NCBI GenBank assembly: GCA_973895155.1
Contig: OZ316894.1
Span: 18,514,805-18,578,804, forward strand
Source of the DNA: Marsupella aquatica
Taxonomy: Eukaryota > Plantae > Marchantiophyta
Length of the DNA: 64,000 nt
Reading direction: 5' to 3'
Part shown: in pieces, positions 1-64,000 of the stretch
Layout: the number at the start of each line of letters is the position of its first letter
Position numbering within the stretch: the stretch's first letter is position 1
The notes under the pieces: model-generated
What the model was told of the DNA's origin: nothing
Database searches by the model: none
Seen by the model: the letters and a program-made list of their open reading frames with translations, nothing else
Position numbers and translations under genes: made by a program

Positions 1-3000
1 GAACAAAAGTTTGTGAGGAGACCTTGGTACTTTCGGGATACTCGAATGATGTCCAAGGAAGCAGCTGACTGGGAGACACCCGTTCTTTGGGTTCAAGTGA
101 AGAAAACATAGAAGATTACACTCTCCTTTGGTCCAGTAATTTGGGTTGCCGCATGTGACTTTAAGAAGGGTCATGGGAAGGAAAAATCTGTCGCTATTGG
201 ATTGAGCTTCCTCACAATGTGTGGAAGCAAGGGTTTTGTGGCCCTTGTCGTGGACATGGATTTGTATGATCTCTCAACATTAGACAAATTTCCCAAAGAC
301 CCTATTGTGAAGGAAGTCGCGAGTACAATTGAGATGGAGATCTTCAAGCCTGAGTGGGTTGCTAATGTTGTGGATGATTCGAGTCCTTTGATGTTGCCGT
401 TTGTCCAAAAAGAGTATAAGAGACTCGTGGGTGAAGAGTTTAAACCCACACGAAGGATCAAAGTAAGGAAGCCAACCATTAGCGGGAGTGGCGCATCTTC
501 AGTTGCAAAAGGAGTTGATTGTGCTAGTGGGAGCGGGGGACATGGGAAAGGGAATTCCCAAGTAGAAGCTACCATGAGAGTGATTCTAGGTGAAGCACCT
601 CAATCTGTAGAGGCAAGCCCAAGCGCTACTGCAAGTGTTGGTCGTGGTCGAGGTCGTGGAAGGGGAGTTGTGGATGAATTGGTACCTGTCAAGGCAGAGG
701 TTCCATCGCCATCAACTTCACTTGCAAAGAAGAAGAGGACTGGTTGGATTGGAGGCACAGGAGTAGCTCTAGCTGCAGATTCAAGTGGTGCAATAAGCAC
801 TCCAGCTGTGTCAATGCATCAATCCAAAGAACGATTACCCCTTACCTCAGGTCCAACCTCAGCTGTCGTTAGCATTCCCCTGGTAAGTTTATTTGTCTAG
901 AAAAAATGAATGTTGGGAGCGATACTTGTATCACGCATTGCATTGAAATAATGAAAATGGTTTGCATTTTGAATTCTTCTTAAAATTCATTGCAAGCCAT
1001 GTTATTTTTCAGGGAGATGAGGAAGAAGAGACGTCGTTGGCTTCATTTGAGACAGATGCCATCAAGGCTGAACTTGCAAAGCTCATGCTTGAACGTAGAG
1101 TCCAGAGGACCAGTGTGCTTCTGCATGTCAATAATCTCATTTTTGAAGATGAGGGTGAGAATTCAACTTTAGTTAGACCTGTAGATCGGCTACATGTAGA
1201 GAACATCAAAATGTTGCTCATGAAAAACCCTTCCAACTTCATGGCTCCATTTGTTGTTGTAGTTGATCCAACAGATTGTCCCACAATTCATGAGTGGGAC
1301 ATTACTAAATCTAGGGTATGGAAGTATCGAGTGATTGGCGGTAATCATGGAGCTCGTGCAAAGGCTGAACTTTTCAAAATGTATGGAAAGCAAGTGTACG
1401 GTGAGATTGAGGCATGGGTTTACTCTGGTCTAACGAGACATGAGATCAGGATGTTGGCTTTCCAGCATAACTACGACCAGGAGTACCGTAAAACCATGAC
1501 ATCGATTGACAAAGTTCGTGCCTGTCACAATATTTTCATGGAAATGAATGTGGGGTCAACTAAAGAGGTGCGAGAAGCTTGTTGTAAGGAATGTATGCTT
1601 GATTACACTCCAGGTGTTCGTGACTCAATGGCCAAACATGACCCTACATTTCAGATTGCCTTTCGATCTGGGGAGATTTGGGAGCTCCAAGATAAAATTT
1701 TCTCTATGTGGCAAAAGTTTGAGATCCTTGGTCAAACAAAGCCAATCGTGGCCAAGTAGCTGTCAGCAACATCAAAAGGTAAATCAAAAGCTAAACCTAA
1801 ACCGCTGAGTGCAAGTGAAATCAAAATGAACAAGCTCTCTGGGCATTTCAATTTGAGGGTCTTCAGAGCTCTCCAGGGGCTTTCCAATCAGGAGCATGTG
1901 AAGCGACTCCTAAACAGAGTAATTGGAAAGAAAATCACTCTAGAACAAATGTTCAAAGAAGGTGAGACACTTAAGAAGTTGGCAAAGGTAAAGAAATTGT
2001 TCCTGCAGATTTCTGGTCAAAAAGATTGGGCAACATGCCGGGAAATGTTTCCCCAGGAAACTGATGTGAAAGTCCTTTCAACTTGGTGCGAAAAGCTCAC
2101 AGAAGCAGTAAGCACAATGTCCTTATGGCCTTTTGTTTTCAGTTATATATATTCAAAGCAAACATTTGAGATATTGAATGCAGGTAGTGTTACTTGTATC
2201 ACTGGTGGCATTCAAAATTTGTGTTTGGAAATCTTACAAAGAGTTTTGTTTAATGTGCAGTTCAAAATCAGTTCAAAGAGGAAGAAAAAAGTCATTTCTG
2301 GAAATGAATTTGATGAGGGCGTGGAGGTCGAGATTCCTTCATGCGACATCCCCTACGTCTTCAAGAACTATGTTCTTGAAGCAATTGAAAAACACAATCG
2401 GAGACTGAATATCTCATCAATTGCTACTGCTTCATCTCAACATCAATGGAAGAATGCAAATGGAGACGCATTCTCATATTCTCTTCATGTTGGAGATATT
2501 CGGAAACTAGAAACCTTTCTAGAGCCAAAACATTTCACTTTGGCAATTGCAGACATCCCGTACGGTTTCAATGCCCCTGGTTCTCAGTTTGACGAGGAAC
2601 CTTTCACTGAACAGGATGTAAATGAGATGGTTACTAATTTTGCTAAAATCACCACCTCTCCATTGTGGAGGTTTGTTATGATCCATTCCTTGCAGCAGAC
2701 AAATAGCGTTATGAGCGCACTTGAGAAGGTTTGCAATTGCGGAGTTGAGGCCGGTATATGGGAGAAGACAAACATCCATGAGCACCCTTCTGGGCCAAGG
2801 CTAGCTTGGGCTTTTGAGAACTGGTCAATTGGTTATTACAGTGAGGATGGAGTCCGAAAGAAGGAGATGTACAATTTTGCTCCTGATGAGTCCAGGGTGA
2901 ACATTGTGAAAGTTCCCTGTGTTACTACAAAGTGTGTGAGTCTATTAGGGTTTATTGTAAACCCTTATCAAAAACCAATTGCATTGGGTGATTGGTTTGT

Positions 3001-3376
3001 TAATCATTTCAGTGAGAAAGGGGACTGGGTGGCAGACCTTTGTTGTGGAACTGGGTCAACATTGGTGGCTGCACTTCTCAACTCTCGGAATGGGTGTGCT
3101 GTTGACAAAGGTGAGACTCAGGTAGAATTTTTGAGGAGTCGGATTATGACATTGGAATCTGTTTGGACTCTATACGATGAAGCACAAGTGTCCGGTGAAG
3201 GTGGCCAGGGACAAGAAGTTCAGCCTCCGGTTGGTGGGCAGTTGGGAGTCATTGGTACTAGCATTTATGTGGATACTGATGACCAGGAGGAGCCTGAAGA
3301 AAATGAGCCAAACATTGAAGAAAAGCTACCTAGAACACCGGACGACGGGGAACTCAATGATATGTTGTTAGATTAG
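1..3376 (+). pseudogene. ParB/Srx-like domain + beta-class N6-adenine/N4-cytosine DNA methyltransferase (multi-exon, 5' end outside window)
   Basis: One frame after removing GT-AG introns 883-1012 and 2108-2260; in-frame TAGs at 109-111 and 1757-1759. ParB-like VRPVDRLHVENIK...YRVIGGNHGARAK. MTase motif IV LHVGDIRKL...LAIADIPYG precedes NPYQKPIAL...SEKGDWVADLCCGTGSTLVAA..R...VD (motif I), the beta-class order. Confidence 0.85.
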
Positions 3377-6300
3377 ATGTGTGCAATAACACTATTGAGG
3401 ATTTATCAAGGCTTTCTATTAATGATTGAGAACCTTGATAAACATATCTCTATTTGAGGTTTGAAATGCAATTGGCGATACATGTATCGGATGTAGCATT
3501 CCCAACAACATTCCTACCTATCTGCACTTTTCCTACTCTAACTAGTCACAGTCATCTGCATCAATGATTTCCGTGTCGAGCATTGCTGCTTGGATGATTC
3601 GCTTTGTTTGTACTGGAAGCGTGTTGTTTGAGAGTAGTGCAAAATTATATGCATAAATTGCAGTTTCTGAGAGGCACAATGTGTCCTCAAGTAACTTGTT
3701 AGAGGATGCAGCTTTTTTAGGGTAATATTGACCTTCCATAGCAGACCCTTCTCGAGAATCCATTGTATACCATACAATTTTGATGTTCTCTGGAACATCT
3801 TGTACTTTGGATAGAATATCTATGACTTTTGCCATCCAAAATGGTCTGCTGTTTGGATCCCTATATGCAGCCACGCAAATCATTGCATATTTAGTGTTCA
3901 CTTCAAGATCTTTGAAGTCTCCCTCGACTGCTTTCTTCTTCCTTGTTCCAGAGTACATGACTGTTGTTGCACCTGCAATTTTATCTAGCAAGGTTGGCTC
4001 TATTTGTGGGGGAAGTGCATTTCTTGGAGTCTCTACTCCAATATTTGATTTTGGCCACGTCCAATCAAAAACCCATTGTCCTTCCTTCAAGTGGTGTTTA
4101 ATCACTTCTTTCTGGTTGTCAAAGAAACGGAGCCACCAAAGTTTATCCTCATCATCAAAATAATTGAATCCATCTTCAATTGATTTGCGATATTTCTCCA
4201 GGACTGCAACATGGTTGCAGAGAAGACGCTCGTCTCCATTGCCTCCGTCATCATGTTCATCATTCTCCATTGTTGCTCCGGTTGTAGATTTCAATGCCAT
4301 TTGTGCAGCAACCCACATGGTAGATGTGGGGATGTATCTAAGGAACTCCACTGCTTCTCCCCAACTTTGAGTGCTAGAAAGATGCTTTGCGTGAAACAAA
4401 GTCGAAGTTCCTCCATTCTCTCCTACAACCCTCTTCATCCTAAATTGCTTTTGACCACTAATACCATGTAGAGGACACAAAACATGCCCAATACCTCCCA
4501 TGTCATTGGGTTGGTCTTTATCCGACACAAACTTCTTGAAATCAGCAACCTCTTCAACAAAAATTATCTCAGCCTTTGGATTGTACGAATCCTTGAGAAT
4601 GTCTGCAAGACTATCCACCCGAAAAGCTTTTCGCTTATTTAATTTTGAGGAGAACTTGCTGAACATTTGGTCAATCTGATCATGGGTATGTCCAACCAAA
4701 AGAAAACCAACTTTGATCTTTTGGAAAACCCTCATCTCAACAAGCATATTCAAATATGCCATGAGAAATTTATTTTTATTTTCTCGAGGGGTATTATCAA
4801 GTTGTAGATACAACACTGGAGGGAGTGGACCTTCCCAACTATTTAAAATATGTTGGATCACATGCACTGTCAAGTTGGTGTCGTTGTGAATGTTTGGATA
4901 ATTCAAAAACACTTTTGATGTCAAATGTCCATTGAACACCAAACAACCCACCACATGTACCGGAATAAAGTACTTCTCGTCCATGTTTTTGGGGCACCTA
5001 GTGAAATGTGGCAACTCAGTCTTTTTTTGATCCATACCATCAATGCAGATCCCCAAATATTTTTCTGGACTCTTATAGCACTTGCTTCGGTGCTTTGCTA
5101 ATTTCTCGCTCTCAACTCCTTGTGCTTTCCGATGTTGGTTCAAAAGTGTTGAATATTTTCCTGTCAAATGAACGTCAATGTTTTTGTCAATAATAACCGC
5201 ATCACCAAACCAAACAAGTAAATAATGTAGTACTTAACATCAATCCTTTACTTATTTAAAGGTAGACACAACTTACATTTTTCTGCTTCAAATACTGCTT
5301 TGTCGCGAAGTGCTTTGAACTCTGTGCAAGGACCGCATGTGGAGAAGCGACTCTTTTTTGGAATATGCACCCTGGGGAACTCTTTGTTCCAGATGCGAAC
5401 AAACCAAGAATATGTGATCTCGGTTTCCTTCCACACCATAGTATCAGTCTTGAAAGCATCAAATACTTCAGCTTTCGTCCAATTGTCTGGTAAGTGGAAG
5501 ATGTCCTTGTTTGGAAGACTTTCAACATTTGACATGAAAAACTCATTCAACCATTGAACTAGTGAAAGATGAGTAACCGATTTTTCCTTGCAAAATGTGT
5601 CATTTTGAATACGAGAAAACGTATTCCTTGAGATTCTCTGCAGCCGATTATTTCCAACGGAAAATAATTTCTTGAAACCTTCTCGACAAAAAGATCTCCC
5701 GTCAACAATGTAACCGGTTGGACCACCGTGCCCACTTTTCAAACAGCCCCTTAGAAGTATGTTCTTCTCGGTCGATGATAAGCCATAATAGAAAGTCCGG
5801 TGTTTTGTCACTAAATCTAGACCAAAATATCTCAAACACAAATTATCACAACATGGGTACTTAAAAACTTCTTTCATTTTTTTTGTCTTTAAATTTTGAT
5901 TTGTAACATTATCTTTCCTCACAAGCTTGTCTCTCACTTTCTTGCTAAGCTCCTTTTGTTTCTCCATACTGTGAAATCCATGGAGTGAATGTTCACTCTC
6001 TTGTCTCTCTGCAACTTCCAGAATAGAGCCATTAGTATCTTTTGAGCTACTATCATCTGAAGATAGAGTGGGATTTCTCGGATCACTAAAGAGATGACTA
6101 TAGCTACTCTCGCCCTCATTTGTTTCCAAACATTCTGATACAACTTGTGCAATGGCTTGCGACTGTCTATTTTCCTCAACATCTTCCTCCTCACTTGACT
6201 CATCAGAAAACACTATTGGACTTCTTGGTTCTCTGTACATAATTCGGACTCCGCTAAAACTAGTGAGGCCTCGTCTAGCAACTTGAAGACGTCTAATTGG

Positions 6301-7769
6301 CTGTCTAGAAACACTCCTAGTTGCAGAAGTGGGTCTGGTGGTCATCAATGGTGTGTCTTGATTGTTCCCCAAACTTGTATTGTGTACACGAGCGGCTGCC
6401 ATTGGTCCATTGATTGGAGAAGCATCGAATAATCGTTGTACACATCTTCCCACTGCAATTTGAGATTGCGCAGATTCTGGACTTTGTAGTCCGTTGTCTT
6501 TGCTGTTGCTGGGAACCAGTTCTCTTTGACGCAATGCAGACGGCAATCCACGTACCGTTGTGTGTATTGTACCTTGCATTCTCACGTCTGTCCCAAGAAA
6601 TATCCTTCGCTGCACCTGTGGCAAAACTGATTCCCTCAAAGGCAATGCAAATGGCGATACACATATCGCTGTTTGCATTCGACCTTCTCATCTCTCCTTT
6701 GGCACCTGTTGGAAACTTGAAGCATCAATTGGAGATCCCAATCTCGTTGTCGATACGCGTATCGTCTTCTTGATTCCTTCACCATACCCAGGGATAGACG
6801 GTCTAAATCGACGTCTAGAACCTAAACCTTGGATAGAAAGCTTTTGCATCCGAGGGGAGGGAATGTTTAGGAGCCGACGTTTATCAGGTTTACTAGGTGA
6901 CACATAGTAAGCCCCAGGTTCTGGTTCAGAACTTCCATCAGAATCAGAGTCCGATATTTCGGGTACACTCTATTGAGAAACTGGGAGTAATTTGCGAATA
7001 TGATTTGGCAAACATCGACGACCATGAGGACCACCATTGGGGGAGGACTCAACTGAACTGGAGGGCGACCACTCTTTAGACATGGCTAACGTATAACTAA
7101 CTCTATACTGGTGGGCATTCCTGTCACAAAATGCTCTTATGCTCAAAAAACTCAAATAGACGCATAACTTTGTGAAACAAAATGGTGCAAAAAACTTAGT
7201 CGGCGTTGATGTATTTATAGTTTTTGGTGACCCTGAGCCACGTGGCTACTTCTGACTGGTCAGCCGCTACACGACAAAATAGATTGGGTGATTAAAAAAG
7301 GTTCAAATTAGTGTTTTAACGACAAAATTAATGTACATGTTAAGTGTTTCCTTCAGGGTGGATGCAATTTTTATTCTATTTGGGATATTGTATAGTGGAT
7401 TGCTTTAATCAACCATTGAGACAATTTGGTTCTAGATGCGATACAAGTATCGCTTTTTGTATTTTGGGGTGATTTTTTCAAATTGGTCCTGTAAAAGGTG
7501 CACATATTGTGCTTTGGAGTTATGTACCATAGTTTTGCTGATTCACAATCACTTTTCATGATGGTTAGGCGGAATGGTTACCATGATTTTGTCACTTAGT
7601 TTACTTTTTGGTTAAAAGTAGATCAACTGCGTTGAACTGTGTAGTAAATTTTGGGCAACTATGATGTAACTTTTCAAATTGTTGATAGTAAATTTTTTGA
7701 AAGGAGAGGTTGAGCTACTTTTGGAGTATATTCTCAAATGATGAATGTGGTTTGCGATACGAGTATCGC
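919..7769. repeat. Dispersed 16-bp palindrome GCGATAC-NN-GTATCGC (6 copies)
   Basis: Copies at 919-934, 3475-3490, 6654-6669, 6750-6765, 7438-7453 and 7754-7769, each with 0-2 mismatches to consensus. Confidence 0.8.
3542..7083 (-). pseudogene. Sola-like (DUF7869-type) DDD transposase
   Basis: Motifs ICIDGMDQKK, LYLQLDNTPRENKN, VGHTHDQIDQMFS; upstream Cys clusters (CCDNLCL, FCREGF, CGPCTE). ATG at 7083, in-frame stops at 6970 and 6688, intron ~5161-5276. Confidence 0.75.
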
Positions 7770-8092
7770 TAGTTGCTTTCCTTTATATGTTTGGGTTTGG
7801 AAGCAAAACTATTTTCCATGTGTACAAGTTGACGGAAAATAAGGATTTTCCATGTTGGAAACAAAGTTGAACGTTGTCAACAACAAACAGTACATTTCAG
7901 AAGTTTAAATATATATAATGAGGTAGTCTGTGGGCATTGCTCACCCCTTCAATGAAATCCCATCTACGATACAAAAATGTAACTATTGGGATATTGCGGA
8001 ATTTTGGATCGCTATTTGTGTCATTTCAACAAAATTGGCGAGAATGAAAAACACCCTTCTCTATGTGCGGAAATACTTCTCAATTGGTCTGA

Positions 8093-8328
8093 AATCATGT
8101 TATGTGCGCAACTGTGCACCATGTCACCTTCCCAACATTGATGGTACAGTAGATCCAAGCTTGGCACATGTTTGTGCTGGCTTGAAATGTATGTTGTGTG
8201 GATTTGCTCAGGGAGCAGCTACTATGTTGATTTGTGATAAGTGTTCTAGAGGATGGCACATGTCATGTTTGACACCACCATTGCAGGTGATTCTTAGTGG
8301 ATCATGGTTGTGTCCTCACTGTCGGTGA
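8093..8328 (+). pseudogene. PHD-finger C-terminal tail of a Ty3/Gypsy-type pol (5'-truncated)
   Basis: RNCAPCHLPNIDG...CMLC...MLICDKCSRGWHMSCLTPPL...WLCPHC (C4HC3), followed by a purine tract (ctaggggggcgat, ~8491-8503) and a TG-starting LTR-like sequence. Confidence 0.65.
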
Positions 8329-8501
8329 AGCCGACTAGTTATCATTTGTGTTCTCTTGGCAGATATGGATTGCAGGTAGGTGATCGATGGGGCTCACTTG
8401 CACCCGACCTCCTGATCTTCACACCTAAAAAGGTGTATATCAACCTTGTAGAACTCATGGCTAGCTAGAGTTAGGGGACCTTACTCCCAGCTAGGGGGGC
8501 G

Positions 8502-9105
8502 ATTGTGGGTTTTGGACATGTGTGGACATGAGTTCCACTTGTATTCCATTCTCTTGTGTTTGTGATGTGGCAGTGTGACTATGTATGGATGTATGTGACA
8601 AGCGATGTATGTTGTGTAGCGATATGTATGTGCACAACAACTGTCACACCATTCTAGGTAGTGTTAGAGTGTATCGTACTATCTAGATTCGTATGTTTGG
8701 TATGTGTGCTATATGAGCCGATAAGGTTCCGTCAGGTTTGTGTGAGAGGGTACTTCTCACTTGTGAGGCATTGAAAGGTCATCTTTCAATGTTGAGCCTT
8801 GGAGAGAGAGGAGCTTGAGTGTGGCTATGGTGGCTGTGAGCTCCGCTTGTGTAACGTGGATTCCTTGAGTAGTGCAAGGTGAGTTGGCTTGACATACGTG
8901 TGTGATCGGATCGGTATGGGATCGATGGGGTATTATTGACCGGGATCGTTGTGCCGATTGTATTGAGATTATTGTGGGTTTTGGACATGTGTGGACATGA
9001 ATTCCACTTGTATTCCATTCTCTTGTGTTTGTGATGTGGCAATGTGACTATGTCTGGATGTATGTGACAAGCGATGTATGTTGTGTAGCGATATGTATGC
9101 GCACG
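8502..9105 (+). repeat. LTR-like segment with ~130-bp direct repeat
   Basis: attgtgggttttggacatgtgtggacatga...gatatgtatgygcac at ~8502-8634 and ~8971-9104 with few mismatches; first copy follows the PPT-like tract. Confidence 0.7.
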
Positions 9106-9140
9106 ACTTAAGGAGGCTGGAACACAAGACGGGAGTTTGA

Positions 9141-10184
9141 ATGTATGTGGGAGCCTCAAGCCCCGAATTGGAGGCAGAGCAGCCTAAGGCTCCTTCCCGC
9201 GGAAAGCAGAGGGAGAGGACAGCCTGGAAACCAGAGGAGGAACAAGAGCCCGTGATCTGTGAGGCCATTTTCACGGCAGGACCAGGGGAACAGAGGGGGA
9301 AGTCGGGAGTCCAAGTAGTGGAGGAGGCGGTGGAGGACTACAACAATGATAACTCCGGCTATGGGTCGGATCATCATGTTCCAAGAGTAAGGACCTGTGG
9401 CCGGTTTATCCCCATGCTTCCAAGAGTAGTTCAAGGGGACCCCACCCAGCAGAATAGCCCCGAGTCTCCCCCACCAGAGGTTGCTCCCCCGAGCTTTGAC
9501 GGCATAAAGCAGACGACACAAGATTTTCAGGAGCGACTTAAGGAGGAAGAGAAGGTAGCCCTGGCTAGGGAGAAAGATTTACCAGGAGGAGATTGGCCGG
9601 AGGACATCAGGCGGCTTGCCAAAAAAAGAAGCAACCCTCTTGCCACCGTAGAAGAAATCCGCAAGGCGGCTTGGGAACAGAGGCCGAGGTGGTTGATGCC
9701 GATGACTTCTACTTACTCCACCTATGCTAAAGATAGAGCCATGGAGTACGGGGAGATGTGTGGGGAACTTGCACTCAGCATCTTTGGGGAGGACTTGGAG
9801 CAAGGACCCTTTTTCCAGAGGGAGATGTTGGAGAAGCACCGATTAGAAGAAGCGATGGCTTTGGAGAGAAGCAAGAAGGACGAGGTCATCCGGTGGCTTA
9901 GGGAGATGGAAGCCGAGGTGGAAGACCTGCAGGTGGCCAAGAAAGCCGAAGATGAGCTGCGGATTAAGCGGCATGAGCTAAACATCATGCAAGGACAATT
10001 GGATGCCGCTCAGTCTGGCAATCAGATTATCAAAGATAAACTAACTCGGACCCAAGGAGAGTTGGCCGGCACGATCATGGAGAGGGAAAAGTGGAAGCAG
10101 GAGCTGAGGGACGCTGTGAGCGTTTTAGATGAAACTTGTATAAAATGTATCTTAGAAACTCGAATTCGTTCCCGTCGGGAATAA
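9141..10184 (+). CDS. Uncharacterised coiled-coil ORF, probably a retrotransposon accessory fragment
   Basis: 347-aa ORF with charged heptad-like C-terminus and abrupt composition change at both ends. No recognised domain. Confidence 0.35.
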   Translation: MYVGASSPELEAEQPKAPSRGKQRERTAWKPEEEQEPVICEAIFTAGPGEQRGKSGVQVVEEAVEDYNNDNSGYGSDHHVPRVRTCGRFIPMLPRVVQGDPTQQNSPESPPPEVAPPSFDGIKQTTQDFQERLKEEEKVALAREKDLPGGDWPEDIRRLAKKRSNPLATVEEIRKAAWEQRPRWLMPMTSTYSTYAKDRAMEYGEMCGELALSIFGEDLEQGPFFQREMLEKHRLEEAMALERSKKDEVIRWLREMEAEVEDLQVAKKAEDELRIKRHELNIMQGQLDAAQSGNQIIKDKLTRTQGELAGTIMEREKWKQELRDAVSVLDETCIKCILETRIRSRRE

Positions 10185-12865
10185 AGGAAATCAACTTATG
10201 ATGGTATTAAGGACTTTGAGATCTTTAGGAGTCTCTTTCCTTACACAAATACTATGTATCATTCAAAATATTTATGATCAATCGTTTTAATATGGAAACT
10301 CTCAAACTATCGCTCCTTCTCAATAGAAGTTTGATTTTCGTTCCATTCCTAAATTCCTTATACTCAACAGAGATCGGCTTTACATTAGGGATTTCACTAC
10401 AATTCTCTAAACTCTAGATTTCAGAACTTTACTCATATTTTTCCATACAAAACCAAAAAAACGTTTTCTTAAAATGTATTCATTCATTCCAAGGTTTGCA
10501 AGAAATGCACGAGGAACTCATGAATAACAGTAGAATTTGGGTGGTGCATTTTCTCATTTTTACGATTCTTCCTCCTAAGCCCAACCTGGCATGAGGAAAA
10601 GACCCATACTGGTCACAAATCGTTTCTAGAGAAAATGACAAGGCAATTTTGCCTGGGAGTTCAATTGTATCACTCCCTCACAAATCAAAGAGATTTGAAA
10701 AGGTTACTTAACTATCTAAAAACTAACTATTGACTCGGGGGCCCCAATCCAAGGGGTGTCCCATATCACGCTCGAAGTTTTGGGAGAATAAACACCCTAA
10801 AAGTTAAGTCAATAAAGTTTTTTTTAGGAATTTTTTTACCCCTAACTTAATGGAATATTCCAATAATATTCCCATATTTGATTTTAAAAAACCCTATGAT
10901 TATTATAATTCTCAAAATTGGATTAAAATAACCCTAATGTTCTTCAACAAAAATTTAAAAGTATTTCACTAAACCCAATAAAAAAACCCTATACTTATTC
11001 GCGCGTGATGGGTAGGAAGAAAAGAAGTGAGGACCCCGGGACTATTGATGGAAGATTTGAAGAGGTGAGTAGTTTGGACTACTTTCCTAAGCTAAGATTC
11101 CTAATGATGGCTAAACTAGTTTAACTAAGCTAAATTCTATCTAATGAGCTCAATTTAGGAAAAGGGAGAGAAAATGGTTTAAGAAAAGTTGAATCAAAAT
11201 CCAACTTAAAACGCCTGAACGATTCTTCATATGAAAAATAGTTTGTTGGTTAAACTGATCTTCTTATGTCCTAAACTCCTTCATCTTCTCTAAGTGACTT
11301 CATTTTGTCACTTAAAATGCTTCAAAAGTTTTGAAAAATGTAGATTTAATACTCCTTAGAATACTTCCTCAAAAAAGGCTTTCCACATAATCCCCTCCTT
11401 AAATGTGAAGCGACCCCGTGAACAATAAGTCTTGGAAAAGTTTCTTCTTTGGAAAGGATGTACCAGGTCATGATCTCCTCCAGCACCATCATCTTCTAGG
11501 GCGACGTCGTCTGTTGTTTTGGATGAAAGAATCGCTTTTTGGTAATTTTGAATGAAGTGATTCTTTGTCTCTTAAAGGCTGAGGGAATCCCTTCTTGAGC
11601 TTCCAGAATTGGAGCAAGTGGGATGAGCGTTTAAGCTTCTTGAGAGAAACCGGTGTCGGGCTCAGGGTTTCTAGATGGGAGCGCTTCAGTGTCTTCCTCT
11701 AGGGAACCAGTGGCTCTGATAAGTTTTTAATAGCTTCCATCTGAATAACCTCTGTACTTGGCTCCTCCTCTTCTTTCGGTTACTCTTCCGAGCTGATGCC
11801 ACAATCGCTCGTTCCAATTTCTCGATGCTGAACCCAAAATTGCCTCCAATCTGCTGAATTCTCTCAAAGACTGTAGGTGCAGGCAGCTTACAAAAATTAA
11901 CAAGATTTAGCTGCAAGTCACCTAAGAGTATCTTACTCTCTGCAAGAACAATTGCTTGTCGTGCCTGTGCCCGCAAATCAAAGTTGATCGACGTGGTTGG
12001 GCTGGCTGGAACAAACTGAACTGGAATGCTGACATCAATCTCAATGTCTGCAGCCAACAGATGGGAAAGGTGTCCATCTAGGGCATTTAAATAAACTTTA
12101 GAAATACTCTTCTCCTCACTCTGCCAACCTTCCAAAGTCAAGGCGACCAACTGAAGATGATCTTCTATAGAAAGCAAAATTTGGTCCGTTTAGGAAGGGC
12201 GGACGTGGAGGTAGGAGGCGTGAGTGGGTAGGACGGGCTTAGATTCTCCAAGTTTAGGATTAGGATCAAGACCAGGAGACGGCCCTGACACTTAGATTAG
12301 TGGGATGGTGGATCCATTGGTAGGAGCAACACTTATGCTCCTGCCTCGCTGTACAGTTAGGTAGATTATAGGTAGAATAGATTAAGCTTACGCAGCAAAG
12401 TTCTGGACAGATCCGCTACCAGGATAAATGCCTGGGAAGCGGGGAGTCCAGGGCCTCTTCTTTAGCAAGTTTTTAGTTGCACCAGTAGGGCTGGGATCAA
12501 GTAGTAAGAGAAGTTCTCGGTTAGTTATACAGTGACCCTTGTGTATATTCATGTTTCCTCATGCCTAAGAACTGAATAGAGTTGGCCTCACCGCTTAGTT
12601 CGTAGAGCTTGCATATGAGATGTACTGTTTGTATGGCAAGTGCATGGTATAACTCAGTCAGAAGGAGTCATTTTGCTATTTGTGTGTCGCATTAACTTGT
12701 GTGAAGAGTGCCCACATCAATGAAGGGAAGTAGCAAGGGAGTGAGAGTTGGATGTGTCGAGCTGAGAGAGGTCTTAGCGGCTTAACCAAGCCAATTGGGG
12801 ATCATTCCGGTGGCAGAATCTAAACATACCTAATGGAAGACCAGGAGAGGAATACAAGGGAAAGC

Positions 12866-15540
12866 CTAGAATAGGCCGGCTAAGTATCTCATGACCCGAT
12901 GAAGGATCTGTCCAGTATATGTGTGTAAAATGTTAATAGTAGTAGAAGGAGAGTTAGCAACGTCCCATGCCGCTAAGCTGCGGAAATGGCCTCGTCGAGG
13001 ATGAAACCTGCGGGAATTGGCTTGAGCAAGGGGGTTTTCTTGGGTTTGGGGAGCCATGGGATGCACCACACACATCATGGTCATGGCTACCTTATCTGCC
13101 TCCATCGTCATGTGGATGAGGTGCAGAAGCGATCTCTGGTACTCCCTCACCTCCAGATGCGCCTGAACCATGGGAAGGCACTCCTTCCCCGACACAAGTG
13201 TGGAAAGAAGCCCCTCCAACACCACCACCACTACCCCCCTCAGGCCGAGTCTCACCTCCACCACTATGACGGGAACCTCCCGACTGGGTGCCTACACCAC
13301 CACTATGAATAGGAGATAGTGTTGGCACATGACCACCAAGGCCCCCCCGGACTGTCGCGAACCAGCTGGTACACTACCAGGGCCAGCCCTAAACTGACGA
13401 GGTGCAACAACTCCACCACTACCCCCCTCAGGGCGAGACTCACCTCCACCACTACGGCCGGAACCTCTTGACTGGCCAACGACATGACCAGTATGAACAC
13501 CAGCCCGTTGTCGAGACCCACCTGGTACAACACCAGGGCCAGTCCTCACTCGACCACTTGCTGTGGCTAGAACTCCGGACTCACTACGAACCCCTCGGTT
13601 GTGACCTACTGTGGCTAGAACCTGGGACTCACTCCGTCCACTCCTACTGGCTAATCTTTGACGAGAAGGAGGCATATCACCTGCTCTACGCTCCATCCGG
13701 CGAGTGGAGCCACCTACACCCCGACCAGACTGGTGACGTCCACTCTCTTGGGGTCCTGACCAGCCACGCGCACCAGTAGAACCTCGTACTGGAGCCTCGG
13801 CCACACTCCCCTCCGAAGCACTATCATCCTCCGCATCCTCCTCGTCCTCCTTGTCCTCCTCGTCCTCCTCCCCCTCACCATCCTCCTCACTCTCCAAGTC
13901 CTCCTCACCCCCTGACTCATCCTGCACATAGTAACAATCTCCAATCCATATGTCATTCCGCAACATACGTACCAGCATGAAGCCATATTTCAAATCATTC
14001 TAATATCCGCACTTACCGAGGCCAACATGTCGTCCATGTGAATCTTCAGCCCCCAAGCACCATGCTCCTTTGCCAGCTCTCTCTCTGCCGACAACAATGG
14101 TCGTCCGTGCTCTTTCTCCTACACACCCAAACCATATGCCACCCCCAATACTAAGGTCAATTATAGCAACCCTACCCTGGCCTAATTAAACACCTATATA
14201 AACCCTTCACCGTCAAAGACCCATAAGAACACTTAGCCATTCGATCATGCACAAACTATTCAAAAATTTGAATATGTCCGATACTAGTAGAATCGGTACC
14301 CTCGATAGTTCCGATTCTTTTTTATTGTCCGATGCTGCATCCAATACTTAAAGGATCGGACTAGAATCGGACCTTACATGCCGAAAGCAAAAAAAAAACT
14401 AAGGCATGATCGAGCGACCTACGGGCATACAAAGACCTGTCCCGGGTTTGGCAGGGTTAGGCATTTGTCAATTGGCCTCAGGTGATTAGGGAGGAGGAAT
14501 GCTGCTAAAGGAATGCATGGAGAGGAGGGGAATGGAGCACTTACAAAATCAACCTTGAGACGCTGTGATCCGCCTTGCCCCATTCTGTGAGTAACCTTTG
14601 GCCTCTTTGTTACTCTCAGCAGAGCTTTCATTAGCCAGGATGGTGGGTCTCCAAGCAGGGCTGATTTTGTTGACCATTCTTCAAGTTCTTGATGCATGGG
14701 TGCAGTATTCACCATCTCTCCTTGTTTAATCTTCTTCTGAGCTACTTGAATTTCAGCTTCCCAGCGTTGTGTGGCTTGCCAAGCTCAAACTTGCAACTCT
14801 TCTTCAAGCCAAGCACACCAAGCATCCTCAAGAATCTCACCAGCTGGGCTTCCACCTTTCCTGATCACCTCCTCATCTAGTTTGCATTCAGCCAAGTACT
14901 TTCGCATCTTCTCTCATACATGATTTTGCATGTCTGCAAGTGAGATTGAGATCTTTTTGTTTAAGAATCAATCGTCCACAAATGACCCATTCAAAAATCT
15001 CTCTTTGATTTGGTCTCGAATTTGAAATCTCTCATCCTGCTTCTTCTTCCCCCAGTAGTCCATCGGGCCAAAATGAGACCTCACAATCTGCCTAACTTGA
15101 CTCCCAAACAAACAATAACTCCTCGAGAGTGGAGCACCTCCCTCATTCAGAAACAATTTTGGCCTCTTGGCCCTATCCTTTTCCTTCTTTCGTTCCTCCT
15201 GAATTCTCTGTCGTTCTGCAGCCCGAGCCTCCCTCCTTAGGCTCTTCTCCTTTTGTCTTGGTGATAGGGCTTCCACTGGCCTCTCTCTCTCGTCCTCCCT
15301 AGTGTTATGTTTCCCCTTCCTCTCCAATCTCTCCTCCTCGAGTCTGGCTTGGAAAGCTTTTTCTGCATCAGTGATGGCTACCTTCTGGGAGCTGTCGATC
15401 AGTCCTTGAGTGAGCTGAGCTACCTGCAATGCAACCTCCGGCGAGAGCCCCACCTTCTCCCTAAACAATTGAGCCATGACTTCACCATAGCTGCTTGATG
15501 GCCCGGCACCATCTCCCATCCCTCCCGCATTCCCTTCCAT
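12866..15540 (-). pseudogene. CACTA TnpA/Ptta-like multi-exon gene of the outer CACTA
   Basis: YCLFGSQVRQIVRSHF..W..K, VTHRMGQGG and EKEHGRP motifs; GT-AG introns (~14119-14545, ~13923-14016); acidic/Gly-rich 3' exons; several in-frame stops. Confidence 0.55.
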
Positions 15541-15634
15541 CGCTACGAGCTCTGCAAAGGTATCGTGAAATGCTCCCGATGCTTCTCCAGACTAGAGTGC
15601 CTTTATACTATAATGTCCCCCTTTATGTTAGTTG

Positions 15635-15785
15635 TGTTATAACCCTAGTTAGACCTAGTATAACCCAGGGTTATGTCTACTCTACCAGGGGCAGGAATAA
15701 CTGCCTAACTACCAAGTCCTTAGGGACACACTATGTAACACCTCGGAAATGGAATGGAAGGATTGATTCTATGGAGAACACAACA
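15635..15785 (+). repeat. 5' LTR
   Basis: tgttataacc...gaacacaaca, identical by eye to 19997-20147. Confidence 0.95.
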
Positions 15786-15798
15786 CGTTATCAGCACG
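15786..15798 (+). promoter_or_regulatory. Primer binding site (half-tRNA-Met type)
   Basis: cgttatcagcacg immediately after the 5' LTR, the PBS typical of Bianca-type Copia. Confidence 0.75.
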
Positions 15799-15967
15799 AA
15801 GCGCTCCACATTTTTTTTCCTCCCGATCAATTCGTCAGCCAAAGGGACAGCGGACAACATTTTTCTCTCTGATCCATAATTCGGACGATCCACAATTCGG
15901 ACAATCGGAAGTAGCAATCCGACGAGGGAGAAACTGACAAAGAGGGACGACCAAGAGCGAAGTCCTT

Positions 15968-17437
15968 GTGCAGAATAGGGGATTGCAAATCACAACTTTA
16001 TTAAACTTATATTGGAGCATGTTGACATCCACAAACTCAATCGAAAAATTACTGTTCCAGGCTCTACACATCGACGGATCAAACTATCTCTCTTGGTCCC
16101 TCGATGTGGAGGCACACCTAGCCGCCAAGGACCTTCAGGATACAGTCATAACGGATGCGGGCCCAACGCTACAGCAAAAAGCCAAAGCTCTCATTCTAAT
16201 CCGGCACCACCTAGCGGATTCACTCAAGAGACAATACATGAACGAATTCAACCCCCGGGTTCTATGGGAAGAACTCCTTTCCAGATTCAACCACACACGG
16301 ACGATTTTCTTGCCAGCAGCCAGGCATGACTGGGTGAACCTCCGCGTACAGGATCATAAGTCCATTGCCGATTACAACAGCGAGCTTTTCCGGATAGTGG
16401 CGCAGTTGGCAATCTGCGGCCAACCAGTCACTGATGAGGAACAAATTGAGAAAACTCTGTCGACACTTCATTCATCTAATCTCGTCCTCTCAACACAATA
16501 TAGGAATATGCGGTTTACCAAATACTCGGAGCTAATAGCACACATGCTATTAGCCGAGAAGCACCAACTACTTCTCCTACAAAATACCCAACAACGACCC
16601 CCAGGAACTCTCCCACCTCAGCCACCATCAGAAGCGCACTACAACGCACCAAATCGAGAACAAGGAACTTACCCCCGAGGCAGAGGAAGTTTAAGAGGCA
16701 ACTCCAGAGGCCGCGGATCATTCAGAGGACGAGGACCATTCAGAGGTCGGGGAGGTGGCCCTCGACGAGGCGGAAACAACAATGGATCCCGGGGAGGAGG
16801 CTACGGACGACCCCGCACATACAACTGGAGACCTACCTGGCAACGCAACAACAGCAGCCAACGATTACAATCAGATAACGCTGAAAACCCATCAATTTGT
16901 TTCCACTGTGGCACTAAAGGGCACACACAAAGAACATGTAGAGCCCCAACACACTTAGTCGATCTATACAAGAAAAGCCTTACTGCAAACGAATCAGAAA
17001 CATATGGCACCTTTCTTGAATCAGCGGAAATATTACCAGAAATACATATGATCACTTCGGGAAACCAACCATCAATAAACGAACTAAACCACTGCATTAT
17101 AGACAGTGGTACCTCGCACTCAATATTACAAAACAAAGTATACTTCAAATATATTATACCATCACAACGAAAGATAACGACCATAATGGGCCAGCACCAG
17201 ATCGAGGAAGGCTCTGGACCCGCAACAATCATCCTGCCCAGAGGCACAGTTATATACATTCAATCGGCTATCTATGCCCCAAGGGCAACGAGAAACCTCT
17301 TGAGCTTTAAAGACATTAGAGCAACTAACTTACATATACAGACGGGCATAGAGAACAACAAGGAAGTCCTGCACATTACTTCAAATACACCCAAGCCAAC
17401 AGCGAAGTACAAAGACTACTCCACCTTACGAGCATGA
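15968..17437 (+). CDS. gag: Copia Gag + aspartic protease (truncated before integrase)
   Basis: Zinc knuckle CFHCGTKGHTQRTC; protease CIIDSGTSHSI; no HHCC or DDE integrase follows. Confidence 0.9.
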   Translation: MQNRGLQITTLLNLYWSMLTSTNSIEKLLFQALHIDGSNYLSWSLDVEAHLAAKDLQDTVITDAGPTLQQKAKALILIRHHLADSLKRQYMNEFNPRVLWEELLSRFNHTRTIFLPAARHDWVNLRVQDHKSIADYNSELFRIVAQLAICGQPVTDEEQIEKTLSTLHSSNLVLSTQYRNMRFTKYSELIAHMLLAEKHQLLLLQNTQQRPPGTLPPQPPSEAHYNAPNREQGTYPRGRGSLRGNSRGRGSFRGRGPFRGRGGGPRRGGNNNGSRGGGYGRPRTYNWRPTWQRNNSSQRLQSDNAENPSICFHCGTKGHTQRTCRAPTHLVDLYKKSLTANESETYGTFLESAEILPEIHMITSGNQPSINELNHCIIDSGTSHSILQNKVYFKYIIPSQRKITTIMGQHQIEEGSGPATIILPRGTVIYIQSAIYAPRATRNLLSFKDIRATNLHIQTGIENNKEVLHITSNTPKPTAKYKDYSTLRA

Positions 17438-19564
17438 TGGAGCAGTTACCAGATTCATTCGCAGATGCGGCAAAAGTGACAAGATCGCACATACCCGCAG
17501 CGAACACCCCATCACGTATACAGATGACAAAGCAGCCAGCCGAATACTCGGCGCCAAGGGCCAAACGGGGAAGACCACCCGGGGCTACTGACAAGCAACC
17601 ACGGCAGAGGCGCCAAGTGCCCTCAGCCCAAACTACATCCACTCCTGCAGCGACGACCACATTATACCGAACCAACCCATTACCGAAACAAACGAAGAAA
17701 TCGCCATCAATTACAATATAACCAGCAATATATGGGATAGAAAGAGTACCTTCCCAGACGAAACATTTGCATATACAATAGCACAACAAATAAAAGAAGA
17801 CACACCGGACCCACTGACAGTGAAAGAAGCACAGAGACAATCCGACTGGCCAGAGTGGGAGAAAGCCATCAATCAGGAACTCGACTCCCTGATCTCCAGA
17901 CAAGTATTCGGCCCAATCACACTAGCCCCACAAGACATCCACTTGACAGGATACAAGTGGACCTTTATTAAAAAGAGAAATGCACAGGGGGAGGTAGTAC
18001 GCTATAAAGCACGGCTAGTAGCAAAGGGATTTACTCAAATACCAGGCAGAGACTACGATCTCACCTACTCACCCGTTATGGACGTAATTACTTACCGATA
18101 CCTGATATCCTTCTCACTGCATCACAGATTATCCATGCATCAGTTAGCTATTGTAACAGCATACTTATACGGCCACTTAGATACGACAATCCATATGGAA
18201 GCTCCACCAGAATTAATTAACAGGGTGGAAGCACACTGTCATGGGGAGAAACTGCCCACGACAACACACAAACCAGAGGACACTATGTTTGACCACTCAA
18301 ATCAAGAGATACTACAACGTATCTCACAGAGTATAAAATCGAAACCCCACATAAGCAAGGGCAGACAAACTAAGGCTCTTCAAGCCAGAATACGATATGC
18401 TGTGCAAGTGCTCAGGTCCATGTACGGCCTGAAGCAGAGTGGCCGAACTTGGTACAAGCGATTCCAAGCTGAAATGCTCGCCATGGGTTTCCAAAATCAA
18501 GATATTGCCCCATGCATCTTCCTTAAGAGAGAAGGCCAAGAATTCATTATAATTGCCATCTATGTGGATGACCTAAACCTATTCGGTACCAGTCGAATAA
18601 TGCAGGAAACCATCAAATTACTCAAACGAGTTTTCGAAATGCGTGATTTGGGGCAAACTACGTTTTGCCTTGGCCTCCAGTTCGAGCATTTACCAAGAGG
18701 CATACTTCTTCATCAAACCACGTATACACAGCGAATATTAAAGCAATTTCATATGCAAAAGGCTCATGCAGTCAAATCCCCGATGGACATAAGATCACTC
18801 GATAAACATAAAGACATGTTTCGGAAAAGAGATGAAAGCGAACCACTACTTGGTCCAGACAAGCCATACCTATCTGCCATAGGCGTCCTCATGTTCCTTG
18901 CAAATCAGACCCGCCCTGACATCGCATTCGCAGTTAACCTCTTAGCATGTCACAACGCACAGCCGACCATTCGCCATTGGAATGGCATTACAAGGATCTT
19001 ACGATACCTTAAGGGCACAACTGACATGGGACTATTTTACCCTGCAAATACAGACAACACATTAACAGGTTACGCGGACGCGGGCTATCTATCAGATCCG
19101 CAGGATGCAAAGTCGCAGACGGGATACGTGTTTATGATAGGAACAACGGCGATCTCCTGGAAAAGCAGCAAACAAACATTAACAACGACATCCTCGAACC
19201 ACTCGGAGATCATAGCGCTATATGAAGCAAGCAGGGAGTGCATCTGGCTCAGGCATGTGCTCAACCACATTAGCGAACACACAGGTACAACTAAACTGAC
19301 ATCGCCCACACCGATCTACGAAGATAACAGGCCCTGTGTGGACCAAATACAGGCAGGTTTCATAAAGGGTGATAAGACGAAGCACATCGCTCCGAAATTC
19401 TTTTTCACACACGAGCAACAAGGTGACAATATTACCGTTAAATGGATAGCAAGCTAGCTGAATCACGCAGATATGTTTACAAAATCACTACCACCGGCTA
19501 TCCATAAAGACCATTCACATTCCATCAGCTTACGAAGCTTCTCTAAGTTGATGCAGGAACAATA
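17434..19564 (+). pseudogene. pol: Copia post-integrase linker, reverse transcriptase and RNase H
   Basis: LPDSFADAAKVTRSHIPAAN linker; RYKARLVAKGF, YGLKQSG, YVDD; RNase H YADAGY..YEDN..KHI, TAG at 19455, then NHADMFTKSL. Confidence 0.9.
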
Positions 19565-19996
19565 GAGACCACAGAGAACACTTACCTCGTGTTCAGGGGG
19601 AGCATTGCCGCCAGGACGCCCGACCGAGCGCCCGACCACCTGAAATGCAAGAATACAACTCGGACCACGCAGAACATACCATCCAACACCATCAACAAAC
19701 AACAAAGAACTCTACGACTACGAAGAACCAGTTCACCAGACTGGACAATCATAAAGATACACCCAGTAAAACAGAAAGAAGAACACTTACTGTTACAAAG
19801 TGACCAAGATAAGGGCAATAGGCCAAACTATCAAATGGGTGATGGTAACACTCTTTCCCCCCACAAAGGCGGAGGGGGGGTTTTAATGAGGTTACATCCC
19901 CATTTAAATAGACATAATAGCTTAGGCCTCAATATAAAACAGAGTAGACACAAGTGGGAGTATCATTTACCCAGAAATGTTACCCCCAAGGGGGAG

Positions 19997-20147
19997 TGTT
20001 ATAACCCTAGTTAGACCTAGTATAACCCAGGGTTATGTCTACTCTACCAGGGGCAGGAATAACTGCCTAACTACCAAGTCCTTAGGGACACACTATGTAA
20101 CACCTCGGAAATGGAATGGAAGGATTGATTCTATGGAGAACACAACA
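19997..20147 (+). repeat. 3' LTR
   Basis: Follows the PPT, precedes TSD AGTTG. Confidence 0.95.
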
Positions 20148-20925
20148 AGTTGGGGGTTAATTATGCTATATATTGTGGGCTTATTAGGTGTGCGGCGCAA
20201 AACAGGCATATCAACGTACAGTTGCCGTGACAAAGCTAGCACACTATTTTTTGGTGGGTATGGATGATCATTGAATGTATGTACCCAGATCTATTTTCAG
20301 TTTGATTTTAAATGATTCCCATTTTGACCATGAGGCAATGCTATATGCATGGTGCAACTTTTGGGGACTATAAGAAGTCACAAATTAAATTAACACTCTA
20401 GTGCCATTTTGTGCAGTTTTGTATTTTTTGTTTTTGGAGGGTCGGGTCGTTGCTTTTCCTTGGTTTTCTTAGTAGGGTTTATTTTTGCCAATGCATTATG
20501 CACAGCGAGAGTACGCGCATCCAAAAGGTATGACATATATGATCCTCCAAAATGTATTGGAAATATTTGACATGATATATGCGTTACTTGTGGGAGTTTA
20601 TAATTGGACATCCAACTCGTCATTGATTTTTATTAATTTCATTAATTATTGGTTTGTTACTTAGGTTTGCATGTATGTCATCTCATCTTTCAACTTCCCC
20701 ACCTAGCCTGTATGTGCAGGTTTTTTTGGATTGGCCTTAGCATATAGTCTAAGGCTTAGAGCCTAGTAGGCACTGTAGAGTGCGGATATCATTCAGGTAC
20801 TAATTAAGTCCAACACTGCAAATTATTAACATACTATATATTTCCTGTTTGGGTTTACCTCAAGTTAGGGTGATGAATCAATCTTGCATTTTGGTAAAGA
20901 CTTGTTTGTGTGTAATTGGCAGACA

Positions 20926-21156
20926 ATGTCGACTTCTGAGAGTTTGGATACAGATTCCGACTCTGACTTGCCTTCCTCTGAGGGGGACATTCCTCCTCCC
21001 CCTCAACAGCCTCAAGCACCCCCTCCATTAGGCCCTATTCCATGCTGGTGTCTTAGATGTAAAGGACTGGTGTTTCGTCAAGCGTGGCAGTCCATTGAAC
21101 ACATCAAAAACTATGGTCGACATGAGGGTGATTTACCGGGATATTCAGCTCGCCGG
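20926..21156 (+). CDS. First coding exon of CACTA-A gene: transposase-associated Zn motif
   Basis: IPCWCLRCKG...EHIKNYG resembles the CPC..C..H transposase-associated domain; phase-0 donor GT at 21157. Confidence 0.65.
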
Positions 21157-21782
21157 GTATTGCTTGACATGAACTCCGCTATATATGATACACTATCATA
21201 ATAGTTGGCTGGTTTGAGACCTTTTAGGAGACAAGTATTTTTTAATTTTTAATTTTTTTTAATTGAAGTTTATTCCGCGTGAACCCCACGGATGGGGGGA
21301 GCAGCAGGCAAAAAGGCAAAAAGGCTTTCAAGAGAAGTGACAATAGTTGGGCAGAGTCAAGCCAAGTGCCTTGCCACTAAGCAAGATCATTCAACAGGCT
21401 ACCCAATAACCCTGTGAGTGGGAAGCAAAAGTAAAGTAGCCAATACCAGCCAAGCTAACAAGTAGCATTCCGAAGCCTGTAATAAGAATTTACAAGGAGT
21501 AAACAAAACAAGACCCTGGGGTGAGGGTCCTGCCCCCCGTAAACCAGATATCAGTGACAAGCATCTGAGCCAGTAAACTAATGCAAACATGAGTAATCCT
21601 AATCAGCACGCTCAGAAAGAGGTCAAACATCTCACTTTGCTCCTAATAATCCTAATCTATTCCTGCACTAAAATTTGTTTCACCTGTGTAACTCTGTAAA
21701 ACTTATTCTTAGAACCAGTAGCAGTCGCCACTGCGGTCAGGTGGTCCAAAGTTTTGGAGATGGTAAGTATCTGGTTAAAAAC

Positions 21783-24700
21783 TCATTTTTTGGCAAGGTC
21801 AAACGTCTGATCATTGCGTGCCTTCCAAATAGCCCACAGGATCTGATACATCAAAAATAGACGAAGCGTGCTCCGAGGGCTCTTCTTAAGCGATAAGGAG
21901 ATTAATTCAACCAGGTTCTGATGTGGTTGAATGATTGTACCATTCAGCCAGCCCTGCGCTTCCCTCCAGCAGCGCTGTGCATGTCTGCATTTAGTGAAAA
22001 GATGAGGAATAGTCTCTATCATCCCAGGGCACAGAATGCAAATTCCATCTAACTTGGCAATTCTCACTGCTCTTGATCCAGAGAATAGTCCCTGTGCCAA
22101 GACCCGTCAGAGAAACGTTTTTGCTCTGGTGGAAAGGTCTGCTGTCTAGATGAGCAACCAAATCTTGCTCCATTCTTCATCGGTATAGCTCATTTTGCAT
22201 ATTTTGTTCAACCTGAGGTGATCCGTTCCTTTAGGCCTCAGCATTTTGTATACCCGCCAGTTGGGTAGGCCAAACTGCCAAATCCGTATGTCCTTGTCAG
22301 ACCACTGCCATTGACAAGCGAGGGTATCAAATCCACTACCCAGGAAAATGGATCCATGGACCACTCTGATCAGTGCAAGGCATAAGGTTCGGTCTCCATC
22401 GGTGAGGCCTCTCAATTGGTTCAGCCTAGTATCCAAGTTCCTCCAGTCATTCGTAGCAGAGGACCAAAAATCCCCAACCTTCCTGATTCCTAAGTTGCCA
22501 CAAAGTTGAGTCACTGTCCCAATGGATGCCTCAAGCAGGTCATAGAAATCCTGAGAGCATCGAACTAGATCTTCCAGTATCCAGTGTCCAGGGATCGCAT
22601 CCACCCCAGGGTGGAAAATCAGGTTTTCCCTAGCAAGTGCCCATGCGCCCCAGAGTTGCCCCGTGTAAGTCAATTTCCCGAACGATCATGGTGAACCCAG
22701 TAGCATTAGATCTGACATAGAGTAGTGGTTCTTGCGTATAGATCGATAGTTTCTCCATTTTGTCAATCCCAAGTTTACAGCAAAGAGTTTCGCCCATTCC
22801 GTCTCCGGGTGATCCAACGCCCCTGTGAACCACTTACAGAGGAGTGCATCAGAATGACTTTTGAAGTCTTTCAGGCCAAGTCCGCCAACATTCTTTGGCC
22901 TGCACAGCTTATCCCACGCCACAAGGGGTAACCTTTTACCCCCCGTCCTGTTGTTACCCCAAAGGAAATTCCTGCTTAATGCTATCAATTTCCTAGCCAG
23001 TGCAGTCGGGGAGTGTAGAAACATCATATGATATATGGGTATAGCCTGCAAGACATGTTTAACAAGCAAAAGGCGGCCCGTAAATGACAGAAAGCGTGAG
23101 GACCATGAAGATAGTCGTGCGCTAATCCTATCCAGACAGAAGCCATGTAACTGCGCTTCTGACAAGCCAGCTCCCAATGGAGCACCCAAGTATTTTTGCA
23201 CCATTCCTGATTCACTGATAACACATCCCGTCGCTCTAAGCCATCCAGGAATCTCCTCTACTCCCAAGGGGATAACAATGGACTTTTTGAGATTGAGTTT
23301 TGCTCTAGTGGCACATTCGTAAGTGTTCAATGTGCTTGTAGCCTGTTCGAATGCTAACTCCGTAACAGGGATGAATAGACCCATGTCATCCGCAAATAAT
23401 CTAAATGAGATATTCAAGTCAGGAGTAGTTTGAAATCCTTGTAATCTCCCTGCCCTGATTTCCGCATTACAAAAATCCATTAGCGGTTGGGTCAAAATTG
23501 CAACAATAGAGGGGAGAGAGGGCATCCCTGTCTCACCCCCCGACTCAACTGAATATCTTCAGTCCAGATCCCGTTAACTAGAGCCTTGGAATTTGCATTA
23601 CTTAGTAGCAACTTGACCAAGAAGATAAAATGAGACCCAATGCCCAGTAGGTGCATTGTTTCCCAGATGTAGGAGTGATCCACTCTATCAAACGCTTTCT
23701 TGAAATCCAGCTTCAGGAATAGAGCCGGTGTATTCGTAATGTTAATCCAATCATTCATGATCAGCTAGGTAATGGAGATATTCTCTAAAATATTTCTGCC
23801 AGGGATGAATCCTGTTTGTTGTGGGCAGATCAGTTTAGAAAGCAATGGTTTTAATCGTTGTGCCAGTAGTTTGGCAATAATCTTGTAAATGATTGTCAAC
23901 ATCGTGAGCGGTCGCCAATCCCCCAGCCTTCATTTGTCAGTCTTTTTAGGAATGAAACGAATGACTCCCTCCTTTATCTTGAATGCAAGATGTCCCGTAC
24001 GCCAAAAATCAGCCACCATGGAGTGTAGATCCTCCTTTAAAAAATCCCAGCATGCACAAATTCCCTCAGCTGTCATCCCATCAATCCCCGGAGCCTTGTC
24101 ACATGGTAAAAGTAACAGGGTACAATGCAACTCCTGTATTGAGGGTAGAGCCTCTAATCTTCTGATTTCATCACTCGTAAGTGCAAACCGAGTATGAGCA
24201 CAGAGTACACGTCGAGCGGTGAGCATATCTGATAGCGCCTCCTCTAAGAGGAGCGGTGGTGAATATAGCTCCTCGCAATGTCTCTGCACCTCCTTGATTA
24301 CTAGCCGTTCATCCTGAATCTCTTGTCCTCCTTCCACTACCAGGTACTCCATGTTTTCCCTTTGCCGCTTTGCCTTGACAGTAGAAAAGAAAAACTTGGA
24401 AGTTTCTTCACCCTGGCCAAGCCATCTGATCCGAGATAGACGTCGATTGTGATGTGCCTCCTCTATCTCCATTTCACGTACACAATCCTCCGTATACATG
24501 AAATTCAAAGTGCAAGAGGATGAGTGATCCTCAACAATAGCCAACTTTAGCATTCGTAGCCTATCCTTCATTAACAGCATCTCTTCCTCCCAAGGTAGGG
24601 GCGCAGCTTGTAGCTCCATATAGCATTTTCTTAGCCTTTGATATGCCAGTGCGAATCTCAGGTGTGGGTCCAAGGGAGGAATGTCAACCCCCCAAGCCCC

Positions 24701-25531
24701 AGTGAGTAGTTCTACATTGCCTTGTTTCTGTAGAACCGCAGGATTGGCCTTGAAATACGTCGCTCGCCTTTGGTTTGCTCCAGCCAGTATTGGGAGGGTA
24801 AATCTAAAAGTAAGTATCACCGGATCGTGGTCAGAAAGCGCAGATGTCCCATCGTGCAGGAGAGCCAATACTTCCCCCGTCCAACTCCCTTTTTCACTGA
24901 GATAGAATCGGTCTAGGCGTGACTGTATTAATCTGCCATTGCGAACCCTTCTCCAAGTGAATTTGGATCTAGTAACCTGACCCAAGATTCCAAACACATC
25001 TTGTAAGTCCAGTCTTGTAGTAAGGAACCTCCAGAATTCTTTCTCTCTACCGCAAATCAAGGGGGAGGAACTAGTGGAGTCACCCCTTAATTCCGTCATA
25101 TTAAAATTGCCATCGAAGATCCACCGATCCTGAGGCAGAGCATTCCGAAGATCATTCCATAGTAGAGTCCTTTCTCCAGTGGAGCAAGGAGCATACACAC
25201 AGATTGAACCAAAATTTCCTTCAGTATGTTCTACTTGGATCCAGACCGCTCGGCTCTTATCCAACGTGCCGGATGTAAGCACGTTAAACAACGGGTGCAA
25301 TAGAATGGCAATACCACCTCAGCCCGCATCCGGGAGAGAGTAAAAGTGCTGATATGTAGGTAAAATGATTTTGAGAGCAATGTCCAATCTGAAACTGTCA
25401 GCCTTAACCTCTTGGAGCATCAGTGCATCTAGGTGAGGTCGGTTGGCTGAAACCCATTTAGATACCACAATTTTCCGATTTGGATTGCATAAGCCACACA
25501 CGTTCCATGTGGCCACCTTGAAAGTTGTCAT
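21783..25531 (-). pseudogene. LINE ORF2: APE endonuclease, RT, zf-RVT
   Basis: TWNVCGL, LQEVK, SRLDRFY, SDHDPV; KAPGIDG, KLDFKKAFDRV, GVRQGCPLSP, LFADD; CILC..ETIPHLFTKC. Split over several frames. Confidence 0.92.
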
Positions 25532-25667
25532 GAAAATTCAACTTAATCAATTAACCTCCCTGCTCCAGCCTAAGGCTAAACGACACCTCGTAGGAGTTAG
25601 ACGCTTTCTTGCAGGGAGCCCACCGAGGGCCCAACAGGTAAAAGCAACAGTGCCGCCTTAGGTGACC

Positions 25668-27474
25668 TTACCATAGCATTAGGATCAAGTGAAAAATTGC
25701 TACCACCTCACAGGGGGAATCCAAGACATTCAACATTACATCAGGTGATAGGGGAGGAGCCTCAGTAGCGCCCGAAATTGTCAAGGCACCAGTCGGGTGT
25801 TGCAGATCTCTTCGCGCTCGCTGACTGGGGGTGCTCCATCCATCATCATCCTGCAAGCGGTGATCAGCAACAAACTGTAAGGCACGCTGATTCCTGGCCT
25901 TCTTTTTCCCCTTTTTCTTTTCATCCGGTGGGGACCGCTTAGCCAATTTCCTGGCCCGATCCTTTTTAACCGTTAAATTAGAGATGAATCCTTCATACTC
26001 TGACAACTCCATGTCGGAGGGCTTCTCTAAAGCAGACAGCCCATCGCCTTCTTCCATTTCCTCTGAGGTTTCCACATCCTGATGCGGTAGACCCGGATTC
26101 TCATCTGGCTCCGCAACAATGAGAGGAGTATCAACTGATCCTGTTCTAGCCAGGTCTTCTGAATTGTTCAGATTATCATTTAATACAGCCGAGGCATAGT
26201 GCATTGTTTGTAGGTTCTGCATGACCTTAGAGATAGCGGTGGCACCAGCCCGTAGGTGAAGAGCAATCACTCTCGCCCTTCCTTCATCCGTGCATTCATC
26301 TACTTCTCGCTCAATTACCACCAAAGGAGGCACCGCATTCCCCCCCATCGCACTACCAAATAAAACAAAATCCCCATTCCATCCGCCGGTGGAGGCGCCC
26401 TGCTCGCAATCAGAGTGTCACTCTTAGCAATAGGTGTTTCCTTGCCCACTTGATCCACCACGGAAGGGAGTGCATTCACTGTTGCAATAGATCCGGCGGG
26501 CACCGTGGCAGGAGCCAACGGTGGGGCAGCGTTCGGGGGTCGACGGGTGCAATACTCACCGGCTCCACAGTCTCATGTAATCTGCAATCCCAAGCGAGAT
26601 GACCTTTTTTGTTGCACTTAAAGCAGTGAAACGGGATATTTTTGAAAATGATAGGCTGCCAAATCAAAAGATCCGCTTTAATCCGGACCTCCACACTTTG
26701 TGGTAGCTCCCGCTGCGTGTCCCAAAGAATACACACACGATCATGCAGATAAGTGCTCAAATCATCCCCTTGGATGTAATGCAGTATATCTCCCAGAGAG
26801 GCAGCCAGCTTGCGTCGACATGGTTCAAGAATAAGTGCCTGGAATGGAATTTCTATCCACACCGGCAGCAACGTAAAGGATTCGTTCCGAATATCAAAAG
26901 AGGGATCCCAAGGGAAAGTAAACACATATTTCCGATCCAGAAACCAAGGGGCCCCCTCCAATGCCAGGTCACGATGCTCCAGATTTTTGAAAGCCACCAA
27001 ATAGAAGCTCTTCCCCACAAACTTTACTTGTGTCACAGGCCAGTGCATCTCCTTAACCAAGGTTTTCTCCACCCAGAATTTGAAGGTGGGTAGCATGGGA
27101 GCCCTGTCAGTAAAGTAGCACATCATGGCACAATTAAAGAGCTCCGTGACACTGACCGCTGCTTCCTCCAGGGACCATTCGATAGTCGTGTGCAGTTTAG
27201 ATGGCCAGTCTTGAACTAAGAGATCCGCAATGCGCTTGAGTAAAGGAACACAGGCCTCAGCCGCCTGCTTGTTGGTCTCCATGGGTCTCCCATGGTCCGG
27301 AGCAACAGTCCTACCCAGAGTTCGCGACACCGAGCCAGACCACTGCACAGCATTTGCATTCCTCCTCGCAGATTCCCCAGCAATTATTGGCTCGTCCTCC
27401 ATTCTTTCCCCAATGTCGTCATTGAATCTTCCAGCTTGTCCATCGCCAATCTCTCTATCTTCTCCCGATCCCAA
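25668..27474 (-). pseudogene. LINE ORF1 (DUF4283-like + CCHC knuckle)
   Basis: GAPWFLDRKYV..W, PVWIEIP, CFKCNKKGHLAWDC; frameshifted C-terminal part. Confidence 0.85.
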
Positions 27475-28435
27475 CGAGAGAAGCCATTGGAATTGTCACC
27501 AGAGGGTCAAAGCCCGAACCAGCTCTGGGCCGCAACAGCAGGCATGACTAAATAATTTTCCTTGACGCCATCAGGTTGATTCTCCTGGTTCTCCCCGGAG
27601 CGCACATCCTGTCCGGAATACCTATGTTTCAATTCTTGACGGGATGTATCGTGGGAGGTGGACGCATGAGAATCATGTGTCGGTGGTTCCGACCGAGCAA
27701 CAGGGTTAGCCTAGTATCTAGCTCCACCTTCGGCATCGCGCCGGGAGGTCTTTTCTCTCAAAAGAGCAGGTCCAACTCCACGACCATGATAGCCATAGTT
27801 GGGGCGGGTGTTCTCCATATGTTACCAAGTGTAGCCAGGTCTAGAGGATTCAACAGTATACACCAATCTCCCCGCCCACAGGTCCACCCTATGATGTTTG
27901 TTGATATAGACTTCCGTGCCGAGAATTCTTCTCCAGGGATAAAATAATCAGCTCACCAATCGACAGCAGGTGCTATCAACAGAGCGCAGCGAGTCCCCAA
28001 ATCTATAGCCAAGTTTAGCAGTTTCCCTATATCAGTCACTCTACATTGAGGTAGGATCACATCAAATCAGATTCTTCCACCACGCTCACATGCCTTATCG
28101 CGCAAACACTGCTTGGGCTCCCTTGATCAACTCCACCAACTACTTTAGGGTGGACAAAAACCGCGGCCGTGAACCTTGCACAGTGCCCTATTCATGTGAA
28201 AAAAACCTCCGGCTTCCAAAATCCCCCCAGATGGTTTGATTGATAGCAGAATCACCTCTGTCTAAGAGATAAGCAAGATTAGCACATGAAAAAACCATCC
28301 AGTCGATCAAAAACCCGAGAGAAACCCAAACCCTAGTGCACCTCAGCTCCGTCAGTTCTCTTCTTCAGCTCCGTCAGTCCGTCGGTGCCCCTTTAGGAGA
28401 CAAGTATTAATTTTTGTTTGTTTATGATTGAATAG

Positions 28436-29409
28436 GTGCCTTGTAGGGCCTGTCCTCCATTGGTCTCTAGTCAACTATGGCATGATGCATTCCTAGCTGG
28501 TGCTAGATAGTTGCTTGCATCATCAGTTGAAGACCCCGAGCAATCATGTACCCCCGCACATGTTCCGGCAGATGTTGTTCATGAACCCATAGTGGTAGAG
28601 TTGGGCATGGTAGGGATGATGCACCGCCCCCTACTAGGGTTCTACGCACAAGACCATGTTCTCATAGACGTCGACAACAACATGTAGTTCTAGACACAGA
28701 CCCATCCCATGAGCACTTTAGAAGGAGTGTTATGCCTCCACCAGGGGAGGAGTACATAGAAGTTGAAGGGAGATTGGGCTTATCATATGTGACGGGAAAG
28801 GCAATTAGTGTCTTCAAGGATTTTGACCCTGAGAGTTTTGCGATTCCTCGTGGCCTAGCCATTGATATCCCTATACATATATGGGGTCGGCAATGGATAG
28901 TGAAGGCATCGACCCTTGGCGGGGAGGTTGGATTAGGCTTATGTGCTTTGGAGGACATTGAGGTCCCTCCAAAGCCTTGGCGTCGTGGCTATGATGGGGA
29001 ACACCTTTTCCCTTACATTGGGCCTGTGTATACATCCAAGAGTTGGAACATCCTCTTGCGCCAACATCCAGCTTGGGGGGTATATGCATTGCAGATGGAC
29101 TCAGACCCAGATGAGGTCCTAAGGAGGCCTTGGCATTGTAGGATGATTGATGGGGACCCTGTGCGTTCAGATAACATAGCTGGGTACATCAATAGTACAC
29201 ATGGTAGAGGGAGTGGACTCCAGCCTAATGTAGAGTGGGCTCAGATTTTTGGCCCACCCACTCCGCCTTACTATGTCACACATATGGATGATCATGTTAT
29301 GACAGTAGCCATATGGACCCGAGTACGGACCATTAGGGCGGGTGATGAGTTGTTTTGTGACTATGAATGGAATGCACCCAAGATGGGCATTCGATCTGGC
29401 CACACTTAG
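28436..29409 (+). pseudogene. SET-domain exon inside CACTA-A
   Basis: GLGLCALEDI...PYIGPVY...YALQM...IDGDP...NIAGYINST...PNVEW...RTIRAGDELFCDYEW. Phase-0 acceptor at 28435; one TAG (28508) and one frameshift (~28600) upstream of the intact SET ORF 28732-29409. Confidence 0.8.
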
Positions 29410-29518
29410 CACATATGTGTATTCCCCATTTTTGAAGTAATATAAGAATATTGTAATTTTTTTAGGAACCCATGGGCTAACTCAAACGTATATATCTGTT
29501 TTGTGTGTTGTATGATAG

Positions 29519-30377
29519 AATGCATATGTTAAGCCGGATGTTGGGGTGTTACCACGAGCTATGCGCCAACACCTTGTGCAGGCCATGGAAGATTGGCGAC
29601 ATGCCTCTCTACCACCAGATGGCGATCCGGATGTTCCAGAGCAGGAACCAGATGCCTCCCAATCAAGAGTTGATGAAGATAGGGCAATGGATGACTTGAT
29701 GCACCAATTCTATGACATAGAGGATGGTGATCATGACATGGCTGATGGGGAGAACATTGAGGTCCCACTTCCACATCAAAAAGGTTCAAGGAGTTCAGCC
29801 TCCAAACAGTGGGAGGAAGCACGTCAACATGCGCAAACTCGGATATTTGATGGATCACGCTTGTCTCGTCTTTCAGCAATAATGTTGTTGTTGAACTTGC
29901 AGCAAAGACATGGAGCAAGCAACCTACTTCTTGATGATCTGTTTCGGACATTGCATGATTGTATCTTGCCAGAAGGAAACAACTTGCCAGACTCTTGGAA
30001 AGAGGCAAAGAAGGTGTTGAAGTCCATAGGTCTGCAGTACGAAGTCATTCATGCTTGCGTGAATGATTGCGTTCTGTTTAGAGGCACTTATAAAGTTGCA
30101 ACGTCATGTCCTACATGTGAGAAGCCTAGGTTTCGTGAGGACATGTTGACGGGAAAAGTCCCTCAGAAGGTCATGATGTACTTTCCTCTTATACCTCGTT
30201 TGCGCCACCAATATAGATGTGTTGAGTTGGCTGAGTATATGGTTTGGCATTCCCAAAATCGCTCAGATATGAGTTCACAACCACCCACCATGCGTATGAT
30301 GGTTGACTCCCCTGCAAACAAGTTTGTGGAGGAGAGATGGGGTGAGTTCCAAACTGACCCACATCATGTTCGCCTAG
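29519..30377 (+). pseudogene. CACTA-A TnpD transposase, 5' part (interrupted)
   Basis: LPEGNNLP, IHACVNDCVLFR, CPTC, YFPLIPRL, ...DPHHVRL| break at the insertion. Confidence 0.9.
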
Positions 30378-30427
30378 ATCAGCCTATTCATTAAAAGTGT
30401 ATTTTCTTTTGTTCACAAATCAGTCTT

Positions 30428-30520
30428 GAAATGTACACTTTCATGTCCCCAAATGTACACTTTAAGAAACCCAAATGTACACTTTTTGGTCTCTAAATGT
30501 ACACTTTATAGGCCAAATCA
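30428..30520 (+). repeat. Left subterminal repeats (aaatgtacactt) of element G
   Basis: Four copies next to the left TIR; same unit as at 50965-51290. Confidence 0.8.
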
Positions 30521-30782
30521 TATAAGTATTATATTAATAAATAATACATATTATATCATTTATTGATTCACAAAGAATAATAGGATAGAGATCATTATTT
30601 ATGAATTCACAAAGAATAGTAGGATAGAGATCATACTTATAAAAACATTTCAGCACAAATAAACCCTTGAATATGTGTGAACAAAATGACATAACTCCAA
30701 ATAGATTATAAAATAATATACAATTATCTCCAAATTTACAATGTATTTCTTCTATCTAAGGGGCTTAACATGAGTCATATCT

Positions 30783-31850
30783 CTAAACAAAGTGCTCCTT
30801 ACAATGTGTATTTGAGCACGTGCCCCTGTCTCCTTTACTATCTACCCTAGTGTCACGGTTGCAAGTCCCTTTATCTTCAGGGAGCTGAAACTTGGTGGTG
30901 TTGTTCCTAATGGCTATAATCTCCCGCAAAAAGTGTCTGGGATTTTCTCTATGCGGACCTGAATAGTCCCTTCCTACAAATGCTTTAGCAAGTGACGTGA
31001 CAAGTGCATCGTCAAGTTCTGCCTCAGGACGTAAACTACATATACGATGCTTCACGTTCCAAGGAATCTCATTGCTATTGAGGTCCAACACACTATGTGT
31101 AAACAGTGACTTCCAAATTTTTGTTGCACATCTCTTACTAAGTTGATCATAAGTAATTTCATTTTTTACCTTGTCTCTCTTTATGTGCAATAGAGACCAC
31201 AGTGGAGAGTTAAGAAGAAGATAACATCTAATGTCACTTGCATGGGATAGTTTCTCAAGACAAGGCCAAAGAATTGTTAGAAGAAAATTATCTCCACCAT
31301 TGGCATGCGTGTAGGGCACTGGAAATAGTCCGATCATGCTTGGGTTGGCAAATGCCTTAAGGGGGGAGTCATCCACAAGGAGGGTGTTGGTTTCATCATA
31401 TAGATTTCCAAATCCACTCCATACCACCCGAAAATCCTTCAGTAGCACATTTGCCTTTCCGTTTGTAATGTCATGCCTTTGAATGCCTGTGTCAAAGGCT
31501 TCCACTTGTGTGAATACAAACTTAAGTTTCAACCGCTCCTCAGCAGTGAACATCATGTTCAGCATTTTCACTGTTCAATGTACCCCAGCACATGTCCAAA
31601 TTGCAACGTCAAATCGGTCAAAAACCAACTTTAGAAACTCATGGAGCCCTGGCCTTTCTGTGTACATGCGACTAATTCCATTTTTTCTATCCCAATGCAC
31701 TCCACTTGGGATCACAACATTTCTGGATTTGCCCTTGCTTTGGAATTCAACTGAATCCCAAAGTATTTTGTTAAGATCCAAAATCAGCAATTTGCGCTTG
31801 ATGGAACAAGGTCTTGGTTCTGCAAGTGCAACAAATACCAATCTTAGAGA
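30783..31850 (-). pseudogene. FCP1/NIF-like HAD phosphatase-fold domain
   Basis: KLLILDLNKILWD...RPGLHEFL...FDVAIWT, in-frame TGA at 31575, ...LLKDF..VW...NTLLVDDSPLKAFANP. The DxD motif reads DLN. Confidence 0.75.
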
Positions 31851-32303
31851 TAAAACCACATTTGAAGTTTGGATGGAGATCATCTCTGTCAATCCAACAC
31901 AAGTGGCCAACCACAAAGAAAATATATCTGCATACTGATCAGATTCATTGAGAAACCGTAAAGAGGAGATGGATATTGATACTGATGCTCTAATTGTTAA
32001 ACTTGCCCAGAGAGGCATGACTTTGTGGTAGCTCACTTGAATTGAGACTCATAGGTCTTGGGTTCAACTGTTGTGGCTGACACTTCCCAACTATTGTGGC
32101 TGACTCTTCCCTTTCTGTGGGGTTTCACAGATTTCCCTTTAAAAATAAAAAAAATAAAAATAAAAAATTGTTAAACTTGAAGTATAATTATACAGACTAT
32201 ATTATATCAAATTGATAAGGTCACATCGCTCAATCTAGACCTTGGCTAACAATGCGATCCATATTCATCAATCAAGATATCATCACCGAGTTCTTGTTGG
32301 ATC

Positions 32304-34240
32304 TCATAATTGACATCGGAGGTACTCTCCTCTACCCAATAAGGTGCAGACCAAACCGGAGTTATCAATACTCCCATACTCAATGTGAATACTCAGAGTT
32401 TTTGAATGTCCTAATTTACGAAGAGCGCTTAGGACATTCAGTACAAGATAACCCGAATGGACAGTTATCATCACAACAATGGTAGGATTCCGTGGTAGCT
32501 CTACTATATATTGGAAGAGGACCAAAATCTCTACTTCAGTCCACTCTTTTTGCTGAAGTTGGTTGAAATCAACAATTGCAAGAGGGCATGTTGGAGATTG
32601 TTCTTCCAACGACTCCGGATCCACAGTCTTCATTAGGTTGTTACTAAAAAATGTGACCCACGGCTGGGTCCAAGAACTTGTCCCACCGCCAAACTTTTGA
32701 CAGTAAATATCATCTAGACGCATCACCAATGTCATTGGCAATATCTCACTCTCCTTTGTATGATTTGACTTCAACAAATTTGTCAACCATACATCGCCAG
32801 CTGCTCTTCGGCACCTGTTCAACTCCGAATCGGGACCCAATAATGGGAGGACTTCAATCACTTTAGCCCAATCAGTATCTGCTGGGAAGTGTTTTGGATC
32901 CTTCTTGAAGTAGTAATCTCCAATAAGAGACTTCAATTTGATCAATATCTTCACCTCCTTTGCAAACTCCTCCATCGCTGGAACATCTGACTTATTAGTC
33001 GGATCTTTCTTCAATAAAATCTGACCCGACTTCACCTTGTTCAAAATTCTGGTCAAATCTCTATTTGAGATTTCACCATCAAAACAACGAAACATGGCGA
33101 CGGTTATCGCCTTTTCGGACCTTTTGTTTCCCTGTGTACCAGCCCCATCAGGAAGTTTTCCATCAATCCACATCTGGCACACTAACTACCATAACTCGAA
33201 AAGATCATTCTCGGCAAAAAGTAACCAGTATACATTTTTCAAGTCTTTTCTCCCCATGGTCATCCTTGCCAATGCCAGATAATCCTACAGTCAAAAATTA
33301 GGGAGAATGTTGTAAGTTATCTACAATCAATGAGATTTGATAACACAATCGCTTGCTTGGACAGAGACCATCTCCGTCCAAGCCATAACCAAAAGTAGAA
33401 TGAAGTAAAATCTACAGAATGGAAGGTCTCACTCTTGGACAGAGACCATCTCCATCCAAGTCATAACCAAAAACATATTGAACTAAAATCAATGTAACGG
33501 ACGGTCACACTCTTGGACAGAGACCATCTCTGTCCAAACAAGAAAAATGTTTCTCACCTGAAATTTTTGACTCTCTTGGGCGTTTGATTTGTTGTCCCCG
33601 TGCTTTGGCTTTCTTGGTCTTCCAGTTTCAAGGAATTGTTTTCTTGCATGAACAATTGTATCTTTGAAGCACGATTGAAACACCATCGAAGAATTGATGG
33701 CATTTGATCGCATTGAGTGCTCAACCAGTATAGCCGATGGCGTAAGGTCTAACAATAATCTAGCCTTCCTATATTTTAACTTTTTTGCCAAAACTGTGAG
33801 CTTGGCATCAGTTTCGGCCCACTCAAGAACCCATTTGGCCGCCCTAGCAGAATGTTGCCCACTGACGGCAAGGAAAACAATCTCGCCTTTCTTCACTCCT
33901 GCAAGAAGGTCTTTGCGGTCGTTCTCCGTGCTGTCAAAATGAAGCAGCTTTCTAAGTTTTGGATTGTAAGGAAGAAGGTCCGCAACGTGAGGTTCATGTC
34001 TAGGGTTTTTCACCATGGATTCGACTATGTGCTTCACATGGGCACTGTTGAGCATCCTGTAACATAACCTTGCCGAAGCTGGATAAATTTTCTCCACTGG
34101 AATAGAAAATATTTCATTTATCCCAAAAGTATAGTACTGCTCTATTCTTTGGAGAACATCATTCCCTTCTAAGACCTTCTTCACCTCCGGGGCATCAAGT
34201 TTGTCTCCCTCATCCTCTGGGAGCATCTATACGTCCGTCG
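32304..34240 (-). pseudogene. ParB-like gene of element G, 3' exons (ParB domain + possible degenerate MTase region)
   Basis: YRMLNSAHVKHIVESMVKNP...FLAVSGQHSARAAK...HSMRSNAIN aligns by eye with E1 (HVENIKMLLMKNP...IGGNHGARAK). Downstream ILNKVKSGQI and PLAIVDF parallel E1 LLNRVIGKKI and LAIADIPY. Confidence 0.65.
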
Positions 34241-34243
34241 GAG

Positions 34244-34771
34244 TTGACCGCGCATGCTTGGGCTGAACAAGAAGTCTGGGAAGCAAAGGCACGGCTTGCT
34301 GATGTCCAATATGGACCTGTACTCAACAAAGGACAGAGCTCTAGAAGGCTGAAGAGTATGTTGGCTGAGGAGACGAAGCAACCAACCCCCATTCTGAAAG
34401 GGCTAAGCATGGTATTTGTGGAGGCGGGAATTGGAGAGGTTAAGTGCAAAGTGTACAAGTCCACGGTGCTTGACCTAGGTGGGACAGTGGAGGAGAATAT
34501 AACAGAGGACACCACTCATGTCATTACTAAGTCATATCCCAAAGCCTGCCGCAAGTTTGGGAAGGGAGACATTCGCTTTTATGTCATGTCCCATAATGTG
34601 TTTGTGGTTTCATATGCTTGGCTTGTGGAATCAGTAGCAGCTGGGAAGTGTCAAAACCCAATGGACTATGATCTTTTTGAGGCCTGGCCACGGAAGGGTC
34701 AGGATCCTTACAGAGAGGACTATGAGACAACAAGTGAGGAATGGGTCATTAGCGATTCTGAATCAGAGTGA
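34244..34771 (+). CDS. BRCT-domain ORF (5'-truncated), probable CACTA-B cargo
   Basis: ILKGLSMVF...LGGTVEENITEDTTHVIT...VVSYAWLVESVAAGK...DY matches the BRCT consensus. Confidence 0.75.
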   Translation: MTAHAWAEQEVWEAKARLADVQYGPVLNKGQSSRRLKSMLAEETKQPTPILKGLSMVFVEAGIGEVKCKVYKSTVLDLGGTVEENITEDTTHVITKSYPKACRKFGKGDIRFYVMSHNVFVVSYAWLVESVAAGKCQNPMDYDLFEAWPRKGQDPYREDYETTSEEWVISDSESE

Positions 34772-35303
34772 GGAGTAGTAGCATCAGTTTGGACACAAGT
34801 TTTTTTGTATAAATCAGATCATTGAAATAAATGTGATCTTTGAACTAATGTACCTTGTTATGGTTGGTGGCAGTTGGGCTTATTTTACTGTTGGCGGATT
34901 GTTGTTTCCTCCTGCCTGGGGGTGTCACTGTAAACGTACTGGGTGGGCTCAAATCTCGGCGGTGAGATATCTAATACCGCTCTCACACCTATGCCTATGA
35001 CTATACATGATTGGACTCTGATATGGTCATGGGTGTACATGCAGAGGCGGTACATTTGAGGACAGCTGTGGAGGTGGTGACACCCTCAAATATTGAGGAA
35101 TTTTGTGTCATTCACTTGACAATAGGTACACTACTCGCAAACCTGTTTTTTTCTTTTGGGGTGGTTTAGGGTTTGTGAGAATTTATTACACGTTATGTTA
35201 ACTCTTTTGGCACATACAGTCAGGGATATATGGAACACAAATACCACCATTAGGCATCCCTGTTCACTGCTGTCCATGACTGTAGAGCTTCCAGCCTGTT
35301 ACA

Positions 35304-38300
35304 ATGCACCCTGGTCACCACCCTCCCCAAACCCAGCCCAGGGCACAGGCACTGCCTTTGCATCATCCCACAAGGATATCACGCCATGATAATAAGCTTT
35401 GGCAGCGTGAAAGGTTACGAATCAGACTTTCAGGAGCCAGTAGGATGAGATGTCCTTGTGCAATCTGCCAAGGATCCCGTACCAGGGGTCTGAATGAGGT
35501 TTGGCGGCATATCGCGGTTCATGGAAGAGATCCACGACATCGAGTTTGGAATGATCCTGCAGAGGAAGATTCTTCCGACGAGGAGTGGAGGTTAGAATTT
35601 GATGCTGCCAATGCTGCAAGACGGGCAAGTGAGGTTCTGCCTGGTGCATTTGACAATGTTGTAACTGGTCTCTGTGGGTTGTCAGCTCTCCAACGGGATG
35701 GTGCTCAGGCAGCACCACGTGACGAAGGAATTCATGTGGAAGAGATGGTGAGAGACATCTTCCAAGACTTGGATGCATTTCACAATGGGCTGGACAACGA
35801 AGAGGATACGGCTGCAGATGCAAGTGTGCCCCCTGTCGAAGAGCCTCTTGATGAGTTTGAGATAGGGCAGGAAACCCCTGGGCATGATGAGATGTTTGGC
35901 TCTCCCCTACAAATACAGGAAGGCAGGAAGTCTTTGTACCCTGGTAGCAAATGTTCTAAACTGGGATTTGTCATCATGTTCCTGAACATTTGCGGCAACC
36001 ACAATGTCCCCAACGTTTTAGTTTCTGAGTTGTTGGCATTCTTGCGAACAACTGTGCTACCAGATGGTAATATTTTGCCCAAGAATATGTACGAGGCAAA
36101 AAGATGCATATCTAATCTTGGATTGAACTATGATTCCATCCATGCCTGTCCTGATGGGCATGTTCTTTTCAGAAAGGAGTATAAAGAATCGTTGACATGC
36201 CCTAAGTGTGGGAAGCACAGGTATCAGAACTCAGGAAAGTCTATGGTTCCCGCCAAGGTACTTCGTCATTTTCCACTCATTCCCAGACTTCAGCGGATGT
36301 TCAGAAGCCATGCCATCTCGGAGATGATGACTTGGGCAACTAACAAGAAAAGTGATGATGGGCTACAACGACATGCTGCAGATTCAAGGCAGTGGAAACT
36401 CATAGATGAGATGTATCCCGAATTTGTTGCTGAGCCGAGGAATGTCAGACTTGGGCTGTCATTGGATGGGGTAAACCCATTTGGAGACAAGAACAACAAA
36501 TTTTCGTGCTGGCCTGTAACTATTTTGAATTATAACCTTCCTCCTTGGATGACTACAAAGCGATTTTTTGTTCTGATGGTCCTACTGATACCAGGGCCAG
36601 ACAGTGCTGTATCTGCCAACATAGATGTGTTTCTGGCTCCCCTAGTGGAGGAATTGAGAAAGCTTTGGGAGGAAGGATTTCTCACATATGATGTCCTACA
36701 GAGGCTTGGGAGGTTAAACCCATTCATCCTTAGAGCCATCGTCATTCTGACTATAGCTGACTACCCAGCCCATGGGATGATATCAGGCCAAACAACAAAA
36801 GGATATTGTGCTTGTACTATCTGTGGGCGCAATGTCACCAGTGAGTACTCCAAAGCCCTGCAGAAAGTGATATACATGGGCCATCGTCGTTTTCTGAAGG
36901 CAGATCACCCTTACAGAGAAAGACAGGCACTGATTGCACACTTTGGCAATGACATTGAGCAACGTGGACCCCCGACACGAGTGACCAAAGAGGAGATCAG
37001 GCAGTGGGGAGCACTGAGGGATGACTATATCAAACGAGGGGGCAGGGAAGATAGAGTGAGTGATCCAATAAAGCGATATGGTGTAAAAAGACTGAGCATA
37101 TTGGACTTGGAGCTCAAGTATTGGAGGGTAAGCCTCTTGGAGTTGATGCTAATTGGGATACATGTTTTGGTTCAGAGCATGTGCATTCATTTCGAAGAGA
37201 GAGACTAAACTTGAGGCATTTGCTGACGCTTTTGCATTGCAACGGTGCAGGAGTTTGAGCCAAGCAAACATAACATTGATGTTATGCACATTGAAAAGAA
37301 TATTTGTGAGAGTCTACTCAGATTCTTGTGTGGAGAGAAAGACACTGGTTCAGTGAGATTGGATCTTGAACAGAGGGGAATGAAACCCCATCTTTGGTTG
37401 AGGCCACATGCCCACAGAGCTGATGTGCTCTTGAAGTACCAAGTGCCCTATGTTCTGACAGACACAGAGTGGGAACTATTTGTGCAGAGGTTGAGTTCTT
37501 TGAAGGTTCCTTCAAACTATGGCAGTGCTTTCAAGAAGCATATCATGACTAGAAAGCTTGGTAGTATGAAAAGCCATGACTACCATATGTTGATGCAATA
37601 GGTGTTGCCTTTATGCCTGAGGGGCCTGTTGCAGAAGCCTGTTCGTAATGTGATCATGCGACTCAGTGATGTGTTTCGTCGTATTTGTGTGAAGGTTTGG
37701 GATGAAACACACTTCCCACAACTGACAGAAGATGTCACTCAGGTGCTGTGTGACCTGGAGATTTATTTTCCTCCCGCATTTTTTGATGTCATGACCCACC
37801 TACTTGTCCATGTTGTGGAAGAGCTACACCAATTTGGGCCTGTGAGTGCTCGTTGGTTGTACCCTTTGGAACGGTACATGAAGGTACTCAAAGGTCACGT
37901 GAGAACATATTACAAACCTGAAGCAAGCATGGCTAAAGGTTACATCAAGGATGAGACTCTGGGATTTCTGACCGAATACATAGCACAATATGAGCATGTG
38001 AAGACCAGGGTGTGGAATTCTGATGAGGAGGAAGGGGTGATAGGTGAAGTACTGGAAGGGGCTGCAACCACAAAGAACCTGACCATATCTATGAGAGACT
38101 TGGCACATGACTTTGTATTACACAACACTGTGGTGATGGAACCCTGGATACAGTGAGTGCATACATGTGCTATAATTCAGTTCATGAGCTTAAATGTTGT
38201 GTGCGTGTGGTTTTCTCCTTCAGCCTGTTCATGTTTACCCAAGTTAATGCTGTGTGGTTGTTTGTTCAGGGAGTATGAGTCATTGAAGGCGGCCCATTCC

Positions 38301-39035
38301 ACTGCAGGAACAACTTTTCCAGGTTTCATGGAGTGGATCAGAGTGGCAATTAGAGAGCATCACGAGACCCACCCAGACATGGATGCAGACGTTTACCTAC
38401 TGTCTAATGCCCCTAGCCTGAAAGTGAAGACTTACAAACGGATGAGAGCATATGGGAATCACTTTCGAGTGAAGGATGGTGACAGTGCCTACAGGGTGAC
38501 GAATGACTGTGGGCTCATCACTGTATTTGAGCAACAGAGCCACAATCACGACAGGGCCTGGATGGAGATGGGATATGTGGGAGAATTAGTTGACATATGG
38601 GCTCTGGACTATGGGGCGGTGTCCAGTCCTGTGATTCTTATGAAAGGTTCATGGGTGCGGCAGGATTGGCTTGGTAACAGGGCTACCATGAAGAGAGACA
38701 ACGACGGTTTCTTGCTAGCCAATTTCAGAGGGAAATTGCCCGAATGGTCTGAGCCATTTGTGTTTCCCAGTCAGGTGGAGCAAGCTTTCTTCCTGGATGT
38801 GGAAGACTCCCCAGGTTGGCGTGTAGTGTGTCATAAACAGGCCAGGCAACGTCGGATGGAAGGATCAAACCTTGAGTTTCATTTACACTCTCATAGTGCC
38901 TTTGATCGTCGGCGTTCAGACCAAGTGCCTGTAGTTCATGATAGCGGGGACTTCATTCCTGTGACAAGGGTAGATGCATTTGCTGAAGGAGGCGAATTCA
39001 GAGATGCAGATGCCAACAGTGTGCCTGTGCCATGA
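35304..39035 (+). pseudogene. CACTA-B TnpD transposase
   Basis: CPCAIC..H, IHACPDGHVLF, RNVRLGLSLDGVNPF, ADYPA, DVMHIEKN, KSHDYH, FFDVMTHL, YPLERYM, EPFVFPSQ. Introns ~37128-37250 and ~38154-38269; in-frame TAG at 37599. Confidence 0.93.
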
Positions 39036-39189
39036 GTAATGTGAATTGTTTGCATGGACATTAGTGAGGGGAAGGATGTGTAATAAAGTAATTCTGAAGC
39101 AACACAGATGTATGGATGGATGCCTGGTCATTGTGGGTGCATTGTGTTATACGGGGTGACCATAGATGACATGTTTTTGTGGTCCAGTA

Positions 39190-42100
39190 GGATGGAACAG
39201 AGTGACACAGAGATGTGTGAGTATGAAAGGAAAGCTATGGAACAACGAGCAAACGTGAAAGCCAAAATCGCAAAACTGGATCTGGAAAAGGATGTGGCTG
39301 AATTGTAAGGGAACAATTCTCAACTACACCCCTCCGCTGAGTTTGTGTGACATGAATAGTTCAATGTCGCACTGAAATTGTGACTGTATTCTCATATTGG
39401 AATGTTGCAGAGCCACAGCATTTTCAAAGAAACAAAAGGAGTACGCAAGAAGGGTGACCAACACTATCTTTGGGCCTGTGCGTCGGAGTGACAGGTTGAG
39501 CAAGAAGGTGGTACCTACAATGGCAGAATGTGGAGATGACATGGATGCTGCACAGGTGGGTGCAGACACTAGACAAGAAGATGCAAATGATGAGTATTTT
39601 CCAGAGGAAATGGATGAGGATGGGGGTTATGAAGATGAATACATTGCAGAGCAGCCCCAAAAGAAACAGGTAAGTAGTTTTCCCAACAAGGTTTTGAGTT
39701 AAAAACTCTTATTTGGAGGTTTCATATGTTCAGTACTACACATATGTACCTTGCTTAGTTCCTGACATTGTAGTTGGTGATGTGATGCAGCGTCCTGCCA
39801 GTTCTGTTTTGCCTTCAAAGCCTGTGCATGCACCATACCAGCAGGGGGGGCTGACCTCTGATCAAGGTTGGCGAGGTGGTAGTAGTGGTAGATCCCAGGC
39901 TGGTGCCCAATACTATGGCAGGGGGCAAGCTCTAGGTTATGCCCGTGGTAGAGGCAGAGCAGGTCCAAACCCACAGTCTCATGGGTTTGGACGTCCACCT
40001 CAACCATGGGGATGTGAGTATATATCTATATGCCAGTTCTTTGTGAAGGCATGGCACTCCTGAATTTCAGACTGCATATCAATTTTTGACATTGTTTGGG
40101 ATGTATTGGATTCAGACAACATGAAATTCTGTCCACCTACCATTGCATGCAGATTCTGCCCAACCTGATTGGGCAAATGCTAGTAATGATCAGTTCCAAT
40201 GTCCACAAGGACAGACATGGGTTGAACCAGGTTGGGAGGATGGTGGTGGGTCGTGGAATGAATAAGGTTGGGAAGGTGGTGAAGGTAATTGGCAAGGATA
40301 TCAAAATACAGTACCTACAAACGCTGGAAGAGGGGCAGGTAATGTCTGATCTTGTTAGCAATGGAAGAACTCATTATATCTGGAGTCCATTCACGTGGGG
40401 GGGATTCTGCACATGTATAATGATAGGGAATGTATGTGTGCAGGTTGGACAGTCGAACCATCGACTCAAGTATTCACTAATGCCCCTATGCAGATGCAGC
40501 ACGGAAGGGGGACAGGTATGTTGGTGAATGTTCAGTTATTTTCCTACAGTTTGTACTTAGTTTTCAGTACATATGTTTGCACACACATACCTAGAAAGTG
40601 ACATCATTCGGCCCCTGTACTAGGCTGGACAGGTGGTCTAGGGCGCAACAATTTCAGAGTGTAGTCCTTGCACAGGCATCTACAGGCAGAGCTACAGGTA
40701 TGTATGTTTGAAGAATTTTTCTTGAAGTGAAGCATTGAATGTTGCCGTCATCCATTCTGCTGTATGTAGTTCTCAAGCATGAATGGCATTGTATTTTCCC
40801 AGGTGGCTTCAGAACCCCAGGTAGGGTGAATGAAGGGGTGGCCAATACAACGCCCAGTACTACCGAGAGCAGTGCACGAGGGGAGGTGACAAAGAAAGGG
40901 AACGTAAAGTTGAATGAGAGACAATGGGTGGATGCTGAGTGTCCTCGCAAGAACCGATGGCATGCTAATTTGAAAGCTGAAGTATTGCGTTGGTTAGATG
41001 TGAGTGTTATTAATTTTAAAAAACAGCATCCAAAAGATTGGAAGACTGTATGTGAAAATGTTGCTGCCAAATGGAATTATGTGAGCAGTGATGATGGCGT
41101 GGACATAGGTTGCCTAGAGAGTACAGCAGGTAAAATCATCAAGCAAGAGAGGTGGAGAATGCATAAGGCTTGGAAGGAAGGTGGGGAGAAGCCAGATATG
41201 CCTCCACCAGCCAGTTGTGATGATAAAGTGTGGGCAAGGTTAGTAGCTTATTTTGTAACAGATGCTTCAAAAAAGAAGAGTTCACAGATGACCGAGGCCA
41301 GGTTGAGTGTTCAGAACCCTAATCTGACAGGAAGGACCGGCACTGCACCGACAGCTAAACGTTTGGTAAGAATGAATGGCCTAGCTATGTAATTTATGCT
41401 ACACTATGTACTGTTTTTTAGTGTAAACCCATACATGTAAACTTTGTTTTGTAGTGTACGTTCCCTGAATATTGATCGATAACTTGTGTTTGCCATGCAT
41501 GTGCAGAAAGCCCAATTGGGGCAAAGCCCTTCAAAAGAAGAGTTGAGGGCTGAAATTGTGAACACCCAAGCTCAAGAGGGTGCATCTGAATCCTCCAAGC
41601 ATGTAATTTATATGAGTTCTACTTGGTAATTGAATGACCTGCGTTGAATTTCAGGTGTACACTGTATATAACATTGATTGTGCATATATTGCCCAACATT
41701 TCATATGGAGTGATTGAACCTATACCCCTGTGTCATGTAGGGAGGTGGATCTTCAGTTACAGAGATAAGTGGTCATTTGAAGGCTGTCGAAACATGTCTT
41801 CCAGAGATCAATGAACGTTTGAATTCATTGACTGACTTGTTCCATGTGAACTTCAAGACATTAATGGAAGCTGTTGTGTCGGTGAGAGATAAAATTGATT
41901 CCAATTCTGCAGGAGTTCCACCATCACCACTTGAGGTGGCAAAGTCGATGCACTCTTCTGGCATGCCAACGACATGTAGGCTTGAAGGTAAGGCCTTTAC
42001 AACTGTGTGGGATATGATTATTAAATGTATAGTTTGAATTGACATTGTTTGTTGAATGTGTTATTTTCAGTAACATATATTGTGGTTGTTGTGTCCATAG

Positions 42101-42897
42101 AGAATAAGACAGGTGCTACAGAGAAGAAGTATGTGAACCTGGCAAATACTCGCTGTAATTTAGAGGCAACAAAGTTGTAGTTTGTACAAGCAACTTGTTT
42201 GACAGAGGGCAGTCAACCATTTTTGGATGAGGATGACATTGGCAAGGGAGTGGATGATATCAATGTTGGGGCAAATGAGGATATTAGCAAGCATGAGAAT
42301 GATACCATTGAGCCACATTCATGCTATGTAGATCTTGACTCCATTGCAGAGATAAATGATTTGTAGAATGTATCATTCTCAATGACAGGTGTGCCTCTTG
42401 TTGAGATAAATCCAACCAAATAGTTAGTTGGTATGACACTCCCAGGTGATGAACCTGCTACTGTGACAGTCCTAACAAAGGAACCTACTGAGCCTAGCTT
42501 CACTACTGTGAAGAGAGGAAGCATGCGCACACGAAGCAAGTCTGCTGATGGGAGCAGAGCCACGTCAAAGGTTTCATACAAACCTCCAAGAATGGTGCTG
42601 GCAGAAAGATCTAAGGTGGAAGTGGGGAAAGCACCTAATGCTAAGGGACAAAGTGGCTTGTTAGCTGTTGATGAGAGTGGAACACGAGTAGGATTTGGCA
42701 GAGTGCAGGTTGGTTCCACAACGTTCCATGGCAAGAGGATTCCCCCAGGTTATTCAGTAGTGTTAGTCACATTACTAGTGAAACCTAAAGCTGTCCTTCC
42801 CATTCCAAACACAAATGATGATCCTCCTCAAAAGACACTTGAAGATGCTGCAGGTTCTTTGGTATTATGGCCAAGCAAGTTCATAGAGGATCCATAA
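39190..42897 (+). pseudogene. CACTA-B TnpA/Ptta-like multi-exon gene ending in a Tnp1-like domain
   Basis: Many short GT-AG exons; KDWKTVCENVAAKW, VWARLVAYF..KKSSQMTEAR; final exon VGFGRV...HGKRIPPGYSVV...LP.P...TLEDAAGSLVLWP. Confidence 0.7.
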
Positions 42898-43469
42898 CAA
42901 TGTCATGCCATTATTTGTTTGTAGTGTGAGTCATGTTATGTAGATTTTAGATGTCAAGAAGCAGTACAAGAATCATGTCCTCTTGGAGATTCATAGTATC
43001 ATGCATGTGCTTTCAGTTATCTCATCCTGCAGTCATCAATTATGAGTTCCTGTTTTGTCTGAATTACATTGATCACATTGTAAACTATTCCATTGGAATT
43101 CAAATGATCTTCATTTTTTAGCAAGATTGTGATTGTGTTTAATTCTTATGAATGTTTTATGTAGAATCTGCTCATATGATGCTTTGTTTCATGTGGATGT
43201 CATTCATGCTATGTTCATTTCTTGTATTCAATGTGTTATATTTCTAAAGTTAGAACATCAGGTTTCTATGTATTGTAATGTGGAGTGCTCTCTCTCCTTA
43301 TGAACTGTCCCTCTGTGTTCATTAGTCATGGTTATAACTTGCATGTGAACCTTATTAGTTATAAACATGAGTATATAGAGTCCCAAATGGTTCTGTTGTG
43401 TGATGCGGGCCAGGGTCTTCATTGGTCTTTCCTGTGACACTAAATGGTCACACGCTAGTCGTTGTTGAA

Positions 43470-43752
43470 TGCGGGTAAGTCATGTATGTGACTTACGATG
43501 TGACTCGCTGAAGTCATATTGTAGTCACGTAGAAACAAGGCTAGACTCCACAATAAAGTCACAGATCAGTCACAAATGGGTATCAAGCAAGTTGCAAAGC
43601 CCAGTATCAATAGTGACTTCCATTTTTTGGTCTCAACTTTTGCAACTCCAAGGGTCACAGCGTGGGTCAAGTCACGTTGAGTCACAATGAAGTCACATGA
43701 GCCAAAATGAGTCATATATTGCGGTCTCAGTTCACCTCGGATTCTTCTAGTG
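43470..43752. repeat. CACTA-B right subterminal repeats (AGTCAC/GTGACT) and TIR
   Basis: About ten gtcac/gtgac motifs in both orientations, ending in tagtg. Confidence 0.75.
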
Positions 43753-45237
43753 GCAATAGTCTTGTCAGTTTTATGTTTCTTCTTTACTGGCTTCTTCTCA
43801 GGTTCCTTCGACAGTGTCTCAGTTTTCTTGCGCTCCTTCTCTCTTTGTCTTCGCTTCCCTACCACTTGTTTGGAGGCTGTCCCGGCCGTTGTTCCTGCAG
43901 TCCCGGTTGTTGTCTCCTGAGATATTTTTCTAGGCTTCGGAACTTCTTTGTTAACAACTACTGGAGGCTTGTTCACCACTACTGGTGCAACATTTGTAGG
44001 CTTGTTCACCACTACTGGTGCAACACTTGTAGGCTTGGGTAATGATTCTACCCACTTTTTTGCATTATCCATTGCAAACTCCTCCGCAAATATAATTTTG
44101 TTGTCAAGGAAAACACCTGATTCCGATGATAGGAATCCTGCCTTGTCAAGCAAATTATTTAAAATCCATGTCATCGGAAATGTATAATTCCCTTGGTGTT
44201 TATGCATATTAAGCTTCACATATTGAAACCCATACATGATGTCAAGTGGAAGAATCCCCTTCACTCCAACAGTCACCTTTTGAGTTGAATACGACTTAGG
44301 GAAAAAGCCCATTGCCAACACGCCAAGTTCTCCAGCTGCAGACCACTCAACATTGAATTCTGAAGAATACGCCTTTGATGGTAGATGTAGTTTAACCCAT
44401 CGTATCCTTTCATGGAGCTCAAGAATGACGGAAACAAACCCTCTTCCTTCAATTCCAATGAAGACTACAGGTCCAAGTACAAGAGTCTCCTGATCTGCAG
44501 TTCTGACCTATATGCACAAAATGGGATCCCGTCTCGTTGACGTGCTAAGGAAATCAAAATCAACTCTGGAGAACTCAAGGCCCCAACAAAAATCTTCTCT
44601 GCTCTGCTCCAACAAGAATCCCTCGGAGCAATCTGCGTCTGAAATCTGTGGTTTCAATGCATTTAGATAGCTCCCTGCAATAGTCCCATCCAGGCATATT
44701 AGTTTGGAAATCTTACTTTTGTAATTGACAAAAATTGGATAGGGATCATCTCTATCCTCTATTTGGACAGCGATGATCTCTATCCAATTTGTAATAAAGA
44801 TCATCTCTGTTCGATGAGAGGATACTGACGATCGTTATTATCATCTCTATCCTCTACTTGGACAGGGATCATCTCTATCCAATTCCTAATAAAGGTCCTC
44901 AGCATCGTCTGATAGGACATCCTCTATCGTCAGTTTGGAAATAAATGATATCTATGCAATTGGACAAGGATGATCTCCATCCATTTGGATAGAGATCATC
45001 TCTGTCCAATTCCTAATAAAGATGACTATCTTCTATTTGGACTCTACTTGGATAGGGACCATCTCTGTCCACCACACAAATATTCAACTTGTTACTGGGA
45101 TACTCACTTGGATTGAGCGATTGAAAGGCTCTGGAATCCTCGAGGGCCGTCTCCACCACGTCCTCAATGGATGAGAGGTCTGTCTCCTCTGTTGGCTCAC
45201 TGATGAGACACACTGGAATAGGTCTGGATGGCTCCAT
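43753..45237 (-). pseudogene. 5' exons of the element-G ParB gene (separated from the 3' exons by CACTA-B)
   Basis: Same strand as 32304-34240; frame cut at the CACTA-B end (KKKHKTDKTIA|). Its intron carries the same palindromic repeat as the intron at 33350-33540. Confidence 0.55.
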
Positions 45238-46135
45238 CGTGTGACATGTGGCCTTATGGACATGTGGAGGATTGCAGAGCGTTAGATCTAGGGCAATTAA
45301 CGTGGCGGCTATGGGGATAAACTTTAGTGTGGAGGCAGAGCGAAGGAGTGCAGAGGCGTCGGAGTGAAGGAGATTGGAAGCGAATGAGGCGGAGGAGCGA
45401 GCAAAGGAGCGCAAGAGCAGGAGTGGAGAAGAGGAGGAGCGGACAGAGGAGGGAGGAGAGCGAGCGAGGAGCGAGGAGGGAATGAAGAATGAGGCCCAAG
45501 TGGGACCTCCTGCCTCCTTTACCCCCCCGAGGCAAGGCAAGGCACACTGAACATGTGGGAGGCCGAGGCGAGTGGAAAACCCTAAATGCACGGCTGCCCT
45601 AAAGTGCGCCGCCCGACCTAATCCACTCACCGTTGCTTAAGGCTAATCACGCATCGCCTTATCCATAAGGGCGATCTTCAACAACTGGTATAAGATACTT
45701 GGGGTTGTCCGGTTGGTCCTCATTTGGTATTTTCATTTCTAGATTTTTGTTCTGTTCCTCAACCAGGTCGGTTCATTACGGAGCCCCATTGAGATACTCT
45801 TGTTTTCCAGACAGAACATCTAGTTTTAATTTCTTCCACACCCCTGAAGCATTTAGTTTACCAGGTTACTGATAACTACCCCTTCAACACAGTATTTTAA
45901 TCCTTGGTTTGACAACATAAACTAAATTGAGTTTTGGGTTCAAGAATCATTTCCATTACAGGTAACTTTAAACCTAATTATAGAATTGTAGCATATTCCA
46001 TTGATATCCGCAAATTTAGGAATTACTATATCTAAGTTAAGGTTGAAGTGAAAAAATCCCAGCCCAACTCACGATTGGGATAATCTCAATCCAACCGTTC
46101 TTTGCTCAAACATTAAATTAGTGTGTAGAGTCAAT

Positions 46136-46790
46136 TGTCCGTACAGGGGTCATCCCTGTTTGCTATCTGGATAGGGATCATCTCTATCTGCTGTTTGGAT
46201 AGGGATGATCCCTGTCCAATATTTGGATAGGGATGATCCTTGTCCACCGTAGAGTATTGTAGAGGACCATATGAACTATAGCACTTTATTGGATCCTCTG
46301 GTTGGATAATGATCCCTATTCGCCGTTTGGATCCTCTGGTTGGATAATGATCTGTATTTGCTGTTTGGATGGGGATGATCCCTGTCCGCCATTTGGATAG
46401 GGATGATCCCTGTCCACCGTTTGGATAGGGATGGTCCTTGTCCGCCATTTTGATAGGGATGATCCCTGTCTACCCTTTCAATAGGGATCCGTGTCCGTGG
46501 TCGTTCTCCAGATGATCCCTGTCCGCCGTTTGAGGTATTTGCTTGATTGGACCCCAATATGAAAAGTTTCCTTGAATCATCCCTGTCAGTTGTTTGGACA
46601 GGGAATAGACCCGATCCACCATTTGGACAGGGATCAGGCGTGTCCGCCTTTTGGACAGTGACAGACACTATCCGCCGTTTAGGCAGAGATGATCCTTGTT
46701 CGCCGTTTGGACACTGACAGACCCTATCCGTCGTTTGGACAGGGATCATCCCTGTCCACCGTTTGGACAAGGATCATCCCTATCCGACGT
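46136..46790. repeat. Array of ~25-bp imperfect palindromes TTGGAYAGGGAT-N-ATCCCTRTCCAA (~28-bp period, ~20 copies)
   Basis: For example ttggatagggatgatccctgtccaa at 46195-46219. Further copies at ~33356-33540, ~44735-45070 and ~47990. Confidence 0.85.
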
Positions 46791-46977
46791 CTAAATTGGG
46801 ATCAGGGATCTTAGGGCTAGATAGGGACTTTTTGGGGACCTATTATTTTGCTTGATGGGGATAATCCCGATATGCGCACTGTCCTTGGAGAGGGTTGACA
46901 CCTATGTGCTTCCTAGTTGGGACCATTCTTAACTAATACTTTACATTTAAAATTGTGCAGGTGAATACGTTATAGGA

Positions 46978-49900
46978 ATGACCGGAATATTTTTGAGAGG
47001 AGACAATGTGATATTGACAAATGATGGTTACGATGTTGCGAGTGGGACAGTTCAAAAAGTCAACCCGCAAGATAGTGTTCAAAAGATATTGTTGAGAGAG
47101 AATCGAATGGGAGTTCTCATTGAGAAAGTTTTTGACCGAACCACAAAACTACCATTTCCGATGCCTCGGGCAGAAAACCTTTTTGATGCCATTGATTCTT
47201 GCGTTATTTGGGATTTGTCTTGCGCATATCTATCAACAACAACAAATTCTCAAAAACGCATTAGTGTAGGTAGTTGTTCAAATAGACCCGAGAGTAATTT
47301 GGAGAAAAATCCAATTGTAGAGGAGGACTCATCGACCACTCCGAGGCAAGGGGATGAGGTTGAAATGTTCATCTTTGGGTGTTGTGTAGCCCTTGGAGTT
47401 GTTTTCAATACAAATCCAATGGAAAGATGTCACAACATTTTACTTGGTGAATCACAGATCAGTGTGAGGGTCACTGATGTCATTCATGGGAGTAGGGTTT
47501 TACCTTACAAACATAGTGGGGCTGAAACAATTGACCAGGCAAAAGACTCATGGGTTCTCTGGGACGTGGCAGATGTCCGAAGTAGAAAGAGTTTCTCAAA
47601 GAAGGATGCGGGTGATGATATCAACATAGAGCGGAGTTTTGTTGTGGAGTCTCCCTCAGCTGAAATTTCTAAAACTAATTGTGACTATTTCCAACGGTCA
47701 AATTGGATGTCAGAGTTGGTCGAACTATACATCGGTTCAGATCGAACCAATAGGGTTGCCACGGGGACCATCACTGTGCCTCAAGAAACGGCGGCGGTTG
47801 ACGATGAAATGCTTGGTGAGGACCATGTAGGGATTGCTGTGAAAGATGTGGTGGAATCACAATACTTTCCCAACTTCCATAGGGGAGTAATTACTTTGGT
47901 TCGGTGGAGAATTGATTCAACAAAACTACTTGCAAATGGGAAATTTTTGTCGGACATTTTGGTTGAAGGTTCAGAGAGGATGGAGTCGGTGGATAGGGAT
48001 GATCTCTATCCAAATGTAAATGATAGGGGAATGTTGCGCACAAGGCCATACAATTTCAACAAGAGGACTCATGTAGATCCGATTGAAAAGAAGAGAAGGC
48101 TATTGGAAACCAAGGCAGTTTCAAAAACAACGGAAGCTTCGATTGATGAAATTAAAAGAGAGAATTGTTGCAAGCAGAAATGTTGTCTGACTATGCCAAG
48201 AGAAGACATAGAAGATATTCGGATAGAATTTCACGGGATGTCTAGTGAGTCAAAAACATCACACATTTTCAACCTCTTCCACTACAGAGAAGATGATGTT
48301 CGTGATAAGGGGCACCATGTTCTCAAGGGTATGGTCGTATGTAGACATGCATTTGCAATCATCCATGGCTTTAGCCACACAAAATATTATGACTACAAAA
48401 GGAGATGTGGAGGGCTGCAAAATTGGGTTCCATGGAAACACGGGCTCCATGAAAACAAGGTCAAATACCTTGCATGCACGAGCTCTGTTGGAGGATTTTT
48501 TGACTCGAAATGCAGAGCCCATGCCTCATATACCTTATGCTGGGGCTCATTGGACAGACTCCACTGAATATCGTCTTCCAGCATGTTACAAGAAGCTGGA
48601 GATTTTGGAAGATGTGAGAACAAAGATGAAGGAAGAGGGGCTTCCTCCAATTACAAAGAATACTCTGTACAAGATTTGGAGCAAATCATTCGCAAACTTC
48701 AGTTTCCATAAAGATGTTGCATTTGCCAAGTGTACTCTTTGTTGTGAATACAAAGATAGTTTGATGCGAGAAAGAAGGAAAAAAGAACGTGCTGAAATTG
48801 AAGAAAAACGAGCGCAACATCTTTGTGAGAAAATGTCACGTAGATATGTTTACTATGCTCATCGAGTGATGGCTAAGCAACATCCAGGGGAATATCTTTG
48901 CATCATTCACGACAAGATGGATCAAGCAAAGACGTGGATTCCAAAAATGGTCAGTACTCCTAAATCGCTTTCGGGTCATGGGATGCCGCTACCTATTGCT
49001 CTCACAGGGATGTTGACCCACGGAAGGGATCCAGGAGTCTATGCACACTTTAGTGTCACTGGCCTTTGGCCAGGAGATGCCAATTTCACGGTGACATCCT
49101 TGGCTAAGTGTCTTCGAGACCTTGAAGAGTACAATGGAGACAAGACAGGTGACATGTTGGATGACCTTTATTTGGAACCTCATAGACCTTTCTTTCAAGC
49201 CCTTCTTGACTTTGATGCATTTTTTAAGGGATATTTGGAACCAAAGAGTATTCCAATGAATAGGTATATTGGTTCTGAAGATGCAACCGAGAGTCAGACG
49301 GAGACGGTCTTCACCCAACTTGGTGAGGATCAAGGAGGGGACATGCATGGGGAACAAGGCAGTCCATCTTTCAAGCCCTTGCCAAGGCACCTAACATTGC
49401 AAATGGATAACTCAGCAAAGGATAACAAAAACCAGGCTGTCATGGCATTTTGTAGTGAGCTTGTGAGTAGAGGAGTATTTGAAACTGTTCAAATGTCTTT
49501 TCTTATGGTTGGTCGTACGCACGAAGATGTTGATGCACTCTTTTCGAAGGTATCATATCAAGTTCAGCACAAGGAAGTTGCAACTCTCCTTGCTCTTATG
49601 GCAGAGATTTGGGAATGTGAGAGCATTCATCCAGTTCCCAGATTGATACAAGAAGTTGCATCTTACAAAGAATATCTTCAAACTTTCAACGTTAAAGATA
49701 TTCAAGGTCACTCAAAACCTGTATCATTTCTTTTCTCTATGAGAGATAATGTACCAATATTTCAGTATAAGTCCCATGTAAAGCAACCTTGGGCTCCAGT
49801 TGGTGGAAGGTGCATTTGGGCAACAGATCTGACAACAAATTCCCTTCTTTTACCTAGTGGAGAGCCCTTAGCTAAATCCATTGGAGAGATACACAAAAAA

Positions 49901-50719
49901 TCTGAAGAGATTATCCCATTTCTTACCAAGTACCTTGATTTTTTGAGAAGGAGTTGCACTGATGAGACATCTATAGCATATAAGGAAAGATTTCCTCTTG
50001 TGAAATATTGGGAGAGAATTGTGGAGTTGTTGACAAATGGGCTTGCACTAGAAGGGGAGGGAAGTACTCAATTTCCCTTGAAAAATGGATTTTGGCCTAA
50101 GACTAACCATGGCACTGGTTACAAGGTCAACCAACCGGATCAAAGTGGTCCTCCAAGTGAAGATGAGGAGAATGCGGAGATGACGGCTCTTCAAAATGAG
50201 GTCTTGGAAGAGATGGAAGATCAAGCACCACCATTTATTGGATCTCGAGCTGAGAGAGAACAAGGACGGTGGATTCCCCTACAGGATATTTGTCAAGGGA
50301 ACTTTGTATTTCTTCGACCCGAGGATGACTGGGAGAATAAAAATGGTGGAGGTCATTTCTGGTTGGTGAGAGCTTTGGGTTCGGTTGACCCTAAGCATGA
50401 AGTCCCAACTACATCTCCAACAAACCCTCCTCTGCCTCAACAATATGCTCCAATGTTTCCAGTCAAATGGTGGAGGCCTAAACACTCTAAACTTGATGTG
50501 ACTGAGAGTGCACGGTATCTAAACTGCTTCATGTCCACTAAGACATGGGAGCGAGATCCAGGGTTTGGTGAGAACGCTCAACATTGGCAGTATGCAAATT
50601 CTGCAATGTATGGTTTTAAATCTGGCATGAAAGAAGAAAACATGGCGGGTAGAGGTTTGAAGATTCCTCGAAATGTTCTACAAACTATCCAAAGTTATCT
50701 CCAAAGGATGGACAAGTAG
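46978..50719 (+). pseudogene. Sola-like (DUF7869-type) transposase of element G with three N-terminal Tnp1-like repeats; one frameshift ~48400
   Basis: CCKQKCC, VCRHAF, CTLCCE, IIHDKMDQAK, LQMDNSAKDNKN, VGRTHEDVDALFS, homologous by eye to 3542-7083. ORFs 46978-48567 and 48245-50719 overlap. Confidence 0.8.
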
Positions 50720-50964
50720 ACTTAGTTGTTACTTGTGAAGCTATAATAATTATTAAATAGATAGTTATTTAGATAGTAACAAGTACCTACTAGTTATTTA
50801 CTATTTTAATAGTTTTAATGTGAGACCATGCCATTGAGTGTTAGTTATACTATCTCCTCATTTTCTAAACTTTTGATTGTTATGAATATGAATGTTTGCT
50901 GTTTTTTGCATAATTAAAAATAATTTTCTATTCATTTCTTTCTTTTAAATGATTATAATAAGAG

Positions 50965-51290
50965 TTGGTACACTTTTTAGGCCAAATGTACACTTTGTTG
51001 CACTCAAAGCTACACTTTCTAGACCAAATGCACTTAAATGTACACTTTTTAAGCCAAATGTATGTTTTTTTCACTCAAATGTACACTTTCTAGGCCAAAT
51101 GTACTCAAATGTACACTTTTAAAGCCAAATGTACCTATTTTGATGTTCAAATATACACTTTTCATTGCCCAAATGTACACTCTTTAGGCCAATTGTACAC
51201 TTTTCTATCCCCAAATGTACACTTTTCATTGGCCAAATGTACACTTTTTCAAGCCCAAAAGTACACTTTTCATTGCCCAAATGTACATAA
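50965..51290 (+). repeat. Right subterminal repeat array (ccaaatgtacactttt) of element G
   Basis: About 14 copies, now separated from the right TIR by the P-like insertion. Confidence 0.85.
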
Positions 51291-51837
51291 ATCCTCGGGG
51301 GTCTCACTCCGCGAAAATCTCATATCACGTGCGACGAAGTATAGGGTCCGTTAATTGGGTTTCTCGGAAGACTTAAGAAGATTTGTGTAAGAACAATAGG
51401 GCCAACTTTATATGTTGGACAACTTGTAAGAATAATAGGGATATTAATATTTTTGACTTTGTAGATGGAAGGCATACAAAGAAGTTAGGGGGTCTTTGTG
51501 TCGGACTATGTAAAGTACACGTGTCACTATGTCATTGGTACACGTGGCACACATAACATTCTCAATATATTTTCCTAATTTTTCTAATATGTTAACATGG
51601 CAAGAATTTGAGAATGATCTGGTTTTATGGGGACTCACGTTTAGGGTTTGACCGGGATTAAGTTTGAAATTTTTCTGTTTAACGTGTCTCGTTTACCTCA
51701 ATTGGCCCTTGTCAGTCCCTCCCGTGTCGTTTCCCTCCACTATCCCTTTGGCCCCACCCGCTCTTTGCCTCAACAGAGTCTCTTTTGTTTGTACCTTGCA
51801 GCAAATGGCCTAAACGGGGTCTAAACCAGTTGTGCTC

Positions 51838-52660
51838 CTGCTTGGAGTGAAGGTCGGATCGAGCGAGAGTGTGCTCTCGACTGCACTTGGAGTGAAGGTC
51901 GGATCGAGCGAGAGTGTGCTCTCGACTACACTGTTGCTGGAGTGAAGGATCGACTCCTGTTGTGCTCTCGACTGCACTGCTGCTGCGGCTGGAGTGAAGG
52001 ATCGAGCTGCGTTGCTGCTGCGGCTGGAGTGAAGGATCGAGCTGCGGCTGGAGTGAAGGATCGAGCTGCGTTGCTGCTGCGGCTGGAGTGAAGGATCAAG
52101 CAAGATTTCTCGGAGAAGGATCGAGCTGCGTTGCTGCTGCGGCTGGAGTGAAAGATCAAGCAAGAGTTCTCGGCGAAGGATCGAGCGAAGGAGTGAAGGG
52201 GAGAGCGAGAGTGAAGGGGAGAGCGAGAGTTCTCGGCGAAGGATCGAGCGAAGGATCGAGTGAAGCGCTGCTACTTGGAGTGAAGGGGAGAGCGAGAGTG
52301 TTGCGCTCTCGGCTGTGCTGTTGCCGTTGCTGCTTGAAGTGAAGGATCGACCAAGAGTTCCTGGCTGCGCTGCTGTTTAGAGTGAAGGGGAGAGCGAGAC
52401 ATCTCAGCTGCGCTGCTGCTTAGAGTGAAGGGGAGAGCGAGACTTCTCAGTTGCGTGCGCTGATTAGAGTGAAGGAGAGAGCGAGACTTCTCAGTTGCGT
52501 GTGCTGATTAGAGTGAAGGGGAGAGCGACACTTTGCAGCTGCGCTGCTGCTTGAAGTGAACCCGGGAGTGAAGGGGAGAGCGAGACTTTGTAGCTGCGCT
52601 GCTGCTTGAAGTGAACCCGGGAGTGAAGGATCGAGCAAGAGTGTTGCGCTCCGGGAGGTG
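51838..52660 (+). repeat. GC-rich minisatellite built on gagtgaagg units
   Basis: More than 20 variants of ggagtgaaggatcgagctgcg... / agagtgaagggggagagcgaga. Confidence 0.85.
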
Positions 52661-54591
52661 GGTGTCGAGAGTGTTGCATTGCTGCTTTCTAAAACGGGAG
52701 CTGCTAGCTTGCTGAAACGGGAGGTGGCTACTGCAGGGAGTGTTGCGATATCTCAAACCGGAGTGCCAGGATTGGAGCTGCATTGCTGCGTTGCTCAATC
52801 GGGAGGTAGGCGCTGCCTACTTTGACGATCGTACTTGCTTGCTTGCTACTATTTGACGCCCAAATCTATCACGCATGGCACACCTAGAGTCGATCTGGTA
52901 GCGGTCATAGACGAGGAAGCACCTGATCTGCCCGTTTAGCTTTTCAACTATAAAATTCCTGTTCTGAGCTCCGTGAATGGCGATAAGCTCTTTGAGTATT
53001 TTGTCCTCCAGAGCTCGCCATGCCCTCGCAGATAAGGTTTGGAGCCACTGCTGAGATCCAGCTCCAACTTCCCAGCCGAATACTAGCTCAGTATTGTCGT
53101 CATTTGTCTCGACGTTGTCCATACTCATCTCTCCTTCTGTGTCCGCATCGACGACTTGACGCACATGTTTTTTGGATGCATCGTTAGAGTAACCGCGAGT
53201 ACAGGTCTCCAATGATTGCACTTGCCATGATTGACCACCTTACATGATCTCCATCCATGGGCTGGACCCCAGGAAAAAAATCATGTAACTTGACTTCTGT
53301 CGTCCCCCACACACCCGCACAAATCTGGTTCTCTATTACATGCCTTGGTGTCCCGTTGGCTGGTTCCTGCAATTTTCTTTAAGTCATCTAGAAGAGAAGA
53401 CTTCTTTAAGTGTTTACTCAGCCAGGGGGGACCACAGCCTCCAGCCATACTGGGTGGCGGGCCTGGTCAAGACGTGGATGACGCTCGTGCTTGATTTTAA
53501 ATTCTCTTTTGTTTCTCAAGCTTCTGGGCAAGGGCATTACCATTCTGGATTCTGAACTTGATCCTATTCAGGTTAGCTATTCAGGTCTGTTGAGCGATTG
53601 GGTTATTATTTTATTGCTGTAGTAACATGCATGGCCAATTGGTTGTCTTCATGTAATGGGAAGTTTTTGAAACTTAGAAATTGAATGGTGGTTTCAATTT
53701 TGTTCACAGGTTGCAAAAGGAATTGTAGAGGTTGTCATCAGCGCTTGCAGCAGTGAGCACCAACACTTGCGGTGAAGCAGTTTGCTAGAACACATAGTGT
53801 ACCTAGTGAATTGTAAGTTGCCTGTCATTGCACGTCTAATCGTCTGGCCATTCACCGAGTATAAAAAAATAGTGCCATGGCTATATTGGGCATTACATTA
53901 GAAGCGAATTATGAGAAGCTCCTTCTGCAGCATCCAGATGAATGTTGCTGGTGTGAACCTTGTGTCAAGTGCAGGGTTGGTGATGGGAATTTTGAATGGT
54001 TCCATTGCTTCTGCTTGAAAATGCGTGGAAGGCTTGTTACTAGGACATACATGGGAAAGCATGGCAAAGTTGTCACACGTCGTTGGAAGTGCTCTTGTAT
54101 AAGGCCAACCATTTGGCCTCAAAATGAGTGTCTTTTACGCAAGATTGTCATCCCGGACACGCTTGACATTGTAGTCCCTGATAGTATTCCACATTCAACT
54201 GAGCTTGATATTGTAGCCCCAGATAGTATATCAGATCAAGCTAAGGTTACAACCCATGGATGCTTGACATTGTAGTCCTTGATAGTACATGGATGCGTTG
54301 TTCATATATGACTAGGCCTTTGTTTGCAAGGCTGCAATTGTACCATCCATGATATATGAGAATATTTTTCATTCCCATTATGTGGCAAAGTTTTGCAAGC
54401 TGGCATTGTATTTATGTATGTCTTGGTTGGTGGGTGTTCAGGTTGCACTGTGTAGTTGACTTCATCTGGGAGGGAGGTTTGCAGATCATTGGAGCAGGTG
54501 CTATGATTAACCTTATCTTTGTCTATGGATTGCTCACTATCATCATGTCCCCCTCATATGTGATGTGCTTTGTGATGATTGCAGTTGAACC

Positions 54592-55266
54592 ATGCCGACA
54601 AGGACTTCAAACATAAAGAAAGCAACACAGTCCTCTGACAGAGGAGCCTCTTTGGAAGAGGTATTGCGTATTCCGTTGTTCTCTGAGCAAGAGATTCTAC
54701 AAACTAGCCCTCATGTTTGTGCAATTTGTGAGCATGGTGGGAAGTTGGTAATTTGTGATGGGCCATGTCACAGGCAATTTCATTATGTGGTTGGAGATGA
54801 AGCCCCTAATGACTCTTGCCCCTGTGTAGTCCTTCCCCTCCATCATGGAGGGAAGCCATGGTTTTGCCCAAATTGTAACCAGGACCAGGCCATGTGTTAT
54901 GGGTGCCGCACTGTGGGACCGTCACCTACAATTGTGCGAAAATGCTCTGATCGTTTTTGTGTACGATTTTATTGCTTTGGGTGTTTGGTAGCTGATGCAA
55001 AGTCCTGCCCACTGCATACATGTGTGACATGTTATCAGAGTCTTGAGGGTCAGATGGTCAAGAACATGGTACAATGTCTACGATGTCCAAATGCCTGGCA
55101 TACAGATTGTCTCCAGATGATCAAAAGCAAAGGGTTCGCTCATGATAGGGACATCTGGGACCATGAAGCACATGGACAACAGCGACAGATGTTTTATTGC
55201 CCCCGTCATCCTATTGATCCACACCTCAAGACTCCAATCAGGGACCACATTTCATGGCTCCAATGA
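54592..55266 (+). CDS. EDM2/NSD-like tandem PHD-finger protein (cargo)
   Basis: CAICEHGGKLVICDGPCHRQFH...CPNC...CYGC...C...C..FY...CPLHTCVTC...CLRCPNAWHTDC...FYCPRHPIDPHLKTPIRDHI. The last motif matches the EDM2-type HxIDxxLxTPxRDHI. Confidence 0.8.
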   Translation: MPTRTSNIKKATQSSDRGASLEEVLRIPLFSEQEILQTSPHVCAICEHGGKLVICDGPCHRQFHYVVGDEAPNDSCPCVVLPLHHGGKPWFCPNCNQDQAMCYGCRTVGPSPTIVRKCSDRFCVRFYCFGCLVADAKSCPLHTCVTCYQSLEGQMVKNMVQCLRCPNAWHTDCLQMIKSKGFAHDRDIWDHEAHGQQRQMFYCPRHPIDPHLKTPIRDHISWLQ

Positions 55267-55761
55267 TCTGAATAATGAACAAACCTATTACTTAGGTTTC
55301 AACGTCTTAGTGGGGTATGAGCAAGGCACATACTTAAGGTGCATCATGGGTGGTAGTACCCAATTTTATTAGTGTTGACATTTTGTCATAATTAAGGTCA
55401 CTAATAGTGCTGCATTTTGATGAGCAGAAGCACTAAACTTCGGGAATTGTTAGAAAAGCAGGCGAAAAGGATATTTTGTCCAAAGATATTTTATCCAACT
55501 TTAGCGGTATATCATGATTTTCACTGAATACATTTGCATGTATGATGGATTGCATTATAAAGTGTTTTGGCCTATTAGCACTTCTATTGTTAAATGTATG
55601 CTGACATTATGTACATTACATGAGAATGTGTATGTTGTCATTGCATCTCTTGAAGATCCTAATGTGTTTCCCTTGTGTGTATTTCAAATGTATTTGTGCA
55701 GGTCTTTCTGTTATCAACTCCAAAAGCAATGGTGCTATGCATGTTCTAGATTTGTATTGCA

Positions 55762-58700
55762 ATGGCAGCCCCTAAACCCAACTCTGTTAAATTAATACGC
55801 AAAGTTGGGGATGACAAGGCTGATTTACCAATTTGTGTTTTGTCATTCAAAGAAGGACACACCCTACATGATTTTAGGGCTCGTATTGCCTCTACTCTAG
55901 ACTTTGACTTTGATTTTTGGGATGAGAGACTTCCTGGTCGAGTGAAACTTGTACATGAGAAATTAATTGATCTGTCTGAGCTGGATGGAAGAGTTATTGT
56001 TGTACAACAAGAACTTGGAGATGGTGGGAGGATCCCACCAGTACCCTGTCATCCTTGCACTCCTGCATCATTGGGTCCAAATACTGGGACACCACAACTG
56101 GGGCCAACGGCACTAGCACCCTCCCCTGTAAGGGCTTCTTTTGAGTCACAATTGATGGGAGATGTCCCATCAAAGCTATGGAAAGATGAGTGGATGAGGT
56201 TAGAGAAATGGGTACATAAGAAGGGTTATGGTGATCACAATTGGAGAATTCGTACCTGGGATGAGGGGACAGATGTTCGAGGGCATCTGGAGTGTCTTGA
56301 ATGTAGGGAAACTTATGGCAATGCAGACAACTCTCAGAACCCTAAATCCATCTCCAATTGCTTTAGTAATTTTAAGACCAAACACTTGGTCTTCAATAAG
56401 CACAAGGATAACTATTGTCGGAGAAGGGGCATTCCTTCTACTTTGGTTCAGGTAGCAGACATCTCTGAGAAGCCAGAATATGATCATGCAGACGCCATCA
56501 AAGTAGGTGTTGAGATAGTTCAACGATTGAATGCTGAGCTTGGGGATGATGGCAAACTATTCTCTATTGTTCCTGATCCCAGTACTCCTGAGTATGTAAA
56601 CAGGTCTTTCCTGTTTAAGGTTCGATGTACTGTCTGTGGAATGCTTCACACTGACTTGTGCCCCAAGAAGCTTACCTTGGAGCCCAATTTGAGGACACAC
56701 TTAGTGAGTCGAGATCACTTGGATGCATTGGAGACTAGGCATGACACAAAAATGCTTGCCTTGAGGTCTGGGAAGAGGGGCAGGCCAAAGAGGACTGATT
56801 CTAGGGACCTACATCCTGGTCAGAGCGGGATTTTGAAGTTCTTTAAAGATGATGGGTCCCGGACAGGCAGCAGTTCAGGTTCAGGTTCAGGTGTGTGTGA
56901 ATCTGTTGATCTTGGTCTGAGTTTGCTTTGCTGGGGATTATGGGTAGAGAGAGGTGTGCCTCGACTGTTATGGAAGGGTATATCTTATGATATTTCTGGC
57001 ATTTTAGATGATCAGTCTGGGGGAATTACATGGCATTGTGAGCCAAGTTGTTGCTTGGATGTTTTCCATCCAAGTAGAGAGAGTGTTGTGAGTATAGCAG
57101 GCTGTTTTAGACACAAGGATTGCTTGAGGTTATCACAGAATGGAGGAGGATTTGAAAATCTAACTTGTAGTGAATGTGATTCTATAACACTAGAAGATGA
57201 TTTTCGTGGACGGGTGCACAGGGAAGCGGAAGCAGTAGTCCACAGAGGGAGCCGAACCACTGCTGGTGGTATACGTTTGGATTATTTGACCAACACAGAG
57301 TTAAGAGATCAAGTGCACAACCTGAACTCTGTGCGACGAAAAGAGCGTTGGTTGTTAGCTTTGCAGGCTCAGAAAGTATGTGCCTTGAGCACCAGGAAAC
57401 GAAAACTAGAGGAGTTGTTAGGAGTTGCAGCAGACAGGAAGGATTTGAGATTGTTTCTTAGGAGTATTTTGAATGGACACAGGAATGGTGCATTTGGTGG
57501 TAAGGAGGGTTTGTGGGATTTCTTGAAGGATGTAGCTCGCAATTTAGGCAGGAAGCCAAAAGGTAATCGTTACAGTAATAGGACTCGAGCTATTGCTCAG
57601 GCTATGTTCCAATTTGGGGGCCGTCAAGTTGCTCATTGTTTTGCACGAAACTTGACAGCCCCTAGCCTTGTGACCCTAAAACGTGATAGAGCAAAACTCA
57701 CACCTTTTCGAACCGGGTTACGGAAGGAAACCTTTCAGGAGATTGCTAGAGTGTTGTCTGCTGCAAAGCACTCATTGGGCATTGAGGGGGATGTGCCTGT
57801 TATCTTTGCTGAGGATGAAACAAGGATCAAAGAACGCCCTAGGTAATTGGAACTGGACATTTTTCCAATTGTTTTTTTAATGACTTTACAAGTAGCACTT
57901 GGCTGGAATTGCTGTGATATTGAAAAATTGCATGTCTGTGTTTCAGGTGGGAGGCAAAGTATGATACTCTCATTGGTTTCTGTGGACCTTCAGAGCAGCA
58001 TGTATGCTCCTATGGTTTGGAAATTCTAGTTGGTGAAGGTGATGAGGGGTATGATAAAATTGTAAGTACATTTGAACAATGCCCCAAGTGCATGTATGCC
58101 CGAGTTGTGATTGTGAATCCTCTGCATGAGTCCTTACCTAAATTGGCTGTGTGTGCACTTCCAACTTGTAATAAGTTCACAGCTTCTTGGGTACGAGAGC
58201 ATTGGGTCCAGTTAAAGGCTTTTTGGGATGAATATTGTAGAGCTATGGTAGGCCCTTTGCTTGGACATGCTAGTGATGGTGATGCACGTCGCCGAAAGCT
58301 GATGCTGGAAGATTACAGAGGGCAGAATGGATCATACCCAAGGTACGGAGTTGGGTGGGAAGGGTGGACATACTCTGTTTCAATTCTACCAAATGGAGAT
58401 TTGTATGGCTTTGGTGACCAAGACCAACCTCATAATGGGAAAAAGATGATAAACCCCTTAGACAGAGTGTCTTCTTTACTGGTGCTAGGAGATCAACATG
58501 CATCTTTATCTTATGTAGCTAATGTCTACAATCATTATCCAATTCATGAACATGGCATGGCTTGGGATGATGTGAATAGGACTGACCGGCAGAATTGGGC
58601 AGGTCCACAACGAATAGCAGCAAGAAGAGTGCAGCAATGTCTGAAAGATATGTATGAGAGGAGAGATGTACAACATGAACGAAGTTTAGGAACTCAGTTG

Positions 58701-60338
58701 TACTTGGAGATTTGTGCAGATTACTTAGATATTTTCTTTTCTCCAGTTCATGATTTGAGGTCCCGTATTGTGTTAGCATCCAAGGTTTCATTCTTTCTAC
58801 GTTTGTGGAGATTGTGGTTGAGGTTTGGTGACCATTCAGTGGGTGGGAACTTTGCAGCACACACTGAGAAAGACATGATGTCTATTCAGGCTTTTCATGA
58901 TGTTAACATGTCATGTCATTTCATTGTGCTGTTAATTTGTGCCTTTCGAGATAAGTTCCCACATCTAGGTGTTCCCTTCCACTTGCTAGGTTCAGATTGT
59001 TGTGAGATTTTCTTCAGCAAGGTAGGAGGCATGAGTGGCCATGAGCGGAATTATGATTTTGGCTCTCTATTGGATAGTGCTGTTGGACTGAACCGGCTTG
59101 CTGCCCTAGAATATGGACCAGAAGGCTTGAAGATAGGTCGTTCACATAAGAAACAAGATCATGTATGGGGGAAGATTCATCCTATAGGGGAAGGGGAGGA
59201 AGCACCAAATCTACTTGACTATTCTCTCATTGAGACTAATGAATTAGTGGTTGCAGCCCTTAAAGAAGGTTTTGTTGCTGCTAAGGATCTTATGCATCAA
59301 TTGCAGATGTCTCCACGAAGTTCCTTACCAGCAGCTAGAAAGAGATGGTGGACATGTCCTTGGGTTGTGGAAAGTGAGACCTGGCCACTAGAGGTGGTTC
59401 TGAAGGAAGCAATTGTTTGCAATGATTCTGAGGAGCAAGTAGAGCACCAACCACCAGACATAGGTCCTCGCCCAACTGGAGATTTTCATGAATTGGAAGA
59501 TCCTGAGGATGATCTGAATAGAATAGATGCATGGTTAACAGAACCAGATCCCATTGTTGTTCCTGAGATGCATTCAGATGATGTACACAGAGATGATATA
59601 CAGTTTGATGTAGACCCCTCAGATGAGCTTGAGACATTAGGTCATGAAGTTCGGCATGTGTTTGGATCAGTTGTCCATGCTGTAACTAATGTACAGAATC
59701 GTACCAAGGTAGTGCCTACTGTTACTTATGAAGGCAAGGTGATTTACAAATCCACTCTGGTAAGCCAGTTGGTAGGAAATCCGCATTTGTCAAAAGATAG
59801 GCTGACAAGGGTGAAACAAGTGCTATACTATAGTACTGGCAAGAGAAAAGTGCAAGAAGTCAATCCTAACTCATGTTTTGTTGATGTTGGCACTGATTGT
59901 GCAATTGCATTTGAGTCTGATGATAGTCCTGCTCCAAGTACTAGATCTGGAAAAAGAAAGGGAGGAAAGAATAAGGTTGTGGTGGAGGCAATCTCAGCAG
60001 GTAAGAAATATTTTTGGTTGGGTCGGATTGTCCAAATGAGACAGAAGTATGGCAGTAGGTGGGGCAATTGTCGGTCACCAATTGATTTGATGGATAGGCC
60101 AACTCCACTTGCAGGGCAATCAGGTAACATTTGTGAACTGTTGTTAAATTGGTATAGTCCTATTGGTAAGAGCAAAAGTGAATTCAGATATGATACCACT
60201 GATTTGAAATGGATGGATATTGAAATGGTCATTGCTAGTGTTAGTTTAACCATGAAAGAAGGGGTTATGGATCGTATCTATGTGTTGGATCCAATAGATA
60301 GACGTGCTTTGGATCAGTATCTTCAAACAATGGTATGA
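55762..60338 (+). CDS. P-element-like transposase, two exons (55762-57842, 57947-60338), ~1490 aa, apparently intact
   Basis: IFAEDETRIK (D), GHASDGDARRR (D), DQPHNGKKMIN (DxxH), GSDCCEIFFS (E); N-terminal C2H2-like fingers and AT-hook KRGRPK. Spliced frame has no stops. Confidence 0.78.
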
Positions 60339-60350
60339 ATATCATGTTAC

Positions 60351-60430
60351 TGTTTAGTTTTTGAGAGTCTGTATATATGTTTTATTTTGTTGTTTAGTTT
60401 TTGAGAGTCTGTATATATGTTTTATTTTGT
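60351..60430 (+). repeat. Perfect 40-bp tandem duplication in the transposase 3' UTR
   Basis: tgtttagtttttgagagtctgtatatatgttttattttgt x2. Confidence 0.9.
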
Positions 60431-61026
60431 TAATATTAGTGGGTGTAGTGGGATAGGATAGGGGGTGACGGATTGGCAACTTGAGATCCTTTCTCAATTA
60501 GGGGTTCAATTCCCCTCCGTCACATGTTACATCTCTCAACATAAGTTTTAAATGGAGTATGGATGGAGCATGGGATTGGTGATCAATGGGTGGAATGGAT
60601 TATTTATGTTGTGACCTTAAAGGCCATCCCACTTATGCACGTAAGGTTTATATTGGGATGACCTTTTAGGTACACAATATAAATGATGCATTGAAATGAT
60701 CAAAGTTTAAGGTCGACAAAGGTGCAAGAACTGTTGCAGGGCGTGCCATGTCTGACATACGACTTCACAAGGTACTGACATAGACTTATCTTTTCTTTCT
60801 AGGCATTTTATATTGATATGTGACACTTTACTTCACAAATTATAGGGGCAATACAATTTGGATTTTAGACTCTTAGAAGAAAGAAAGAGGGAGGAAAAAA
60901 AATTTTCAACTTAATAAGTATGGGGGTCTAGGCATGAAAACGTCGCAGGTGATGGGGGGGTCCTCCATATAGTGAGACCCCCGAGCATAAATCAAATAAT
61001 AATACACTTTTAATGAATAGGCTGAT

Positions 61027-63427
61027 CTAGGATTGACAGCGGATGGCATCAGCCCATTTGCACTAGCAGGTAAGGCCCAACCATATTCACTATGGCCAGT
61101 GGTCCTTACTAATTACAACATCCCTCCATGGATGTCCATGACGAAGGGTCATTTGCTCTTTTCCATGATTATCCCTGGTCCTAAGCAAGTGAAAAAAATT
61201 GATGTGTACTTGCAACCATTGATTGAGGAGCTACAAAAGCTTTGGAGGGGTGTGGATTGCTATGATGGTCGAGTGCAAACGGGGGGCTTACGTCAAGAAT
61301 TTAAGTTGAAGGCCATTCTTATGTGGACCATACATGATCTTCCAGGTATGAATCTTTGTTAAATTATCCCTTCCCATAGCTAGGCAACCGTACCTAGCAT
61401 ACTTTGTTATGTATTGAGTTAGCTAGGAGCACATATATCTTTTAATAAACTTATTTACTTATGCATGGGATATATATTTATATGCAGGGTTTGGATATAT
61501 TTATGGCCTGACCACATCAGGATATCGAGCTTGCCCAACTTGTGGACCTGATTTGGAAGGAATAGCGCGGCCAAAGTCAAAGACCTTGAGGAAGATAGTG
61601 TATATTGGTCACACCAAGTACCTCCCTCCAGACCATGATTGGAGGAGAGACCCCTTTTTATATGACACTGAGGATGGCAACCAGACAGACGACCACAACC
61701 TATTCCAAAAGATCCTGCATATTGGAAAGAGGTATGGGAGAGAGTATCTAATCCAGATGACCCATTGCAGTATGCCCGGTGTGGCATGACTTGTTTGTCT
61801 GCATTGTCACAACTGCCTTATTGGGCTGAGATGCCATTTAACCATTTATTTGACCCTATGCACATTGAGGGAAATGTTGGGAGGTCCTTGATTCGCCACC
61901 TATACGGAGAGAAAGACAACAACTGGAGAGAGAGTTGTGAAGAGATGGGGATGCATGGCCCTCATGGTTTTTGGCCATCTATGGATCCCGATAATGCCCC
62001 CCTCACTATTCATCCTCCTTGGGTTTTGACACGAGGTGAGCGGACTGAGTTTCGCAAATGCATAGGGTCTATGCGATTTCCTACAGGGTATGGTGCCAAT
62101 CTTCACAAGGCATTTGGTGGACTTGACTCTCCAAAATGGCCAGCTTTCTTGAAGACCCATGATTATCATCGCTTATTGCAACATGTTATTCCAGTTGCTA
62201 TTATTGGATTGGGTAGTGAGGATCTTCATGATGCCCTTTGGTCGTTGGGTAAGTTGTTGAGATGGGTGTGTCAAAAAGAGGTGAACGAGGATGAGGTTGC
62301 AGCAATGGAGGTGTTTGGAGTGGAGGTTGTGTGCAAACTTGAAAGGGCCCTTCCTCCTTCATTTTTTGATGGTCAGGTTCATTTTCTACTACATCTAGTG
62401 CATGAGGTTGGTATTGCAGGCCCTGTACATTGTCGTTGGATGTCCTACTGGGTAGAGCGGTACATGGGAGTGATGAAGTCCTATGTTTCAAATCACGCAA
62501 GGGTGGAAGGTAGCATTGTTGAGCGTCATCTTGCATGTTTTATTGTACAAATATTATTGCTACACTTGATTCAAATGCTCCAAGGGGGTGGATAGATGAG
62601 GCATCAAGAGAAGCAGACTATGAGGATGACCGTTTGACAGGTGCAAAGGGAGAACGGCTTCTTGACCCTAGTGAGCGCACTAAACTCACTGCATTCATGT
62701 TGTATAACTCTCCAAAGATTGTTGGGGAGTGGACCCATTTTATGAGGAGGATAAGCACAATAGTCGACGACCACACTTATTTCCCAAATTCCACATGTAC
62801 ATGAAGGGGAAGTTGTTAGAAGTGGATGCCTTGGTGGCTGCTGGGGAGAGTGTATCACACTTCCCAATGGTGACTGATAAGTTGCGCACCTTGGTTCATG
62901 GACCTCTACTTACAAATACAACCAGGACTGCCATGTGGTCCAAGGGGAGACACTTTCGTGTGGAACGACTTGATGACAAGAGGGCAGCTACACAAGATTG
63001 TGGGGTGATGGGTTGGTTCACCCAGGATTCTGTAAGTAGCAGATCTGACACAAATCCCATTCGTTCTACTATAGCTCACTATGGAAAGATAGAGGAGATC
63101 CTTGTTGTAAAATACCATGCGCATACAACATTGGAAGAGGTGGTGCTGAAGTGCAAATGGTTTTGGATGAATCTTGTTGGCCACAATCGGACATGTGAAG
63201 AGGATGCTTGCGGCTTCACATGACTGAAGACGGCTGTCATCAGCTCAAATTGGAGGGCCTCAGATCCTTTTGCATTTCCTCATAATCTTGAGCAGGCATT
63301 CTATCTCCCTTATCCAGATGATCCTGAGTGTTCCATTGTAATGCCTTACATTCCTCGATCCCGATCCATAGTCCAAGAACAGCCAAATGTAGTTGTTGTG
63401 GAAGATTTGGAAAATGAGAACAACTAG
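61027..63427 (+). pseudogene. CACTA-A TnpD transposase, 3' part
   Basis: LGLTADGISPF, YSLWPVVLTNYNIPPW, IDVYLQPLIEEL, TIHDLPG, DPMHIEGN, LKTHDYH, FFDGQVH, YGKIEEI, DPFAFP. Intron ~61346-61487; frameshifts and stops. Confidence 0.92.
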
Positions 63428-64000
63428 CTACTTAGGAATTTCATGGTAAAAGCTAGGTAGCTAGCACTAGCTAGCCCTAATTAATGACCACTTCCCTCCA
63501 TGTATTGATTTTTTTGGTATATATATGTTATCTACATTGTCATTACCATTTTTTTGTTGCATGTTACTTTACTTATATATATACCACTTAAATCTCTAGG
63601 CTCTAGCTGTGGCTATATATTTGTGCTTTAAATATATATGAAATGAAAGCTTCCAATTCATTTCAAGTTGACCCTAGTTGAGTTCCCACATACTTCAAAT
63701 GGAAATGGAGTCAAAAACCTATCAGAAATACAACATGCCTTAATTAGAAGCTAGGAAGATGATAAAACCCTCAAAAAACCCCGGCTCTACTGAAAACCAA
63801 TATTTCCAATATTCAAAGAAACGGAACTCATGTGCCATACTACAAGTATCGGGAAACTTTGCCATTTTTACCACATCGAAACCAACGTCCGTTTGTAATG
63901 GTTTCGAACAAAAGTTGGAACACATTTCCGATTCCACAAATATCGGAAACTTTTCATCCCTCAGTTCATCGGAACCAACATGCGATATTTTCTTTATCGG

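Follow-up and report, generated by a model that had tools for sequence, protein, structure and literature searches.

The question raised by this locus is why a free-standing gene for EDM2-like PHD fingers lies inside a transposon, and what such a gene could do there. The window, i.e., the whole stretch of 64,000 nucleotides analysed here, had been described in an original prediction as carrying a captured reader of heterochromatin, used for anti-silencing, as a decoy or to steer insertion. The matter bears on the choice of chromatin by plant DNA transposons and on their escape from silencing, which are understood in few cases, such as VANC and the chromodomains of retroelements. In the open literature, covered by titles and the starts of abstracts and without subscription journals or Repbase, we found neither an EDM2-type gene in a transposon nor P-like elements in bryophytes, and neither is addressed in the excerpt available of a DDE survey (10.1101/2021.09.26.461848).

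54592 to 55266, plus strand: PHD ORF, without intron, from ATG to TGA, 224 aa, no internal stops

This ORF bore out the prediction of an intact frame with tandem atypical PHD fingers. It consists of a short Lys/Arg-containing N-terminus, a triple PHD cassette of the EDM2/NSD type with 24 predicted zinc ligands (C43-H206) and an EDM2-type closing motif, its C-terminal end being ...HPIDPHLKTPIRDHISWLQ. In Pfam, PHDvar_NSD passed the cut-off (E=5.8e-8), and PHD-1st_NSD, PHD_NSD and PHD gave weaker matches that did not; in the Atlas, the top cluster was a plant PHD_NSD cluster (0.93). An AlphaFold model of the protein, built with seven sequences, was of insufficient quality for use (pLDDT 44.6). 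The view of the ORF as a stand-alone gene rests on identical start and stop sites in its relatives. An AG acceptor lies 7 nt 5' of the ATG, and an in-frame stop closely upstream in the window copy was abolished by a 1-nt insertion in four of four runs, so that an extra 5' exon is possible.

The PHD gene shares its strand with a transposase gene located downstream, each having an acceptor directly before its ATG, and both are enclosed by the ends of a transposon:

51294 to 60985, no strand assigned: whole P-like DNA transposon, 9,692 bp, delimited by terminal inverted repeats (TIRs), target-site duplication (TSD) and empty-site joints
51286 to 51293, no strand assigned: left copy of the 8-bp TSD, single copy at empty sites
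51294 to 51308, plus strand: left TIR, 15 bp, perfect
51841 to 52660, plus strand: GA-rich tandem repeats of the left arm (families D6, D9, D10 and D15)
53877 to 54275, plus strand: Cys-rich ORF of 132 codons 5' of the PHD gene, which may be no gene
55762 to 57842, plus strand: transposase coding exon 1, with Cys/His-rich motifs and the putative first catalytic Asp, D685
57843 to 57946, plus strand: predicted GT-AG intron of 104 nt; with it removed, the frame runs through 1,490 aa uninterrupted by any stop
57947 to 60338, plus strand: transposase coding exon 2, with SDGD (D804/D806), DxxH (853-856), GSDxxExFFS (E1047) and a P-element fold
60971 to 60985, minus strand: right TIR, 15 bp, perfect
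60986 to 60993, no strand assigned: right copy of the 8-bp TSD

The chance expectation for such a combination of TIR and TSD within 20 kb is about 3e-6, and the termini of the element are CT..AG. Joints in public contigs at 51284>60997 and 51293>61002, together with loose ends, lack the whole unit while retaining a single TSD copy, and thus mark empty sites in other copies of the larger host element into which the P-like element is inserted; perfect ends and empty sites in turn point to a recent insertion. The P-like element is intact, recently mobile and apparently active. A further joint (51550>60750), seen in two runs, represents a short internally deleted form and suggests a non-autonomous derivative of roughly 490 bp. 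The element was covered in 30 of 30 bins in all four runs, which came from three organisms, one study being possibly the window's own source. Near-identical pieces of both the PHD and the transposase regions were present in every run; among the contigs listed, none spanned both genes. Contrary to a single-copy origin, which would have spoken against the original prediction, the ORF recurs within this near-identical family (4/4 runs); the result is confined to that family and does not extend to a transposon setting for distant relatives. The Cys-rich ORF at 53877-54275 had neither a Pfam match nor a usable Atlas match.

Transposase homologues, 66 in number and including named proteins of Riccia and Adiantum, align over both exons, and the plant carrying the element is accordingly likely to be a seed-free land plant. 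The D, DxxH and E columns are invariant in 29 homologues, and we infer catalytic roles for these residues. Sequence searches with the transposase in PDB and Pfam returned nothing relevant, and the sole sequence link to the P superfamily was a distant homologue from Nymphon with TNP-like_RNaseH_N, the P/THAP9-type RNase H domain; the element was placed by fold search only. With a model of the transposase core (pLDDT 88), the best matches were 6PE2/6P5A (prob 1.0, TM 0.56), and structure comparison with the Drosophila P-element transposase gave a Z of 22.4 and an rmsd of 3.6 over 309 residues, the next Z being 6.8. In this model, the 1,490-residue transposase folds like its Drosophila counterpart, with a helical insertion domain.

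The element shares with the Drosophila P element and THAP9 the fold, the D-D-DxxH-E order, TIRs and an 8-bp TSD, and differs from them in its low identity (about 12-14%), in the 1,490-aa length of its transposase, in the second gene that it carries and in its probable host, a seed-free land plant. TSDs of the P superfamily are 7-8 bp long, and an N-terminal THAP domain and 5'-CA termini occur in it, neither being universal. The Drosophila P element has CA termini, whereas those of the window element are CT, and no THAP domain was matched by Pfam in exon 1. As neither trait was seen, we filed the element as P-like; the original prediction had not identified its P-element-like nature. The spacing from DxxH to E is 194 residues here and 192 in DmTNP, the P signature being that of PMC8230255. 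A Kolobok reading was rejected because the 8-bp TSD and CT..AG termini do not agree with a 4-bp TTAA TSD and RR..YY termini (PMC9587614), and hAT and Transib readings were rejected on fold scores.

The surroundings of the P-like element comprise two further transposons:

30378 to 61026, no strand assigned: host element of the P-like transposon, a 30.6-kb TIR element with a DUF7869 transposase at 46951-50719
29519 to 30377, plus strand: outermost gene of the nest, of a CACTA-type transposase (5' part), split by the host element and continuing at about 61027, with DUF4218 downstream

The host element has a perfect TIR of at least 25 bp, a duplicated CTAG or TA and 22-bp subterminal repeats at both ends, and the P-like element lies 33 bp inside its right end. 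The nest is three levels deep (CACTA-type gene, DUF7869 host element, P-like element), and the PHD gene, inside 51294-60985, occupies the third level, in agreement with the predicted transposon-borne location deep in a TE nest. The nest had also been taken to fit with steering of insertion. The nest itself is real, but transposon genes extend over most of the window, as established by Pfam and motif checks, so that a single nested insertion is little evidence for targeting. As a separate observation, the transposases of the P-like and host elements end in a similar beta-rich domain (59691-60338 and 50201-50719; FWL-GR/VR...W-Y/W pattern), which gave the impression of being BAH- or Tudor-like and found no support in Pfam or PDB.

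With regard to the cassette, the predicted relatedness to EDM2 was confirmed both by its position on the EDM2 side of the tree described below and by alignment: residues 42-222 of the PHD ORF correspond to residues 224-432 of Arabidopsis EDM2 (P0224), with 31% identity over 213 columns (E=1e-27). Common to the two proteins are an atypical PHD cassette of 2.5-3 tandem fingers and the closing motif, which had been pointed out in the original prediction and aligns with HEIDEELLTPVRDHVKF of EDM2. EDM2, however, has 1,297 aa, including acidic, PGR, methyltransferase-like (ELP) and proline-rich parts (PMC7529245), whereas the PHD ORF protein (P0001) has 224 and is transposon-encoded. The RFD (PF12047, DNMT1-RFD) matches AtEDM2 and not P0001, in which only 41 residues precede the cassette, and the PGR and ELP domains are missing, since the protein, like its relatives, ends with the cassette. 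Over the 25 positions before the first Cys, stand-alone PHD proteins have 0-6 acidic residues vs 8-16 in EDM2s (4 in P0001 vs 8-16 in 13 matched EDM2 rows); a conserved F-S-x-x-E...Q-x-S-P-H segment takes the place of the acidic run that precedes finger 1 in EDM2. In addition, finger 2 is shorter by 19 residues and shows a His-to-Cys ligand change.

H3K9me2 is reported to be among the marks bound by the fingers of EDM2 (PMC7472560), and the original prediction had extended H3K9me2 reading to the present cassette. In that form the proposal found no support: with the RFD, the acidic tract before PHD1, the methyltransferase-like parts and indeed all other EDM2 domains missing, such reading is not to be assumed, and the histone mark recognised by the cassette, if any, is not predictable from its sequence. 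In a hornwort, close to half of the transposons are found in euchromatin or facultative heterochromatin (PMC10952607). The top solved-structure matches were the homologous tandem fingers of the NSD1/2/3 PHD1-3 cassette, with E=4e-6 (single sequence) and 1.8e-27 (profile) for NSD2, the alignment to which ends short of the closing motif. NSD methyltransferases have SET and PWWP domains around the cassette, neither of which Pfam found in the PHD ORF, and a related NSD1 PHD tandem has only very weak affinity for H3, its ligand being a partner protein (PMC4838375).

When 1.84 billion representatives were searched with a profile built from the first seven relatives of the PHD ORF, 518 matches were obtained at E<=0.001. 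Short stand-alone proteins ranked first, and most entries below them were long proteins laid out like EDM2 (DNMT1-RFD in 61 of 150 scanned, several being also confirmed by name). The stand-alone relatives are 187-304 aa long, with a short Lys/Arg-containing start and a common HISW-like end. A quick tree, built from those proteins whose cassette was complete (139 of 225), placed the 12 stand-alone rows in one group (SH-aLRT 94). A more careful analysis of 51 selected rows (LG+G4, without a mixture model, partial members excluded) recovered all 12 as a clade (100/100) on a long stem of 1.47 changes per site, together with EDM2 and liverwort paralogues and apart from NSD-like cassettes (89/87 and 99/96). 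The sister of this clade had no supported placement, and BLAST margins were small, toward liverwort paralogues or seed-free-plant EDM2. By these relationships, the PHD ORF is a member of an old and conserved family that shares ancestry with the PHD cassette of EDM2. The liverwort paralogues, from Riccia, Calypogeia and Marchantia (P0015, P0018, P0019, P0042, P0056), are themselves a distinct EDM2-related host clade with a C-terminal PHD cassette (99/100).

Against this background, we considered how a stand-alone cassette could have come to lie in the element. It might be neutral Pack-type cargo, an EDM2 fragment captured too recently to have decayed: frameshifted variants of the ORF exist at low depth, and in so young an element an intact frame by itself proves little. 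This explanation is largely refuted and now very improbable. While identity to any host EDM2-type protein is 31-34%, it reaches 43-50% with ten stand-alone relatives that share start, stop and conserved ligands (21 of 24 positions invariant across 10 full-length members, the remaining three present in 9/10). In all four comparisons with L001 and L002, the distant relatives with DNA, pN (0.28-0.36) was well under pS (0.68-0.89), synonymous sites being near saturation, and a PHD subfamily diverged by roughly 10% had a pN/pS of 0.36 (7 synonymous and 9 non-synonymous changes, Fisher p=0.049; at least 16 changes, those among the rows listed) and no ligand changes. Conserved ligands at such identity and the excess of synonymous over amino-acid change argue that the PHD ORF is no fresh neutral fragment and evolves under purifying selection, in line with the non-neutral evolution that had been predicted.

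The same conservation could reflect a host function, if the stand-alone PHD proteins were a host family of seed-free plants of which one member was picked up by the element. The short flanking sequences, of 510 and 667 bp in L001, showed no transposase in either L001 or L002, liverwort host paralogues with a C-terminal cassette exist, one of just 280 aa (P0042, Marchantia), and such paralogues give the best BLAST scores for most stand-alone members. We nevertheless regard a passenger origin as unlikely, because the stand-alone clade is separate from the liverwort paralogues in the tree and constraint is also seen between subfamilies near the window copy. Moreover, the clade is made up of unnamed sequences taken from raw assemblies, either single or in tiny clusters (none of the 15 checked for source had a gene name from an annotated genome), and both members with DNA are broken, L001 by a stop and L002 by a frameshift, as expected of repeat copies. 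The link between PHD gene and transposon is shown for this element family only. No fused PHD occurred among the 66 transposase homologues, and a search for longer or fused PHD forms, weak in that it also missed known EDM2s, found none. No stand-alone PHD was present among the looked-up Riccia matches despite many named transposase homologues there, so the PHD gene may be dispensable. Scans of viral contigs and prokaryote genome contigs yielded no relatives; a metagenome scan with 139 candidate stretches yielded four loci, two short stand-alone and two weak matches, L004 among them being a SET-type NSD-like protein.

Alternatively, the free cassette would act as an anti-silencing mimic or decoy, binding either AIPP1, a partner of EDM2, or marks of heterochromatin and thereby altering silencing or poly(A) choice on the element. 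EDM2, in the AAE complex, promotes distal polyadenylation through heterochromatin (PMC7472560, PMC9292364; see also PMC10241880 for this background), it raises COPIA4 and lowers Mu1 transcripts (PMC3632883), and anti-silencing ORFs encoded by transposons are known, as in VANC (PMC6446971). The CpG depletion of the element's ORFs (o/e 0.28-0.33) fits a methylated history, and the common strand and acceptors of the two genes are also compatible with this explanation: as the PHD exon precedes the transposase exons, control could be exerted at read-through into these more distal exons. However, the parts missing relative to EDM2 and the long stem branch speak against close mimicry of a host EDM2, and a reader without sequence specificity would act genome-wide. 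A role as mimic or decoy appears rather unlikely.

Within its P-element-like transposon, a cut-and-paste element, the PHD ORF is an intact second gene, for which we tentatively favour, at somewhat less than even chances, the role of a predicted nuclear adaptor coupling the transposase to histone-marked chromatin. The gene would be expressed from the P-like element, and the cassette would fold on six zinc ions and touch histone H3 tails. Having neither an effector nor a DNA-sequence reader, it would probably act only as an adaptor or competitor, through a partner; the partner, most simply the TIR-binding transposase, would provide specificity for the element, and excision and insertion could then be gated or steered by chromatin state. 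The analogies for an adaptor role are RAG2's PHD, which regulates a transposase-derived enzyme through H3K4me3 (PMC12337333), and the chromodomains of chromoviruses, which direct retroelements into heterochromatin (PMC12477314). A broader history, in which P-like transposons of seed-free land plants took an EDM2-lineage cassette long ago and keep it as a separately encoded transposase partner, a counterpart of RAG2's PHD that arose independently, reads marks and favours insertion into silenced transposons, is a doubtful extension of this proposal.

RAG2 and RAG1 offer a likeness in that the PHD-bearing partner is encoded apart from the RNase H-type transposase, which contains a large insertion domain (PMC12337333), but the PHD types are unrelated and the partnership is here only proposed; RAG2's PHD is missing from ProtoRAG (PMC12337333). 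Accessory chromatin genes in transposons are already known from VANC and the Rehavkus PHD (PMC6446971), which, like chromoviral chromodomains, are transposon-encoded chromatin-handling parts (PMC6446971, PMC12477314). VANC of VANDAL is unrelated to the present cassette, and the Rehavkus PHD and the chromodomains form fusions with transposase or integrase, whereas the reader in the window has a gene of its own within a P-like element. The element offers a two-gene test system, in which a transposase of P fold is paired with a minimal cassette of the EDM2 type and the role of the EDM2 fingers can be asked without the remainder of EDM2. It also suggests that liverworts and ferns harbour a P-like lineage.

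Several other features of the window were recorded. The host element contains a NIF-like phosphatase ORF (30783-31574, minus strand), an ORF that is ParB-looking by impression and has no Pfam match (33489-34226, minus strand), a BRCT ORF (34106-34771), a nested CACTA from 35286 and, 5' of the DUF7869 transposase, arrays of a partly palindromic 28-bp repeat (44729-46831). Copia-type gag-pol and a LINE-like element occupy 15938-19457 and 22146-27495, and an ORF with a weak SET-domain match (28585-29409; E=0.003, under the cut-off) lies directly 5' of the outer CACTA transposase. Finally, at 947-6687, a second DUF7869 transposase on the minus strand lies opposite two ORFs, one of them ParB-looking and the other with an N6_N4_Mtase match over the cut-off (E=3.5e-7), a possible transposon-borne DNA methyltransferase.
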